Positions 1 through 64,000 of a stretch of DNA of 64,000 nt are shown in pieces; the stretch's first letter is position 1, and each line of letters starts with the position of its first letter. This DNA is from a virus. The stretch is taken from positions 96,001 to 160,000 of the IMG/VR virus record IMGVR_UViG_3300022752_005671; one strand, given 5' to 3'. Position numbers and translations under genes: made by a program. Under the pieces are notes generated by a model. It did not search any database, was not told the DNA's origin, and worked only from the letters and a program-made list of their open reading frames with translations.

Positions 1-366
1 TATAACGCACTAGGCCAAGCTATCGATACGACATGGGGAAAATCATCATCTCCTATTGTGAATTCATTTTCAGTAAAAATGTCTTTAGTCGGTCCAGATA
101 TGCTTAAAGTTTCTTATCAAACCGTCGTTAATTTTGCATCAGAACGACAAATGTTACAAGTTAAGTTACAAGAACAAGATTTGTCTTCTAATAACATCAA
201 ATCCGTGCTTGATGCTGTAAAAAATTCTTATAAAGATTTAACAAATAAATCTCTTAAGTTAAAAGAAGTTAGTTCTGGAGATTCTGTGGAAATTATTGGA
301 ATGGCAGTTCATAACCCAAAGAAAACAGCAATTTACAGAAAAAATGTTATGTTTCAAGTAGGATGA
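1..366 (+). CDS. Hypothetical protein upstream of terminase, 5'-truncated by the window edge
   Basis: The frame is open from base 1 (YNALGQAIDTTWGK...), so the GTG at 58 is probably not the true start. It ends at TGA 366, one base before the terminase ATG. Confidence 0.7.
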   Translation, partial: YNALGQAIDTTWGKSSSPIVNSFSVKMSLVGPDMLKVSYQTVVNFASERQMLQVKLQEQDLSSNNIKSVLDAVKNSYKDLTNKSLKLKEVSSGDSVEIIGMAVHNPKKTAIYRKNVMFQVG

Positions 367-367
367 A

Positions 368-2002
368 ATGCAAGAAAAACCGCTGACAAAGCATCAGCAA
401 ATTAATGAAATCGTTAGATGCGGAAAAGATCCTGCATACTTTATAAGAAAGTATGCAAGAATTCAACATCCGCTAAAGGGAACGATACCATTTGATTTAT
501 ATCCTTTTCAAGAAAATTGTCTGGATGATTTTCAAAAGAATCGTTTTAATATAGTTCTAAAATCAAGACAGTTAGGATTATCAACAATTTCTGCTGCATA
601 TGCAGTTTGGTTAGCTATTTTTTATAAGGATAAAAACATTCTTGTAATTGCGACAAAATTAGCTACTGCTCAAAACTTTATTCGTAAAGTTCATGTAATG
701 CTTCAATCGTTACCTAAGTGGCTATTGATGCCAAAATTTGAACCTTCGAAACAGCAAATTTCTTTTAGCAATGGTTCCATCGTTAAAGCAGTTCCTACAT
801 CTGAAGATGCAGGACGCTCAGAATCTCTTTCATTATTGATAGTTGACGAATGTGCATTTATTAGAGATTTTGATACGATATGGACAGGCTTATATCCTAC
901 CCTGACGACTGGAGGTAATGCTATATTAATTTCATCTCCAAATGGTGTCGGAGGTCTTTACTACCGCCTTTGGGTTGAAGCAGAAGCTGGAACGAATGAA
1001 TTTAATCCGATAAGGCTTCCGTGGACTGTGCATCCTGAACATGATGAAGAATGGTTCATTAAAGAAACAAGAAATCTTCCTAAGAAAAAAGTAAGCCAAG
1101 AATATCTTTGCGATTTTATCTCTTCAGGAGATACTTTTTTACAGTCTGAAGATTTAGAAGATTTAAGGTCGTTAGTTAGACATCCCATAGAAAAATCTGG
1201 ATTTGATAGAAACATTTGGATATGGGAACATCCAATCGTTGAAAAAAGATATGTTATTTCAGCTGATGTTTCTAGAGGCGATGCGGCTGATTATTCTGCA
1301 TTTCATATTTTAGATCAAAAAACCTGTGAAGTTGTTGCAGAATACATGGGCAAAATACCTCCTGAAAAATTTGCTGATTTACTATCCGAATGGGGAAAGA
1401 AATACAACAACGCTTTGATTTGTCCAGAAAACAACACGTTCGGATACTTCGTTAACGTTAAGCTTAGAGATACAGGATATCCAAAGTTGTACTATTCTAG
1501 CCACAGAGGAGACCCATTTTCTTATAGTCCAGTTAATCAAGATGAATTACCTGGGTTTCAAACGAATCAAAAATCTAGAGTACAAATTCTTACTAAATTA
1601 GAAGAATTAATCCGTAATAAGACTTTAAAAAGTCATTCTCAAAGGCTTTATGACCAACTACAAGCCTTTATATGGAACGGAAATAAACCAATGGCATCTA
1701 AAGACAGTCATGATGACTTAATCATGAGTCTTGCTATTGGAAGTTGGCTAACGGAAGGCGCACAAGGAACCAATGATTCTGGTTACGCTATGGCCATGGC
1801 AATGTTAAAAGCTACAGGCGTAGCAAGCATTGATGCAAGATCAATTCCAAATAATCCTACATACGCATTAGGTTCAAATTCTAAAAATCAAAGCCAAATC
1901 AATCCTGCAAACGTTTATAAACTTAGAGAATCATCTCAAGTAAAACATTTAGATCCAAAAACGAATCATGGAATGGATGATTTTTCATGGTTGTATAAGT
2001 GA
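368..2002 (+). CDS. terL: Terminase large subunit (T4 gp17-like)
   Basis: Adenine-binding LYPFQ, Walker A region KSRQLGLST, Walker B LLIVDE, C-terminal RNase H-like nuclease motifs ISADVSRG..DYS and HDDLIMS; lies upstream of the portal. Confidence 0.95.
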   Translation: MQEKPLTKHQQINEIVRCGKDPAYFIRKYARIQHPLKGTIPFDLYPFQENCLDDFQKNRFNIVLKSRQLGLSTISAAYAVWLAIFYKDKNILVIATKLATAQNFIRKVHVMLQSLPKWLLMPKFEPSKQQISFSNGSIVKAVPTSEDAGRSESLSLLIVDECAFIRDFDTIWTGLYPTLTTGGNAILISSPNGVGGLYYRLWVEAEAGTNEFNPIRLPWTVHPEHDEEWFIKETRNLPKKKVSQEYLCDFISSGDTFLQSEDLEDLRSLVRHPIEKSGFDRNIWIWEHPIVEKRYVISADVSRGDAADYSAFHILDQKTCEVVAEYMGKIPPEKFADLLSEWGKKYNNALICPENNTFGYFVNVKLRDTGYPKLYYSSHRGDPFSYSPVNQDELPGFQTNQKSRVQILTKLEELIRNKTLKSHSQRLYDQLQAFIWNGNKPMASKDSHDDLIMSLAIGSWLTEGAQGTNDSGYAMAMAMLKATGVASIDARSIPNNPTYALGSNSKNQSQINPANVYKLRESSQVKHLDPKTNHGMDDFSWLYK

Positions 2003-2028
2003 GAGTATACATATAAGCATTCGAGGTA

Positions 2029-2334
2029 ATGAACATGACATTGAGTAAAAAAAAGCTTCAACTTTCTTTGAATGAAGATGCAAAAACTATTTATGAAGGA
2101 TTAAATTCTCAAGAAGCACGAGATTTATTCAAATGCGTTACTGATTTATACGAAGAAGTTAATGAATTTGAGAATTGCGCACCACCTGCTGCCATCGATG
2201 CATTATCTCCTCATTTAAATCATGTTAGAGAAATGCTTGAAATGATGATGCAAAATCCAATGAATTATGTTTCTAACCTTCAAAAAGAAAAGGAAGAATC
2301 CCAAAAAGTTGTATTGAAGCCAACAAAAGCCTGA
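2029..2334 (+). CDS. Hypothetical protein, head module
   Basis: 101-aa ORF with SD-like GAGG, between terminase and portal. Confidence 0.7.
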   Translation: MNMTLSKKKLQLSLNEDAKTIYEGLNSQEARDLFKCVTDLYEEVNEFENCAPPAAIDALSPHLNHVREMLEMMMQNPMNYVSNLQKEKEESQKVVLKPTKA

Positions 2335-2394
2335 TTTTTTTAATCAACTAATAATTTAGGTTTTATAATATTTGATTGAAGGTTAAGACTAAAA

Positions 2395-4341
2395 GTGTCA
2401 AAAGAAAATCAAAATTTATTTCAACGATTGAGCCGTTTGTTTAAAAGCGGTCCTGTAGTAAAGCGTAAAGTAAAATCGATTGATACTACAATTGCAGTCG
2501 CTGACAAGACCAAATCTTCTGGTGCTCTTCTTTTCCAAAGATCTACATCTCCAACTTACTCTGTAATAACTGCAAATTCTTATAATCTCTCAGAACGTTT
2601 GATGAGATATCAAGATTTCCAAGAAATGGAATATACTGCAGAAATTGCAGCTGCTATGGACATCTATGCTGACGAAACAGTTGCACAAGATGATAAAGGA
2701 AGGGTTCTTCACGTTTATTCTGATGATGAAAAAATTAGAGATATTTTAGAAGATCTTTTCTACAACGTTTTGAATGTAGAATTTAATCTTCGATCTTGGG
2801 CTCGTAACCTTGTCAAATATGGCGACTTTTTTCTCTATAATGATGTTTCACCAACGCAAGGCGTAATTCATGCTTTCCCAATCCCAGTAAATGAAATTGA
2901 ACGTGAAGAGAATTATGATAGAGAAGATCCATTTGCGGTTCGTTATCGATGGTCAACTCTTGGGAACAGAACATTAGAAAATTGGGAAGTTACGCATTTC
3001 CGTCTTTTAGGAAATGATATGTTTCTTCCTTATGGATCATCGCTAATCGAACCAGCTAGAAGGATTTGGAGACAGTTAATTCTTCTAGAGGATGCAATGT
3101 TGGTTTATCGTGTTGTTCGCGCTCCTGAACGCCGTGTGTTTTATATTGACGTTGCTAATATTCCTCCTGAAAACGTTCCAATGTATGTTGAGGAACAACG
3201 AAAGAATCTTCGTACAAATCAAGTAATTGACAGAAATACTGGAAGAGTAGATTTAAGGTATTCTCCTCTAAGCGTTGAAGATGATTACTTCATTCCAGTC
3301 AGAGGCGGAGAATCAGGTACAAGAATTGATACTTTGGCCGGCGGCCAAAATGCTGCAACCGTTGAAGACGTTCAATATATGCAAAAGAAATTATTTGCAG
3401 CATTAAAAGTTCCAAGAGCTTATCTAGGATATGATGAGATGTTGTCTTCTAAGGCAACATTAGCTCAAGAAGATATTCGCTTTTCTCGTACAATAAGCGT
3501 TATTCAAAAAACTCTTATTTCTGAATTAAATAAATTAGCAATCATTCATTTATATTCTCATGGATATGACGGCGAAGAATTGCAAAATTTTACATTAAGG
3601 CTATCTAATCCTTCTACTATAGCGCAGCAACAAAAGCTTGAATTATGGAAATCTAAATTTGAAATTGGAGGATCTCTTCCAGAAGGAATGGGAAGTAAAA
3701 GATTCGTTCAAAAAGAAATTTGGGGTCTTAATGACGATCAAATTGATGAAATTAACGATCAAAGACTTAAAGAGAAAGTTACAGATCTTGGAATTGAAGG
3801 AGCGACCGCAGAAGCTGGAGAAGCTAGTCCCGAACAACCAGCAGCAGAAGAACCAGCTGCCGGAGAAGAAGCAGGAGGCGAAGAAGCCTCGGCCGGCGAA
3901 GATTTATTTGCAAATGATGACGTTAGCGATGATGCTTCTTCAAACTCAAAGCTTTTGATGTCAAGCAATATTGATGATGACGTTTTGCCAAGCATTGATG
4001 AAAAAGATTCAGCCCCAGTAAAGCCGAATGCTTATTCAAAAAAATACGCTTATAATCGTAAACGCCGCAGAGTGCAAAAGCACATACCAGATTTTAATAC
4101 TATGTTAAGTTCAAAAAACTCTTCATTATCTGATCCTCATGACAAAAACTGGATGAAGAGTTTGGTTAGCAATCCATTTGGAGAATCGGTAGATTTATCT
4201 AATGTGAGAAGTTCGCCTCCTCCTCTTTCTCCAAACATGATATCAACTTTAAAAAAGATGTCTAATACTTTCGGTATCGTTTCTAAAAAAGAAGGATTAT
4301 TAACTGAATCTGAAGAAATAGATATTGAAGTTAAAGAATGA
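2395..4341 (+). CDS. Portal protein (T4 gp20-like) with acidic C-terminal extension
   Basis: gp20-type motifs: EIAAAMDIYADE, LVKYGDFF, LLEDAMLVYRVVRAPERRVFYIDV, EDDYFIPVRGG..GTRIDTL.GG, ALKVPRAYL. GTG start. Confidence 0.95.
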   Translation: MSKENQNLFQRLSRLFKSGPVVKRKVKSIDTTIAVADKTKSSGALLFQRSTSPTYSVITANSYNLSERLMRYQDFQEMEYTAEIAAAMDIYADETVAQDDKGRVLHVYSDDEKIRDILEDLFYNVLNVEFNLRSWARNLVKYGDFFLYNDVSPTQGVIHAFPIPVNEIEREENYDREDPFAVRYRWSTLGNRTLENWEVTHFRLLGNDMFLPYGSSLIEPARRIWRQLILLEDAMLVYRVVRAPERRVFYIDVANIPPENVPMYVEEQRKNLRTNQVIDRNTGRVDLRYSPLSVEDDYFIPVRGGESGTRIDTLAGGQNAATVEDVQYMQKKLFAALKVPRAYLGYDEMLSSKATLAQEDIRFSRTISVIQKTLISELNKLAIIHLYSHGYDGEELQNFTLRLSNPSTIAQQQKLELWKSKFEIGGSLPEGMGSKRFVQKEIWGLNDDQIDEINDQRLKEKVTDLGIEGATAEAGEASPEQPAAEEPAAGEEAGGEEASAGEDLFANDDVSDDASSNSKLLMSSNIDDDVLPSIDEKDSAPVKPNAYSKKYAYNRKRRRVQKHIPDFNTMLSSKNSSLSDPHDKNWMKSLVSNPFGESVDLSNVRSSPPPLSPNMISTLKKMSNTFGIVSKKEGLLTESEEIDIEVKE

Positions 4342-4416
4342 TTAAAAAATTTTTAATTTCCTAATTGTATTATATTATTTATTTTTTATAACCACTAAAG
4401 AAAGGATCTGACCTTA

Positions 4417-5274
4417 ATGTCGGTTCATAATAAAAAAAGAAATACTGGTTTGTTATACGAATTTTTAATAAAGACGATATCACAAGCCTTAGTAGATGAT
4501 GATAAGAAAAAATCTTCAAAAGCATTGAAGATCGTAAAAACGTATTTCAAACCAGGAACAGAACTTTATAAAGAGTTTCGTTTAATAAACTCAATTATAA
4601 AGACAACAGTTAGTTCAGAAGCTGTAGCTGCTTCGATATTAAATGAAGCAAAGTTAGCTGCAAGATCTCATGATTTAAATGAACTTGATAAAGAAAAATC
4701 TTTATTAATTAGATCAATAAATCATCAATTAAATGATGATCATTTTTATGACCAACATATCTCAGAATATAAAACTTTTGCTACTGTTCAAAACTTACTA
4801 AACGATTGGAGATCAAAATCCCCTGATCTTTCTCGGATGGCATCATATGAAGATCAAATCGTTAATTGGCTTGTGACCGCGAAACAAGAGAAAAGTGATC
4901 ACATTGTTGTTGAAGGATCGCAAGGTTCAAATAGACTATTAATGAAGATCATGATGAAGAAGCTTGGAGAGAAATATGATAATTCTCTTACAAATGAGCA
5001 AAAATCTTTAATAAAAGCATACGCGTTTTCATCAGCAAATGATGATAATAAAACAATTTTATTAAAAATTAAAGAAATTAAAGAAAAGCTTATTAATTCA
5101 ATAAATTCTTATCTTTTAGAAAACTCTAAGAGCGAAAAATATCTATCAGATAAGTTAAATGAAGTGAAATCTAATTTGCTTGTTGATCATGAACAAGTAA
5201 ATGACTCTATTGTTGCTGAATATATGTTATACATCAAATTAATTGATGAATTGTCAGGAGGAGAAAATGTCTGA
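4417..5274 (+). CDS. Hypothetical head-module protein between portal and protease
   Basis: 285-aa helical ORF with an AAGGA SD; its stop overlaps the protease start. Confidence 0.75.
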   Translation: MSVHNKKRNTGLLYEFLIKTISQALVDDDKKKSSKALKIVKTYFKPGTELYKEFRLINSIIKTTVSSEAVAASILNEAKLAARSHDLNELDKEKSLLIRSINHQLNDDHFYDQHISEYKTFATVQNLLNDWRSKSPDLSRMASYEDQIVNWLVTAKQEKSDHIVVEGSQGSNRLLMKIMMKKLGEKYDNSLTNEQKSLIKAYAFSSANDDNKTILLKIKEIKEKLINSINSYLLENSKSEKYLSDKLNEVKSNLLVDHEQVNDSIVAEYMLYIKLIDELSGGENV

Positions 5275-5878
5275 TTTAAGATTAATTAACTCGTATCAGG
5301 TTTTTGATTATACTCCTGAACAAATTAAAGAAGCAAAAGAAGAAAATTCTGGTAAAGTCGTGATGAAAGGTGTTTTACAAAAATCAGATACCTTGAATCA
5401 AAATGGCAGAATTTATCCTCGTAACGTTTTGGAACGTGAAGTTCGTAACTATCAAAAGTTTATCATCGAAAATCGTGCATTAGGTGAATTAGACCACCCA
5501 GATTCTTCTGTTGTTAATCTTAAGAATGTTTCTCACATTGTAAGAGAAGCATATCTTGATGGTGATGTAGTTTATGGATCTGTAGAAATACTGGACACAC
5601 CTTCTGGAAAAATATTACAATCTCTCGTTGAGTCAGGAGTGAAACTTGGAATTTCTTCTAGAGGAGTAGGAACGACAAAAAAGCAAGGCGACTATCAAAT
5701 AGTTCAAGACGATTTTCAATTAATTTGTTGGGACTTCGTTTCTGAACCTTCTACACCAGGAGCATTCATGATGGCAGAAGGAAGACAAATTAATCCAGAT
5801 GAATTACAAAGAGTATTCACAAAATCGGATAGAATTGATAGAATACTCAATGATATTCTTACTTCGAAAGGTAAATGA
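5267..5878 (+). CDS. Prohead maturation protease (T4 gp21-like)
   Basis: NQNGRIYP, catalytic-His motif ALGELDHP, catalytic-Ser motif LGISSRG, DFVSEPSTPGA. Start moved to ATG 5267, which follows a GGAGGAG SD. Confidence 0.95.
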   Translation: MSDLRLINSYQVFDYTPEQIKEAKEENSGKVVMKGVLQKSDTLNQNGRIYPRNVLEREVRNYQKFIIENRALGELDHPDSSVVNLKNVSHIVREAYLDGDVVYGSVEILDTPSGKILQSLVESGVKLGISSRGVGTTKKQGDYQIVQDDFQLICWDFVSEPSTPGAFMMAEGRQINPDELQRVFTKSDRIDRILNDILTSKGK

Positions 5879-6288
5879 ACATGGGAATGAATGATCCAAG
5901 AATTGGTTTTAATTCAGTTACTGAATTCATGGGGTCTGGACTTCCATGGGTGTTATCAGAGACTATATCAAGCACTGTTGTACAACATTCATTTGAAAAG
6001 GTTACAAAACATATAAAGATAAGAAATCATGCAGCTGATGGAGTCTATGTTAGATTAGGTTTTACTAGAAATGGAATTAACGGCGTCGGCGCAAATTATT
6101 ATTATAAAATAAACGGTCAAGAAACTTTAGAGCTTGACGCAAGAGTAAAAGAAATATTTCTTTTAAGAGATGCAGCGACCGATTGTGCAGTCAGCGTATA
6201 TGTCGAGTTGGTTGGTATTGATGCTTCAATGATGCCAGTTTTGACAGGATCAGTTGGCGGCACGGCATTCTGGGAAGGTGTTGGTTGA
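5875..6288 (+). CDS. Hypothetical protein, probably virion-associated
   Basis: Beta-rich 137-aa ORF overlapping the protease stop. Confidence 0.7.
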   Translation: MNMGMNDPRIGFNSVTEFMGSGLPWVLSETISSTVVQHSFEKVTKHIKIRNHAADGVYVRLGFTRNGINGVGANYYYKINGQETLELDARVKEIFLLRDAATDCAVSVYVELVGIDASMMPVLTGSVGGTAFWEGVG

Positions 6289-6291
6289 CAT

Positions 6292-6711
6292 ATGGGAATT
6301 ACTAAAGGACAATTAAAAGCTATTGTTAAAGAATGTCTTGTGGAGATTCTTGCTGAAGGAATTGGTTCTTCTAATAAATCTTCAATTCAAGAATCTTCTA
6401 CTAAGACTCAAAAAATGCAAGAAAAAGTTGTATCTCCCCGTAGAGGAGAACATGTTAAGTACAGCAAAACCATTGCCGAGACAATTAAACGTGAATCTAA
6501 TGGTAATTCAGTAATGGAGTCAATCTTTGCAGATACGGCAGCAAACACTTTGCCAATTATGTTAAATGAATCGCAACATGCTCAACCATTGGCACCTGCT
6601 AGCTCTATAGAAGGTGCAGTAGCAAGAAGTACCCCAGAACAGTTATTCGGAAATGACGTTGCTTCTAAGTGGGCTGAATTAGCATTTTCTGAAACGCCAA
6701 AGAAATTTTAA
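6292..6711 (+). CDS. Hypothetical head protein with ITKxQLKxIVKE N-terminal motif
   Basis: Compact ORF in the head operon; begins MGITKGQLKAIVKE. Confidence 0.7.
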   Translation: MGITKGQLKAIVKECLVEILAEGIGSSNKSSIQESSTKTQKMQEKVVSPRRGEHVKYSKTIAETIKRESNGNSVMESIFADTAANTLPIMLNESQHAQPLAPASSIEGAVARSTPEQLFGNDVASKWAELAFSETPKKF

Positions 6712-6765
6712 TTTTTTTTTTAGTAACAATAATTAAAGTATATATATTTGCACGAGGTTTATATC

Positions 6766-7068
6766 ATGAAGCTTACATCAACAGTATTAAAGAGAATTAT
6801 TGCAGAAGAAGTTGCCAAAATCAAGGAAGCAAAACTTTTTGGTGACATGGAATCTACAGAGGATGCAGCAAAGGACGCAGAAGAAGTTGATGCTGATGAA
6901 TATGCAGATTCTCTCGAGCATCATGTAGATCACTATAAGGCTCTTGGATTAGAAGAAGCTCGTTTAGTCAAGAGACTTTCTCAAATTCAAGAAGCAAAGA
7001 AAAAAGTTGCAAAAAAAGTTGTTGCAAAGAAAGCAGCAGCAAAAAAAGCACCAAAAAAGTCAAAGTGA
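6766..7068 (+). CDS. Small head protein with acidic core and Lys/Ala-rich histone-H1-like tail
   Basis: ATG 6766 after a GAGG SD; begins MKLTSTVLKRIIAEE and ends KKVAKKVVAKKAAAKKAPKKSK. Confidence 0.75.
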   Translation: MKLTSTVLKRIIAEEVAKIKEAKLFGDMESTEDAAKDAEEVDADEYADSLEHHVDHYKALGLEEARLVKRLSQIQEAKKKVAKKVVAKKAAAKKAPKKSK

Positions 7069-7110
7069 TTTGATTATTTGTTTTTGTAGATTTTTATAGG
7101 AGGAAATGAC

Positions 7111-7605
7111 ATGGCTGGTCAAGGAAAATATACAGTTTATGCCCCACCGAGCAATGAAAAGAACAACTTGCTAGCAAAGTTATTTCCAAGCTCACCTACT
7201 TCAGGATTTGTTGGTAAAGAAGAAGATTATAAAAAAATCATTCTAAACCAAGGAAATTTGGTTCTTAAGAACGGATTACAACCTGGAGATTCATACTTCG
7301 GAACAGGAGTGAACATGGATTTTGCCGGCGCGCCAGATATCATCAAAGGTGCCGACGGTTTGTGGAAACAAGCTGGAGACCCAGCAAATTCGTTCGCTCC
7401 TGATTTGTCATCACCTGGACCAGGAAAGACAGATGGAACTGACAAGAGCGCTGATCCTGGATTAAAGGCAGTCGATCTTAAGCCAACTTATGTGCCAGGC
7501 GGTCCAAACACTGGAACTAGAAATCCAGCAGATTTTGCGAAGAAGATTGCAGCACAAACTTTAGGAGTCCAAACGAAGATGGGCTCTTCAGATTCTACTG
7601 GTTGA
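7111..7605 (+). CDS. Hypothetical Gly/Pro-rich head-module protein
   Basis: Strong AGGAGG SD; sits directly upstream of the scaffold gene. Confidence 0.75.
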   Translation: MAGQGKYTVYAPPSNEKNNLLAKLFPSSPTSGFVGKEEDYKKIILNQGNLVLKNGLQPGDSYFGTGVNMDFAGAPDIIKGADGLWKQAGDPANSFAPDLSSPGPGKTDGTDKSADPGLKAVDLKPTYVPGGPNTGTRNPADFAKKIAAQTLGVQTKMGSSDSTG

Positions 7606-7620
7606 TTGCGGAGATAAAAA

Positions 7621-9552
7621 ATGTCAAAAGAACTATACGAAGAAGCTATTGCTGATTTAAAGAAAGTAAAAGAAGTTGCAGAGGATAATGCAAAACGTGC
7701 AATCGTTGAAGCTGTAGCTCCTCGTATAAGAGAACTAATAGAAAAAGAATTATTAGGCGAAGCAGCCGATGAAGGTATGGGTTGCGAATCTGATGAAGAT
7801 GAAGAAAAGCCTGATAAGATTTTGACAGATAAAAAGCCCGCTGATTCTTCTGAAGAATCAAACGAATCTACAGTTTCCATGGAGACAGTCACTAACGAAG
7901 TTGACGAAACTCTAAACGTAGAAGAAGCTGTTGAAAAAGTTGTTTCGACATCTTCTCCGGATGGAATAGATGAGGTAGAACAAAAATTACTCTACATTGA
8001 AAGAATGTTAGGCAAACTTACATCAACATCAACACGTTTGTCTGAATCAAACGCATTTAACCTTAGTTTAATTAATTTAAATGAAATGGTTGAAGCTATA
8101 TACGGATATATTCAAGAAAATGTAGAGGATCCTAATGTCAGATTAGGGTATGGATTAAAATTAAGAAAGTGTTTAACCAAACTTGAAAAACTTCAGGAGA
8201 CAAAAATGAATCGAGATCTTTTAAATGAAGAAGACGTTGCTTTAACAATCACAGGACTCCCAGATGATCTTGATCTTGAGGGTCTTGGAGTTACTCTACA
8301 AAAAGGTGAAGAGGGAGAAGAAGCTCCTGAAGGCGAAGAAGCCGAAGCCCCCGAAGGAGAAGAAGAAGCTCCTGAAGGTGGTGAAGGTGAAGAAGCCTTA
8401 GCCGGTGAAGAAGATATGCTCGGTGGCGAGGACGAAGTCGGCAAGAAAGAAGAATCTCTCAATCTTAGCGATGATATGTTAGTTGAGATTGATGAGAACA
8501 TGCTCCGTCGCGAAATTGCAAAGATGAAAGCGCTTCGTGAAGCTCATGATGAATCACATGATGTTCAAGCTTGGGGTCACGGTGCCGGCGAAGTTTCTGA
8601 TGAATTTGTTGAGGACGACATGGGAGAACCTCTCGAATTAGATCTATCTGAAGCTTTGGCTGAGCTTGATGGTGCAGCATCTCAAGGAACTCCTGCAGAG
8701 CTTGAAGATTATGCAGCAGAAGCTTCTGAAGTTGACGAAATGGAAGAAGTCGACGAAATGTATGAAGTTGATGAAATGGATGATGCGCATGAAGCTAAAG
8801 TTGGTCATGCTCAACTCGAAGTTGACGTTGATGAAGAACTTGAAGAAGTCATGAGCCAAGCAAAAGATTCTGAGGAACATAATACCAAAGGTAAGAATGT
8901 TCAATCAAGACAACCAGAATCAGTTCAAACAGAATCCATTCGTAAAGAAATGGCCAAAGAGCTTAAGCTTCAAGAGGTGCTTCGTAAACGCGCTTCTGAA
9001 TTAAAGAAGCTCTATGAAGCAACAAAGAAAGTTGCAACTAAGTCTTCAACACTTGTTGAGACAAAGAAAGCGGCAGCACATGGTGCAAAAATCAAGACTG
9101 CATACGCTGAAACAGCTGAACTCTACAACGGTTCAGTAACTAGATTTAATAAGCTTTCACGAGCCTTGTCAGAAAGTGCTCGTAAGAACGTTCGCTCAAA
9201 TAGCAACGTCACACCTGCTGCTAGCGCGGGAACAGATACGCTAAGCAAGAAGTTGGCAGAAACGAATCTGCTCAACGCTAAGCTTCTCTTCACAAATAAG
9301 CTCCTTCAAACAGAGTCGCTCACAGCTCGCCAAAAGGCACAAATAATTGAGCAACTTGATGGAGCAGAAACAGTTCGTGAAGCAAAGCTTGTGTACGAGA
9401 GCCTTTCAAAGGCTTTAGTGAAGACTCGTACGACTGTGACCGAAGGTCGCGTTCTAGGATCATCTTCACAAGCTACACGTCCAGCTTCAACCCAAACACT
9501 CAACGAAGGGTTTGAAGCAGAGCGTTGGGCAAAACTCGCCGGAATCAAGTGA
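7621..9552 (+). CDS. Prohead core/scaffolding protein (functional gp22 analogue)
   Basis: Very acidic, low-complexity, coiled-coil-like protein immediately upstream of the major capsid gene; GGAG SD; many [LIV]-x-E motifs. Confidence 0.75.
   Translation: MSKELYEEAIADLKKVKEVAEDNAKRAIVEAVAPRIRELIEKELLGEAADEGMGCESDEDEEKPDKILTDKKPADSSEESNESTVSMETVTNEVDETLNVEEAVEKVVSTSSPDGIDEVEQKLLYIERMLGKLTSTSTRLSESNAFNLSLINLNEMVEAIYGYIQENVEDPNVRLGYGLKLRKCLTKLEKLQETKMNRDLLNEEDVALTITGLPDDLDLEGLGVTLQKGEEGEEAPEGEEAEAPEGEEEAPEGGEGEEALAGEEDMLGGEDEVGKKEESLNLSDDMLVEIDENMLRREIAKMKALREAHDESHDVQAWGHGAGEVSDEFVEDDMGEPLELDLSEALAELDGAASQGTPAELEDYAAEASEVDEMEEVDEMYEVDEMDDAHEAKVGHAQLEVDVDEELEEVMSQAKDSEEHNTKGKNVQSRQPESVQTESIRKEMAKELKLQEVLRKRASELKKLYEATKKVATKSSTLVETKKAAAHGAKIKTAYAETAELYNGSVTRFNKLSRALSESARKNVRSNSNVTPAASAGTDTLSKKLAETNLLNAKLLFTNKLLQTESLTARQKAQIIEQLDGAETVREAKLVYESLSKALVKTRTTVTEGRVLGSSSQATRPASTQTLNEGFEAERWAKLAGIK
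8728..8781 (+). repeat. Three 18-nt imperfect tandem repeats encoding EVDEMx
   Basis: gaagttgacgaaatggaa / gaagtcgacgaaatgtat / gaagttgatgaaatggat. Confidence 0.8.
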
Positions 9553-9604
9553 TTCTCGAGTTAACAACTTTTAACAACTTTTTGATACGCACAGGAGAAA
9601 AACA

Positions 9605-11476
9605 ATGAAGACTTTTACAATCGATCAATTAGCGCAAGGCATCCGTGAGAAGCACGTTGGAGCCGAGCGTGCACGTTTAACAGAAAAGTGGAGCCGCACA
9701 GGTCTCCTCCGCGGTCTCGATGGACAACGCCGTGAAATGATGGCACAACTCCTCGAGAACCAAGCTGCTCAAGTCCTCAAGGAGAGCTCATCTCTCTCAA
9801 CAGGCGGAGCTAACGTTACAGGATCTGGCCAAATTCAAGGTTTCAGCAACATTGCATTTCCAATCGTTCGTCGCGTGTTCGGTGGCCTCGTTGCCAACGA
9901 GCTCGTGTCAATCCAACCAATGAGCCTCCCCTCAGGACTCATCTTCTATTTGGATTACACATACGGCACAAACGTTGGTCAACCCGGCGTTGCTGGTTCA
10001 ACATACACCAAGGGACAATCCATTTATAACAACCCCACCGGCCGCGGAGTCCAATCTGGATCTCTTGCAACTGGTGGTATGTATGATCTTGTTGGTTCTG
10101 GTTACTCAAAAGTCACTGGTTCAGCAACTCTTACATTCGATGGAACAATCGTAACAGGTTCTTTCGGTGGAGTAAACGGTGATACATTCTCATCAGGACT
10201 CGTCCTCACAGTAGGAACACAGTTCAGCGGCAGCAACGCTCGCCTCATGGACTTCGATTCTCAAGTTGAGACAGCACTCACAAATAATGACCTCGACACA
10301 ATGTTCGCATTCGTTCCCACATCACAACTCTCTGGTGCAGACCTCCTCGCAGTCGACCAAGTGGCCCTTTTCCAAGGACCAGGCGGCGCAACTGCATGGG
10401 GCGAGACATACCAAGGTGGAACAGGAGTCCTCAACCTTCGCCGCCTTAACAAGCGTGGAGATTGGAACGGTTCAACTTCAACATTCACACCAAACCCACT
10501 CGGCGGATCTCATATCCTCATGGTGATTAAGTGTGCAAACGCTGGTGCATTTAGCACATCTACAGCTGGCAAGGTCTCCTTCGTCAAGTCAGACTCAGTT
10601 TCAGCTCTCGGCGCTGATGCTGCTGGAACAGGTGCAACACTCACAGTTCCATCATTCGAATCTGATTTCGGAACAACACCATCTCCAGCAATCCCAGAGA
10701 TTGATATCAAGATTGAGTCTCTTGCAATCACTGCAACAACCCGCAAGCTACGCGCTCGCTGGTCACCAGAACTTGCACAAGACCTCAATGCATATCACTC
10801 AATGGATGCAGAGGTTGAGCTCACTTCAATCCTCTCTGAGCAAATCGCTCTCGAGATTGATCGTGAAATTCTCAACGACCTCGTTACACAAGCCAACGGC
10901 GCTAACTACTACTGGTCACGCGCTCCAGGCAAGTTCGTCAACAAGACAACAGGCGCTGCAGTAACCCTTGCCTCATCCCTCTCAATCGGACCAGCCTTCA
11001 CCGGTACAGTTCGTGAGTGGTACGAGACACTTGTCGAGACAATCATCGACGTTGCAAACACCATCCACCGCAAGACACTCCGCGGAAGCGCAAACTTCCT
11101 CGTCTGCGGACCAGAAGTTGCAACAGTCCTTGAATCCTCAGTTCTCTACAAGCCCAAGTTCTCCATCGACGGTGAGGGACAAGTTGCTTCTCCATTCACA
11201 ATCGGTGCAGAGGCAATCGGCTCACTCAGCAACCGCTTCACAGTTTACAAGGATCCTTACTTCGTTCGTAACAAGATCCTCGTCGGCTACAAGGGTGGTT
11301 CCTACCTCGAGACCGGCTACGTCTACGCACCATACGTTCCACTCATTGTGACACCAACAATCTTCGCACCAGAGGATTTCACACCACGTAAGGGCGTGAT
11401 GACTCGCTACGGTAAGAAGATGGTTCGTTCCGACTTCTTCGGGACGGTCACATGCTTGGACATGAACATCATCTGA
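9605..11476 (+). CDS. Major capsid protein (T4 gp23-like)
   Basis: gp23 motifs: LLENQ, FPIVRRV, VSIQPMSLPSGLIFYLDY, TRKLRARWSPELAQDLNAYH..DAE.EL..ILSEQIALEIDREI, GYVYAPYVPL, FTPRKGVMTRY. AGGAG SD and strong C-ending codon bias. Confidence 0.97.
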   Translation: MKTFTIDQLAQGIREKHVGAERARLTEKWSRTGLLRGLDGQRREMMAQLLENQAAQVLKESSSLSTGGANVTGSGQIQGFSNIAFPIVRRVFGGLVANELVSIQPMSLPSGLIFYLDYTYGTNVGQPGVAGSTYTKGQSIYNNPTGRGVQSGSLATGGMYDLVGSGYSKVTGSATLTFDGTIVTGSFGGVNGDTFSSGLVLTVGTQFSGSNARLMDFDSQVETALTNNDLDTMFAFVPTSQLSGADLLAVDQVALFQGPGGATAWGETYQGGTGVLNLRRLNKRGDWNGSTSTFTPNPLGGSHILMVIKCANAGAFSTSTAGKVSFVKSDSVSALGADAAGTGATLTVPSFESDFGTTPSPAIPEIDIKIESLAITATTRKLRARWSPELAQDLNAYHSMDAEVELTSILSEQIALEIDREILNDLVTQANGANYYWSRAPGKFVNKTTGAAVTLASSLSIGPAFTGTVREWYETLVETIIDVANTIHRKTLRGSANFLVCGPEVATVLESSVLYKPKFSIDGEGQVASPFTIGAEAIGSLSNRFTVYKDPYFVRNKILVGYKGGSYLETGYVYAPYVPLIVTPTIFAPEDFTPRKGVMTRYGKKMVRSDFFGTVTCLDMNII

Positions 11477-11502
11477 TAGTCGGAAGCGACCATCTTTGAT
11501 AT

Positions 11503-11536
11503 GAAAGGCCTTCGAAAGAAGGCCTTTCTTGTTTTT
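11503..11536 (+). terminator. Rho-independent terminator after the capsid gene
   Basis: Perfect 11-bp stem GAAAGGCCTTC-GAAA-GAAGGCCTTTC followed by TTGTTTTT. Confidence 0.9.
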
Positions 11537-11669
11537 GTCTATAGGACATAATATAAGCGTTAAAATATCTTAAATTGTCTTCGACTTTATACATTATAGA
11601 CGTCGTGATGCAAGATCTTCGCGAAGAATTTAAAGCAATTTTTAACTTATTAAAAATGATTAGTGATTT

Positions 11670-11677
11670 ATATTTAT
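11670..11677 (+). promoter_or_regulatory. Putative late-promoter motif ATATTTAT
   Basis: One instance of the recurrent ATA(C/T)TTA(T/A/G) motif found upstream of virion genes. Confidence 0.45.
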
Positions 11678-11752
11678 CGACACAACCGGACGCGGTAATT
11701 AACTGAAACTGTAGCTGGTTTGATCATTCTAGTTAAAAAAAGGAAAATTACA

Positions 11753-12187
11753 ATGCCAAAAGTCGTTATTAATGATTCTCAAGGTTTGGTTCAACAGTCA
11801 GGTTCAGGTTTTGAAATTTCTTCCAGCGTAGATCTTGGTGGCGCTGCTAAAATTTCATCAACATTCGGTCTTACAAATATAGGAGCAAAGACAGCGGGTA
11901 CAACTCAAACAGAAGCTGGTTCTACTGCAATTACAAATGTTGTAACGGTAGCCACTGTTTCTAATGCGAATGATGGACTTAAGCTTCCAGCTGGAGTTGC
12001 AGGCGACATTAGAATAATTTCTAATATTAGCGCAAACGCTGCAAAGGTTTACACTAACGGTACTGACAAAATTAATGGATCTGACCCAGGAGCTTCTGGG
12101 AATGCTACTGTCGTTGTTGCGTCAAAGACGACTATCTTCGTATTTACAGGTGATGATCACGGTTGGGCAACTATTATAAGCGCATGA
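11753..12187 (+). CDS. Small Gly/Thr/Ala-rich structural protein (candidate capsid decoration or head fibre)
   Basis: ATG 11753 after an AAGGA SD; beta-rich composition; follows the capsid gene and has its own terminator. The function is inferred from position only. Confidence 0.6.
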   Translation: MPKVVINDSQGLVQQSGSGFEISSSVDLGGAAKISSTFGLTNIGAKTAGTTQTEAGSTAITNVVTVATVSNANDGLKLPAGVAGDIRIISNISANAAKVYTNGTDKINGSDPGASGNATVVVASKTTIFVFTGDDHGWATIISA

Positions 12188-12227
12188 TGTATATGATTTT
12201 TACATGATCATACACTAATTTAGCAAC

Positions 12228-12256
12228 AAGGGACGATCATCTGATCGTCCTTTTTA
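12228..12256 (+). terminator. Rho-independent terminator
   Basis: GGACGATC-ATCT-GATCGTCC followed by TTTTT. Confidence 0.85.
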
Positions 12257-12308
12257 CTTTTGCATGATAATATAAAAAATATTTTAACATATTTGATTAA
12301 TCACCCCC

Positions 12309-12632
12309 ATGAACCGGCGCCGCGCAGGACAACCAAAATTAATTAAAAAACATTGTGAAATTTGTTATTTTGATAAACCTGAAGCAATAAATTTTCATCA
12401 TATCATTCCTAAACGTGACCCACGATGTACAAATGATAATCATAACATAGCGATCGTTTGCCATTCATGTCATGACTTAATTCATGCAGGAAAAATCATA
12501 ATAATAGGCGTGTATTCGTCAACAGGAGGTAGGAAGCTAATGTGGTTCCGCCAAGGAGAAGATCCACCGTTAGAGGAAGAATTCTGGATGGTCAAAGAAA
12601 ATCCTTTGGTAATATTGAGGGGGAAACATTAA
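12309..12632 (+). CDS. Small HNH endonuclease
   Basis: CxxC (CEIC), HHIIP, N..N.AIVCHSCHDLIH: the HNH/zinc-finger pattern. Confidence 0.85.
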   Translation: MNRRRAGQPKLIKKHCEICYFDKPEAINFHHIIPKRDPRCTNDNHNIAIVCHSCHDLIHAGKIIIIGVYSSTGGRKLMWFRQGEDPPLEEEFWMVKENPLVILRGKH

Positions 12633-12638
12633 TCTTTT

Positions 12639-12667
12639 TTTATAAATTTTTTAATGGGAAATATAAT
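12639..12667 (+). promoter_or_regulatory. sigma70-type promoter of the envelope operon, leaderless
   Basis: TTTATA (12639-44), 17-nt spacer, perfect TATAAT (12662-67). ATG 12674 lies 6 nt downstream and has no SD. Confidence 0.65.
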
Positions 12668-12673
12668 TGTTTT

Positions 12674-14143
12674 ATGACCATTAAAAAAGATCTATTTAAA
12701 AAAGGAATCATCACTGCTTCTGCGTTGATTGCTTGTTTGTATGGATGTGAACGTCCGAATCCGTATAAGTTATCGGGTGATACATCTGCAGTTTTTGAAG
12801 ATTGTCCAACTCCGAAATTTCCTGATGAAAACGTTTCTTCGCAAGTTTCATCCACCTCAACCAGCGGAGAGATGACGACAGGAAAGACAGTTGGACCATC
12901 AGTTACAGCAACAGTTGGGACAGGATATCAAGATGAGCAACAACAAGAGCAGACAGAATTAGATAAGAGAGAGTTTGATTATTCTGAAGCATTGAGAACA
13001 GCTAGCATCTTAATTGTTGGAGATGCTCCTACATTGTCTGAGATATATGAACTCGGCGATTTGCCTCTTGAGCAGCAAAAAGCAAAATATGAAGAGTTGG
13101 TTGACAAAAAGCTATCTGATTCTCGATTTGCAGATACACTTATAGAATTCTTTAAGTATACTTTTAAGATGGGCGGAGCAGCTACAATTTCAGGTGAACC
13201 TACTAGAGATACAGCTCCAACGTTTGCAGCTAGGATTGTTTATGAAGAGAAAGATTGGAGAAACATTCTTACTCAAGTTTCTAATACGTGTCCGACATAT
13301 AATGCCACGACAAAGATTTTTACCGATGGAAATTGCATGAATTTACCAGCAGGGATGAATCATTCTGGAATTTTGACAGATCCAGGCGCACAAAGTCTTT
13401 ATTACGGTAATTTGTCATTTCGTCGTAATCGATTTTATCATGAAACTTTTTTATGCAGATCAGGAAATGAGCAATCAGGTGGAGAGCCGACTGACAATCC
13501 ACCGACAGATGCTCCTTGTTCTGGAGGAACATCCATCCCAGGATATCAAAATAAATGGCCTGTTAATGAGATTGCAGGTGTGTGTAATGGTGGCCGCGTA
13601 GATTTTCATGCGTATAATAATTCAAATGTTTGTGCAAATTGTCATGCAACATGGAATCATAGAGCACCATTGTTTAGTCAGTTCGATTCCAAGGGAGTAT
13701 TTCAATCTTTAACACCTGCAGGAGAATATTCGGTATTCGTTCCTGTTGAAGGTTCTCCTAGAGCAAAGTTATCTGATTGGTTATGCATTGGATCTTCATG
13801 CCCTAATGGAGGAAATAATACAACTGCTTGGAAGAAGTCCATGAAAGTTAATGGAGTAGATACATCTGCAAATGCTAACACGATTAATGAGTTAGGACAA
13901 GTTATGTCTCAAGATGATGAAGTCGTAGAATGTGCGGTGAAAAGAATGTGGAACTATGCAATGGGCCGTGCAGATATAACTGAAATAGGAGGACGTTCTT
14001 GGGTCAATTTGCCTGACAGAAATGATCCAAACCCAGAATTAGTTACCATGTCAAAATTGGTCTTGCAATTTAAGAATAACGGATATAATCTAAAGAAAGT
14101 TTTTAGATCCATTCTTGTATCAGAGGATTTTACGAGGTTTTAA
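12674..14143 (+). CDS. Predicted lipoprotein with one CxxCH heme c motif; resembles DUF1588/DUF1585-type proteins
   Basis: Basic N-terminus, hydrophobic stretch and lipobox (LIA-C21 or LYG-C25); Ser/Thr/Gly linker; CANCHATWN...FSQFDSKG; C-terminus EVVECAVKRMWNYAMGR...FKNNGYNLKKVFRSILVSEDF. Start set at ATG 12674 because the longer ORF overlaps the HNH gene. The family call is by recognition only. Confidence 0.7.
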   Translation: MTIKKDLFKKGIITASALIACLYGCERPNPYKLSGDTSAVFEDCPTPKFPDENVSSQVSSTSTSGEMTTGKTVGPSVTATVGTGYQDEQQQEQTELDKREFDYSEALRTASILIVGDAPTLSEIYELGDLPLEQQKAKYEELVDKKLSDSRFADTLIEFFKYTFKMGGAATISGEPTRDTAPTFAARIVYEEKDWRNILTQVSNTCPTYNATTKIFTDGNCMNLPAGMNHSGILTDPGAQSLYYGNLSFRRNRFYHETFLCRSGNEQSGGEPTDNPPTDAPCSGGTSIPGYQNKWPVNEIAGVCNGGRVDFHAYNNSNVCANCHATWNHRAPLFSQFDSKGVFQSLTPAGEYSVFVPVEGSPRAKLSDWLCIGSSCPNGGNNTTAWKKSMKVNGVDTSANANTINELGQVMSQDDEVVECAVKRMWNYAMGRADITEIGGRSWVNLPDRNDPNPELVTMSKLVLQFKNNGYNLKKVFRSILVSEDFTRF

Positions 14144-14144
14144 T

Positions 14145-15152
14145 ATGAAGATTATAAAAAATGGATTATTGTTTAGCGTTGTCCTAGTCGGATCTTTTGC
14201 ATGTGGGTCTAATTCTCCTAACATAGGAGAAGATGAATGTCCAGATCAAAATGAAGTTATTTCATCAACGATAGCAGTACAAGCTTCAACAACTGTCGTA
14301 ACAGCCGGAGCTGGAGGGTCTGTAAATGTTTCTGCGTCATCTTCTGTCACTTCGACTTCGACCGGAGGAGAACCTCAACAAAAATTTGACGTTCCTTCTT
14401 CAGATGAAATTATGTCTCGTTTACATAGCTGTCATAAGCTGTCATATCAACAATTAGGAAATTTTTTAAGAAATAGAGGTGCCTTAATTCCTCCTGGAAA
14501 TGTTTCAGATGTCCGTACAACACAGGTTTCAATTCTTGGTGTAACACAAACATTGGGGTCTATATTTGGTGGCAGCGGAACTTCTTGCGAAATGGCAATA
14601 ACAACAGCCAATGGAACGAATGATCCAGTTTGTCCTGCAGGAGAGGTTTGTTTTTGCAATCAAGACGATAAGATGAATCAAGTAAATCGTAGTTGTTTAG
14701 ATGTTGGAAATAACTCCCCCGACGCAGCTGATGGTTATTGCGTATCAAAGCCTGCAACGGCTGGATATCTTTATTTTTCTGGAAAAGACGCGTTAGGAGT
14801 TCCAAAACTTGATTCTAGATTAGGAGAGAAGGAAGAACACTCAACTGCTTCTGCAATGAAATTAATGGACATCTTCATACAAGCTGCTCCTCAAATTATT
14901 GCAAACATAGGTGATCAAACAAAAGCTCCTGCGTGTACTCTAAACGGAAAAAATAAACAAATGTTTGCAGCAGATGGTAGTTGTGTGGAGGAATCTGTCA
15001 GTTGCTTAATTGGAACGCCTGCTACTGAAGATCACATGCTATTATGTAACTTATTGGTTAGTAAGGCAGATAAAAGTAATTTATCTGATGTTATGAAGAA
15101 GCGAAATATTGCCGTAGCTGTTTTGTTATCTGCAGCGCATTCATGTCAATGA
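14145..15152 (+). CDS. Predicted Cys-rich lipoprotein
   Basis: MKIIKNGLLFSVVLVGSFA-C20; Ser/Thr/Gly-rich linker, then a domain with about a dozen Cys; starts 1 nt after the upstream stop, with a GAGG SD. Confidence 0.7.
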   Translation: MKIIKNGLLFSVVLVGSFACGSNSPNIGEDECPDQNEVISSTIAVQASTTVVTAGAGGSVNVSASSSVTSTSTGGEPQQKFDVPSSDEIMSRLHSCHKLSYQQLGNFLRNRGALIPPGNVSDVRTTQVSILGVTQTLGSIFGGSGTSCEMAITTANGTNDPVCPAGEVCFCNQDDKMNQVNRSCLDVGNNSPDAADGYCVSKPATAGYLYFSGKDALGVPKLDSRLGEKEEHSTASAMKLMDIFIQAAPQIIANIGDQTKAPACTLNGKNKQMFAADGSCVEESVSCLIGTPATEDHMLLCNLLVSKADKSNLSDVMKKRNIAVAVLLSAAHSCQ

Positions 15153-15164
15153 AGGGAAAAGAAA

Positions 15165-16766
15165 ATGGGAAATTGGAAATTAAAGCAACTTAGAGATGAA
15201 CGTCGTAGAACATTTTTAAAGATGTGTACCGTTGCGGCAGCTGCAATAGGTATTGAAAGATCTAGACTTTTAAACTTCCTTGCTGATGAAGGAGGTTATG
15301 GATTGGCAGAAGCAGCTGGTTCAACATATGGGCGATCATTGCTTGTTCCATCTCCAAATGGCGTGTATGCTTGGTTTCAAGAACTTTGGCCAGTTGCAGA
15401 CGTCGGATTGAAAGCATGCCAAAATGCAAATGTTCCCGGATTGTCTTCAAATTTTGGAGGAACGTCTTCATACCTCTACACTTCCCAATATGGATATAAC
15501 CCAGCTAACGGATATCGAGGAACCTATGCTTGGGGTAAAGGTAATCCAATGCCTACATTACCGATGGGGGTAAAAGGATGGAACGGCGGAGATAGATCTT
15601 TCTTTTATAGTCCTCATGCTCCATGGTTTGATCACAACGCTGGAACTCCAAAATATCCTGTGACTGCGTTTATGTCAGGTAAGGATGAAACCCACACAGA
15701 ATTTCCAATTTCTCATATGTCTTTGTCTGGAAATTCATCATTACAAGCAGCGTTAGCTTCTCTTGGTGCAGCTGGGTCATCTGCGATAGTACCTGTTCTT
15801 GGTATAGATCCAGTCAAATATGGTAGAGCTCCTGGTGCCCCAGAAGTTGCCACGGTCCCATCTTCTGCAGGAATGATTGATCTATTTAATTCTGCAGCAA
15901 GCCAATTCGCTTTGGCAACTAAAGTTGACCAAGAGTTGTTTGAAACTTACTATAAGGCATTAGTTGGTCTTAGAAAGTCTTCAGAGAGATCATCATGGGC
16001 TCCGCAAATGTCAATCACGAAGAATGCTGCTAGAATCATTGGTCTTAATTTCGCATCGCAACTTACTCCTACGAGTCAAGATCTTACAGATTTCGGTATC
16101 CAAGACATGATTGATAGCATTAATGCATCATCTACGTATATGACTTCAACTCAAAGAAATGGTATTGAAGAATTTGGTAGAACACTAATCGTTGTGGCAA
16201 AGGCATTCTCATTAGGTCTATCCAAAACTGCCATCGTAGCCTTATCCCCAGGTCCAACCTCCGATACGACCTTCACAGACCCCCACGTTACATTTGATAA
16301 TATGACCTTAATGAACCAGGGTCGAAATACCACAAAACATTTAGGGAAGGTTCTGGATGGCTTCTACAACTATCTATCTCAACAGGTAGATCCTGAAAGT
16401 CCAACTGAAAAGCTGGATAAGAGTACTGTGTTCGTTGCATATGGCGATACGCCGCACACCCCGCTTGTCGGAAATACCTGGCCTGATGCAACTCCTGATG
16501 CTTGTAATTGGATGTACGTCATGGACCCAAGAGGGCACATCAAGAACGGATGGTTCGGTCACGTGTATGCCAATAAAGTTGGAGGTAAAAATGCAGTTGG
16601 ATTTAATCCTCTAACCGGTGTTGATGACATGACGAAAACTTCTGAACAAGTTTCTTCTTTTGGATCGACAGCGACAGTGTTTGCAGTTGCAAATGGAGAT
16701 TCAAATAAGACTTCAGAATATGGAAATTCTCCAAACGTAGTTTCTGCTTTGATTAATCAAAAGTAA
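15165..16766 (+). CDS. Tat-signal protein, DUF1501/DUF1552-like
   Basis: Twin-arginine motif RRTFLK followed by MCTVAAAAIGI; possible AEA cleavage at residues 48-50; TVFVAYGDTPHTP resembles the DUF1501 V..GEFGRTP segment. The Tat motif is clear; the family call is tentative. Confidence 0.65.
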   Translation: MGNWKLKQLRDERRRTFLKMCTVAAAAIGIERSRLLNFLADEGGYGLAEAAGSTYGRSLLVPSPNGVYAWFQELWPVADVGLKACQNANVPGLSSNFGGTSSYLYTSQYGYNPANGYRGTYAWGKGNPMPTLPMGVKGWNGGDRSFFYSPHAPWFDHNAGTPKYPVTAFMSGKDETHTEFPISHMSLSGNSSLQAALASLGAAGSSAIVPVLGIDPVKYGRAPGAPEVATVPSSAGMIDLFNSAASQFALATKVDQELFETYYKALVGLRKSSERSSWAPQMSITKNAARIIGLNFASQLTPTSQDLTDFGIQDMIDSINASSTYMTSTQRNGIEEFGRTLIVVAKAFSLGLSKTAIVALSPGPTSDTTFTDPHVTFDNMTLMNQGRNTTKHLGKVLDGFYNYLSQQVDPESPTEKLDKSTVFVAYGDTPHTPLVGNTWPDATPDACNWMYVMDPRGHIKNGWFGHVYANKVGGKNAVGFNPLTGVDDMTKTSEQVSSFGSTATVFAVANGDSNKTSEYGNSPNVVSALINQK

Positions 16767-16920
16767 AAACTAATTATTCTATTTCATTTTTATTATCAAG
16801 CGGTCAGCAACGATCTCTCGATTTTTCTTTTCTTGTACACGGAATGCCGTTATTAGTATCCTTTCTACTACCGGCAACAAGCCGACATTGAATAAATTTA
16901 AATAATTGGAGAATAAGTTT

Positions 16921-17187
16921 ATGCCAAAGAATAAGAAGACAGTTGTAAAGACAAACAAGAATGCAACAATCCGGACACGCAGAGATCGAACTGGTAAGCT
17001 TCGCACAGAGACAGCTCGCCGCGATGATGGATTTAATGCAGCTCTTACGACAGACGTTCGTAATGATTCGACTCGATTCTTCATTGATTTTGATCAACAG
17101 ACTGTTGAGTTTAGTGGTCGCGAGGCTCGCACGCTTTATCGACTTCTTCGTACTCATTACGCTTACACTGGTAAGCCACGCCGTTGA
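16921..17187 (+). CDS. Small basic hypothetical protein
   Basis: GGAG SD 9 nt before ATG 16921; Arg/Lys/Thr-rich; followed by a terminator. Confidence 0.7.
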   Translation: MPKNKKTVVKTNKNATIRTRRDRTGKLRTETARRDDGFNAALTTDVRNDSTRFFIDFDQQTVEFSGREARTLYRLLRTHYAYTGKPRR

Positions 17188-17209
17188 GACTTACTTAGTT
17201 AGCTTATGT

Positions 17210-17240
17210 GGAGAGGCCGCAAGACCTCTCCTTTTATTTT
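17210..17240 (+). terminator. Rho-independent terminator
   Basis: GGAGAGG-ccGCAAga-CCTCTCC followed by TTTTATTTT. Confidence 0.85.
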
Positions 17241-17258
17241 TATAGGAGGTACGTTGAA

Positions 17259-17783
17259 ATGCAAATTAGCAAACAAACTGCAATGTCATTGATTAAAGTA
17301 CTGAGCCATTATAATTCTATCACGATGTGTGGAGGTAATTTTCCTGTCATCAATAATGTTGATGAATTACTAGAAGATTTTGAAAGTTATGTTCTAGACA
17401 TTGACGATGATAAGAAAACATTCACTGATACTATTAAGGTTGACGAGGACATTTATCCTGAAGCTCTTTGTGAATTGCCTGGAGTGAGTGGTCATATCAA
17501 TAATTCTTCTGCTGGTGACCCAGGAGATGATATTAAGTTTTCTTTCAGGAAAATTTCCAATGATGAATCTGGAGAAGTAGACACATTTTTAATGATTAAT
17601 GATTGTTCTGACTCAATTGGTCCAATTACTTACTTGCGTCTTTTTGATAGAGAACTACAAGTAGCTACAGGACAAGGTTCTTATAGAACATGGCACTATT
17701 TTGATATTGAAACAGTTCCTACTTCTTGGGTAAGAGTATTTGGTCAATCATCAAACTATTTTAGAGTCATTAACTGGCAGTAA
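17259..17783 (+). CDS. Acidic hypothetical protein
   Basis: AGGAGG SD before ATG 17259; the longer annotated start overlaps the terminator. Confidence 0.7.
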   Translation: MQISKQTAMSLIKVLSHYNSITMCGGNFPVINNVDELLEDFESYVLDIDDDKKTFTDTIKVDEDIYPEALCELPGVSGHINNSSAGDPGDDIKFSFRKISNDESGEVDTFLMINDCSDSIGPITYLRLFDRELQVATGQGSYRTWHYFDIETVPTSWVRVFGQSSNYFRVINWQ

Positions 17784-17849
17784 AATATTACATAACAAAT
17801 GACTATAGTGCCACGTTAATCGTTTAGAATTAAATACTTATTGATTAAC

Positions 17850-18062
17850 GTGGCACAAATTATTAAACCTTCTACAGTGGCAATAACTTTATTAAAAACT
17901 CGTGATGAGTTAAATGGGTTATTACAGCTTATTCGTTCTTGGAGAATAAACGGAATAAATGGATCAGGTATAGTTCCTATTGCGATATTGCCATTAGAAA
18001 CAAAATTAGAAAAATCAATCAAAGATATTGAATCTATGATTAAGATTGCTGCAAAAGTTTGA
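17850..18062 (+). CDS. Small hypothetical protein
   Basis: GTG 17850, preceded by the ATACTTAT motif (17834-41). Confidence 0.5.
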   Translation: MAQIIKPSTVAITLLKTRDELNGLLQLIRSWRINGINGSGIVPIAILPLETKLEKSIKDIESMIKIAAKV

Positions 18063-18074
18063 AGTAAATTATAT

Positions 18075-18263
18075 ATGTTTAATATGTCTGCAACAACTGA
18101 AAATTTACTATTACAAATCATTGAATTAGAGCAAAAGATTCTTGAAGTAAAATCTCGAGGACAAAATTCATTTGAATTAGAAGAAACATTGGTTGTGCTT
18201 AAGGGTAAATTTGCTATGATGAATGAAGCCTTGAGCATGCGTCAAGGTATCTTGAAAGGATGA
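18075..18263 (+). CDS. Small coiled-coil hypothetical protein
   Basis: 62-aa ORF with heptad pattern; overlaps the next gene by 4 nt. Confidence 0.55.
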   Translation: MFNMSATTENLLLQIIELEQKILEVKSRGQNSFELEETLVVLKGKFAMMNEALSMRQGILKG

Positions 18264-18484
18264 ATATGCAAAGAGTAGATTTATATCAACCGATGATTCA
18301 TGCTAGAGTTGGAGCCCCTCCTCTTGTTATTAACGTAGGTGTTAATAGATCAGGAGCAGAAACTATGGGAGGTATGGTTGAGAATGTAGTAAGACCAGAA
18401 TCTTATGTTTTATTATCAGCACTGCCAGATGAGCTTAGAGAAAGAGTAAAGACGGCAATTCAAGCTATCATTTCATCCATGTGA
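18260..18484 (+). CDS. Small hypothetical protein
   Basis: AAGGA SD; start overlaps the upstream stop (ATGA-type coupling). Confidence 0.6.
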   Translation: MNMQRVDLYQPMIHARVGAPPLVINVGVNRSGAETMGGMVENVVRPESYVLLSALPDELRERVKTAIQAIISSM

Positions 18485-18491
18485 GATCACC

Positions 18492-19280
18492 ATGGTTCAA
18501 ATAATTCGATTAGGATCAACAGGACTAGATGTTGAAAAGTGGCAAATATTCTTAAGAGGATTGTCACAAAATAGTTCTATCATCGTAAATGGAAATTTTG
18601 ATTCATTTACTGAAAGAGAAACAAAGGCATTTCAATCTAAGAAAGGGTTAGTTCCTGATGGAATTGTTGGACCCAAAACGTTGGCAATTGCATTACAGTC
18701 AGGATATCCCTTAATGGATGATCCAACGTCAGACATTAATGGTCCAAATTGGCCGCCTCGTCCTGCGATCGGACCATTAAGCGTAGTTGATCGCGAAAAA
18801 CTTTTTGGAAGATTTACGTATATTTCATCGCCGACATTTGCAAATCCAGAAGCCATAACGATTACTGGCAGCTGGATTCAAAACAATATATCTTCAGTAA
18901 AAATTCCTGAGTTAAGCGGAGTTGCTGGTGCACCTTCTTCTTGTAACATTCAAATTCATTCATTTTTATCAAATCAAATGATGAATCTATTTAAAGCTTG
19001 GGATAAAGAAGGATTAAAATATTTGATGATGTCTTGGGGAGGATCTTGGAGCCCCCGTTTCATTAGAGGATCAAGAACAACATTATCAAACCATGCTTGG
19101 GCGACTGCGTTTGATATTAACGTTCAATGGAACCAGCTTGGTGCACAACCTGCATTACGAGGAGAAACTGGCTCAGTTAGAGAACTTGTAGAAATTGCAT
19201 ACGATCATGGGTTTTATTGGGGCGGTTGGTTTCCAAAAAGACCTGACGGAATGCATTTTGAAGCCTACAAAATCATTTAA
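18492..19280 (+). CDS. Modular endolysin: peptidoglycan-binding domain plus M15-family Zn peptidase
   Basis: N-terminal IRLGSTGLDVEKWQ...FQSKKGLVPDGIVGPKT (PG_binding_1); catalytic SNHAWATAFDIN (SxHxxxxAxD) and WGG.F...DGMHFE. Confidence 0.9.
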   Translation: MVQIIRLGSTGLDVEKWQIFLRGLSQNSSIIVNGNFDSFTERETKAFQSKKGLVPDGIVGPKTLAIALQSGYPLMDDPTSDINGPNWPPRPAIGPLSVVDREKLFGRFTYISSPTFANPEAITITGSWIQNNISSVKIPELSGVAGAPSSCNIQIHSFLSNQMMNLFKAWDKEGLKYLMMSWGGSWSPRFIRGSRTTLSNHAWATAFDINVQWNQLGAQPALRGETGSVRELVEIAYDHGFYWGGWFPKRPDGMHFEAYKII

Positions 19281-19296
19281 ATACATAGTTAATCTC

Positions 19297-19680
19297 GTGC
19301 CAGTCAGTAAAGATCTTTCTCGTACCAGGAAGGCTTATTCATATTTTAGGCCTCGACCAATTATTCGTGAAATTACTACAGAACAAGAAATGATTAACAT
19401 TAATAATGTAACTACGCAAATTAATTTACTAACGCAAACAGTTAGTGCGAATAACATTATATGGAATGAAATTCCTTCAGGAACTATTGATGGAATGAAT
19501 GCTTCATTTACTCTTGCATATACTCCTCATTCTGGTTCAAAGTTGCTTGTTTTCGTAAACGGAGTGTTACAAGAAATAAAAGATGAAAATTCAGATTTTA
19601 CCATTTCTGATAAAATAATAACATTTTCATCTGCTCCAAGAAGAGATTCTAAGATTTTGGTCACTTACGCAAAATCTTGA
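19297..19680 (+). CDS. Small virion structural protein with a fibre-associated beta-sandwich domain
   Basis: GTG 19297 (the longer ORF overlaps the endolysin); PSGTIDGMNASFTL...LVFVNGVLQ...DFTISDKIITFSSAP is a pattern typical of phage fibre/baseplate modules. Confidence 0.55.
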   Translation: MPVSKDLSRTRKAYSYFRPRPIIREITTEQEMININNVTTQINLLTQTVSANNIIWNEIPSGTIDGMNASFTLAYTPHSGSKLLVFVNGVLQEIKDENSDFTISDKIITFSSAPRRDSKILVTYAKS

Positions 19681-19686
19681 TTTATT

Positions 19687-20304
19687 TCAAGCTTTTGGCT
19701 TTCTTCCACGCTTCTTTTTTTCAGATTCTTCTGAAACTTTTTGTTTTTCTAAAGCTTTTTTTCTTCTCTCTGCAATGTCTAAAGCAGCTCGTCCAGCTCT
19801 CGTTGTGGGATCCTTGTCTGGTCTAACCCTTGTCGATCTCTCTTTAGTTACAGTTGCATCTTGCTGTTGTGTTTCTTCTTTTTTAGCTTCTTCTAAACGA
19901 GTTTTTATTGCAGAATCATGATTCGTTTTTGAAGCGACTAGTTTTTCTAAATCCTGCCGCAAAAAAACAATTTCTCCTTGCTTGGAATAAAAAAGCCTGT
20001 CTGATTCTAATGATTCATTTTTAGAAAAGTTAACCACATTATTCAACACTGTTTCTACAAAATCAGAGATGTCTTTTGAAAGTTTTTGCTGCGAAACTAA
20101 TTCTGCTAATTCTTTCTTTTTCTGTTTCACATGTTTGCCAATTTTTTCAGTCAATTCTTTAGATCCGACCGTATAACCTTCTAAACGTTTTAAGCTTTCT
20201 ACTAAAGAATTTAATTGAGTTTTTTTATCTATGATCAATTCTTCTAATAGTTTTGATCTAGAAGCTAATGTTTTAATTGTTGCGTTGTCTTTTTCTTGGC
20301 TCAT
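19687..20304 (-). CDS. Coiled-coil hypothetical protein with basic C-terminus (KKKRGRKPKA)
   Basis: 205-aa minus-strand ORF with no competing long + strand ORF. Confidence 0.7.
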   Translation of the reverse strand: MSQEKDNATIKTLASRSKLLEELIIDKKTQLNSLVESLKRLEGYTVGSKELTEKIGKHVKQKKKELAELVSQQKLSKDISDFVETVLNNVVNFSKNESLESDRLFYSKQGEIVFLRQDLEKLVASKTNHDSAIKTRLEEAKKEETQQQDATVTKERSTRVRPDKDPTTRAGRAALDIAERRKKALEKQKVSEESEKKKRGRKPKA

Positions 20305-20355
20305 AAATTAATTTTGAAAAATATACTGATAAAATATTGTATAATATTTTGTAGT

Positions 20356-20386
20356 AAAAATAAAAAGGCCCGGATTTCTCCGGGCC
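20356..20386 (-). terminator. Rho-independent terminator of the fibre-like gene
   Basis: Minus strand reads GGCCCGGA-GAAA-TCCGGGCC then TTTTTATTTTT. Confidence 0.9.
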
Positions 20387-20429
20387 CCCGCAATCAGTTA
20401 GTCTTGATTGCTATATCGTAGCCGTATTA

Positions 20430-22628
20430 TCAGCCGCGCACGATGACGGTGATGACGTCTTCAGCAACGAGTGCAGACACGATCGAAGAATCGAAAGTGA
20501 CTGATGTTGTTGAAATTGAGGTGAGGTCGCGGCTTGGAGCCATGAGAACACCGTTGAGGTAGACGTCAACCAACTTGTGGTTAGCTGAAGCAAGAGGTCC
20601 TTGGCCTACGAAGCTAAGGACGTTTCCTGCAAAGTCAGCTGCACCGTATGTTGACTTGGAGAGGTTTCCACCTTGGTTAGCTGCATCAAGATCGCTGCGA
20701 AGTTCATTGAGTGCGCCAACGATTGTTGTTGCATCGAATGCTGCATCGAATGTGGTGTATTCTGCTGCTGACATGAGACCCATGGAGTTACCATTTGCGG
20801 AGAAGGAGAGGTCATCAGCTGCTGAAATTGACATTTCTGCAACTGAAGAGAGTGATACTCCTGCTGGTGATGCAGAGAGGGAACCACTGAGGCTTCCTTC
20901 CATTCCACCTAACTTGACAGAGCTCATCCATGCTGGAACAAGTGCTGCACCATCGAGATCAGCTGGAGAATCTCCTGCTGGGTTGTGGGCAACTTGTGCG
21001 AAGATGAGTTCACCTGCGCCACCATCTTGTCCAACGATGAGGTCAGATCCAGCACCAGCTCCCTTGCTGAGGACGATACCGGAGTCAGAAGAACCGGCAG
21101 ATCCTGTTGCAAGGTAGATGAATGCATCCTTAACCTTCATGTTTTCAGTTTCAATGTAGGTGAATGCGCCCTTTACGAGGAGGTCGCCGTCAACTTGTGC
21201 ATTGCCTGAAACGCGAAGGCCGCCGTTGATGGAAAGATCAGATCCATCGAAGGTGAGCTTTTGTTCATCCTTCATTGAACCGTCTGAGTCAACGATGTAA
21301 AGACGTGTTGCTGTATCGCCATCAATGCTGATCTTGTTTGCTGTTAAGTCTGCATTGACATCGAGAGCTGCTCCGCTTACAGACACTCCGTTTTGGAATG
21401 TTGCTGCGCCTGCGACATCGAGGGTTGAGTCGAAATCGACAGCACCATCAACGTCGAGTGTTCCTGTTGTTGCAACGTTTCCGGAGCCATCTGCTACCGT
21501 GAATGCACCGTCAACATCAATTCCGCCATCGAGTGATGCGAGACCTGCGACGTCGAGTGTTCCTGTTGTTGCAACGTTTCCAGAGCCGTCTGCTACTGTG
21601 AATGCGCCATCAACATCGATTCCACCGTCAAGTGATGCAAGTCCTGCAACGTCAAGGGTTGATGCGAAGTCAGCTGCTCCATCAACGTCAAGGGTTCCTG
21701 ATGTTGCAACGTTTCCAGAGCCATCTGCTACTGTAAATGCACCGTCGACATCGATTCCGCCGTCAAGCGATGCAAGTCCTGCAACGTCAAGGGTTCCTGA
21801 TGTTGCAACGTTTCCAGAACCATCTGCTACAGTGAATGCACCGTCAACGTCGATTCCGCCGTCAAGTGATGCAAGTCCTGCAACGTCGAGGGTTGATGCG
21901 AAGTCAGCTGCTCCTGCGACAGAAAGAGATCCTGAGATTCCTGCTGCGTGTGCGAGGTAGAGAGAATCTGCATCAACAACTCCTGCAAATGAAGCATCGC
22001 CGAGAACTGCAAGATCTTCAGAAACCGTGAGGTCTCCTGTGATTGCTGCTCCGCCTACGATTGAAGCTCCACCTGCAGAAATTTCGAGACCAGCAGAACC
22101 GCTGATTGCTGAATCGAATGTTGCAATTCCGCCAACATCGAGTGCTCCTGCGATATCTGCAAATCCAGAAACGTCGAGGTTTCCAGTGATGTCAAGTTTA
22201 GATCCATCATAAACAAGGTTTGATGAATCAGCAATTTCACCGGATGCTCCAACGATGTAGAGGTTACCTGGGCTGTTGTCTCCATCAATCTTGATTTCGT
22301 TTGCGGAAACTCCGCCGTTGAAATCAGCAGCTCCTGCAACTTGGAGTGTGCTGTCGAGTGTAGCAGCTCCTGTCACATCAACTGTGCCTTGGAAATCTGC
22401 GTTTGCTCCTGACATATGAACAGCTGCGTAGATGTCTGAGAGGTCTTGTGAACCATCAAGAGCATCGTACCAGTTTGACTTACCAACGATCTTGTTGATT
22501 TGTGAGCGAAGTGCATCAAGGTCACCCTTTAATGTAGACTTGCTTGCAAGGCCAGAGCCTGCTGCAAGTGAATCGTCAAAAGAAAGTGAACCACTGATTT
22601 GTGATTGTTGTATCTTTGAAATAGCCAT
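20430..22628 (-). CDS. Repeat-rich fibre-like structural protein (beta-helical repeats)
   Basis: 732 aa, Gly/Ala/Asp/Ser-rich, with 6-residue-periodic repeats; C-terminal DVYLNGVLM...SVTF domain; strong codon bias like the capsid gene; AGGTGG SD. Confidence 0.7.
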   Translation of the reverse strand: MAISKIQQSQISGSLSFDDSLAAGSGLASKSTLKGDLDALRSQINKIVGKSNWYDALDGSQDLSDIYAAVHMSGANADFQGTVDVTGAATLDSTLQVAGAADFNGGVSANEIKIDGDNSPGNLYIVGASGEIADSSNLVYDGSKLDITGNLDVSGFADIAGALDVGGIATFDSAISGSAGLEISAGGASIVGGAAITGDLTVSEDLAVLGDASFAGVVDADSLYLAHAAGISGSLSVAGAADFASTLDVAGLASLDGGIDVDGAFTVADGSGNVATSGTLDVAGLASLDGGIDVDGAFTVADGSGNVATSGTLDVDGAADFASTLDVAGLASLDGGIDVDGAFTVADGSGNVATTGTLDVAGLASLDGGIDVDGAFTVADGSGNVATTGTLDVDGAVDFDSTLDVAGAATFQNGVSVSGAALDVNADLTANKISIDGDTATRLYIVDSDGSMKDEQKLTFDGSDLSINGGLRVSGNAQVDGDLLVKGAFTYIETENMKVKDAFIYLATGSAGSSDSGIVLSKGAGAGSDLIVGQDGGAGELIFAQVAHNPAGDSPADLDGAALVPAWMSSVKLGGMEGSLSGSLSASPAGVSLSSVAEMSISAADDLSFSANGNSMGLMSAAEYTTFDAAFDATTIVGALNELRSDLDAANQGGNLSKSTYGAADFAGNVLSFVGQGPLASANHKLVDVYLNGVLMAPSRDLTSISTTSVTFDSSIVSALVAEDVITVIVRG
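21415..21915 (-). repeat. Nested tandem repeats in the fibre gene: 33-aa unit A and 12-aa unit B arranged (A-A-B) x2
   Basis: A = TLDVAGLASLDGGIDVDGAFTVADGSGNVAT(S/T)G, four copies; B = TLDVDGA(A/V)DF(A/D)S. Boundaries are approximate. Confidence 0.9.
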
Positions 22629-22691
22629 TTTACCACCTAGATTGGTTGTTGTTTACGCAATGCCAGCACCACGCTGGATCTATGCGCAAAT

Positions 22692-22699
22692 ATAAATAT
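22692..22699 (-). promoter_or_regulatory. Putative late-promoter motif ATATTTAT for the fibre gene
   Basis: The minus strand reads ATATTTAT about 64 nt upstream of the start at 22628. Confidence 0.45.
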
Positions 22700-22738
22700 T
22701 CTGAAACGAATCGATCTACAATCGTGGCGATGAACTAT

Positions 22739-22756
22739 TTGTCATAATTTTGTCAT
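22739..22756 (+). promoter_or_regulatory. Direct repeat with 11-bp period resembling a Pho box (PhoB/OmpR-type site)
   Basis: TTGTCAT-AATT-TTGTCAT in the divergent intergenic region. Confidence 0.35.
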
Positions 22757-22876
22757 AACTTATTTTTTGTAGATTACAAGCTCAAGATGTTCATTACGTG
22801 ATAAAAATGTTTGAGATGTTTTGATTGACTACCATATTTTTATATGAACGTCTAGAGCGTTGAGGAACGAATTAAC

Positions 22877-24064
22877 ATGACGACATTTTCAGCAACAATA
22901 AATCCAACGCCGTTCGGCTTTTTTGATGCAGAAACTTCATTTCAAACAGAAGCAGATTCAATGGTCTTGTTCGTTAAGCGTAAGCTTGGCGATGATGTAC
23001 TTTCTGTTGAATTAACTAAAAAGGAAATTTGGGCATGTTTTGAAGAAGCATGTTGCGAATATTCACGTTTAATTCATGAAATGAAAATAACTTCTGATTT
23101 AACCAATGTCTTAGGAATGCCTACTGGTTCTACTGACTTGACAAATAGGTACGCAAAAAGAACTGTAGAGTATCTTTTAAGAATGGCAGAACCTTATGCG
23201 ACTGAAGCATACATAGGAGGATCTTATGATGCAACTTTAGGATATGTTGAATTAGTTTCTGGGCAGCAAGATTATAACATTTATAAAGATGTTAAAATTG
23301 CATCAGGTAGCCAAGCTGGTTCTGTATTATATGATACATTGGCAACGGGATCGAAAGGAAAATTAAAAGTTGTAGAAGTTTTTCATCTTGAACCATTGGC
23401 TGCTCAACAATTCTTATTAAATGCATCCAATGTAACTAACTTCCTTGCTACTAATTTTAACTATGAATCTTATGTAAACTCTACTGTTTTCTATGTTCTT
23501 CCAGTATTTGAGGATGTCTTAAGAAGAGGCATGTTAGAAACAGCATTTAGAGTTAGAAGGTCAAATTATTCTTATGAAATAATAGGAAGCAATTTAAGGA
23601 TTTATCCGACTCCTTCTACTGATCTACAAATGGGTAAACTTTTTATTAAATTGATGACGCCCCATAATCCGTTAAGCCCCACTGCATATGCGGATGATTC
23701 AATTTATGGAATATCTGGTCCAAGCAATGTTCCTTTTGGGAATATTCCATTCGTTACCATAAACCAACCAGGAAAACAATGGATCAGACAGTACACGTTG
23801 GCGTTGTGCAAAGAATTATTAGGATTGATTCGTTCTAAATTTTCTTCAATACCGATTCCTAATGCTGAATTGACATTAAACGGTGCTGAATTAGTTTCAC
23901 AAGGACGAGAAGATAAAGACAAGCTATCAACCCAAATGAAAGAATTTTTATCAAACTTAACCCACGCTAAGCTATTGGAACAAGATGCTTTGGCGGCAGA
24001 AAACATGCAAAAGCAGCTTAGATACATCCCAATGCCATTAGGAAAATCTATTCAAATTGGATAA
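22877..24064 (+). CDS. Neck protein (T4 gp13-like head-tail adaptor)
   Basis: FVKRKLG...VELTKKEIWACFEEA; C-terminal WIRQYTLALCKELLG.IRSKFS.IPIPN..LTLNG.EL. Confidence 0.85.
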   Translation: MTTFSATINPTPFGFFDAETSFQTEADSMVLFVKRKLGDDVLSVELTKKEIWACFEEACCEYSRLIHEMKITSDLTNVLGMPTGSTDLTNRYAKRTVEYLLRMAEPYATEAYIGGSYDATLGYVELVSGQQDYNIYKDVKIASGSQAGSVLYDTLATGSKGKLKVVEVFHLEPLAAQQFLLNASNVTNFLATNFNYESYVNSTVFYVLPVFEDVLRRGMLETAFRVRRSNYSYEIIGSNLRIYPTPSTDLQMGKLFIKLMTPHNPLSPTAYADDSIYGISGPSNVPFGNIPFVTINQPGKQWIRQYTLALCKELLGLIRSKFSSIPIPNAELTLNGAELVSQGREDKDKLSTQMKEFLSNLTHAKLLEQDALAAENMQKQLRYIPMPLGKSIQIG

Positions 24065-24110
24065 TGGGATTTAATCATTATTTACCTACTTAATTTTTAA
24101 GGACATTATA

Positions 24111-24782
24111 ATGGCACGTCTTTTTATCACTAAAAGAGAGATAAACTTTATATCTGACATCACAAAAGAGATAGTGAAAGATGTAGTCGGCCAAAAAATT
24201 TACTATTATCCTGTCTCAGAAACAAAAACTAAATCTCATGAAGTGTATGATGAAGCACTTCAAAAAGTGTTTGACAATCCTGTCATTGTTGATGTTTTAG
24301 TAAACAGCGAGTTTCAAACTGAGACAAAAATTAACAAATTTGGTATAGATTCTCAATTTACTTTAGAAGTATACATTCAACACAGAGATATGATAGAAAA
24401 AGGAATCAATCCAGCCATTGGAGATTATTTTTCATTCGGAGCGATTTTTTACGAAATTACAGAATATAAGTACATGAGAACGATCTATGGACAAGCTGAA
24501 AACATAGATGGAGTATCGTTGATCGGTACTAGAGTTCGTGAAAGTCAATTTAAGGCTCTCACGAATGGTCCTACAGATATCAAATACACAGATCAAGATG
24601 CGGTTCAAGAAACGTTCGTTCAACAAAGAGGGTATGCAACTGACTCTGACGGAAATGAGACCGGCGACGTAAGAGATCTTGTTAAGAATGGAGTTCTTGA
24701 TGAACCGTTGACTGGCCGTAAAGAAGTTTCGCCTAAAGGAGACTCGACGGGGGTTGGAAGTTCATTCTACGATGAGGATTGA
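24111..24782 (+). CDS. Neck/head-completion protein (T4 gp14-like)
   Basis: Position after the gp13-like gene; KFGID...LEVYI and P.IGDYF.F...FYEIT pattern. Confidence 0.7.
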   Translation: MARLFITKREINFISDITKEIVKDVVGQKIYYYPVSETKTKSHEVYDEALQKVFDNPVIVDVLVNSEFQTETKINKFGIDSQFTLEVYIQHRDMIEKGINPAIGDYFSFGAIFYEITEYKYMRTIYGQAENIDGVSLIGTRVRESQFKALTNGPTDIKYTDQDAVQETFVQQRGYATDSDGNETGDVRDLVKNGVLDEPLTGRKEVSPKGDSTGVGSSFYDED

Positions 24783-24784
24783 TT

Positions 24785-26116
24785 ATGCCTACTAGATTTA
24801 ATTCAAAAAGTCAAAAGAGGTTTGGAGTCGCAGGGATTAATTTAGATAATCACCAAGGCACTCCTGATCTAACAATACCATCAGTAGGTATAGAAGATGT
24901 TGACGTTTCATTATTTAAATTGTTTGATAATGAAATTAAATTGCAGGTAGGAGGAGATAATGGCGATTTTAAAAAGGTGCCAATCATCTTTGCAACAGGA
25001 GAAAAATGGGCGTTATTAAAGAAAAAGCGCGCATTAAGAGATAAAAATAATTCTTTAATCCTTCCTTTATTGACAATTTCAAGAACTTCAATTTCTCAAG
25101 ATTTATCCTCGGACATTGCTGGCAGAGGAATTAATCAACAAACTGGAGAAATAGTGATACGCAGAAGGTTAGACAAATCTGATCGTGGATATCAAAATTT
25201 AATCAATAGATTTCTTTTAAAAAATCAAAAAAATGTTGCAACCAATCCCGATTTAGATCATGTTGAAGGTCAACTATTGACAGATAGAAAAATAGGAGAA
25301 GATTCTACAGATCCAGTCATCGAAAGCGGAGCATGGCTAGCAGATATAAAAAAGAATAATATTTACGAAACCATTGTCGTCCCTTCTCCTCAATTCTATA
25401 ATGTCACATATGACGTTACGATGTGGACTCAATATACGCAACACATGAATCAATTGTTAGAACAATTGGTTTCCTCATTTTTACCTCAAGCAAATTCATG
25501 GAAGTTAGAAACTCCTAAGGGGTACTGGTTTATAGCAACAGTAAGCAATAATTCCTACGATCCAGAAAATAATTTAGATGAATTAGGACAAGAAGAAAGA
25601 GTCATTAAGTATAAATTTACTGTTAATGTAAAAGCTTACATTTTTGCATCCAAATTCCCAGGAAATGGAGTCCCAATAAAACGTTTTGTGTCATCTCCAA
25701 CCATCAAGTTTGATGTAGAACCATCAGGAGGTTCGGGGTTCTCATCTGCTGAAAGCCAAAATCCATTTTTAGGATCTGACGATCCAACGCTACCATTAAG
25801 CGATTCTAAAAATAAACATCTTGGCCAGAGATTAACAGGAGGAACAAGATTATACGATCCTTCCGCGACGGACTCAGAAGATCCAGCCTTGAGGTCAAGA
25901 GCTGCAAAACAATATAATCCCGTTTATAAAAAAATTATTTCTAGTGATCTTTCTGGTAAAGAAACCGTTTCGTATGTAAGAGCATACCCTGTGAATCAAG
26001 CATCAGGAGAGTCTGTGATTAAAATAACCCCTCAGCCAGCTTCTAATCAAGCACCACTTACTGCAGAATCTTTGTTAGGCGGAATAACGTACCATATTAT
26101 TCAAGATGATGAATAA
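24785..26116 (+). CDS. Tail terminator/sheath stabiliser (T4 gp15-like)
   Basis: KVPIIFA.GEKW, LPLLTISR, P.FYNVTYDVTMWTQ..QHMNQLLEQL; lies directly before the sheath genes. Confidence 0.75.
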   Translation: MPTRFNSKSQKRFGVAGINLDNHQGTPDLTIPSVGIEDVDVSLFKLFDNEIKLQVGGDNGDFKKVPIIFATGEKWALLKKKRALRDKNNSLILPLLTISRTSISQDLSSDIAGRGINQQTGEIVIRRRLDKSDRGYQNLINRFLLKNQKNVATNPDLDHVEGQLLTDRKIGEDSTDPVIESGAWLADIKKNNIYETIVVPSPQFYNVTYDVTMWTQYTQHMNQLLEQLVSSFLPQANSWKLETPKGYWFIATVSNNSYDPENNLDELGQEERVIKYKFTVNVKAYIFASKFPGNGVPIKRFVSSPTIKFDVEPSGGSGFSSAESQNPFLGSDDPTLPLSDSKNKHLGQRLTGGTRLYDPSATDSEDPALRSRAAKQYNPVYKKIISSDLSGKETVSYVRAYPVNQASGESVIKITPQPASNQAPLTAESLLGGITYHIIQDDE

Positions 26117-26138
26117 AAGTATTTTTGATTTTTTTCGA

Positions 26139-26146
26139 ATACTTAT
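26139..26146 (+). promoter_or_regulatory. Putative late-promoter motif ATACTTAT (sheath 1)
   Basis: 36 nt upstream of ATG 26183. Confidence 0.5.
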
Positions 26147-26182
26147 AAGAGAAGTTTATTCATCATATGAAGGAGCAGGATA

Positions 26183-29100
26183 ATGGCTGAGCAGGTTTTT
26201 AGGTCTCCTGGGTTTTTTGAGAGAGAAATTGAATTAAAAGCACCACCTACTGGAGGTCCATCAGGTGTACCAGCTGGTGTAATTGGTATGTCAAATAAGG
26301 GTCCGGCATTTGTGCCAGTGACTGTTGCAACTTTTAATGAATTCGTTAGCATTTTTGGTAATCTTGATCCAAAGAAGTTCGGTCCTTATGCTGTAAATGA
26401 ATTTTTAAAGAACAGAACTGCTCTTACTTATATGAGAGTACTCGGCGCTGGAGCAAACAAGAATTCAACAGACATTTCTTCAACTTCAGTGACTGGCAGA
26501 GTAAAAAATGCAGGTTTTAAGTTAGAGGGAAACGTATCAGCCCATGATTCTAAGGCACGTCATAATGGTGCAGTACAATTTTTAGTTGCAGACCATACTC
26601 TTCAAACTAATGAAGCGTATGGGATGCCTATGTTTACAGACAACGATTCTCGTACCTCAGCAACAAACGTTAATTTAGTTCGCGGCGTTGTTATGTTAGC
26701 TTCTGGTGCAAGAATGATGGTTCTTGATGGAAACGAAAGCGTTCCAGCTGCATTCATTGGGGCAACAACTGTAGATGATGCAGCACAAGTAAAAAGCGGA
26801 AAATTTAAGTTGATTATTTCTTCGGCACTTGGATCAACTTATGCATTTGATGATAAGATTCCTGGAGTTAAGATTTATACTGCTTCAATGAATCCATCAA
26901 ACGTGGATTATTTTGCGAAAGTATTGAATAGAGACCCTGAAAAATTTGAGCAATATCAACACGTTCTTTATTCAGATTTTGCAGTTGATGATGAAGTTGC
27001 ATCAGTGGTCAATGATGATTATGTTGCAGTATTATCAGGTTCATCATTAACAAGCAACGTTTCTGGAGAACCAACTACTGAATTTAGAAAAGCATTTGGA
27101 GCATATGATACAAGATTCTCGTCTCCAAAAACTTCTTATTTCATTTCTCAACCTTTCGGAACAACAGAATATGATTTGTTCCAAATTGAGTCTCTTGATG
27201 ATGGAGCTTATGCTAATAGCCTCTATAAGGTTTCTATTTCAAATCTTAAAGTTTCTGAAAATGAAGCTTATGAATATGGAACATTCAACGTTCAAATTCG
27301 CGATTGGAACGATACCGACATCAATCCTTCTGTCATCGAAGAATTTGTAAATTGTTCATTAGATCCTGATTCAGATAACTACATCGGAAAAGTTATTGGT
27401 GATCGTAAGGTAACTTACGATTTTGATCAAGATATAGTTTCTGAAAGAAGAATTATCACGAGTGGTAAGTATGATAACGTTTCAAAGTACGTTAGAGTTG
27501 TCATTTCTCAAGATGTTGAAGATAAGAAAGTTCCTGCTAAATCACTACCATTCGGATTTAGAGGTCCAGAACTTTTGAAGACTAATGATGCTTTAACTGA
27601 TGGAGCCACAAGCGCAAAGAGATTAGCTGGAGTGTTTAGCGTTGACGCTGTAGGAATTCTATCACAATCAATTCTTCCACCGGTTCCATTTAGATTTAAG
27701 GTTACAAAAGGACCGATGACGTCTCCTGCTTGGGACGGTGATCCAGGACCTCAAGAAGTAGCTTCTCCTCAATTCTATTGGGGCGTCAAATTTGAAAGAA
27801 ATGATGTTCCACTTAACGTAAACCTTTCTGAAGTAAAAAATTCGCTTCTAGAGAGCTATACAAAATTTGCAGGTATCAAAAAGCTTGATGTTCTTGTAAC
27901 TGGATCTGGAGCAGATACATTTAACAACAACAAGTTCTCATTGTCTAAGGTTGCATTCTCTGCTGGAACGATTGCTGGATTAACAGGAACCGTTCGATCT
28001 CACATGAAAGAAGCAGCTTATATCAGAAATGCAAAAGTTGATCCAACAGCATATACGATAAATGATCCTACTCTAGGAAACAGAATAACATTTGCATCTC
28101 TGCTATCAAACGGAGAACCTTATGAGTTCAACAAATATTCATCATTTGCTAAATTCACGACATTTATGCAAGGCGGATTTGATGGATTAAACATTCTAGA
28201 CCCTGCAGCGTCAAGAATGAATGATAAGGCAACATCATTTGAAACTCCTCTTGGCGGAGCTTCATCAACATTTGTATCACCTGGAATGTTGACAAACCTT
28301 GCCGGCGTTGGTGTTGATAACAACGCCGTCAATTCTTACATAACTGCAGTTGATGTTATGACAGATCCTCTTCAAGTTAATGTCAACTTGTTAGCACTTC
28401 CTGGTATCCGTGAAGATTACATCACAAATTACACTGCAAAGAAAGTTCGTGATTATGGCCTTTCAATGTACGTAATGGATCTTCCAAATTATGATGATAA
28501 TGATGGTAGAATTTATGATGATTCAACAAATAGAATTAACATAGAAAACACCGCCGCGACATTTGAAGCAAGATCATTCGACAACAACTACGTTGCTGCT
28601 TACTTCCCAAATGTTTACGTAAATGATGAAACTAACAAACGTTATGTTAAAGTTCCTTCATCAGTTGCTGCTTTAGGAGCTTTAGGATTCAATGACAGAG
28701 TTGCATATCCATGGTTTGCACCAGCAGGATTTAATAGAGCAGCTCTAGATTTCGTCAACAACGTTGAAGTTAGATTGAATGTTTCTGATAGAGATAGACT
28801 TTATGATGCTAGAATCAATCCGATTGCAACATTCCCACGATTGGGATTTGTGATTTACGGACAAAAGACTCTTCAAATAAGAAAGTCTGCTCTTGATAGA
28901 GTCAACGTTCGTAGACTTCTTCTTGAAGTTAAGAGATTAATCATTAACATTGCAAATAGAATCGTGTTTGAACAAAACACCCCCGCCGTTAGAAACAAGT
29001 TTGTTGCTGATTCAGTTCTTCAATTAGGACTTATTCAAGCGCAAGCTGGTATCGAGGCATACCAAGTTGTGATGAATGAAACAAACAATACGCAAGAAGA

Positions 29101-29209
29101 CGTCGATCTAAACAGATTGAACGGTAGAATCGTTGTTGTTCCAACTAGAGCAATAGAATTCATTGCAATTGACTTTATTGTCACAAATGCAGGAGTTCAG
29201 TTCGTTTGA
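26183..29209 (+). CDS. Tail sheath protein 1 (gp18-like)
   Basis: SPGFFEREI, GPAFVPVTV..FNEF..IFG, YPWFAPAGFNR, YGQKTLQ...SALDRVNVRRLL, VPTRAIEFIAIDF. Confidence 0.93.
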   Translation: MAEQVFRSPGFFEREIELKAPPTGGPSGVPAGVIGMSNKGPAFVPVTVATFNEFVSIFGNLDPKKFGPYAVNEFLKNRTALTYMRVLGAGANKNSTDISSTSVTGRVKNAGFKLEGNVSAHDSKARHNGAVQFLVADHTLQTNEAYGMPMFTDNDSRTSATNVNLVRGVVMLASGARMMVLDGNESVPAAFIGATTVDDAAQVKSGKFKLIISSALGSTYAFDDKIPGVKIYTASMNPSNVDYFAKVLNRDPEKFEQYQHVLYSDFAVDDEVASVVNDDYVAVLSGSSLTSNVSGEPTTEFRKAFGAYDTRFSSPKTSYFISQPFGTTEYDLFQIESLDDGAYANSLYKVSISNLKVSENEAYEYGTFNVQIRDWNDTDINPSVIEEFVNCSLDPDSDNYIGKVIGDRKVTYDFDQDIVSERRIITSGKYDNVSKYVRVVISQDVEDKKVPAKSLPFGFRGPELLKTNDALTDGATSAKRLAGVFSVDAVGILSQSILPPVPFRFKVTKGPMTSPAWDGDPGPQEVASPQFYWGVKFERNDVPLNVNLSEVKNSLLESYTKFAGIKKLDVLVTGSGADTFNNNKFSLSKVAFSAGTIAGLTGTVRSHMKEAAYIRNAKVDPTAYTINDPTLGNRITFASLLSNGEPYEFNKYSSFAKFTTFMQGGFDGLNILDPAASRMNDKATSFETPLGGASSTFVSPGMLTNLAGVGVDNNAVNSYITAVDVMTDPLQVNVNLLALPGIREDYITNYTAKKVRDYGLSMYVMDLPNYDDNDGRIYDDSTNRINIENTAATFEARSFDNNYVAAYFPNVYVNDETNKRYVKVPSSVAALGALGFNDRVAYPWFAPAGFNRAALDFVNNVEVRLNVSDRDRLYDARINPIATFPRLGFVIYGQKTLQIRKSALDRVNVRRLLLEVKRLIINIANRIVFEQNTPAVRNKFVADSVLQLGLIQAQAGIEAYQVVMNETNNTQEDVDLNRLNGRIVVVPTRAIEFIAIDFIVTNAGVQFV

Positions 29210-29232
29210 TCTAAAAATTCTTATGTAATTTG

Positions 29233-29240
29233 ATACTTAT
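29233..29240 (+). promoter_or_regulatory. Putative late-promoter motif ATACTTAT (sheath 2)
   Basis: 26 nt upstream of ATG 29267; the same octamer as before sheath 1. Confidence 0.5.
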
Positions 29241-29266
29241 CAAGCAAGTTGTAGGAGCGAAAATAA

Positions 29267-32200
29267 ATGGCACAGCTCAAATTCGGAAGCGCAGGAGTAA
29301 CGACAAGAGAAATTGATTTAACAGGACCCGTTTCGGCGTCTCCTTCAGGTGTTCCTGCAGGGATAATTGGAACATCAGTTAAAGGACCGGCATTCGTTCC
29401 TTTAACATACGGTACATTGAGCGATTTCTTTGCAAAGTTTGGTGAAAGTGATTCTAAGAAATTTGGACCGATGGCGGTAGCAGAATGGATGAAGAGAGCT
29501 ACTTCCGTAACTTACCTTAGAGTTTTAGGCGTAGGTGATGGAAAGAAAAGAGTAGCTAGCGGCCAATCTGCAGGTGACGTAACAAATTCTGGATTTACTG
29601 TTGGTGAACAACTTCCTTCTTCCAATGGAACGTTATCATCTAACACATATGCAAATTCTGAAGGCGTTTTAGGAAGAACATACTTCTTGGGATGCTTCAT
29701 GTCAGAATCTGCAGGATCTAACGTCTTTAACGCAGCTGGATTACAAGGAACAGGAAGCGTTAATGGAATTGGATTGAACACTGCTGTGCCAATTGTTCGA
29801 GGAATTTTAATGGCTCCATCTGGAGTTATTTTAAGATTATCAGCTTCTGCTGTAGGGTTGGATTCAAGCAAGCCTTCTTCAACTTTGGTCGGAAATGATG
29901 AATCTGCAAAAGGAACATCTTTAGGTTCTCTTGTCTTAGGATCAGGAACATCCGCAAAACAAGAATTTACCATTTTGCTAAATGGACATAAGGGAACAGA
30001 CTCTTCATATCCAAATGTTCTTACTGCTTCTTTCGATGTGACTGCAGCAAATTACATCAGCAAAGTTTTAAATACTGATCCTTATAAGATTCAACAAGCT
30101 GGTCATTATCTTGCTGCACACTGGGATATTCATCCAACTTTAGCAGTGGTAACTGGCGTAGGCGTAGTATCTGCAGTACCAGTTAATCAAAGCGAAAGAT
30201 CAGCATTCTTGTTAACTTCATCATTATCAAGAAATGTTGGATCTTCTACTGTTCCTAACTATGAAGGATTTAGAGATAGATTCTCTAATGGTAAATCGCC
30301 TTGGGTCGTATCACAAAAGTTTGGTGGATCTCAAGTAAACTTATTCAAACTTCATTCATTGGATGCAGGAGCTGGAATCTCTAATAAGTTTAAGATTTCT
30401 ATTTATAATATTGTTCCTTCATCAGATCCATTAAACAAATATGGTTCATTTAGCTTAGCTGTAAGAAGCCTAACTGACACAGACATTGATCAAAAAGTTC
30501 TTGAGCGTTGGGAAGGACTTAACCTAGATCCTTCATCTGATAGATACATCGGCAAGGTCATTGGAGACGTTAATGCTTATTATGACTTTGATAGAGATGA
30601 TGCAGCTCAAAAGCTTGTCATTGAAGGAAATTATGAACTAAGATCTAGATACATTAGAGTTGAAGTATCAACCGCAGTTGCTGAACAAGCTGTTGATCCA
30701 ACAGCTCTTCCAATGGGATTTAGAGGAATTTCTCACTTAGTTACGTCAGGTTCAGCTCCTCTTGCCTCACTAGGCGGAGTAGATGCATCTGCATTATCTA
30801 ATTCTACATTTACAAGAAACACCGTTGAACCTCCTCTTCCATTTAGAAATCATTTAAATGACGGAACCGGCCAACAAACTCAAGTAAATTCAAGATATCA
30901 CTGGGGAGCTAAGTTTGAACACATTACAAGCTTAACAGAACAAAACAGTTCAGTTCTTCAAGATAAGTCTTTCAACAGCTTTACGAAACATTTCCCAGGA
31001 CATTCAACATCTAATGTCAATTTTGTGGTTGGTGATAATTCTGGTGTAGCTGATACAGCACAAAATGGTATCATTGATGCAGACAGGTTCTGCGGCAATT
31101 TATTCACATTAGAAAACATCAAGATCACGACTGGATCCAACGGAACAGTCGCTCAAAATGATGATTGGAAATATGCATCTTATGTCAGAAATGGTAACAT
31201 AGTTGCAGATGACGTAGCAAAGACTCGTGCTGTTCAAGTCAGTGATCTTTCTAATTCTCAAAATCGTAAATTCCTTAAGTTCTCATTCATTATGCAAGGC
31301 GGATTTGATGGTGTTAACATTTTTGATAAGGATGAATCAGAGATTAATAACGCAGCAGTAGTTGCGGATATGGATGATGCTAACAGAGGAAGATCATCAG
31401 GTCCAAACGTATCTGCATACGTCAAGGCTCTTGAAGTGATGAAGAACACAACCAATGTTGACATCCAACTCTTAGCAATTCCAGGAATTCGTGCACCAAT
31501 TGTTACAGATGAAGCAATAAGAGCAACAGAAGAACGTTTCGATGCACTTTATATCATGGACATTGAACAAGTTGACAAGGATGGAAATCTTATCAATATC
31601 ACTTCAAACGTCAAGCCATCCGTCACGGAGACAGTTGCACAACACAAGGCAAGAAACCTTAATACATCATTTGCTGCATCTTACTTCCCAGACGTATTAA
31701 TTAAGGATCCTTCACTTCAAACTAACTCAGTCATTGTTCCACCATCCGTCGTCGTGATGGGAGCATTGGCATTGAATGACGCCTTAGGATATCCATGGTT
31801 TGCACCAGCAGGATTAACAAGAGGAGAACTTCCATCAACGTTAGAGACAAGCATTCAGCTTAAGGATGCAGATCTTGATTCTCTATATGATGAAGACATC
31901 AACCCTCTATATGCTCCTGCAACTGCAACCCGCGGAGGAACAAATCCAAAGGGAGGAGTTGTTGTGTGGGGACAGAAGACGATGCTTCAATCAGCATCTG
32001 CGCTTGATAGAATCAACGTAAGACGTCTTCTCATTGATATTCGCCGTCAAGTTCGTGAGATTGCTCAAACAATCATCTTCGAACCAAACCGCGAGGCAAC
32101 TCTTGCAAGATTCACCGCAGCAGTCACTCCAAGACTTCAAAGAATTCAAGCTCTTGCTGGACTTGAGAGATTCCGCGTTATCATCGACTCTTCTACGACA

Positions 32201-32320
32201 ACGCAACAAGACGTCGAGAATAACACAGTTCGTGGTAAGATCTTCTTACAACCCACCAAGACGATTGAGTTCGTTTCATTGGACTTCGTTGTGGCCAACA
32301 ACCTTCAACAAGTACAATGA
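29267..32320 (+). CDS. Tail sheath protein 2
   Basis: SAGVTTREID, GPAFVP, YPWFAPAGLTRG, VWGQKT...SALDRINVRRLL, QPTKTIEFVSLDF. Confidence 0.93.
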   Translation: MAQLKFGSAGVTTREIDLTGPVSASPSGVPAGIIGTSVKGPAFVPLTYGTLSDFFAKFGESDSKKFGPMAVAEWMKRATSVTYLRVLGVGDGKKRVASGQSAGDVTNSGFTVGEQLPSSNGTLSSNTYANSEGVLGRTYFLGCFMSESAGSNVFNAAGLQGTGSVNGIGLNTAVPIVRGILMAPSGVILRLSASAVGLDSSKPSSTLVGNDESAKGTSLGSLVLGSGTSAKQEFTILLNGHKGTDSSYPNVLTASFDVTAANYISKVLNTDPYKIQQAGHYLAAHWDIHPTLAVVTGVGVVSAVPVNQSERSAFLLTSSLSRNVGSSTVPNYEGFRDRFSNGKSPWVVSQKFGGSQVNLFKLHSLDAGAGISNKFKISIYNIVPSSDPLNKYGSFSLAVRSLTDTDIDQKVLERWEGLNLDPSSDRYIGKVIGDVNAYYDFDRDDAAQKLVIEGNYELRSRYIRVEVSTAVAEQAVDPTALPMGFRGISHLVTSGSAPLASLGGVDASALSNSTFTRNTVEPPLPFRNHLNDGTGQQTQVNSRYHWGAKFEHITSLTEQNSSVLQDKSFNSFTKHFPGHSTSNVNFVVGDNSGVADTAQNGIIDADRFCGNLFTLENIKITTGSNGTVAQNDDWKYASYVRNGNIVADDVAKTRAVQVSDLSNSQNRKFLKFSFIMQGGFDGVNIFDKDESEINNAAVVADMDDANRGRSSGPNVSAYVKALEVMKNTTNVDIQLLAIPGIRAPIVTDEAIRATEERFDALYIMDIEQVDKDGNLINITSNVKPSVTETVAQHKARNLNTSFAASYFPDVLIKDPSLQTNSVIVPPSVVVMGALALNDALGYPWFAPAGLTRGELPSTLETSIQLKDADLDSLYDEDINPLYAPATATRGGTNPKGGVVVWGQKTMLQSASALDRINVRRLLIDIRRQVREIAQTIIFEPNREATLARFTAAVTPRLQRIQALAGLERFRVIIDSSTTTQQDVENNTVRGKIFLQPTKTIEFVSLDFVVANNLQQVQ

Positions 32321-32374
32321 AAATAATTGATAAAAATGTTTGATATATTCAAGCATTTTAATATCAAATAATTT

Positions 32375-32406
32375 TTAAGGGCTTCTTATGAGGCCCTTAA
32401 TTTTTT
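32375..32406 (+). terminator. Terminator between sheath 2 and sheath 3
   Basis: TTAAGGGCTTC-TTAT-GAGGCCCTTAA (11 bp, one G-U pair) followed by TTTTTT. Confidence 0.85.
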
Positions 32407-32472
32407 GTTTTGAAATCTTGGTTATATAGATTAAAAAGCAACATAGTTATGAACCAAGAGAAGTTTATTTAA

Positions 32473-35400
32473 ATGTCGCAAGTCAAGTATAATAGCCCAG
32501 GAGTTACTGTTAATGATGCCGGAGTAATTCCTAGATTAAATAGAAATATAATTTCAACTCCTACTGTTATTGTAGGGACTTCTCATATGGGTCCTGCATA
32601 CGTTCCTGAAGGATTTTCTAAAACCGTTGAATTTCAAGATCTGTTCGGGATTCCTAATATTTCTGGGTCTATAGTTTCTTCTGATAAACGTTTTACTGAT
32701 TATGGAGCGTTGGCTGTTCAAGAATGTATAAACAATGGATCTTCTGCAACATTTATTAGAGTTTTAGGAGCAGGTAATTGTAAAAAAAGAATTGAAACAG
32801 GGACGACTGCAGGAGATGTAGTAAACGCTGGATTTACTGTTGGAGAAGAACAACCAGATCAAGCAAACTTTTCTGGATCTCTTAGTAAAAATCCATACGC
32901 AAATGAAGGTGGCGTTTTAGGAAGAACATACTTCTTAGGCTGTTTCATGTCTGAATCAGCAGGTTCGAACGTTTTTAATGCCGCGGGCCTACAAGGAACA
33001 GGAAGCGTTAACGGCATAGGGATTAATACTTCAGTTCCGATTATTAGAGGTATTTTAATGGCTCCATCAGGAGTTATTTTAAGGTTATCTTCATCTGCGG
33101 TTGCATATGATTCTTCAGGACCTTCTTCTACACAAATCGCTTCTGAAACTTCAGCAAAAGGAACTACAATAGGTTCTATCGATCTACTTTCAGCCGGCGA
33201 CAAATCTCAACAATTTATTATGTTGTTAAACGGCCACAAAGGTTCTGATGATTATCCGAATGTTATAACTGCATCTCTAGATATGCAATCTCCATTTTAT
33301 ATAACTAGAGTTTTTAACATGACTGCTTCTTTGATACAAAGGGCAGGACATTATTTAGCTTCTCATTGGGATATACATCCAGCAGTCGCTACGTTAACAG
33401 GGGTCGGTGTAGTGAGCTCCGGCGCAGGAGCGCCGAGCGATTCTTCAAGGGTATTTTCAACTGAAAGATCTGTATTTTTATTAACGTCTTCTTTACAGAG
33501 AGACGTTGGGTCTTCTACTGTTCCAAATTTTGAAGGATTTAGAGATAGATTTTCTCATGCATCAACTCCATGGATTATTTCTCAAAAAATTCATGGAAAG
33601 TACGTTAATTTATTTAAATTACATTCATTACATGATGGAGAACAACACAAAAATTATAAGATTGTAATTCATGATATAACCCCACCATCAGATGAAAAAT
33701 CTTCAAGATTTGGGACTTTTAGTATTTCTATCAGAGATATTAATGATTTTGATGAAACTTCAAAATCATTGCAAACATTTGCTAACGTAGACTTAAACCC
33801 ATCTTCAGATATGTTTATTTCAAAAGTGATAGGAGATATTAACAAATATTTTGATTTTGACAGACCAGATGATGATCAAAGACTGGTCGTAGAAGGAAAT
33901 TATCCAAATAATTCCGTATATGTTAGGGTTGAAGTATCTGATGAAGTATTAAACAATAAAATTAGTAATAATACTCTTCCGATGGGATTTAGAGGGATAT
34001 CTCACATTGTAACGTCAGGTTCATCAGTATTGGCACCACTAGGAGGCCAAGATTCTTCAGCTTTATTAAATTCTTATTTTTTACGAAATTTAGTAACCCC
34101 TCCTTTGCCTCTCTGTAATAATATTTTTGTTGTTAACAATTCAAAAAAAGAACCTTCGTCTAACAGAAGGTGGGGAATAAAGTTCGATCATATAATCAAT
34201 CAAGAGAAACAAAATAATTTTAAGCATATTGATGAATCAATTCTTAGTTTTATAAAACATTATCCATCTCATTCTACGGTGAACGTTAATTTTTCAGTTT
34301 CTAATAACCATGGGACTTCTGATACGCCTCAGCTTGGAATAATAGATGCTGATAGATTTTGTAACAATCTTTTTACTCTAGAAAATATAAAAGTTTTGAC
34401 AGGATCGATTAACGATTCCAATAACACGATAACAGATAATTGGCAATACGCGAGTTATGTTAGAGACGGTAACATATCAATTAATGACAGCGAGAAGACT
34501 AGAAGAGTCAGTGTAGATGATTTAAAAAATCCAATCAATAGAACATTTTTATCATTTCAAACGATGTTATGCGGCGGTTTTGATGGAACAAATATCTTTG
34601 ATTTAAATGAATCTAATTTCACGAATTTAGCAGTAATTGCAGATATGAATGATCAAAAAAGAGGAAAGCAATCCGCTTCAACAACGGCTGCTTACTTAAA
34701 AGTTTTAGAAATGCTAAGAAGTCCTACAGTGACTGACATGCAAATCTTAGCAATACCCGGAATACGATCTCCTGCAGTTACGGATGAAGCCATTGACGTT
34801 GCAGAAAGCAGAATGGACTGTTTGTACATATTGGACATCGAACAAATTGGTAAAAATGATGAACAAGTGCAAATTTCTGAAATCATTGCATACGATGAAC
34901 AGTTTAAACCAGACTTACAAAAAACGATTAGAAATTTTGATGATAGAGCATTAAATACTTCTTATGCAGCAGGATATTATCCAGATGTTGAATTAGAAAT
35001 TGATGCACCGACATATAAAATTAATTCAATTATCGTACCTCCCTCAGTCGCAGTTGTAGGAGGATTAGCGGCAAATGATTCTTTAGGAAATGTATGGTTT
35101 TCTCCATCTGGAAACTCTAGAGGATCTTTAAGAAAAGTTATCTCGACAACAGTTTCTTTAAGTAAATCAGATATAGATTCTTTGTATAAAAGCAACATTA
35201 ACTTTTTATACGCTCCTTCTAACGTCGGAGGTCAAGGAACTGGAGTTATTATAGGAGGACAAAAAACATTAAATAGATCAAGTTCTTCTTTGTCTAGAGT
35301 TAACGTAAGAAGATTATTAATTGATATCAGGAGCCGTGTAAGAAACGTTGCTTTGAACATATTGTTTGATTCAGATAGAGAAACAGCGACAGCTAGATTC

Positions 35401-35598
35401 ATATCAGACGTTTCAGTAATTCTTCAACGAATATCTTCTGCATCTGGATTAGATGATTTTAAAGTAGAGGTTGATTCTTCTCAAAATGACATTGATAATC
35501 AAACTTTTAAAGGTAGAATCTACATTAGACCAAAAAAATCTATTGATTATCTGTCATTAGATTTTATAGTGTCAAATAACCTGCAATCAGAAATTTAA
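32473..35598 (+). CDS. Tail sheath protein 3 (divergent duplicate of sheath 2)
   Basis: SPGVTV, GPAYVP, VWFSPSGNSRG, GGQKT...SRVNVRRLL, RPKKSIDYLSLDF; shares near-identical blocks with sheath 2 such as EGGVLGRTYFLGCFMSESAGSNVFNAAGLQGTGSVNGIG. Confidence 0.9.
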   Translation: MSQVKYNSPGVTVNDAGVIPRLNRNIISTPTVIVGTSHMGPAYVPEGFSKTVEFQDLFGIPNISGSIVSSDKRFTDYGALAVQECINNGSSATFIRVLGAGNCKKRIETGTTAGDVVNAGFTVGEEQPDQANFSGSLSKNPYANEGGVLGRTYFLGCFMSESAGSNVFNAAGLQGTGSVNGIGINTSVPIIRGILMAPSGVILRLSSSAVAYDSSGPSSTQIASETSAKGTTIGSIDLLSAGDKSQQFIMLLNGHKGSDDYPNVITASLDMQSPFYITRVFNMTASLIQRAGHYLASHWDIHPAVATLTGVGVVSSGAGAPSDSSRVFSTERSVFLLTSSLQRDVGSSTVPNFEGFRDRFSHASTPWIISQKIHGKYVNLFKLHSLHDGEQHKNYKIVIHDITPPSDEKSSRFGTFSISIRDINDFDETSKSLQTFANVDLNPSSDMFISKVIGDINKYFDFDRPDDDQRLVVEGNYPNNSVYVRVEVSDEVLNNKISNNTLPMGFRGISHIVTSGSSVLAPLGGQDSSALLNSYFLRNLVTPPLPLCNNIFVVNNSKKEPSSNRRWGIKFDHIINQEKQNNFKHIDESILSFIKHYPSHSTVNVNFSVSNNHGTSDTPQLGIIDADRFCNNLFTLENIKVLTGSINDSNNTITDNWQYASYVRDGNISINDSEKTRRVSVDDLKNPINRTFLSFQTMLCGGFDGTNIFDLNESNFTNLAVIADMNDQKRGKQSASTTAAYLKVLEMLRSPTVTDMQILAIPGIRSPAVTDEAIDVAESRMDCLYILDIEQIGKNDEQVQISEIIAYDEQFKPDLQKTIRNFDDRALNTSYAAGYYPDVELEIDAPTYKINSIIVPPSVAVVGGLAANDSLGNVWFSPSGNSRGSLRKVISTTVSLSKSDIDSLYKSNINFLYAPSNVGGQGTGVIIGGQKTLNRSSSSLSRVNVRRLLIDIRSRVRNVALNILFDSDRETATARFISDVSVILQRISSASGLDDFKVEVDSSQNDIDNQTFKGRIYIRPKKSIDYLSLDFIVSNNLQSEI

Positions 35599-37253
35599 AT
35601 ATCTAATTCAAAAACTAGGTTTCCGCAGCCCCAAATTTTTACAACCCCAGCTGCATCTGCGATTTGAGCTTCAGTCAATCCTTCTGAAGAGTCTGCCTTA
35701 AATTTAAATCGGTTGTATCTATTTTCAAAATCCGTCCACCAGAATCGAGGAGGAGTGACTGAAATTTCTTTAAATCCGGCATATTTATATCCTTCCCCTG
35801 CTCCTCCCCATCGTTTATCAACGTATGTTACAATTTTTTTGTGACCTTTTTGCTTGGACCAAGATTTAGCGTGGTTTATTAATTTTGTTAATCCGCCTGG
35901 AACGTTATAGTTCAATTTTGGACAACACCTTGCAATTTCAATACCTTCATATTTTTTATGAAACGGACGCCTTACTGAAATTGCATACACAATTTCTCCT
36001 GAATAATCAATTAATCCCCAAGCAGTAATTGAAGGAACATCTCCATCAGCATGGTTTTCTTCAAAAAAAGATTTTCTTTCTTTTCTTGATAATTCTCGAA
36101 CATCACATTTTCTTGCGTATTCTTTTTTAAAAGAAATTCCTAATCTTGAAAGAATCATCGATTTTATGACGTTTTGTTTATCTCTCCATTCGTCCTCAAA
36201 AACGTGAACCAACTTTATTCCTGCAGCTTCTGAACTTAAAGTTTTATTGTTGTGATATCCTTGAGTTTTATTGACATGGCTGTGCCAATACAACCCGTTG
36301 TATTCTACAGCAAACTTTTTATCTTCAACTACAATATCAAGTTCTAATCCTCCCAGCGTTTTTCTTACATTTCTTACTACATTAAACCCTAATGATTCTA
36401 TCCACCGTGCAACCTCTTCTTGGGCTGCAGATCCTCCTGGAGAACAATGATAACAGTGACCGCGTTGAAGACTACGCAACGAACCTTGGAATTGTTTACT
36501 GCATTTATTACATTCAACAACGATGATTTTTTGTGCGTCATTGATGTAATTCTCAAGACCGCTAACGATTTTAAGTTGACCTGTATTTTCTATTCTACAC
36601 CTTATTTCTTCATGACTTAATCTCTTTAGATGATCCAACCTATCCCTGATTTGTTTCTGTTTCATCTTCAATGAAACTTTTTGCGATAACAATTGGATTC
36701 TATCATCTGTGTCTTTGCTAAGTCCTTTGGCCCAAGGAATGATTTCGCCGGATGCAAATTTATTCTTCAAGTTTTCTTTCACGGAAGCCATCCTAGGATC
36801 GGATTCAGCAGTTAATCCTTTATTCCAAGATTGAATTTTTCCTTCGTCAAAACTAGTTTTTCTTCCAATCGACGTTTTGATTGCTCTGTTTTCAATTCTT
36901 CGATCGGAATTTTTTGTTAATCCTCTCGCCCAACCTGGTTTTCCCTTTAATGACTCTGATCTTTTCTTTGCAGTTTCTGATGCCCTAATAGGATCCATAA
37001 CTTTATAAATCGACCCGTTGTGTCCGTTGATAACTTGAGAGTATCCTTTCCACCATCCAATCCATTTTGTTTGTTTCCCACATCCACATAGACACATTCT
37101 AGGACCTTCATTTAATTGATCCCATAATTCCTGTGTTGTAATTTTATGAATTACTTTAAGATGATCCTCAAATGACGTGAGCCTCTTCGATTCAAAATTG
37201 TCACACAACGGACACTTTACGATCCTCAAATTTGTTTTTTTATCAACAGCCAT
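35595..37253 (-). mobile_element. Free-standing homing-endonuclease-like gene (Hef-like): Zn fingers, W.KGL repeats, PD-(D/E)xK/DUF559-type nuclease, C-terminal GNAT-like domain
   Basis: C2H2 CPLC...HLKVIH, CLCGCG, three W(A/N)(R/K)GL(T/S)xx(S/T)DxR repeats, CNKC/CYHC, ELDIVVEDKKFAVEYNGLYWHS; C-terminal YARKC.V...IVTYVDKRW...IWGCG; antisense insertion between sheath and tube. Confidence 0.75.
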
Positions 37254-37337
37254 GCGTTCTTGAGCTTCCCTGCTACCCTAATATATCTACAAGTGGGAAA
37301 AAACTTTAGAAAAAATAGCATCAGTTTTCTTATAAGA

Positions 37338-37345
37338 ATATTTAT
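37338..37345 (+). promoter_or_regulatory. Putative late-promoter motif ATATTTAT (tail tube)
   Basis: 30 nt upstream of ATG 37376, which has an AGGAG SD. Confidence 0.5.
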
Positions 37346-37375
37346 CAATACTCATCCTCATAGGAGATAATCACA

Positions 37376-37864
37376 ATGGCTGAGACATTAGACGTTACAT
37401 CAATGATTCCAAATAAATTCGAGCCAAAGCGTAAGAACCGTTGGGTTCTCATGATCGAAGGCATCGATGCTTACATCATCAAGACAGCAGCTCGTCCTCA
37501 AGTTACGACCGAAGAAGTTGTAATTCCTTTCATCAATTCAACTCGTTATCTCGCTGGCAAGACAACCTTCAGCGAAATGAGCGTGACGCTTCATGATCCA
37601 ATCGCTCCATCCGGTGCGCAACAGGTCATGGAGTGGATTCGTCTCCACTTTGAATCAGTTTCTGGTCGTTCAGGTTATGCAGATTTCTATAAGCGCGACA
37701 TCCAACTTAAGATGCTTGATCCAGTAGGAACTGTTGTCGAATTATGGGACATCAAGGGTGCATTTATCAAAGATGCAAACTTCAACGAAGTTACATACGA
37801 AGATGGAAATCCAGTTGAAATTACTCTATCTCTTCGTTATGATAACTGCGTTTTGCAATACTGA
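37376..37864 (+). CDS. Tail tube protein (gp19-like)
   Basis: FEPKRKNRW, RYLAGKTTF..MSVTLHDPI.PSGAQQVMEW, YKRDIQLKMLDPVG.VVE.WDIKGAF; C-ending codon bias. Confidence 0.93.
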   Translation: MAETLDVTSMIPNKFEPKRKNRWVLMIEGIDAYIIKTAARPQVTTEEVVIPFINSTRYLAGKTTFSEMSVTLHDPIAPSGAQQVMEWIRLHFESVSGRSGYADFYKRDIQLKMLDPVGTVVELWDIKGAFIKDANFNEVTYEDGNPVEITLSLRYDNCVLQY

Positions 37865-37886
37865 TTTATTCAAATTCAAAACCCAG

Positions 37887-37918
37887 AAGGCTTGCAATTT
37901 TGTTGCAGGCCTTTTTTA
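37887..37918 (+). terminator. Terminator after the tube gene
   Basis: AAGGCTTGCAA-TTTTG-TTGCAGGCCTT followed by a T-run. Confidence 0.85.
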
Positions 37919-37950
37919 TTTATAACTTTATGTTTTCTAACATAAAAAGG

Positions 37951-37979
37951 TTTACTTTTTTGTGCAATGATTACATAAT
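37951..37979 (+). promoter_or_regulatory. Possible sigma70-type promoter of the tail chaperone
   Basis: TTTACT-N17-CATAAT upstream of the AGGAG SD and ATG 38003. Confidence 0.35.
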
Positions 37980-38002
37980 GTAAGCAGATCATTAGGAGAT
38001 TT

Positions 38003-38869
38003 ATGTCAGACCAGAGAGAAATCAAGAATTCAGTTTTTACCCCCAACACACCTGGTGGAGTTGATCCACGAATTACAACTATGTCACAAGCTGAAGCTGT
38101 AAAAACTGAGTTTGGTCTTGATATTCCAGCTGAGTTAGTTCCGCTTCCTTCCAACGGAAAGGTTTATCCTCCAACTTCAACTCTTCATGGTAGAGAGACA
38201 GTAGAGATTCGCCCCATGACTGCTAGAGAGGAAGACATTTTGACCAGCAGAGCTCTTTTAAAGAAAGGAACTGTTGTAACCGAGTTAATTAAGTCTTGTC
38301 TCGTTGACAAATCAATTAACACCTTGGATCTTCTTGCTGGGGATAGAAACGCATTAATGGTCGCAGTCAGAATCACTGGATACGGTGCAGAGTACACTGC
38401 TGAAACTTCTTGCGGAGAATGTGAAGCAAAGAGTCAACAGATGTTCAATCTCGCAGAGTTGCCAATTAAACGTCTTGAAATTGATCCTGTCGCCGAAGGT
38501 CAAAATTTGTTTGAGTTTGTTCTTCCTCACACAAAGAAGAAAGTAAGATTCAAGTTTACTACTGGAAGAGATGAAGAAGAACTTTCAGCAACTCAAGAGA
38601 AGCAAAAGAAGCTTGGCCTAAAGACAGACACAACAGTTACTACAGCATTGCAACAAGCGATCGTGTCTGTCGACGGAATAGAGGATAGAGGAAAGATCAA
38701 TAATTTCATCAAGATGATGCCAGCTAGAGATTCTTTGTCTCTTAGAAATTATATTCGACAAAATGAACCAGGATTAACCATGAAGCAAGAGATGACATGT
38801 CCAGAGTGCGGTCACTCTGAGGAGGTGAATATGCCACTCGGAGTTAGCTTTCTTTGGCCTTCATCCTGA
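38003..38869 (+). CDS. Tail assembly chaperone / T4 gp26-like hub assembly protein
   Basis: VPLPSNGKVYP, VEIRPMTAREEDILTS, LL.GDRNALMVAVRITGYG.EY, two CxxC pairs, ends CPECGH...PLGVSFLWP; lies between tube and tape measure. Confidence 0.8.
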   Translation: MSDQREIKNSVFTPNTPGGVDPRITTMSQAEAVKTEFGLDIPAELVPLPSNGKVYPPTSTLHGRETVEIRPMTAREEDILTSRALLKKGTVVTELIKSCLVDKSINTLDLLAGDRNALMVAVRITGYGAEYTAETSCGECEAKSQQMFNLAELPIKRLEIDPVAEGQNLFEFVLPHTKKKVRFKFTTGRDEEELSATQEKQKKLGLKTDTTVTTALQQAIVSVDGIEDRGKINNFIKMMPARDSLSLRNYIRQNEPGLTMKQEMTCPECGHSEEVNMPLGVSFLWPSS

Positions 38870-39122
38870 AAATAAAGCAGATATAATTTTAGAGCCTATC
38901 TTTTTGCTTATGTATTATGGAGGCTTTTCATATAAAGAAGCCTATAATATGCCTGTTTCTCATAAGCAATGGTTCATACAAAGAATAAGTCGAGAACTAT
39001 CTAGAACCAGAGAAGAAGGACATACACAATCAAGAGCGCTTCATGATAATCCACCTGACGTAAGGGCATTATCAGGACATGCTCGAACAGAAACACCCTC
39101 CAGGCTCAGGAGATTTTCTTGA
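38850..39122 (+). CDS. Chaperone extension ORF (gp51-like / gpT-like), probably reached by +1 frameshift from the upstream gene
   Basis: The +1 frame is open from 38829 and reads FFGLHPENKADIILEPIFLLMYYGGFSYKEAYNMP..KQWFIQRI. Its first possible starts (TTG 38904, ATG 38910) have no SD. Confidence 0.65.
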   Translation, partial: FFGLHPENKADIILEPIFLLMYYGGFSYKEAYNMPVSHKQWFIQRISRELSRTREEGHTQSRALHDNPPDVRALSGHARTETPSRLRRFS

Positions 39123-39173
39123 CTTATTTTAATTAATTTGGCATATCTTCTTTTCTATTGTGTAGATATATGC

Positions 39174-39479
39174 ATGGTGAACTGCAAGAAGAATTTAAAA
39201 ATTTATCTTAATGATCTTGGGGTAAATTTGAACTCTCAAAAATCATTATTTGAATCAATCGCTTATTGGATGTCGAATGATGAAGCTACCAATATTGAAT
39301 TTGTTGGAACGGATGAACAAATTACCGTAATAAAAAACGCAATCCTTGAAACAAAACGTTTTCAAGATGCTCTCTTTAATGAAAACGCAACATTAGAAAA
39401 TGTTTTTGATAAATTGCGATCAAAACACTTGGCTGCAAATTCTTTTTCTATTTCTTTCGGCATGAAGTGGGTCTTTTGA
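39174..39479 (+). CDS. Hypothetical protein upstream of tape measure
   Basis: ORF fills the gap between the chaperone extension and the TMP; start uncertain (TTG 39138 or ATG 39174). Confidence 0.6.
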   Translation: MVNCKKNLKIYLNDLGVNLNSQKSLFESIAYWMSNDEATNIEFVGTDEQITVIKNAILETKRFQDALFNENATLENVFDKLRSKHLAANSFSISFGMKWVF

Positions 39480-39494
39480 CTTAGGTGATGTTAA

Positions 39495-42400
39495 ATGGCT
39501 ACTGAAGATACTAAAAAACCTAAAGGATCATCTAAAAGCGCAAAAGAAGCCCAAGAGCTTACAGGAATTTTTGCAGACCTTGCGAAAAGCATGGAGTCTT
39601 TTTCCCAGCAAAGCTCAGCAAGTTTGTCGATGTTAGATGAATCGATGAAAAAGTTTTCTGATACAGGAAAACAAGCATTAGAACAATTTGTTGAAAATTC
39701 ATTAAAGGTAGCAGAAAACCTTGATGAAGTAAATTCATCTTCTAATTCAAGTTCTCAAGGAATTGGAAAATTGACAGATTCGATGAAGAATCTCGCAAAA
39801 GCTGAAGAAAAAGCTAGCAAAGAAGCTGGATTTAAAAAAGGCGACGGTAAAAATAACATCTTTGAGCAAATGGGCAAATCATCGAAGGTCGCCAAGGCAG
39901 GAATTTTAGCTTTAAGCGGAGCATTTAGTGTATTAGGAAAAGCAGTAAAAGGAATTGGCGCGATTTTTGGAACTGTGTTTAATGTCATCAAGTCCGTTTT
40001 TGGCTTCATAAAATCGATGATTGGTGGCATCATCGGTTTTATGGGTGACATGCTTGACGGATTGATTGAAGAATCAGAAAAAGTTCGTGAAATATCTCTT
40101 GAACAAGCTAGATCCTTAGAAAAAGTTAAAGAAACATTCGGCGATACGACCTCCGGTATTGGAGCGTCAATGAAAAAGCTAGTTCAAGGTTCATTTAAAT
40201 ATTTTTCTCCTACGGGAACAAAAAGCATATTCAGCAGTTTTTCAGAAGCAGGAGAATATACATTAAGTTTGCTTAACGCAAGTGCTGAAGCTTCAACTAA
40301 ATTGATCGATCAATTAGACACAGATCAAATGATCATTTTTAGTAAAGCATTTGGACAAACACCACAAGATTTTGAAGCCATGCAAATGGCGGCAATAGCG
40401 ACGGGCGAGTCAATAGCCGAAATGTATACTGACGCTACAAAGTATGCTAAAGGATTTGCACAAGCTTATAGACTTGATGAAAAAGTATTAAAAAAGAATT
40501 TCAACGCTGCGTTGAAAGACGTGAAGCATTTTGCTAATGTTTCCAGAAAAGAAATGATGGAAGCAGCTGTTTATGCGAACAAGCTCGGCGTCTCATTAGA
40601 AAAAATAACTGGTGTATTAGACGCGTTTGATACATTCGAAGATGCAGCGAACAATGTTTCTAAATTATCTCAAGCATTCGGGGTCAATTTAGACACGATG
40701 GAGTTATTAAAAGCAAAAACCCCAGCAGAAGCATTAGATCAAATAAAACAAGCTTTTAATGCAGCAGGTAAATCAGCTGCAGATATGAATCGTCAGGAAC
40801 TTTCCTTGTTGGCTTCTACTTTAAAAATGGATGAAGCTACTGTTAGGGCCACGTTATCTTCTGAGAATCAAGGTGCTGCTCTTGAAGACATTCAACAATC
40901 AGGAGCAAACATGGAAAAGCAAATGTTGAGTACTCAACAAGCCATGTCAGATTCCTTGAAAGAAATTGCGTATGATTTAAGAAAGAGCGGCAGAGAAGCA
41001 AAAGGATTTTTTGCGACGTTCATTGATGGAATAACTGCAGGTATCTTTGAATCTTCTTCTTTAAGAACAATTCTTGGTAATTTAGCACAAACGTTAGAGG
41101 TAATTTTCCAAGCTGGTAAGAGACTTGGAGGCATGATAGTTTCTTCTTTTCCTGGCTTGAAAAAAATGCTAGATAGCGTTGCTAGCTTGCTCGACCCATC
41201 CAAAATGGAACAAACTCTATCAGGAATTAACAAGTCTTTTGGCAAATTCTTTAATTCTTTAAAAAATGGAACTGGAGATACAAGAAATTTATTCGCAGAT
41301 TTATTCAGCGACATAAAATCTTATTTTAATTCTCAAGGAGCAGCCGGCCGCGGATTATTGAGCGGATTATCAGAATTTTGGAACGCAATAAGTCAAATCA
41401 TTTCAACTGCTATTTTAGGTTTAGGAGATTTGATAGCCAATGGATTATCATATATCGCTGATTTTCTAGAAGGGAAAAGAAAATTACCTACAGGAAAAAA
41501 TATTCGTGATGCTGCTGGAAAAGGTTTGCAAGATATCAGTAAAGAAATTGAATCTTCTCCAATTGCTATAGCTGCGTCAAAATCTTTTGACAAGATAGCT
41601 GAACAATTTGGCAGAGTTTGGAAACCTATTAAAGAAGAATTGAAGAAAGCATTAAAAGAAGCATTCGAATGGATGATAAATTACCTTAAAGAGCATAAAG
41701 GTGAACTGTTGATGGCTTTCGGCATGGCATCAGGACCATCGCTTTTGGGTAAAGCAGGATCTGCTTATTCAATGTATAAAGGTTATAAGCAAGCAAAGCA
41801 AATTAATGAATTGACACAAATGGTCAAAGCAAGCCAAACTGCTTCTCAGGCAGCTCAAGCAGCTCAAGCAGCTCAAGCAGCTCAGTCTACAGCCGCGGCG
41901 CAGGCAGACAAATTGTTTGCTCTTAAGCCTCTTCCTCCGCCTCCTGGGGGATATTCTCCCGCGTTTTTGTCCCCTGCCGCACCGAGTGCCGTTACCTCAG
42001 CCGCGCCGGGCGCGGCTGCCGCTACAACGGGAGGCCTTTCCGCATTTTCTACATCGTTTGGAGGTATGGCTTTAACCGGCGGCGCAGCTGTAGCAGCTGT
42101 TGCCGGCGCCGGCGCAGCGGCCATGGCGGGCATCGCCCTCGCGGCAGATCAATATTCAAAATTGTCTGCTGAACTTGAAGAAGCAGAAAAACAAAGAAAA
42201 GGATTCGAAGATCAAATAGCTGAAATGGTCGAAGACGCAGACCCGCAGCGCCTTATGAATCAGTTTGGGTTGAAAAAGGACGGAGATGGATACAAATTTG
42301 ATGACATTAGTATAGAAGAAAAGAAAGCTATATATGAAAGAATCTATGGAAAAAGTTTGTATATTTCCGATGATGATTTAAAGAAACTTGAAGCGCATCT

Positions 42401-43889
42401 TGCTGGTCAAGCAGCTCTTGCTAGAGATAAACAAAAATTAAATCAAGAAACACAAAAAAAATTAATTGAAGAACAAAAGAAGAAAGAACGAGAATTAAAA
42501 CGACTAGCACAAGAGAAAGAACAAGAATCAGAATATGATGCTTTTATGGAATCAATAGGAGCAGGAAAGGGAAAGAAAGTTAACATCTTGACCTTTAAAG
42601 AAAAGATCAAAGAAATTGATTCTATAGCAAAGCAAGTTACAGGTGGAGCAGCAAAATTACAAGAAAATTTCAATACCATAAGAGAACATCTTTCTAAGAT
42701 GAATTTTGATCTTTTTGGAGGAACGAAAGAAGAATCCAAAGACAAACGTAAGTCGATGAAAGCTGCTCTTCAAACAATGTTGAATTTAAAAGGCTTCATT
42801 ATTACTATGGGAGACATTGCAACAGAATCAGACGTTGCGGCGAAGAAACTTACAAAGTTTGGCGATGTAAACGAAGAAGGATCTGTTGCTGCCAATATAA
42901 AATCATTGGCTGGAAAACAAAAAGATGTCATTGAAACGATAACAAAAGCATTCGTCGTCGAAGAAAAAGACATGTACGCTTCTGAAAAAGGGAAAATGTC
43001 TGGAGCTGAAGCGTTCAAACAAAGAGCTGCGTGGGCTAAAGAAACAGTCGAAGAGAGTGAAAAGACTTTTCAAACTTTGTTTGCCCTACGCGACTCTGTA
43101 ATAAAATTAGGCGATGATAAGATGAAGATAACATCTGCGCAGGAGCAGGCAGCCACCAACACCATTAATAGTTTTAAGATTCCTCTCACGACTTTGTATA
43201 CGGGTATCGGTAGTCAATTTGGCGCCGATGCGCTTCAAAAAGATCAAAAAAATGTGCTAGAACCAGTAAAAAATTCTTTGGAATATGCTGTAGATACTGT
43301 TAAGGACATTGTCGAAAATTATACAGCAGTAGGCACTGCGTTGACTGGATTTAATGATAGATTAACCATAGACGGAGTTGAAGGTCTTGCTGGGTCATTA
43401 CAAACATTATTTGAGCACATAGGAACCGGGGCTTCTAAAATAGATTTAAGTGCCGTCGATAGGTTTACACAAAGTTATACTCCTGCGTTTAACAAACTAG
43501 AAGATTTCATAAAAACGATGAATGACAAGCTTTCTGGCGTTGTTAAATTAAAAGAAAACATCAAATCGATACAAGATTTACGCGCCGAGATTGATAAAGC
43601 GATGCAATCTACATATGAAGAGAAGCGTGTAACCGTCACACCCGGTGCGCTCGGCGGCATCGTCGCCACACCGGCAACCGTAAATCCACCTACGATAAAC
43701 AGCGGAGGAACTCAAATAACATTAAAGTTTGATATCGTCATGGATTCTGAAAAGCTTGATTCCGCAATCAATGCAAGAGATAATTCTGTCCTTATCCAAA
43801 CCATGAATCTAGCATTCAAGTCATCACCAATTACGCCAGCTACTAGTGTTGCCTTTGCAGGAAAAACGCCAACCGTTATAAAACAATGA
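39495..43889 (+). CDS. Tape measure protein
   Basis: 1464 aa, Ala/Lys/Ser/Glu-rich and helical, with amphipathic Gly-rich segments; canonical position after tube and chaperone; AGGTG SD. Confidence 0.85.
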   Translation: MATEDTKKPKGSSKSAKEAQELTGIFADLAKSMESFSQQSSASLSMLDESMKKFSDTGKQALEQFVENSLKVAENLDEVNSSSNSSSQGIGKLTDSMKNLAKAEEKASKEAGFKKGDGKNNIFEQMGKSSKVAKAGILALSGAFSVLGKAVKGIGAIFGTVFNVIKSVFGFIKSMIGGIIGFMGDMLDGLIEESEKVREISLEQARSLEKVKETFGDTTSGIGASMKKLVQGSFKYFSPTGTKSIFSSFSEAGEYTLSLLNASAEASTKLIDQLDTDQMIIFSKAFGQTPQDFEAMQMAAIATGESIAEMYTDATKYAKGFAQAYRLDEKVLKKNFNAALKDVKHFANVSRKEMMEAAVYANKLGVSLEKITGVLDAFDTFEDAANNVSKLSQAFGVNLDTMELLKAKTPAEALDQIKQAFNAAGKSAADMNRQELSLLASTLKMDEATVRATLSSENQGAALEDIQQSGANMEKQMLSTQQAMSDSLKEIAYDLRKSGREAKGFFATFIDGITAGIFESSSLRTILGNLAQTLEVIFQAGKRLGGMIVSSFPGLKKMLDSVASLLDPSKMEQTLSGINKSFGKFFNSLKNGTGDTRNLFADLFSDIKSYFNSQGAAGRGLLSGLSEFWNAISQIISTAILGLGDLIANGLSYIADFLEGKRKLPTGKNIRDAAGKGLQDISKEIESSPIAIAASKSFDKIAEQFGRVWKPIKEELKKALKEAFEWMINYLKEHKGELLMAFGMASGPSLLGKAGSAYSMYKGYKQAKQINELTQMVKASQTASQAAQAAQAAQAAQSTAAAQADKLFALKPLPPPPGGYSPAFLSPAAPSAVTSAAPGAAAATTGGLSAFSTSFGGMALTGGAAVAAVAGAGAAAMAGIALAADQYSKLSAELEEAEKQRKGFEDQIAEMVEDADPQRLMNQFGLKKDGDGYKFDDISIEEKKAIYERIYGKSLYISDDDLKKLEAHLAGQAALARDKQKLNQETQKKLIEEQKKKERELKRLAQEKEQESEYDAFMESIGAGKGKKVNILTFKEKIKEIDSIAKQVTGGAAKLQENFNTIREHLSKMNFDLFGGTKEESKDKRKSMKAALQTMLNLKGFIITMGDIATESDVAAKKLTKFGDVNEEGSVAANIKSLAGKQKDVIETITKAFVVEEKDMYASEKGKMSGAEAFKQRAAWAKETVEESEKTFQTLFALRDSVIKLGDDKMKITSAQEQAATNTINSFKIPLTTLYTGIGSQFGADALQKDQKNVLEPVKNSLEYAVDTVKDIVENYTAVGTALTGFNDRLTIDGVEGLAGSLQTLFEHIGTGASKIDLSAVDRFTQSYTPAFNKLEDFIKTMNDKLSGVVKLKENIKSIQDLRAEIDKAMQSTYEEKRVTVTPGALGGIVATPATVNPPTINSGGTQITLKFDIVMDSEKLDSAINARDNSVLIQTMNLAFKSSPITPATSVAFAGKTPTVIKQ
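41850..41884 (+). repeat. 9-bp tandem repeat GCAGCTCAA, about 4 copies (AAQ repeats) in the TMP
   Basis: gcagctcaa gcagctcaa gcagctcaa gcagctca. Confidence 0.9.
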
Positions 43890-43904
43890 TATAAATTAAA
43901 GATA

Positions 43905-44192
43905 ATGAAAACACCGACCAAACAAGAATATTTTAAAATTTTACGTTCTAATCCCGAGTATCTTTCTTTATTAAAAAAAATTCCAGAAGCTCATGAAAGA
44001 AAGAAGACTATTAATATCGTAGAGTATGTTGCTGGAAATATATACGATGCATTGATTATGATGAATGCTTCGTCAAAGCAAAATCCTGAAATTTTGGATA
44101 AAATATCAGAGGCTTTGAAAACAGGTGATGGCATAATTAAAGAAAACGATGGTAATCCTGTCGTTCAAAATCAAGATAAAAAAGAAAAGTGA
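43905..44192 (+). CDS. Hypothetical protein
   Basis: 95-aa ORF tightly packed between the TMP and the 1760-aa gene. Confidence 0.65.
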   Translation: MKTPTKQEYFKILRSNPEYLSLLKKIPEAHERKKTINIVEYVAGNIYDALIMMNASSKQNPEILDKISEALKTGDGIIKENDGNPVVQNQDKKEK

Positions 44193-44199
44193 GATTTAA

Positions 44200-47100
44200 A
44201 TGTCAGGGACCAAAACAGGAAATAAAGGATTTGTAAATCCGACTGATGGTAAAGTTTATACCGTTGATCCTGTTTTGAACGGAGAAGACGGCATAAATTC
44301 AGATCCAAAGACTTATGATCCCGGTGACATGACTGTCGATAAAAGTGTAAAAGACATCGGCAAAAAAACCAAAATAACCTTAGGAACTTATCTTTCAAAA
44401 GCCACAAAGGGAGAAGTTGATCCATATACCAACGTTCCTAACAAATATTCGATTGATCCATCGTCATCGTCAACGCTTCCTCTGTCATTGACAGACAATG
44501 GGTACCCCACACCTCCCTCCCCCACTGAAAATTCTGAAAAATTTGCAGGCAATTTACCATCATCATTTTCCCAAGATTTTGCCTCGTTAAACCAGGATGG
44601 CCAGAAGATAAAGAAAGGGTTGTCATCTGTTGACGTACCAGATGGGCATACATTATTGTCTCAAGCTCATGGCGTAAGTTCTCCTGTATCATCATATCAA
44701 AATCTTGCTTTCTCTCCTCAGCACAGGACTTCTTTCGTTTCTTTTTCAGACTTTAAGTCTCCACCAAAAAAACTTAATGTATCATTAATAAACCTGCCGA
44801 ATGAATACTTTAAGAAACCGAATGAAGAAGCCGTCATTCCAGATCTTTTGTCTTTAGATTTAAAAAAAGCTGTTCAAAAAGTATCAACATTGACGAATGG
44901 AGTTGATTTAGAATCACCCGGCGCAAAGAATGTTTATCCAGTTTCAGTTCCTGTTCCTGAAGCTTTTAACTTCGAAAATTTAGCATCGTTAACGACTGCA
45001 GAAGGAAAGTATCCTGCTCCATTGACAGTACCGACAGGGCAGAATAAAGATATTTTTACAGAGAACCCAGGAAAATCTACATCGGATACATTTGCCGCGG
45101 CAACTTCTAAAGTAGATAAAATAACCACATTAATATCAAAAGGTAAAAAGCCTGAAATAGAAAATTCTATTTTATTAGATGGAAATAGATTATTTTTTAA
45201 AGCAATTAGTGTCGACTCAAATACTAAAATTGTAAGCCTCGAAGGTCCACTAAAAAATTACACAGAAGAGGCATTAAAACCGCAGTATAGAACTTCGCAG
45301 TTCGTTCCTTCTAATACTGACATATTATCGCCCGGGCCATTTGATCCTTCGTTATTAGATTATTCTAACACAACATTTACAAAACCAGGCGATTCAACAA
45401 ACGTAAACAGTTTAAACATTAAAAAGCAATTGAAAGATATTTTTTCTATTGCAGGAAGCTTAACAACAAAAAACTTTTATCCTGTTTCTGTAACTGCGCT
45501 TCCATCAATAACGAGCATTAAAGTAAGCGATAGCGAGAGCGCGCCTCTTACAACACCGAATAATCAAAATGCTTCGATTTTTTCTAACGACTTAACTTCA
45601 GGTTACAGCTATAGCAAAAATTGGCCGTTATTATGGAATGTTATCCCTGCTGAGTCATTTAAAAAAGGTAAATCAAAAGGCAAAGATGATGCAGCAACAG
45701 GAAACAATTTAGTTTCTAAAGAACAGCTTGACAAGCAAGGCAGCACAATTCGTGTTTATCAAGCTTGGTCGACGGAACCTCAGTACAGAAAATCCTTTGT
45801 AAACTTTTCTGACTTTAAAACCCCGCCGAAGACTCTTGATATTTCTCTTATAAATCTTCCGAATGAATTCTTTAAGAAACCAGACGAAGAAGCCGTCGTT
45901 CCTGGCCTTTTAACTTTAGATTTAAAAACTGCTGTTCAAAAAGCAGCAACATTAACTGGCGGTACAGATCAAGAATCTCCTGGATTAAAAAACAAGTATT
46001 CTATCATCATAAAAGATTTTAAATTAGATGATCTTTTTTCTATAACCACGAATGGATATCCGTCTCCGCTGACAATCGCTGATTCAAACGAGAAATTTGA
46101 TAATAATTTACCTTCATCATTTTCTGAAAGATTTAGTAGCGTTTCTTCTCTTCTAAAAAAAGGAAAAAAAGAGACGGGTATTGCAGATGGTAATGATCTG
46201 CTGAAAAATACGATAACTACGGATAAGTTCGGATTCACAAAATTAAACATCGTTTTGCAACCTTATTTTGAAAAAGTTGCACAAACTAATTTCTTTTATC
46301 CAGATATTTCAAACTCAGGTTTATCTAAAGACACTAATCAAGTTTCTTTTTTAGAAAAAGAAATTAACGTATTATCTCCTACTCCAAATTTTTTCCCCAA
46401 GATCAACATCGTAAAAACTTTAGGAAAATACTACGGAAATCCTGGAGACATTATAGAAAAAGATCCTGTTACGTTAGCAGAATTACGTAATAAACCTGCT
46501 GAAATAACTCAACAAAATCAATATGCCGTTTCTCCTCCACCTTCGGGGATATTCGGAAATTTCCTGACGCCGATAAGCAACCCAGACACGAAACTGCCGA
46601 TTCCTTTAAGCGATGCTGGAAAAGGAAGCTTCATCTCTAGAGACTTAATTAAACCTTTATCCAAAGATCCAAGCGTCGAAAACTTTTCAAAAGGGAAAGA
46701 AACCCCTGGCTCTTTTGAAGAATCAGCACCCGGTGTTCCTAAAGTTTATAACGGAAATACTCTTCTCGCAAAAGGAATACCAGGTTCAGACGCAGAAGCG
46801 GCAAAGATTGCTGCATCAGGTCAAGTCGTCGGTATGCAGATAACCCCTGGAATTGATCCTGCTAATCCTCTTTACAATTATGTCGGAGGTAGAGGTTCTT
46901 CTATCCTTGAAATAGGAAATAATAGATTTTTGAGAGGAAATCGACCTGCGTCTCAATTTAACGTTGCATTGAAGCTTTCAGATGGTCGTGCAGTTTCACA
47001 TTTAAAAATGGCTCAGGTTGGAACGGGCCTATTGCAACGAGCCGCAGCAGAAATTCCAGCATGGACAGCCGATAAATTTAATCCAACAGGCATTGAAGCC

Positions 47101-49482
47101 TCGATCGGATCGATCATTCCTTCGGTCGCTCAGCTTGGAATATTAAAGGTTGACAACGCTCTTCTTGAAGCAAAAGATGTTCTTGAATCTTTGACTGGAG
47201 TATCTCAATCTGGAGATATTTCGCAAGAAGAAGATTCCATTCCTGGTTCTTCATTAACGTCTATTGCTCCGCTGGACGGACAATCATGGGGAACTTTCAC
47301 AACTCCTGATGAAATGTTCGGTACACCAAGCGTGGGATTTACTATATTGTTTTTCCTCCTTATGCTTGCAGTTATTGTCGCGGCATCAATTTTAGGCTCG
47401 CCTCCTAAAACTGCCGTCGACGTTCAAGAATCTAAAAGAAAAGCATCTAGAACTCCTAGTGGTGAACTTGTTTTAGGAAGTTATAGACTTGACCAAGGAT
47501 CTTTTATCGTTGAAAATGCAATGGGAATTCGCGCGACGAACAATCCTTTTTCAAGGTGTTTATCAGTCGGGTTGAAGGCGTTCTTTTTAGGAGTTTCAAA
47601 TGCAAACATCAGCGACGACGACTTGGCTCTAGGAGTTTTAGGCATAGGAGTAGCTGGTTTGATAGGTGATGGATCAAAGATAGGAGCTAGCCTCGTCGTA
47701 ATGAGAACGATAATACGCTCTGGTTTAGTCGTGGCTCAACGAATTGAACAAATATTGAAATCATCACCAGATCCTGCTTTAGCAGCAGCACAAATCGCAT
47801 TGAGCGTGTTCAGCTTATTTAAATCTTCTAAACTTGTCGGAGCAATAAACACTTTTTCTCAACTAGGGGACGTGATAATAGACAGGCAAGAGGCAATCAA
47901 AGATGGAGTTTTAGCTTCTCTCACAACTGATAGGTCTAGCGTCGTGCCGTTACCGGATTCTTTGGATCCAGGAAAAGCCAATTCGACTGTGATAAAAAAC
48001 AGATTGTCTTATTTCGATCCAAAAAAAGGTTTCATTTTCAATTCAGAGCTTGCTTGGGCATCAAAAAGAGCTCCTTCTTTATATCTCATACCTACATCTA
48101 TTTTAGGATTGCAAAACTTTTCAAATACGAAGCCTAATGGTAGCTCTTTACAAGCATTTGCAGGTGCCGCAAAATTGTCTTTAGCAGGTAAAGACGACAA
48201 GTCTTATGCAACAAAAGTTTATAATTCTACGATCGACGGAAGGATTTCTAACGACGTTAGAGTGTTGTTAGAAAACAAGTTAGATGCCGAATATGTTCCG
48301 TTTTATTTTCATGACGTAAGAACAAATGAAATAGTTTCTTTCCACGCGTTTTTACAAAGTTTAGGTGATAATTTCTCAGTATCTTATGAATCAGTGGAAG
48401 GATTTGGTAGAGTAGAACCAGTAAAGATTTATAAAGGAACTCAAAGAAAAATTGATTTTAGCTTTACAATAGCTGCAACTAGTAAAGATGACTTTGATCA
48501 CATGTGGTTTAAAATCAACAAATTAGTCACATTGGCATATCCTCAATACACATCAGGAAGAACCCTTGTTGGTGAAAACTTTCAATTCAAGGCTCCATTC
48601 AGTCAAATGATAGGAGCATCGCCGTTGGTTAGATTACGTTTAGGAGATTTGTTCCACTCTAATTATTCAAGATTTGCGCTGGCAAGATTGTTCGGCGCCA
48701 CGGATGGAAACATGTCTATTCCCAAAGTTGACGAGCCCGCCACCGCCGTCGATTTAACTGCAGGTATTTGGGGGGGAAATGATGAACAAAAAAAGAAAGC
48801 AGCAAAATGGGCAGCAGCGCTACAATATTTTGATCCTGGAACTTCGAATGATGAAGGTAATGCAACTCAACATTTTATAGATAAAACTGTAGTCATTAAG
48901 CAAAAATGCATCGAAGGTGAAGCAGATCTTATAGCTGCTGGATTAACAGACGCCAAACAAGTAGTTGAAGCAAGAATTGCTACCGCAGTTAATGGAATTT
49001 ATCTTGTTGACATTAAATTTAAAAAAGGAGCGCCAGCTCAATCATCTAGTCCCGGAGACGTCGAATCTGCTGCAGTAAGTGAAGAAACTGGTGAATTTAA
49101 ACAAAAACGATACACTAGACAAGCTTTCGAAAGGTTAACAGATAAATCGCTTCAAGAACTTGTTGGAGGTGACGCTCCGGTACCAGATCCAGAAGGTGCC
49201 CTTAACGCTCTTGTAGACTTTATGAATCCTGATAAAAACGTAATTGTTAAATCGTTCGAATCGGCTGGAGGTAAGGGGCTGGCTGGTGTGATTGAGTCTA
49301 TGAGTTTTGACTGGTATTCTGGTACGACATGGGAAGTTGAACCTGGGTCAGTTGCACCGAAAATGTGTAAAGTAACAGTTTCATTCTCACCGATCCATGA
49401 TATCACTCCTGGAATTGATAGCAAGGGATATAATAGATCTCCTATTTATCCTGTCGGTAACGCGATGAATGGTAGGACATAA
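44200..49482 (+). CDS. Large baseplate protein: long repeat-containing N-terminal region plus a C-terminal tube-initiator-like (gp48/gp54/CIS-tube-type) domain
   Basis: C-terminal YVPFYFHD...SFHAFL.SL.DNFS.SY.SVEGFGRVEPVKIYKGTQRKIDFSF.IAA...KINKL...YPQY...PLVRLRLGDL and GVIESMSFDW...WE.....APKMC.VTVSF; internal duplications upstream. Confidence 0.65.
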   Translation: MSGTKTGNKGFVNPTDGKVYTVDPVLNGEDGINSDPKTYDPGDMTVDKSVKDIGKKTKITLGTYLSKATKGEVDPYTNVPNKYSIDPSSSSTLPLSLTDNGYPTPPSPTENSEKFAGNLPSSFSQDFASLNQDGQKIKKGLSSVDVPDGHTLLSQAHGVSSPVSSYQNLAFSPQHRTSFVSFSDFKSPPKKLNVSLINLPNEYFKKPNEEAVIPDLLSLDLKKAVQKVSTLTNGVDLESPGAKNVYPVSVPVPEAFNFENLASLTTAEGKYPAPLTVPTGQNKDIFTENPGKSTSDTFAAATSKVDKITTLISKGKKPEIENSILLDGNRLFFKAISVDSNTKIVSLEGPLKNYTEEALKPQYRTSQFVPSNTDILSPGPFDPSLLDYSNTTFTKPGDSTNVNSLNIKKQLKDIFSIAGSLTTKNFYPVSVTALPSITSIKVSDSESAPLTTPNNQNASIFSNDLTSGYSYSKNWPLLWNVIPAESFKKGKSKGKDDAATGNNLVSKEQLDKQGSTIRVYQAWSTEPQYRKSFVNFSDFKTPPKTLDISLINLPNEFFKKPDEEAVVPGLLTLDLKTAVQKAATLTGGTDQESPGLKNKYSIIIKDFKLDDLFSITTNGYPSPLTIADSNEKFDNNLPSSFSERFSSVSSLLKKGKKETGIADGNDLLKNTITTDKFGFTKLNIVLQPYFEKVAQTNFFYPDISNSGLSKDTNQVSFLEKEINVLSPTPNFFPKINIVKTLGKYYGNPGDIIEKDPVTLAELRNKPAEITQQNQYAVSPPPSGIFGNFLTPISNPDTKLPIPLSDAGKGSFISRDLIKPLSKDPSVENFSKGKETPGSFEESAPGVPKVYNGNTLLAKGIPGSDAEAAKIAASGQVVGMQITPGIDPANPLYNYVGGRGSSILEIGNNRFLRGNRPASQFNVALKLSDGRAVSHLKMAQVGTGLLQRAAAEIPAWTADKFNPTGIEASIGSIIPSVAQLGILKVDNALLEAKDVLESLTGVSQSGDISQEEDSIPGSSLTSIAPLDGQSWGTFTTPDEMFGTPSVGFTILFFLLMLAVIVAASILGSPPKTAVDVQESKRKASRTPSGELVLGSYRLDQGSFIVENAMGIRATNNPFSRCLSVGLKAFFLGVSNANISDDDLALGVLGIGVAGLIGDGSKIGASLVVMRTIIRSGLVVAQRIEQILKSSPDPALAAAQIALSVFSLFKSSKLVGAINTFSQLGDVIIDRQEAIKDGVLASLTTDRSSVVPLPDSLDPGKANSTVIKNRLSYFDPKKGFIFNSELAWASKRAPSLYLIPTSILGLQNFSNTKPNGSSLQAFAGAAKLSLAGKDDKSYATKVYNSTIDGRISNDVRVLLENKLDAEYVPFYFHDVRTNEIVSFHAFLQSLGDNFSVSYESVEGFGRVEPVKIYKGTQRKIDFSFTIAATSKDDFDHMWFKINKLVTLAYPQYTSGRTLVGENFQFKAPFSQMIGASPLVRLRLGDLFHSNYSRFALARLFGATDGNMSIPKVDEPATAVDLTAGIWGGNDEQKKKAAKWAAALQYFDPGTSNDEGNATQHFIDKTVVIKQKCIEGEADLIAAGLTDAKQVVEARIATAVNGIYLVDIKFKKGAPAQSSSPGDVESAAVSEETGEFKQKRYTRQAFERLTDKSLQELVGGDAPVPDPEGALNALVDFMNPDKNVIVKSFESAGGKGLAGVIESMSFDWYSGTTWEVEPGSVAPKMCKVTVSFSPIHDITPGIDSKGYNRSPIYPVGNAMNGRT

Positions 49483-49484
49483 AC

Positions 49485-49784
49485 ATGGCAGCATTTAGTC
49501 GATACAGGACCTCTCCGAAACTTGGATTTAGCTTTCAGTATGGAACGTATAGAGGAATTGCTGCAGTAAGAAATGCAGTTGCCGCTGGGCTAATTCCAAT
49601 AAATCAAACAATAACGTTGGCAGAAAATCAACGATTGGATCAGCTTGCTGCAATATATTACAAAGATGCAAGATTTTGGTGGGTTCTTGCCGCGGCGTCT
49701 GACATCGGGTGGGGCTTGCAAGTTCCTCCTGGGACAATAATAAACATTCCTGATATTAACGCTGTCGCAGCAATAGTTGCATAA
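49485..49784 (+). CDS. LysM-like baseplate protein (gp53/gpX-like)
   Basis: NQRLDQLAAIYYKDARFWWVLAAASDI...PPGTIINIP. Confidence 0.85.
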   Translation: MAAFSRYRTSPKLGFSFQYGTYRGIAAVRNAVAAGLIPINQTITLAENQRLDQLAAIYYKDARFWWVLAAASDIGWGLQVPPGTIINIPDINAVAAIVA

Positions 49785-49793
49785 TAAACGTTT

Positions 49794-52700
49794 ATGAAAA
49801 AGCTTGATGAAATCTTAGGTCCTAAAAAATCTTTACAAGATTTATACACGGATTTTAAAACGTCAGATGAAATTGCTCTAGAAAATTTTGAATCCAATAA
49901 TCCTGGTGAAGACAGGAGCAAATATGCTTCAATAAAAAATTTGCTATTCCCTAGATCACCGGACGGAATACTTTCCGGAGAAAACTTATGGAAAAAAATT
50001 CAAGAGTTAGCAACACCAACTGGTGATGAAGACGATGATGCAAATGCTCAATTTATTGCAAGCAAAATTAGACTTTATCATTATGGTGGACACAGCGTCG
50101 ATGGTGATTCTAAAGGAAGTCCAGAAGCAGCAAAGGAAATTTCTGAATTTTATAAAGCCCGCGGAGGAAGACCATCTGCATATAATTGTGCCCAAGCAAA
50201 CGGATTTGAACATGTCGATGATCCTTTAACCGAAATAATTAAAAGAGCAGTTTCTGAAGTTTTAAATGGGCTTGGTGAAGAAGCATATATGAAGTCTGCA
50301 GTGACCATGATTTTGGTCGATGAACCATCCATAGACTTAAAAATTAGAAATGCTGGTATAACATCTACATTCATCAATTACATGCCAGGAATCATGGCTT
50401 CTCAAATGGTTCCATTCTTGGATGTTAGGTTTTCTTTGCAAAGAAATGGTTCTGGAAATCTCGGGCAGACAACAATGACGCCTATAAAATTTTTATTAGG
50501 TGCACAAGACGTTCCAATAGAAGGAGCTAAAGAAGCGACTCGATACATTTATGATGCTTATACTGCGAAGAAATTTAAACAACAAATACAAACTAGCATG
50601 GGAGATATTGAAGAAAACATAGCGAGAGCTCAAAAAGCTAATGCCGGAGGAAAAGCAGTTCAGGCTAATAATCCACAAAAAAATAAAACTAAACCTACAG
50701 CTGAGATTAAACAATTTTCTGAACAAATTACAACAACCGGAATGGAAATGTTTTTAATGCCACAAACTTTGATCAATATGGATTATGATCAAGAAACAGT
50801 TCCAAGATACAATCCAGTTTTAAATGCGACTCTTCCATTCGGAACAATACTTTCTTTTACAATAAACGTTACTTCAGCTGGCCACGGCGTTTTTTCATAC
50901 AAAACTGGAACTTTAACGTTAAAGATTTTTGATCGATCTCGTTTAGTAGAAATTGCTGATTTTTTAAATCCAAAGTTGTATGGAAAAGCCACATTATGGA
51001 TGACGTATGGATGGAGAGCTCCTCATCAATCCAACGGAGACGATAGAAATGAATATCTAGCGATGATCAACGAAAATATGTTGAAAAGAGAAGCTTATGG
51101 AATATCAAATTCTTCAATTTCAATTGGAGATGATGGAACTGCAACTGTAACGCTACAGTTGTTTATGAAATTTTCTAATGAACTTTCTCAAGCTACTCCG
51201 ACTCTAGGCTCCGCACAATTTGAAATTGAACAAACAAAAATTGAAAGCAAGATGGCGGAAATTAAATTAATAGCTCAAAAGTTGGGTTTAGGATCCACAG
51301 ACGTTGCAGAAATTAGAGGTGGTATGGTCATCGGCGCAGCGCTGAATGGAACTATTCCAACAGGAGATCCTGCAGTATTGAGACAAGAACTTCTAACCAT
51401 CTCAAATGGATTTTCAAATCAAACAGATCCAGACGTAACAAAGTTTCTACAATTAGCTGGAGAACTTTATTCCATCGCTCAAGGTTCGAACAAAGCCTCC
51501 GGCGCTTCTGCTTTAGATACTGCTGCGCAACAAACGACTGAAAACAGATTTGACGTTATAAAAGGAGGAAATGATCTTGATGTTTGGTCTGTTCCACACG
51601 GCAATGGAAACGATAAATTTAAAGATGATGAAACGGAAAACGGATTCGTTCATCCTTTACAAAAAATGCAAAAACTTTTGTCGGACAGAAACATAACGTA
51701 TACTAGAGATGGGCGTCAATTAACAGACAATACATTCGGCGGTTTCGGAACGATTTCTTTTGCAAGGTTAATCGCAACCTATTTAGCGACAACAGCACTT
51801 ACGATTCAAAACAATGCTGTCGTAGTAGATGAATATCAAATCATCTTTTATAAACTTAATGATCTCGCAGGTCCTGTCGCAGGAATAAACATAGGAGAGT
51901 TTCCTATTGATATGTCAAGATTACTGAAAGCATATTCAGAAGCAATCGTAAAACAAAAAGGCGAAAATATGACTTTCTTAAATTTTTTAGAGATTGTCAG
52001 AGGGTCTCAAATTAACAATCAGAGACATCACGCTTACGGATTCAGCGATTTGTATGACGCAGAAGGAAAATTAAACAACCAGCAAGGAACTGCATCGTCT
52101 AATTTATTACAAAGGCAGCTACAAAATCAAGGATTAGGAGGAAGCTTTGTTCTACCTTCTATAGATTTCTATGTAGAAACAGTAAATTCTTCTGAAGACA
52201 ATTCTGTGACGGATTTATTAACAACGTTTGAAGTTTCATCAGTGTTTTCTACAAAAGGATATACTCCCGAAGGATTTAAAAAAATTCTTAGAATTCACAT
52301 TTATGATAAAGCAACAATTCCTCATAAAGCTGCATCTAGCATATTAAAAAGTGCCGTTGAAGGTTCGTATGTAGAAATTGATAATGCGTACATGAGAAAA
52401 ATTAGATCCCAAGCCGATGCTGCAATTCAAGAGATTAATGATAAAGAAAGACAAATCTCTGAAAGAAATAAAAAAGTTGGAGAACTTACAGATCCTAAAT
52501 CAAAAAAATTTACTGCTAGCGAAGTAAAAATAAATGAAGATAATGTTACTTTTACAGTAGCTGATAAACCATACACGGCAAAAACTCGTCAAATTAGTTT
52601 TGAAGATGGAAAAGGCCGTCCTCGTTTCGAGCTGGCTAAAAGAGAAATATCTAGCCTTGTTCCGACAATAACAATTGGAACAAATGGAACTACGATTAAA

Positions 52701-53141
52701 AGCGTAAATTATGGTTCAGAACAAGACGCAAAGCTTGCAACCATCATGATGCTAAGAAACAGTGATGGCTCTGAAAATACGTCTTCTCCAAATGGAAGTT
52801 CTTCTGGCGACCTGCCCCTTAGGGTCATACCCGGATCATTATCCATTACGACCTTAGGTTGTCCGTTACTTGAATACATGCAACAATTTTTTATAGATCT
52901 TGGAACAGGAACGACAATTGATAATTTATACAACATAACAAGTTTAACTCACAATATTTCTCCTGGAAATTTCACGTCAGATGTAAAGTTCACATTCGCT
53001 GATGCTTATGGAAAGTACGAAAGCCCGCAAGACGCCACCACTAAACTTACTGCAGATGTTCAAAGAATTGCTAAACAAGCTAAAGAAGCAACAGAAGCTA
53101 AGGCCCGCGCTGGACAAGGATCCGCCCCGGCTAAAAAATAA
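49794..53141 (+). CDS. Baseplate hub protein (gp27/gpD-like), enlarged
   Basis: Follows the LysM-like gene; C-terminal SLSITTLGCPLL..MQQFFIDLGTGTTIDNLY.I..LTHNISPGNFTS.VKF. Confidence 0.6.
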   Translation: MKKLDEILGPKKSLQDLYTDFKTSDEIALENFESNNPGEDRSKYASIKNLLFPRSPDGILSGENLWKKIQELATPTGDEDDDANAQFIASKIRLYHYGGHSVDGDSKGSPEAAKEISEFYKARGGRPSAYNCAQANGFEHVDDPLTEIIKRAVSEVLNGLGEEAYMKSAVTMILVDEPSIDLKIRNAGITSTFINYMPGIMASQMVPFLDVRFSLQRNGSGNLGQTTMTPIKFLLGAQDVPIEGAKEATRYIYDAYTAKKFKQQIQTSMGDIEENIARAQKANAGGKAVQANNPQKNKTKPTAEIKQFSEQITTTGMEMFLMPQTLINMDYDQETVPRYNPVLNATLPFGTILSFTINVTSAGHGVFSYKTGTLTLKIFDRSRLVEIADFLNPKLYGKATLWMTYGWRAPHQSNGDDRNEYLAMINENMLKREAYGISNSSISIGDDGTATVTLQLFMKFSNELSQATPTLGSAQFEIEQTKIESKMAEIKLIAQKLGLGSTDVAEIRGGMVIGAALNGTIPTGDPAVLRQELLTISNGFSNQTDPDVTKFLQLAGELYSIAQGSNKASGASALDTAAQQTTENRFDVIKGGNDLDVWSVPHGNGNDKFKDDETENGFVHPLQKMQKLLSDRNITYTRDGRQLTDNTFGGFGTISFARLIATYLATTALTIQNNAVVVDEYQIIFYKLNDLAGPVAGINIGEFPIDMSRLLKAYSEAIVKQKGENMTFLNFLEIVRGSQINNQRHHAYGFSDLYDAEGKLNNQQGTASSNLLQRQLQNQGLGGSFVLPSIDFYVETVNSSEDNSVTDLLTTFEVSSVFSTKGYTPEGFKKILRIHIYDKATIPHKAASSILKSAVEGSYVEIDNAYMRKIRSQADAAIQEINDKERQISERNKKVGELTDPKSKKFTASEVKINEDNVTFTVADKPYTAKTRQISFEDGKGRPRFELAKREISSLVPTITIGTNGTTIKSVNYGSEQDAKLATIMMLRNSDGSENTSSPNGSSSGDLPLRVIPGSLSITTLGCPLLEYMQQFFIDLGTGTTIDNLYNITSLTHNISPGNFTSDVKFTFADAYGKYESPQDATTKLTADVQRIAKQAKEATEAKARAGQGSAPAKK

Positions 53142-53196
53142 AAATTACGTTGAATCTTTCTTTGTTTCTGTTTTTATGTAAATTTTTTTTGCTTGT

Positions 53197-53205
53197 TGTT
53201 ATGAT
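53197..53205 (+). promoter_or_regulatory. Extended -10 promoter (TGnTATGAT); leaderless polymerase gene
   Basis: TGT-TATGAT ends 8 nt before ATG 53214; no SD. Confidence 0.45.
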
Positions 53206-53213
53206 CCATCATA

Positions 53214-54404
53214 ATGAATGTCATTATAGGATCTAATCTTTTAGGATCCAAGAAAAATCTATCGTTATCTACTGACGGGGTTTCATGGGTAGAAAAAATC
53301 CAAAATGATTCTTGGTGTCTGTCAGGAGAGATCAAACAAGATCACGATTTTTGTTTGGACACAGTGAGCCGACTGAATCACATGCCACCGTCTCCTACGG
53401 TTCATGAAAAATATAAAAAGTCCATGCATTCATTGATGGAAGGTAATCCTCCTTGGTCAATGATTCTTCCTAAACAAGAATATAAAAAGTTTTTTGATGA
53501 CATCATCAATTACTCCAAAGAACTAAAAAATGCAGAAACAGATTACTATCTAAATGCGTGGGTTCCTGGAAATAAAATTTTAAACATGATTAAACCAGCC
53601 AAAACAGATGCTGGAAAGATCAATGACATCGTTTCAACTTCTGCAGTAAATTCTCATGTCGTTGAAACTTTTCGTCCTCGATCAGGAGGATATGCTTTTC
53701 CCGTAACGTATGATCGGTTTGGAACAGTTACTGGTCGCCTTGTCGTTTCGTCTGGGCCGAGCATTCTGTTGTTAAAGAAGAATTACAGGAACATCTTAAA
53801 GCCTTCATTTCCAGATGGAAAAATTGTATCATTGGATTTTTCTTCTTTAGAAGCAAGAATCTTATTGTATGAATCAGGCAACGATTGTTCTGAACCTGAT
53901 TTATATCAGATGCTTTCGAACAAATTCGGCGGAATGTCAAGGGAGATGGTGAAAGCAGCAGTTCTCGCTGTTCTGTACGGATCTTCAAAATCAGCTGTCG
54001 CCCTTCACCTTGGAACATCTGAAGAAAAGATTGCAAAATTGATTGTTCAAATTGAAGATTACATCAGTACAAAGTCTTTATTAAAAAGATTAAAACAAGA
54101 ACACAAAACGACTGGATTCATCAAAAACAGATTTGGAAGAAAAATTCCTGTTGATCGAATGCAAGACAACATATTCATCAACTATTATGCTCAAAGCACA
54201 GGCGTTGACGTATCATTGATGGGATTTTCAAATATCATGGATGTTTTAGGAATTGAAGGTATAAGACCAATATTTGTTCTTCACGACGCGTTGATTCTTG
54301 ACGTCCACCCAGATAGACTTGCTGATGTATCCAACGTTTCAAAAACAAAGGTTCATGGGTATGATCAGGAATTTCCAATAAAATTCGAAGAAATTTCGAT
54401 GTAA
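53214..54404 (+). CDS. Family A DNA polymerase, polymerase domain only
   Basis: GTVTGRL, motif A SLDFSSLEARIL, motif B REMVKAAVLAVLYGSS, motif C FVLHDALILD; no DEDD exonuclease motifs seen in the short N-terminus. Confidence 0.88.
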   Translation: MNVIIGSNLLGSKKNLSLSTDGVSWVEKIQNDSWCLSGEIKQDHDFCLDTVSRLNHMPPSPTVHEKYKKSMHSLMEGNPPWSMILPKQEYKKFFDDIINYSKELKNAETDYYLNAWVPGNKILNMIKPAKTDAGKINDIVSTSAVNSHVVETFRPRSGGYAFPVTYDRFGTVTGRLVVSSGPSILLLKKNYRNILKPSFPDGKIVSLDFSSLEARILLYESGNDCSEPDLYQMLSNKFGGMSREMVKAAVLAVLYGSSKSAVALHLGTSEEKIAKLIVQIEDYISTKSLLKRLKQEHKTTGFIKNRFGRKIPVDRMQDNIFINYYAQSTGVDVSLMGFSNIMDVLGIEGIRPIFVLHDALILDVHPDRLADVSNVSKTKVHGYDQEFPIKFEEISM

Positions 54405-54408
54405 AAAC

Positions 54409-54437
54409 TTGTACAGAAATTTAAAAAGAATTACGAT
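54409..54437 (+). promoter_or_regulatory. sigma70-type promoter of the HD gene, near-leaderless
   Basis: TTGTAC-N17-TACGAT; ATG 54446 lies 8 nt downstream with no SD. Confidence 0.5.
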
Positions 54438-54445
54438 ATGTCATT

Positions 54446-55030
54446 ATGTCATTAACACCTGAAGATATTGCTGCGAATTTTGATAAGTTTCGTTCTCTTT
54501 GCGAGAAGCTTGGTGATCGATCAGAAGCTGCATTGGCAATGGTTGATCATCTAGGCGAACGATTGGCGGTTTGTCCTGCTTCAAGTCGAAAAGATTTTCA
54601 TGCAGCATTTCCTGGTGGGTTGGTTGATCATTCTCTTCGTGTTCTTTCCAATGCGATGAAACTTTGTAAAGCTTTCGGTTGGGAAGTTCAAAAAGATTCA
54701 CTCATCATTGGTTGTCTCTTCCACGACCTAGGTAAGGTAGGCGACCATGAAAAGGACTACTACGTCCCGCAGGATTCAGATTGGCACCGCGAGAAGCTTG
54801 GCGAGATGTATAAGCATAATAAGGACATGCAATACATGACAGTTCCAGATCGAGGGGTCTGGTTATGTCAATATTTTGGGTTGAAGTTGACGCAAGCGGA
54901 ATGGTTGGCAATCAAGCTGAATGATGGTCAGTATGATGATACAAATGCTCCGTATAAGATGAAAGAGCCAAAATTAGCTGACATCGTTCACATGGCTGAT
55001 GTTATCTCTACGAAGCAAGAAAAAGAGTGA
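54446..55030 (+). CDS. HD-domain phosphohydrolase (YhaM-like catalytic domain)
   Basis: CPASS..DFHAAFPGGLVDHSLRV, GCLFHDLGKVG, VHMADVIS. Confidence 0.85.
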   Translation: MSLTPEDIAANFDKFRSLCEKLGDRSEAALAMVDHLGERLAVCPASSRKDFHAAFPGGLVDHSLRVLSNAMKLCKAFGWEVQKDSLIIGCLFHDLGKVGDHEKDYYVPQDSDWHREKLGEMYKHNKDMQYMTVPDRGVWLCQYFGLKLTQAEWLAIKLNDGQYDDTNAPYKMKEPKLADIVHMADVISTKQEKE

Positions 55031-55035
55031 TCTGC

Positions 55036-55043
55036 ATACTTAA
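55036..55043 (+). promoter_or_regulatory. Putative late-promoter motif ATACTTAA before an orphan gene
   Basis: Ends 6 nt before ATG 55050. Confidence 0.4.
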
Positions 55044-55049
55044 TTGATC

Positions 55050-55334
55050 ATGGATTCAAACTTTAGAGATTACGTCAGATTAATAATACAAGAAATTTTA
55101 TCTGAGAATCCGCGAACTGCTTCGCAACTTGTTTCTGATCCAAAAAAATCAGACGTTAAGTCCAAGCACAAAGAGGATGAGGACTTGGAAAAGGAAATTG
55201 AAGAGTTCAGCAGCGTTGCTGGAGGATCTATCCAGGGATTTACACTTCCTTTGGGGATGAGCCCAGATATGCCCGTTGCAGGTTCTAAAAAGCGCAAGAA
55301 AAATCCAAAGCGCAAGAACCCAAGTTGGGTGTGA
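55050..55334 (+). CDS. Small hypothetical protein with head-protein-like N-terminal motif and basic C-terminus
   Basis: Begins MDSNFRDYVRLIIQEILSE; ends KKRKKNPKRKNPSWV. Confidence 0.65.
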   Translation: MDSNFRDYVRLIIQEILSENPRTASQLVSDPKKSDVKSKHKEDEDLEKEIEEFSSVAGGSIQGFTLPLGMSPDMPVAGSKKRKKNPKRKNPSWV

Positions 55335-55343
55335 ATAAAAGCG

Positions 55344-55373
55344 TTGAACACAAAATAAAGTTTGTGGTAGGGT
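55344..55373 (+). promoter_or_regulatory. sigma70-type promoter of the SSB-recA-replication operon
   Basis: TTGAAC-N18-TAGGGT with an extended-10 TG at 55365-66. Confidence 0.45.
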
Positions 55374-55449
55374 AATCATTACCTGCAATCAAGCAGGGTA
55401 GTATTCCTGCCACAGGTACGGAATAGGAAAAGGAAAAGGAAAAAATATT

Positions 55450-56286
55450 ATGGCAATCGATCTAGAAGCAATTAAGCGTCGCGTAGCAGAGCTCAGTGGT
55501 GTCAAGAAGACTTCTTCAGTCCAACTTTGGAAGCCAAGTCTAGGAGAGCACAAGGTAAGATGTCTTCCGTGGAAGAATTCACCAGATGGTCAACCATTTG
55601 CTGAACGATGGTTTTATTACATCGGTGAAAACGCAGGAATTCTCGCTCCAAATCAGTTTGGTAAGCCAGATCCAATTAATGATTTGATTCGTAAGCTGTA
55701 CAGCAGCGGTAAACCAGATGATCGCGTTCTTGCCAAGAAGCTAGCTCCAAAGATGCGATGCTATGCTCCTGTCATCGTCCGCGGTGAAGAAGACAAGGGT
55801 GTTCAGGTTTGGGCATTCGGCAAACTAGTTTATCAACGAATGCTTGGATTCTTCCTTGATGAGGAGGTTGGTGATATCCTTTCTCCGACAGAAGGTTTCG
55901 ATCTAAAGGTCTCCATTACTAAGCAACCAGGTAAGCAATTTAATGACACAACAGTTGATCCTGCGCGCAGGCCATCAAAACTTCATGAGGACTCAAAGAC
56001 GATGGAACAATGGCTAAATTCAATTCCAAACATTGACGATATGTATCGTCTCAAGTCGACCCAGGAAATTGAAACAGTTCTTAATAATTGGTTGAATGGT
56101 GGATCAACTGCTGATGCAACGCCCGAAATGTCCAGAGGCGTTGCAACGACGGATGCGCTAGATGACCTCGTCGCAGAGGTTAAATCATCTGACGCAAAGA
56201 CAACTGCCAAGAAGTCAAAGAAAGATGATGATGGAAAAAAGCAATCTCTTGATGATGCATTTGCAGATTTGATGAATGATGATTGA
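55450..56286 (+). CDS. Single-stranded DNA-binding protein (T4 gp32-like)
   Basis: WKPSLGEHKVRCLPW, FGKPDPI, RGEEDKGVQVWAFGK, DILSPTEGFDL, acidic tail LDDAFADLMNDD. Confidence 0.9.
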   Translation: MAIDLEAIKRRVAELSGVKKTSSVQLWKPSLGEHKVRCLPWKNSPDGQPFAERWFYYIGENAGILAPNQFGKPDPINDLIRKLYSSGKPDDRVLAKKLAPKMRCYAPVIVRGEEDKGVQVWAFGKLVYQRMLGFFLDEEVGDILSPTEGFDLKVSITKQPGKQFNDTTVDPARRPSKLHEDSKTMEQWLNSIPNIDDMYRLKSTQEIETVLNNWLNGGSTADATPEMSRGVATTDALDDLVAEVKSSDAKTTAKKSKKDDDGKKQSLDDAFADLMNDD

Positions 56287-56301
56287 TGTAGAGATTTAGA
56301 A

Positions 56302-56340
56302 TGCAAACGCCAGGAATCGACAAGGTTTCTGGCGTTTGTA
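56302..56340 (+). other. 17-bp intergenic stem-loop with no U-tract
   Basis: TGCAAACGCCAGGAATC-GACAA-GGTTTCTGGCGTTTGTA (three G-U pairs). Confidence 0.75.
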
Positions 56341-56375
56341 CTATCTGCGTGTTTAAGGAGATAATAACAAGACAT

Positions 56376-57569
56376 ATGGCAAAGAATAGACTAGAAGAAA
56401 CGACTACGCATAAGAAGAGCGACGTTGATAATATGATGAAGGAATTAATTTCTTCTATCAATAAAGAATATGGAACTCGCATCGCATATAACTTGTCAGA
56501 AATGGATGCTCCTACTGTTGTAAAAAGGTGGATCGACACAGGTTCTATTCAATTGAACTATGCGATTCGTAATGAACTCGGCGGAGGATATCCAGAAGGT
56601 AGAATCATCGAGATTTCTGGATTACCTTCTTCAGGCAAATCTCATCTAGCTTATCATGCTGCAGCAGTTGCCCAAAAGATGGGAGGATTAGTCGTTTATA
56701 TCGATACAGAAAATGCTACGCCTGTGCAAAAGCTTGCTGACATGGGAATTGACGTTCGTAAACGATTTGTCTACTGCGATTCTCACTGCACTGAAGAGGT
56801 CTTTTCTATCATCGAGTCTACAATTCTCAAGGCGAAGCAAGTTTTAGAAAAGAACATTCCCATTCTGGTTATTTGGGATTCTGTCGCAGCTACTTCACCA
56901 AAGGCAGAACTCGATGGTGAATATGAACAAAATTCTATCGGCCTGCAGGCTCGAGCTATCTCCAAAGGTATGCGTAAGATTACCGGCGTCATTGGTCAGA
57001 ACAATGTAACCTTATTATGCCTCAATCAAATTCGTGATAATATCGGAGTACTTCACGGAGATCCTCTAACAACACCAGGAGGACGTGCAATTCCCTTCCA
57101 CTCTTCTGTTCGAATTCGTCTTGGAAGCGGAAATCAAGTCAAGGATAAGAACGGCATGCCAATCGGTATCCATACAACGGTTACAATTAAGAAGAACAAA
57201 GTTGCTCCACCTTTCCGTAAGTGCGAATTTGACATAATTTTCGGTAAAGGTATCGTCGAAGATGAATATCTCTTTGATGAAGTTCGATCCCACTGCAAGG
57301 AGTCAGGTCCGGTAAAGAGAAGAGGACATACGATCAATATCTCTGGAGAAGGTGCATGGAAAGAATTGAGCGTCGTCAATGAAAAGACAGGCGAGGTTGT
57401 GGTAGAAAAGAAGTTCTATAAGTCTGAGTTTGGAAACTTAATGAGAGACGATATTCACGGGCCATTTATCATGGAGGCAATTGATTCAGCTTTGACATTG
57501 ACTTCAGGACCGGCAACTCCAACAGAGGGTGATGATAACGTTTCAGATGATGGAGGATCAGATGAGTGA
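56376..57569 (+). CDS. recA: RecA/UvsX-family recombinase
   Basis: GGYPEGRIIEISGLPSSGKSHLA, YIDTENA, IWDSVAA, IGLQAR, PGGRAIPFHSSVRIRL. Start moved to ATG 56376 (AAGGAG upstream); the longer ORF starts inside the hairpin. Confidence 0.95.
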   Translation: MAKNRLEETTTHKKSDVDNMMKELISSINKEYGTRIAYNLSEMDAPTVVKRWIDTGSIQLNYAIRNELGGGYPEGRIIEISGLPSSGKSHLAYHAAAVAQKMGGLVVYIDTENATPVQKLADMGIDVRKRFVYCDSHCTEEVFSIIESTILKAKQVLEKNIPILVIWDSVAATSPKAELDGEYEQNSIGLQARAISKGMRKITGVIGQNNVTLLCLNQIRDNIGVLHGDPLTTPGGRAIPFHSSVRIRLGSGNQVKDKNGMPIGIHTTVTIKKNKVAPPFRKCEFDIIFGKGIVEDEYLFDEVRSHCKESGPVKRRGHTINISGEGAWKELSVVNEKTGEVVVEKKFYKSEFGNLMRDDIHGPFIMEAIDSALTLTSGPATPTEGDDNVSDDGGSDE

Positions 57570-58011
57570 AAGACCAACAAATCCAATTTGGATCAAAGTT
57601 TTGACCGATGATGATTCATTAATTCCTGCGTATCAGACTCAAGGATCAGCAGCGTGCGATTTAAGATCTACCGATGAAGTCACATTGCCTCCTGGTTCTA
57701 GAGTAATCATTGGAACAGGCATTAAGTTAGAAATCCCACGAGGGTTTGGAGCCATGGTGTGTTCTAGATCTGGAATGGCTGCAAAGAACGGCATTCAGGT
57801 TCTTAATGCTCCAGGGATCATTGACACAGACTACAGAGGAGAAGTAAAAGTAATTCTTCATAACGCAGGCAAGGAAGAATTTATTATTAAAAAAGGAGAT
57901 AGGGTTGCACAACTTTTATTTTTCCCAATTTTTCAAGCAATCTTTCAGAAGGCTACAGAAGTTTCAGAGACGCATAGAGGTGAGGGCGGATTTGGAAGCA
58001 CTGGAGTTTGA
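57562..58011 (+). CDS. dut: Trimeric dUTPase
   Basis: GSAACDL, RSGMA, GIIDTDYRGE, GDRVAQL, RGEGGFGSTG; GGAGG SD before ATG 57562. Confidence 0.96.
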   Translation: MSERPTNPIWIKVLTDDDSLIPAYQTQGSAACDLRSTDEVTLPPGSRVIIGTGIKLEIPRGFGAMVCSRSGMAAKNGIQVLNAPGIIDTDYRGEVKVILHNAGKEEFIIKKGDRVAQLLFFPIFQAIFQKATEVSETHRGEGGFGSTGV

Positions 58012-58973
58012 GTTTGAATCCTGATCATCCAATTTTGATAATTGATGCGCAGAATCTTTTTTTACGAAGTTGGGCTGCGTATCCAACAATGAACAAGAAC
58101 GGGGAACCGATGGGTGGATGCATCGGTTTCCTAAAATCTTTTCAACGAATCGTTCGTGAGATTCAACCTTCTTGTGTGTATATTGCATGGGAAGGTGGAG
58201 GATCTAGACGAAGAAGAAATCTTTATTCAGAATACAAACTGGGGCGTAGGCCTGAAAAACTGAACCGATTCTATGGTGACGATATTCCTGACTCAGAAGA
58301 GAACAAAAAACATCAGTTGATAACTCTTCTTGGAATGTTAAAATTTGTTCCTGTTTGTCAAATCTACGTTTCCGACTGTGAAGGTGACGACATCGTAGCT
58401 CATCTATGCGAAGGTCCTCTTCGTAACGATGATAAGATCATCGTCTCTTCAGATAAAGACATGTATCAATTGCTTGATGACGACACGAAGATTTACAGTC
58501 TTCATAAGAAAAAGATCGTCACAGCGGAAGAAATTTTTGAAGAATTTAGAATCAAAACAAAAAATTTTGCAATAGCAAAAGCAATTTGTGGAGATCCTGG
58601 TGACAATGTTCCTGGAGTAAAAGGTATTGGATTTAAAAAGGTTGCATCAAAAATACCAATTCTTGGAAGCGATCATGAACTAATTTTGCAAGAAGTTTTT
58701 GACTTTTGTCAATCCAAAATTGATGAGTCGATTATTTATCGTCGCATTATGGACAGCAAGGATGACATCAGAAGAAATTGGAAATTAGTTCATCTAGATG
58801 GAAGCATGCTGTCAGCAGATCAAGTTTCAAAGGTGCGACATGTTATCGATACATTCGTACCCAGGATGGATAGGATGGGATTGATTCGAGCACTAGTTAA
58901 AGAAGGTATCGAAGGTTTCGATGTTGAAGGTTTCTTTTACGACCTCAGCTCTTTAATCGCTATTCAACACTGA
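58008..58973 (+). CDS. 5'-3' exonuclease / flap endonuclease (T4 RNase H or PolI N-terminal family)
   Basis: LIIDAQNLF, YKLGR, EGDDIV, SSDKDMYQL, GDPGDNVPGVKGIG.K; TTG start coupled to dut. Confidence 0.92.
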   Translation: MSLNPDHPILIIDAQNLFLRSWAAYPTMNKNGEPMGGCIGFLKSFQRIVREIQPSCVYIAWEGGGSRRRRNLYSEYKLGRRPEKLNRFYGDDIPDSEENKKHQLITLLGMLKFVPVCQIYVSDCEGDDIVAHLCEGPLRNDDKIIVSSDKDMYQLLDDDTKIYSLHKKKIVTAEEIFEEFRIKTKNFAIAKAICGDPGDNVPGVKGIGFKKVASKIPILGSDHELILQEVFDFCQSKIDESIIYRRIMDSKDDIRRNWKLVHLDGSMLSADQVSKVRHVIDTFVPRMDRMGLIRALVKEGIEGFDVEGFFYDLSSLIAIQH

Positions 58974-58982
58974 TTTTTATTT

Positions 58983-60404
58983 ATGACTACACAAAATACC
59001 ACTCCGACATTCGGCACTTATGGCAAATCTTTTCAAGAAAAGATCATGCAAGCGTTGTTGACTGATTGGAAGTTTGCCGAACAGATGACGGAAGTATTTG
59101 ATTCAAATTACTTTGAGTTGAAGTACTTACAGTTTTTATCAGATCGTTATTTTTCTTATTCAAAAAAGTATAAAGTTTTCCCAACTTTGCAATTGCTTGT
59201 TACGATCATTAGAGAAGATCTTAAGATTGGTACTGATGTCATTCTTCGAGATCAAATCATCGATTACCTTCAAAGGATGAAGAGCAACCCAGATCCTGGA
59301 GATCTTCAGTTTGTCCGCGAAAAATCTCTAGATTTTTGTCGTAAGCAGGCTCTGAAAGCAGCATTAGAAAATGCGGTTGATCAGATGCAAGCAGACAAAT
59401 ATGAGTCGATTGTAGAATCAATTAAGAAAGCCGTCCAAGTTGGAACAGCTCCATCTGTAGGCCACGACTTCTTTAATGAGATGGATGCACGATTCACTAG
59501 ACTTAAGCGTGATACAATTCCAACAGGCATTCCAGAGCTTGACAAAAAAGAACTATTAAATGGTGGATCAGGAAAGGGAGAACTTCTTTGCGTCGTCGGC
59601 GGCTCTGGTTCTGGTAAGTCTCACTTCCTTACGATGATTGGTGCTAATGCTCTTAGAAACGGAAAGAATGTTCTTCATTATACCTTTGAGCTATCTGAAA
59701 CAGCAGTCGGAATCAGATATGATTCAAACCTATGTGATGTTGATTCAAATGAAGTAATGGATCGTAAGGATGAAGTAAAGTCATTCTATGAATCAAATAA
59801 AAACTTAGGAAGACTTTTTATCAAGGAGTATCCGACGAACACTGCTTCAATCTTTACGATTAGATCGCACGTAGAACGTTTAGATCTTAAAGGATTTAAA
59901 CCAGACATCATCATCATCGATTATGCAGACATCATGAGATCAACGAGACAATTTGACTCTTTGCGGCATGAGCTTAAGCTTGTTTACGAAGAACTGCGCG
60001 GATTAGCAATGGAATACGGAATTCCAATCTGGACTGCTTCACAATCAAATAAAGAAGGTGCTAATGCAGAAGTCATTGATATGACGAACATGTCAGAAGC
60101 ATATGGCAAGGCAATGATTTGTGATTTTATTATCTCTGTGTCTCGTCGTTCGCATGAAAAGGCTAACGGATGGGGTAGGTTATATGTCGCGAAGAATCGT
60201 GCAGGCCGCGATGGATTAATTTTCCCAGCAAAGATTAACACTGCAAGAAGTCAATTCGAGATCGTCGGCGCCGCAGACGTTCCTGATGCGGCAACTGTTT
60301 CTGATGATGAAGCTCAAAAAAGAGCATTAAGAGCCAAATGGCAAGAATTAAAGAAAGAATTTTCGACACAAAAGCCAAACAATTTGGAAGCCAGCGTTAT
60401 ATAA
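58983..60404 (+). CDS. Replicative helicase (DnaB/gp41-like)
   Basis: TGIPELD, Walker A GGSGSGKSH, YTFEL, IIIDYAD, PIWTASQ, KNRAGRDG. Confidence 0.93.
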   Translation: MTTQNTTPTFGTYGKSFQEKIMQALLTDWKFAEQMTEVFDSNYFELKYLQFLSDRYFSYSKKYKVFPTLQLLVTIIREDLKIGTDVILRDQIIDYLQRMKSNPDPGDLQFVREKSLDFCRKQALKAALENAVDQMQADKYESIVESIKKAVQVGTAPSVGHDFFNEMDARFTRLKRDTIPTGIPELDKKELLNGGSGKGELLCVVGGSGSGKSHFLTMIGANALRNGKNVLHYTFELSETAVGIRYDSNLCDVDSNEVMDRKDEVKSFYESNKNLGRLFIKEYPTNTASIFTIRSHVERLDLKGFKPDIIIIDYADIMRSTRQFDSLRHELKLVYEELRGLAMEYGIPIWTASQSNKEGANAEVIDMTNMSEAYGKAMICDFIISVSRRSHEKANGWGRLYVAKNRAGRDGLIFPAKINTARSQFEIVGAADVPDAATVSDDEAQKRALRAKWQELKKEFSTQKPNNLEASVI

Positions 60405-60430
60405 TTAAATTTCCCCACTGAGAGACCAAT

Positions 60431-63010
60431 ATGACTTACACACGTGATGAAGCATACAAGGCATCTTTAAAGTACTTTAATGGTGACGAATTAGCAGCAA
60501 GCGTATTTTGCGATAAATATGCTTTGAGAAATCCTGGAGGTGGATTGTTAGAACTCACTCCATCGGATATGCATCGAAGATTAGCTCGTGAGTTTGCTAG
60601 AATTGAAGCAAAGTATCCAAATCCTCTTTCTGAGAAAGAGATCTTTTGCCTTCTTGCTGACGTTGAACACATCGACATTTCACAACGCGCCGCGATGTCT
60701 ATTGAGGAACTTGCTAAGGAATCTCGTGGCTTAGGTCCAGTCGTACCCCAAGGTTCTCCAATGTCTGCGATCGGAAATGAATTTCAGTATCAGTCGTTAT
60801 CGAACTGTTTCGTGATTCAGTCTCCTTATGATTCTTACGCAGGAATTCTTAAGGCTGATCAGGAACAAGCTCAAATCATGAAACGCAGAGGCGGGGTTGG
60901 TTTTGACATCTCTACCATTCGACCAAAGGGTATTGTTACTGCGAATGCTGCCCGCACCACTGATGGCATCGGCGTCTTTATGGAGAGATTCTCTAACACT
61001 TGCCGCGAGGTTGCACAAGGGGGCCGTAGAGGTGCTTTAATGTTAACGATTGATGTTCATCATCCAGAAATTAGAACATTCGTTAACATTAAAAGAGACC
61101 TTAAGAAGGTGACTGGAGCAAATATTTCCATCCGCCTTACTGATGAATTCATGCAGGCGGTGAAGGACGGAAGCAAAGTTCAGTTACGGTTTCCTGTTGA
61201 GAAGGATGCAAAACACTCAGTCGAAGAAATGGTCGATGCCAAACAACTTTGGCACGAGATCATCGAGGCAGCATGGGCTTCAGCTGAACCTGGTCTACTT
61301 TTTTGGGATACAGTTAAACGAATGACTCCAACAGAAGCATACGCAAGCGTTGGATATGGTTCAACTTCTACAAACCCGTGCGGGGAGATTGTTCTATCAC
61401 CCTATGACTCTTGTCGGTTGCTTCTTGTCAACCTCTACAAGTTTGTCAAGAATCCATTCACGTCAGCTGCCGCTTATGATAACGAAAAATTCAAAGATGT
61501 TGTGGTTAAGGCCCAACGTCTTATGGATGATCTCATTGATCTAGAGATTGAAGCTGTCGATAAGATTATTTCAAAGATTAAAAACGATCCTGAACCAGAA
61601 GAAGTAAAGCAATCTGAACTCAATCTATGGAAAAAGATTAAAGAAGCAGCTTTAGGTGGTCGTAGAACTGGATTAGGTATAACTGCTCTCGGCGATACCT
61701 TAGCAGCCATGGGATTTGTTTATGGGTCCAAACATTCTATTCAAATGACGGAGTCTCTATATAAGTCCCTTGCTGTTTCCTCTTATCGTTCAACAATAAC
61801 AATGGCTGAAGAACGCGGAGCTTTCCCTGTCTTCTCGCACAAGCTCGAGGCGGAACATCCATTTATCAAACAAATCCTAGAAGCAAATCCTGAGCTTGTC
61901 AAGGACTACAAGAAACATGGCCGTCGTAACATCGCGATTACCACAACAGCGCCGGCAGGTTCTGTCTCTGTTCTTACACAAACAACATCTGGTATTGAAC
62001 CGGCATTCATGTTGTTTTATAAACGTCGTAAGAAGGTTAATGGTGATGATCCATCTGCAAGAGTCGACTTTATTGATCCCCTCGGTGATAAGTGGCAGGA
62101 GTACACCGTCTATCACCATGCCTTTAAGAAGTGGATGGAGGTAAATCATAAGACCGAGGAAAACGTTACGGAATCTCCATACCATGGTGGTACTGCAAAC
62201 GAGATCGATTGGGTTGCCAAGGTTGATCTACAGGCCGCGGCACAAAAGTGGATCTGCCATTCAATCTCTAACACAACAAACATTCCAAACTCAACTTCGG
62301 TTGATGTTGTCAAGGACATCTACATGAGAGGTTGGGAGACTGGATGCAAGGGCGTTACCATTTATCGTGATGGTTGCCGAACCGGCGTTCTTGTTGCAGA
62401 GACATCGAAGGTAGAAACTAAGAATGTTGATGGTCAACCGGAGACATTGGTAGAAAGCCACGCACCAAAGCGTCCTAAGGAATTAACGTGCGATATTCAT
62501 AGAATTAACGTGAGGTCAGGAAGCGACAACGAGTCATATCTCGTTCTTGTCGGCAAACTTGAAGATAAACCTTATGAGATCTTCTGCGGACTATCACAAC
62601 ATGTTGAGGTTCCAAAGAAAGCCAAAACAGGTACTCTCATTAAGAATGGTAAGAAGGATGGTGTAGCGACCTATAATCTCCAGATTCCAATCGGAGATGA
62701 CGATCATCTTCTTTTTAAGGATGTTGTCGAGCTTTTTTCTAATCCAAACCATGGAGCAATGACGAGGACACTTTCTCTTGCTCTTCGTCACGGAGTACCA
62801 GTTCAATATGTCGTTGAACAGTTACAAAAGGACAAGCATAGCGGATTGCAGTCTTTTTCGAAGGCAATTGCTAGAGTTCTTAAAACATACATTCCAGACG
62901 GAACTAAATCGCAATCTGATAAGATTTGTGGATCTTGTGGTCTTGAAGGTATTGTCTATAAGGAAGGGTGTGCAACTTGTAATTCTTGCGGATGGAGTAA
63001 GTGCGGGTAA
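60431..63010 (+). CDS. nrdJ: Class II (adenosylcobalamin-dependent) ribonucleotide reductase
   Basis: SLSNCFV, GGGVGFD-like RRGGVGFD, TNPCGEI, RRTGLG, TTAPAGSVS, GCKGVTIYRDG, C-terminal TSCPD-like region and Zn ribbon (CGSC...CNSCGWSKC); no NrdB-like gene in the window. Confidence 0.9.
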   Translation: MTYTRDEAYKASLKYFNGDELAASVFCDKYALRNPGGGLLELTPSDMHRRLAREFARIEAKYPNPLSEKEIFCLLADVEHIDISQRAAMSIEELAKESRGLGPVVPQGSPMSAIGNEFQYQSLSNCFVIQSPYDSYAGILKADQEQAQIMKRRGGVGFDISTIRPKGIVTANAARTTDGIGVFMERFSNTCREVAQGGRRGALMLTIDVHHPEIRTFVNIKRDLKKVTGANISIRLTDEFMQAVKDGSKVQLRFPVEKDAKHSVEEMVDAKQLWHEIIEAAWASAEPGLLFWDTVKRMTPTEAYASVGYGSTSTNPCGEIVLSPYDSCRLLLVNLYKFVKNPFTSAAAYDNEKFKDVVVKAQRLMDDLIDLEIEAVDKIISKIKNDPEPEEVKQSELNLWKKIKEAALGGRRTGLGITALGDTLAAMGFVYGSKHSIQMTESLYKSLAVSSYRSTITMAEERGAFPVFSHKLEAEHPFIKQILEANPELVKDYKKHGRRNIAITTTAPAGSVSVLTQTTSGIEPAFMLFYKRRKKVNGDDPSARVDFIDPLGDKWQEYTVYHHAFKKWMEVNHKTEENVTESPYHGGTANEIDWVAKVDLQAAAQKWICHSISNTTNIPNSTSVDVVKDIYMRGWETGCKGVTIYRDGCRTGVLVAETSKVETKNVDGQPETLVESHAPKRPKELTCDIHRINVRSGSDNESYLVLVGKLEDKPYEIFCGLSQHVEVPKKAKTGTLIKNGKKDGVATYNLQIPIGDDDHLLFKDVVELFSNPNHGAMTRTLSLALRHGVPVQYVVEQLQKDKHSGLQSFSKAIARVLKTYIPDGTKSQSDKICGSCGLEGIVYKEGCATCNSCGWSKCG

Positions 63011-63017
63011 TATTTAG
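63010..63017 (+). promoter_or_regulatory. Putative late-promoter motif ATATTTAG before an orphan gene
   Basis: Ends 5 nt before ATG 63023. Confidence 0.4.
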
Positions 63018-63022
63018 TTTTT

Positions 63023-63349
63023 ATGAAAATAAAAGTAAAAGATCTTAAAAGATTAATCAGAGAAAGTTATGCGCGCGAAATTCCTCAATATGTTGTTGAT
63101 GAAATTTACGTCGCAGCTTCAAGATTAGATCCAAAAAAAGCTGGTAAATATTGTAAAGATCAGTTAGAACATTATTTTAAGATGCATATTAATTCTACTT
63201 CTTCAAACCCAGCTGATATGAGAGCCAAGATCATTAAAATGCATAATGTTCTATCAAACATGGAAGAAGAGATTAAAGAATTAAAAAACGTTAAAGAAGA
63301 ATTGAAAGAAATTATTGATCAAAACATTAGACGTTTCTTGTTCATTTAA
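63023..63349 (+). CDS. Small hypothetical protein with head-protein-like N-terminal motif
   Basis: Begins MKIKVKDLKRLIRES; coiled-coil C-terminus. Confidence 0.7.
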   Translation: MKIKVKDLKRLIRESYAREIPQYVVDEIYVAASRLDPKKAGKYCKDQLEHYFKMHINSTSSNPADMRAKIIKMHNVLSNMEEEIKELKNVKEELKEIIDQNIRRFLFI

Positions 63350-63390
63350 TTCTTGTGTTCAATCAAAATAGTACATAGTAATATAGCCTC

Positions 63391-64000
63391 ATGCCTTCTC
63401 AACCCAATAAAGTTGAACTAATTGGTTATTACGGTTCTGATGAAACTCATGCTCTTTCTGCTTGGACTTCAACGTCAAGAGATTTGACTGAGGATAAGAA
63501 AGAAAGAATTCCAAAGCTCCTAAAGATGTTGGCTGAAAATTCTCATGAAACTCCCTTCGAAAAGAGTTCACTGCATTTTTTGGTTACATCTGACGTGAGC
63601 GCCCACATCCACCTCCTCAAACATCGAATCGGCGTTTCAATCAACGCCGAATCTGCGCGATACAAGGAACTAAAGGAAGACAAGTATTATGTTCCCACGG
63701 ATTGGCCAGCGGAAGAAAAAGAGCTCTACATCGAACACATGGAATCCAGTCTACAGAAGTACCACTCAACGTTGGAGAGGCTGGTTCAAAAGGGGATGAG
63801 TAGAAAGCGCGCCAAAGAATCTGCACGTCTCTACCTTCCTTATGGAAATCAGATCACGGCTGATGTTATGTTTAATTTCCGTAGTTTTGTTCATTTTCTA
63901 AGGTTAAGATATTCTGAACATGCTCAAGTTGAAATTAGAGACATTGCAAAACAAATGTTGGATTTAGTTCATTCAACTGGATCTTTTAATCATACGATGG
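63391..64000 (+). CDS. thyX: Flavin-dependent thymidylate synthase, 3'-truncated; missing from the ORF track
   Basis: Manual translation from ATG 63391: MPSQPNKVELIGYYGSD...HETPFE...HLLKHRIGVSINAESARYKE...KESARLYLP...FNFRSFVHFLRLR..HAQVEIR, matching the ThyX (R/K)HR-x7-S-x-R motif; open to the window end. Confidence 0.93.
   Translation, partial: MPSQPNKVELIGYYGSDETHALSAWTSTSRDLTEDKKERIPKLLKMLAENSHETPFEKSSLHFLVTSDVSAHIHLLKHRIGVSINAESARYKELKEDKYYVPTDWPAEEKELYIEHMESSLQKYHSTLERLVQKGMSRKRAKESARLYLPYGNQITADVMFNFRSFVHFLRLRYSEHAQVEIRDIAKQMLDLVHSTGSFNHTM

Follow-up and report, generated by a model that had tools for sequence, protein, structure and literature searches.

In Proteobacteria, DUF1800 genes occur in pairs with DUF1501 genes. 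Modules in which PSCyt1/PSCyt2/PSD1 (DUF1549/DUF1553) genes accompany DUF1501 genes have been described (Kamneva et al. 2012, PMC3542564), and proteins of the PSCyt3/PSD type (DUF1588, DUF1592, DUF1585 and others) pair with Tat-exported DUF1552 (HXXSHH) genes (PMC5615132), such pairs being found in Planctomycetota, Verrucomicrobiota and Myxococcota (He et al. 2017, PMC5615132, Text S1). Here we compare with these systems a phage-carried trio of genes, g1, g2 and g3, which offers a compact and testable form of a bacterial gene module that has long been enigmatic. It lies in a stretch of 64,000 nucleotides (the window) that covers positions 96,001 to 160,000 of the virus record IMGVR_UViG_3300022752_005671. 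A preliminary description of this DNA knew of no phage module like it, and we likewise found no published description of one in the literature searched.

Results

The trio consists of three co-directional plus-strand open reading frames, g1 (12674..14143), g2 (14145..15152) and g3 (15165..16766), between the major capsid gene and the endolysin gene. As described earlier, it separates head from tail genes: terminase, portal, protease and gp23-like capsid protein genes lie upstream, and endolysin (about 1.7 kb from the trio), adaptor and sheath genes downstream. The late structural block is an unusual place for a metabolic helper gene. The tight coupling reported before was also found, with 1 nt between g1 and g2 and 12 nt between g2 and g3; across phage relatives these spacings are 1-33 nt and 12-18 nt, respectively. 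The operon had been taken to span 12639-16766, and g3 does end at 16766, but the ATG of g1 is at 12674 and positions 12639..12667 (plus strand) instead hold a promoter-like AT-rich element. This element, a T-run with TATAAT, ends 7 nt 5' of the ATG, gives a sigma-70-type match of 10/12 and contains no Shine-Dalgarno sequence. A T-run with a TAT(A/T)AT-like element occupies the same place upstream of g1 in most phage copies, and TATAAATW is not enriched within the window. No terminator-like hairpin was found at the g1-g2 or g2-g3 junctions; the single weak terminator-like match within the trio lies inside g1 (12774-12788), and past the end of g3 the first such hairpin, with a T-tail, occurs at 17210..17241 (plus strand). 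The cassette adjoins an HNH endonuclease gene (12309..12632, plus strand) that related phages have at this locus whether or not they carry the trio. The carrier is a T4-like phage with a 187 kb record estimated to be 52% complete, and trio DNA comes from freshwater or lake sources in at least three studies.

The product of g1 is a 489-aa lipoprotein that combines a Ser/Thr/Gly linker, a single CxxCH motif and a DUF1585 (PSD2) domain. Its lipobox region (12734..12748, plus strand) contains Cys21 and Cys25, of which Cys25 is invariant among 22 homologues. In the window the PROSITE-style lipobox rule is satisfied at Cys21, and Cys25 fails it solely because Cys21 stands at position -4; 19 of the 22 family members pass. 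The single CANCH haem c attachment motif noted previously (13631..13645, plus strand; residues 320-324) is indeed present and invariant (C320, C323 and H324 in the 22 homologues), and N328, H329 and R330 just after it are invariant as well. The DUF1585/PSD2 match (13877..13969, plus strand; residues 402-432) reaches 26.5 bits against PF07624, with a cut-off of 25.8 and E 5e-6. In addition, a weak DUF1588 match spans the invariant CxxCH, and the feature-space neighbours of g1 carry PSCyt3, PSD4 and PSD2; in g1 itself, which is short, a PSD4 or PSD5 match is absent.

g2 encodes a lipoprotein of 335 aa (Cys20) in which a disordered linker precedes a helical core rich in Cys and His. Cys20 is invariant and satisfies the lipobox rule, which is passed by 18 of 20 members, and both lipobox calls of the preliminary description (C21/C25 and C20) are borne out, as are the Ser/Thr/Gly-rich linkers that follow the lipoboxes of g1 and g2. 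Residues 1-82 have a pLDDT below 50, and the folded core comprises residues 84-335 (14394..15149, plus strand) with 12 invariant Cys besides Cys20. The family's conserved domain corresponds to the C-terminal ~135 residues, where most predicted contacts to g3 also lie. The structure predicted for g2 bears a weak resemblance to PSD1/DUF1553 and DUF1800 models.

g3 encodes a 533-aa Tat-signal protein with an alkaline-phosphatase-superfamily fold. Its twin-arginine motif RRRTFLK (15201..15221, plus strand; residues 13-19) agrees with the RRTFLK peptide recognised earlier: R14, R15 and F17 are invariant, all 22 homologues have an RRxFLK-type motif, the TIGR01409 score of 16.7 bits equals the cut-off exactly, and Pfam TAT_signal matches 13 of the 22. 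Beyond this signal, g3 matched no Pfam, NCBIfam or PHROG family and, by sequence, none of the PhoA, PhoD, PhoX or sulfatase families, and it lacks the sulfatase C/SxPxR motif. Its model, however, matches the alkaline-phosphatase superfamily with Z 11.7 and an rmsd of 4.0 over 256 residues; the top 48 fold matches all belong to this superfamily, and the transferases MCR-1, EptA, LtaS and BcsG are found at Z 8.3-9.8. A DUF1501 cluster is closest to the model (TM 0.58/0.65), and the comparison with a DUF1552 cluster gives TM 0.48/0.56. Sequence membership was rejected for DUF1501 (no PF07394 match; hhalign probability 1.9%, with the alignment limited to a strand and the GDTPHTP/GDFGRTP loop) and for DUF1552 (no PF07586 match; profile-profile probability 0.5%), and a g3 profile did not pick up DUF1501 genes from the same genomes. 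Hence the kinship to DUF1588/DUF1585 and DUF1552/DUF1501 proteins proposed at the outset holds at the level of domain and fold, while g3 is not a sequence member. Read by eye, its N-terminal strand motif PNG...W-P resembles DUF1552 proteins of Polyangiaceae. Judged from the sequence, the first strand shows no obvious counterpart of the N-terminal metal-ligand Asp that is canonical in DUF1501-type proteins; catalysis by g3 is therefore putative, and the protein could instead serve in binding. A helical insert (15789..16040, plus strand; residues 209-292) with LFNSAAS and ETYYKA motifs is where g2 is predicted to dock; in the monomer model, segment 254-283 is of low confidence.

Complex prediction covered the g2-g3 pair, for which no related solved structure was found by sequence. 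Three runs gave ipSAE values of 0.83, 0.82 and 0.83, the best of three controls being 0.00, and this mark is reached by 58 of 80 solved complexes versus 2 of 110 mismatched pairs. The runs shared at least 89% of their contacts, with a partner pLDDT of at least 79, and interface residues are over-represented in columns conserved at 90% or more in both g3 (41% vs 19%, p 0.0015) and g2 (45% vs 27%, p 0.018). These models suggest that g2 and g3 bind each other. Some bacteria encode a natural g1-g2 fusion without the g2 signal peptide, followed by a g3 gene, each fusion protein being a singleton cluster. Because g2 and g3 are predicted to bind and g1-g2 fusions occur naturally with g3 next to them, we read the trio as the known two-gene PSCyt/PSD plus Tat-enzyme module in split form. 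The controlled prediction and the natural fusions, both new here, also lend support to the one-complex model put forward in the preliminary description.

About 78 Polyangiaceae/Myxococcota loci (GC 57-74%) and 33 IMG/VR phage contigs (GC 36-47%) carry the trio in synteny, and none of the phage copies is disrupted. Among the patterns named beforehand as speaking against a module were homologues known solely as unlinked virion proteins and genes never syntenic elsewhere; we saw neither of these, but a syntenic trio in bacteria and phages alike. A third such pattern was rejection of the export signals, and here the lipobox rule and the signal HMMs support the lipoprotein and Tat assignments. The nearest bacterial orthologues (g3 77% identical) occupy a fixed chromosomal locus with clpB and gidB next to it and with GH35/42 and mrp genes at the opposite flank, and cultured Polyangiaceae have only one or two copies per genome. 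In the g3 tree, the phage proteins, 24 distinct ones in all, group together as a single clade (SH-like support 99) that lies within freshwater Polyangiaceae; this indicates a host-derived operon from this family. GC3 is 0.22-0.30 in phage copies versus 0.81-0.88 in the bacterium, and by composition the phage trio is fully ameliorated. The host assignment is drawn from gene origin only, and the phage GC of about 38% lies far from the 63-71% of the proposed hosts; these probable hosts encode an operon 70-77% identical to the phage trio at the conserved locus. Among phage copies, dN/dS is 0.086 for g1, 0.131 for g2 and 0.058 for g3, compared with 0.167 for the capsid gene, and in the closest, unsaturated pair it is 0.056, 0.069 and 0.038, compared with 0.186; these ratios point to stronger purifying selection on the trio than on the capsid gene. 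All family-invariant residues are kept in the phage copies, and we saw no phage-specific signal change. Within the phage group the trio is accessory, 21 of 26 relatives having none near the capsid gene. A related phage, L232 (capsid 80% identical), carries a distant version with 32-39% identity and all signals kept, which was found in three viral contigs and has an HNH homologue on the opposite side of the cassette. The L232 g3 clusters with a different bacterial clade, and an AU test rejected one common clade of phage proteins (delta lnL 430, p 1e-24), showing that related phages captured the trio twice, separately.

Discussion

We consider it likely that the trio is a host-derived auxiliary module whose products assemble into a single membrane-tethered enzyme complex in the infected cell's periplasm or envelope. 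It derives from a Polyangiaceae operon, which a sub-lineage of large T4-like phages from freshwater has retained without disruption. g1 would be exported unfolded through Sec, lipidated and loaded with haem c at CANCH by the host maturation system, g2 would take the Sec route, be lipidated and form disulfide bonds, and g3 would fold in the cytoplasm, probably with metal, before crossing through Tat. The conserved helical insert of g3 would dock on the C-terminal domain of g2, and g1 and g2 may act as one unit, the counterpart of the single PSCyt/PSD protein of classical two-gene modules, with g3 as a putative catalytic subunit of phosphatase-, sulfatase- or transferase-type fold and g1 in substrate binding or electron relay. 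Together the three proteins probably form one tethered envelope complex in the host, and most likely the phage copy does the same job as the host copy, keeping or raising envelope activity during infection.

The preliminary description offered superinfection exclusion, manipulation of the envelope or of contact behaviour, and redox or metal capture as candidate purposes. The envelope-directed nature of two lipoproteins and an exported enzyme would also suit superinfection exclusion or receptor destruction, in which a late complex alters or masks a surface receptor, so that secondary infection is blocked and progeny do not adhere to debris. Inactivation of FhuA by the T5 lipoprotein Llp offers a parallel. 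The location in the late/structural block about 1.7 kb 5' of the endolysin gene, the envelope-decorating transferases in the g3 fold family (MCR-1, EptA, LtaS, BcsG; Z 8.3-9.8), the double acquisition and the absence from 21 of 26 relatives near the capsid gene fit this idea. Nevertheless, the probable hosts own a 70-77% identical operon, so that the phage adds to an existing activity and not a new one; together with the retention of all invariant residues, the lack of a visible phage-specific signal change and the absence of PHROG or PADLOC family matches, this makes exclusion unlikely. Nutrient scavenging is a special case of the auxiliary-module reading with the chemistry specified: g3 would be a Tat-exported phosphatase-type hydrolase that frees periplasmic phosphate or sulfate and feeds the synthesis of a very large genome in nutrient-poor lakes. 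The cyanophage auxiliary genes pstS and phoA offer a parallel, PhoD, PhoX and PlcH are Tat-exported as g3 would be, and the fold, the freshwater or lake DNA of at least three studies and the large phage (187 kb, estimated 52% complete) are in keeping with it. We judge this specific chemistry improbable, as phosphatases are not known to have a haem c partner or a docking lipoprotein rich in Cys, PhoA, PhoD, PhoX and sulfatase families are unmatched by sequence, the sulfatase motif is absent and the bacterial neighbour genes lie outside the phosphate regulon.

Recruitment of the trio as head or tail decoration or adhesins would explain its place between head and tail genes within the structural block, and g1-type proteins elsewhere often bear binding modules (PMC5615132, PMC3542564). 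However, the strictly conserved Sec/lipobox and Tat signals of all phage copies direct export from the cytoplasm, where T4-like virions assemble, PHROG structural families are unmatched and the orthologues are chromosomal bacterial genes, which leaves a virion role very improbable. Least credible, and already disfavoured, is a functionless passenger that moved with the adjoining HNH homing endonuclease. This gene does abut the cassette and has a homologue on the other side of the second version, but the same HNH gene is present in relatives without the trio, dN/dS (0.04-0.13) is below that of the capsid gene, amelioration is complete and none of the copies in 33 contigs is disrupted.

With T5 Llp and the Cor family the trio shares phage-encoded lipoproteins aimed at the host envelope (g1 and g2); no sequence relation was found, and to our knowledge those are small single proteins without a host orthologue operon. 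Like cyanophage pstS/phoA, it is host-derived, under purifying selection, predicted to act outside the cytoplasm and accessory in its phage group; it differs in being a whole operon, whose products include a lipoprotein with a c-type cytochrome motif as well as a Tat substrate, and in its place within the structural gene block.

The DUF1501 modules with PSCyt1/PSCyt2/PSD1 likewise place a cytochrome-motif protein beside a twin-arginine protein; the g3 model is nearest to the DUF1501 cluster (TM 0.58/0.65), that of g2 weakly resembles PSD1/DUF1553 and DUF1800 models, and g1-g2 fusions restore the two-gene layout. In contrast, the trio is split into three genes, g3 has no PF07394 match (hhalign 1.9%) and its profile leaves DUF1501 genes of the same genomes unretrieved. 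To the PSCyt3/PSD plus DUF1552 pairs, the trio is linked by DUF1585 above the cut-off and weak DUF1588 over the invariant CxxCH in g1, by feature-space neighbours with PSCyt3, PSD4 and PSD2, and by a Tat-exported partner of the same fold type (TM 0.48/0.56) whose PNG...W-P strand motif, by eye, resembles Polyangiaceae DUF1552 proteins. Unlike these pairs, g3 has no PF07586 match (profile-profile probability 0.5%), g1 is short and without PSD4 or PSD5, the additional Cys-rich g2 stands between g1 and g3, both partners of g3 are lipoproteins, genomes hold one or two copies instead of tens, and the trio is carried by phages.

The cassette and its phage

The source record of the window comprises 187,069 bp and is 52% complete according to CheckV, and the window itself has a GC content of about 38%. 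Genes for the large terminase, the portal and the prohead protease come first in the window and are followed by those for a gp23-type major capsid protein (9605-11476) and an HNH endonuclease (12309-12632), and by three + strand genes, g1 (12674-14143), g2 (14145-15152) and g3 (15165-16766), predicted to encode a haem-motif lipoprotein, a Cys-rich lipoprotein and a Tat-exported protein. An M15/PG-binding endolysin gene lies at 18492-19280, and downstream of it a head-tail adaptor and a sheath stabiliser precede three sheath paralogues. Based on this gene content, from terminase to sheath, we conclude that the phage is a distant T4-like myovirus. The best relatives of its capsid protein are found in uncultured phages, Microcystis phages and Flavobacterium phages. 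The cassette had neither a DNA nor a protein match among reference phages, and scanning the window for Rfam families and for tRNAs was likewise negative.

The gaps of 1 nt (g1-g2) and 12 nt (g2-g3) that the preliminary description reported were confirmed. Its start of g1 at 12639 has to be revised, as this position is inside a promoter-like AT-rich element and the real ATG is at 12674, which alignment with bacterial homologues confirms. In most phage copies (window 12620-12673 and the same place in loci L087-L118), a T-run with a TAT(A/T)AT-like hexamer is present and ends 7-9 nt 5' of the g1 ATG. A Shine-Dalgarno sequence is absent for g1 and present for g3, and g2 is coupled to g1 through the 1-nt gap. 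The element upstream of g1 may be a phage promoter with a very short leader. The T4-type late promoter motif TATAAATW was not enriched in the window (8 found vs 9.5 expected).

Several further features of the region are worth recording. The capsid gene has a GC content of 0.51 and a GC3 of 0.48 inside the 38% GC genome, and the gp23 profile aligns to its 623-aa product in two separate stretches. The 440 nt after g3 (16767-17207) contain short or antisense ORFs only, and the distance from g3 to orf191, which is the next conserved gene, ranges from 0.4 to 3.8 kb among relatives. The three tandem tail-sheath paralogues (26183-35598) are about 1000 aa each (1008, 1017 and 1041 aa) and share 27-33% mutual identity over their full length, and all three match the sheath PHROG at the C-terminus. 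A gene for a 552-aa homing or HNH endonuclease follows the third paralogue directly on the - strand (35595-37253), and three very large + strand ORFs of 1464, 1760 and 1115 aa occupy 39495-53141.

Export signals and family relationships of the three proteins

A PROSITE-style lipobox requires a cysteine at positions 15-35, a hydrophobic core and a Lys or Arg within the first seven residues. Applied by script, this rule was met by 19 of 22 g1-family proteins and by 18 of 20 in the g2 family. The window g1 meets it at Cys21, four residues ahead of Cys25, which is invariant among 22 homologues, and g2 meets it at Cys20, which is likewise invariant. Thus, the two lipoprotein calls made from the sequence alone are backed by both the rule and conservation. 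In the CANCH motif of g1, C320, C323 and H324 are invariant in the same 22 homologues, as are the subsequent N328, H329 and R330. A c-type cytochrome carries covalent haem at a CxxCH of an exported protein; in g1 this motif is invariant and accompanied by a Sec-type signal, and g1 may bind haem there.

The preliminary description had placed g1 close to DUF1588/DUF1585 proteins. This assignment holds at the domain level: PSD2/DUF1585 (PF07624) matches residues 402-432 above the Pfam cut-off (26.5 bits vs 25.8, E 5.4e-6) and is present in many g1 homologues too. The match to PSCyt3/DUF1588 (PF07627; residues 309-344, spanning CANCH) is weak and, at 14.2 bits, below the cut-off of 27. g1 also weakly matches DUF1549/PSCyt2, and PSD4/DUF1592 (PF07631) gave no match at E values up to 10. 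The Atlas clusters nearest to g1 carry PSD2, PSCyt2, PSCyt3 and PSD4, the last in 14-100% of members; PSD4/DUF1592 is always found together with PSCyt3 (PMC5615132, Text S1).

g2 belongs to no Pfam, NCBIfam, PHROG or PADLOC family. In addition to Cys20, its invariant residues comprise twelve further cysteines and the histidines H94, H232 and H297; a fourth histidine, H332, is shared by at least 90% of the sequences. The model of its core (residues 96-335) has mostly high confidence, has no solved look-alike in the PDB at Z >=5 and weakly resembles Atlas models of PSD1/DUF1553 and DUF1800. An exhaustive profile search of 1.84 billion representatives returned a small family of 214 clusters at E <=0.001, the conserved core of which is formed by the C-terminal ~135 residues that bear most of the predicted g3 contacts.

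The Tat call for g3 is backed as well. Tat substrates are recognised by the consensus S/T-R-R-x-F-L-K ahead of a hydrophobic stretch. In g3, R14, R15 and F17 are invariant, and all 22 family members carry an RRxFLK-type motif; TIGR01409 scores exactly its cut-off of 16.7 bits on g3, and Pfam TAT_signal (PF10518) matches 13 of 22 homologues (best E 2.3e-4). Apart from this signal, no Pfam, NCBIfam, PHROG or PADLOC family was found for g3. Its AlphaFold model (pLDDT 75, pTM 0.79) was compared with the PDB using an exhaustive aligner, which was needed because Foldseek alone gave a weak result (E 0.07). The best structural match is the sulfatase 9ihk_D (Z 11.7, rmsd 4.0, 256 residues aligned), and the top 48 matches (Z >=8) all belong to the alkaline phosphatase superfamily, including sulfatases, nucleotide pyrophosphatases, phosphoethanolamine transferases and alkaline phosphatases. 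Searching PDB sequences with the g3 profile produced chance matches only. Among predicted structures, g3 is closest to a Myxococcota DUF1501 cluster (TM 0.58/0.65) and a DUF1552 cluster (TM 0.48/0.56). With the alpha/beta core of the alkaline phosphatase superfamily predicted by this model and its twin-arginine signal, g3 is like DUF1501/DUF1552-type Tat proteins at the fold level.

The proposed kinship of g3 to DUF1501/DUF1552 proteins therefore stands for the fold but not for the sequence. DUF1552/HXXSHH (PF07586) had no match in g3 (E up to 10) or in 22 homologues (E up to 1), and DUF1501 (PF07394) had no HMM match in either. With hhalign, neither three Polyangiaceae DUF1552 proteins (probability 0.5%, E 0.11) nor five DUF1501 proteins (probability 1.9%, E 0.025, 36 columns) aligned significantly with g3, the aligned part of which is only the strand ahead of the GDTPHTP loop. 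In genomes with 3-8 DUF1501 matches, the g3 profile recovers only its own 1-2 copies. We also considered and rejected a type I sulfatase identity, as the C/S-x-P-x-R formylglycine motif is absent. Since the profiles are unlinked to DUF1501/DUF1552 and the sulfatase motif is missing, we regard g3 as an uncatalogued branch of Tat-exported alkaline-phosphatase-fold proteins. T176 (conserved in at least 90%) and the invariant H177, D372, H374 and D428 are candidate residues of a putative metal/nucleophile site.

A predicted g2-g3 interface and natural g1-g2 fusions

We predicted the complex of g3 (residues 53-533) with g2 (residues 84-335) in three runs alongside three controls. The ipSAE values were 0.83, 0.82 and 0.83, compared with 0.00 for the best control; among 80 solved complexes, 58 attained that mark, as did 2 among 110 mismatched pairs. 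The runs have at least 89% of their contacts in common, with a partner pLDDT of at least 79, and no solved complex similar by sequence was found. The model supports binding between g2 and g3 and does not demonstrate it. The predicted contact surface on g3 consists of residues 209-292, a helical insert, poorly modelled in part in the monomer, with the most conserved motifs of the family, and that on g2 of residues 94-98, 202-248 and 294-334. Conserved columns are over-represented among the residues of the predicted interface (p 0.0015 for g3 and 0.018 for g2).

Three longer hits of the g2-profile search turned out to be natural g1-g2 fusions, and a fourth resembles a g2-g3 fusion; each fusion protein is a singleton cluster. 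In both fusions with a contig examined, a gene of g3 size lies 12-18 nt downstream. In one of them (locus L247), the end of g1 directly joins the g2 core without the g2 signal peptide, and the downstream gene encodes a Tat-type g3 homologue with 39% identity. The idea in the preliminary description that the proteins form one complex is thus supported by the predicted g2-g3 interface and by the g1-g2 fusions. Taken together, these findings suggest that the three genes correspond to the classical module of two genes, one for a PSCyt/PSD protein and one for a Tat-exported enzyme (PMC3542564; PMC5615132, Text S1), in a split form.

A myxococcal operon

Homologues of all three proteins are numerous and occur on common contigs. 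A genome scan recovered the order g1-g2-g3 in about 78 loci (GC 57-74%), so that, with 33 IMG/VR contigs, the synteny called for in the preliminary description is present in both bacteria and phages. The bacterial loci belong to Polyangiaceae, Labilitrichaceae, Kofleriaceae and unclassified Myxococcota, and the bacteria include Minicystis rosea, Labilithrix luteola, Chondromyces apiculatus and Polyangium species. The closest bacterial g3 proteins (70-77% identical) come from freshwater MAGs, and the closest trios occupy a conserved locus with clpB/gidB on one side and GH35/42 and mrp antiporter genes on the opposite side. Cultured genomes contain only 1-2 copies, and in one bacterial genome the trio is duplicated in tandem.

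Distant bacterial versions have an extra conserved upstream gene of ~400-440 aa (L162:5645-6850, L161:5531-6805 and L001:4250-5572), which has no Pfam family, extends into the beginning of g1 at two of these loci and is absent from both phage versions of the trio. Genes for FAD/pyridine-nucleotide oxidoreductases or DHOR proteins lie near some of these distant versions.

Capture and selection in phages

The 33 IMG/VR contigs (GC 36-47%) encode g3 proteins that are 80-97% identical. The capsid gene always and the HNH gene usually precede g1-g2-g3, and the endolysin gene comes next in most contigs long enough. The 24 distinct g3 proteins of phages all fall into a single clade (support 99), which is nested in a branch of freshwater Polyangiaceae. 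GC3 is 0.22-0.30 in the phage genes and 0.81-0.88 in the bacterial orthologue, a distance that indicates an old capture. The dN/dS values among phage copies, with most pairs near dS saturation, are 0.086, 0.131 and 0.058 for g1, g2 and g3, compared with 0.167 for the capsid gene; for the closest, unsaturated pair (dS 0.37-0.57) they are 0.056, 0.069 and 0.038, compared with 0.186. Being nested in a host clade, flanked by viral genes and under purifying selection, the trio represents host-derived auxiliary genes of the phage. The GC content of phages (~38%; 36-47% in the clade) and Polyangiaceae donors (63-71%; L004, L007-L017) would amount to a very large phage-host gap if these donors are the hosts.

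The cassette is accessory: 26 capsid relatives have sequence that extends 7.5 kb or more beyond the capsid gene, and in 21 of them the trio is missing from this stretch, including phages with a capsid protein 78-81% identical. A 200-kb contig, L232 (capsid 80% identical), carries a distant version of the trio (32%, 39% and 34% identity) at the same hot spot. This version retains the lipoboxes, CxxCH and the Tat motif intact and has the HNH gene on its opposite side. In FastTree phylogenies, L232 g3 groups with a different Polyangiaceae clade, and forcing one phage clade was 430 log-likelihood units worse (AU p 1e-24, IQ-TREE on 34 rows, with the group named after the tree had been seen). This second version is present in three viral contigs; it surfaced through a capsid-based scan, and pattern scans of IMG/VR with the g3 and g1 alignments recovered the close clade only.

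The HNH genes (window 12309-12632; L232:18101-18460; L170:13340-13699) are 60-79% identical and lie 3' of the capsid gene whether or not a relative carries the trio, upstream of the window version and downstream of the second. This placement suggests a recombination hot spot that was used twice for gene gain.

Discussion

Our data are best explained by a host-derived auxiliary module from which the infected cell would rebuild a periplasmic complex tethered to the membrane. In this reading, the export routes and haem loading are inferred, as are the metal in g3, the chemistry and any advantage for the phage. Other, less likely readings have to be weighed alongside it. The complex may serve receptor modification or superinfection exclusion, or phosphate or sulfate scavenging, possibilities to be considered together with the predicted alkaline-phosphatase fold of g3. 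The proteins may instead be recruited to the virion, and here the location between head and tail genes and the export signals on all three have to be taken into account. Neutral passenger DNA is a further reading, to be judged with the accessory distribution of the cassette and with the purifying selection on its genes. A spanin or lysis cassette would comprise a small outer-membrane lipoprotein and an inner-membrane partner beside holin and endolysin; the trio consists of proteins of 335-533 aa that are orthologous to chromosomal bacterial operons, and unrelated ORFs separate it from the endolysin gene 1.7 kb downstream, and we rejected this candidate.

A bolder form of the auxiliary-module reading, which we regard as rather unlikely, is that phages captured a complete cytochrome-lipoprotein and Tat-enzyme machine at least twice and actively rework the host surface or periplasm with it, for instance through a haem-dependent receptor-modifying or glycan-processing complex. 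If true, no c-type cytochrome complex would have been seen in a phage before, and the trio would be the minimal three-part model for PSCyt/PSD-DUF1501/DUF1552 modules, the function of which has been unknown since 2004.

The strong selection in phages, the two captures, the predicted g2-g3 interface and the g1-g2 fusions make the trio a compact system with testable contacts. It adds an entire operon of exported proteins, which would rely on three host pathways (Sec/Lgt-Lsp, Tat and cytochrome c maturation), to the auxiliary genes of phages. It could also serve as a host marker, pointing to Polyangiaceae, for a group of large T4-like phages that is abundant in freshwater and uncultured.

The preliminary description knew of no comparable phage module, and we found none described in the literature searched; the module type itself is already known in bacteria, and it is the carriage of the trio by phages that is undescribed there. 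Genomes of Planctomycetota and Verrucomicrobiota contain tens of copies of PSCyt/PSD plus DUF1501/DUF1552 modules, which have had no known function since their first description (PMC3542564, PMC5615132). In contrast to these high-copy modules, the trio is a low-copy, three-gene system.
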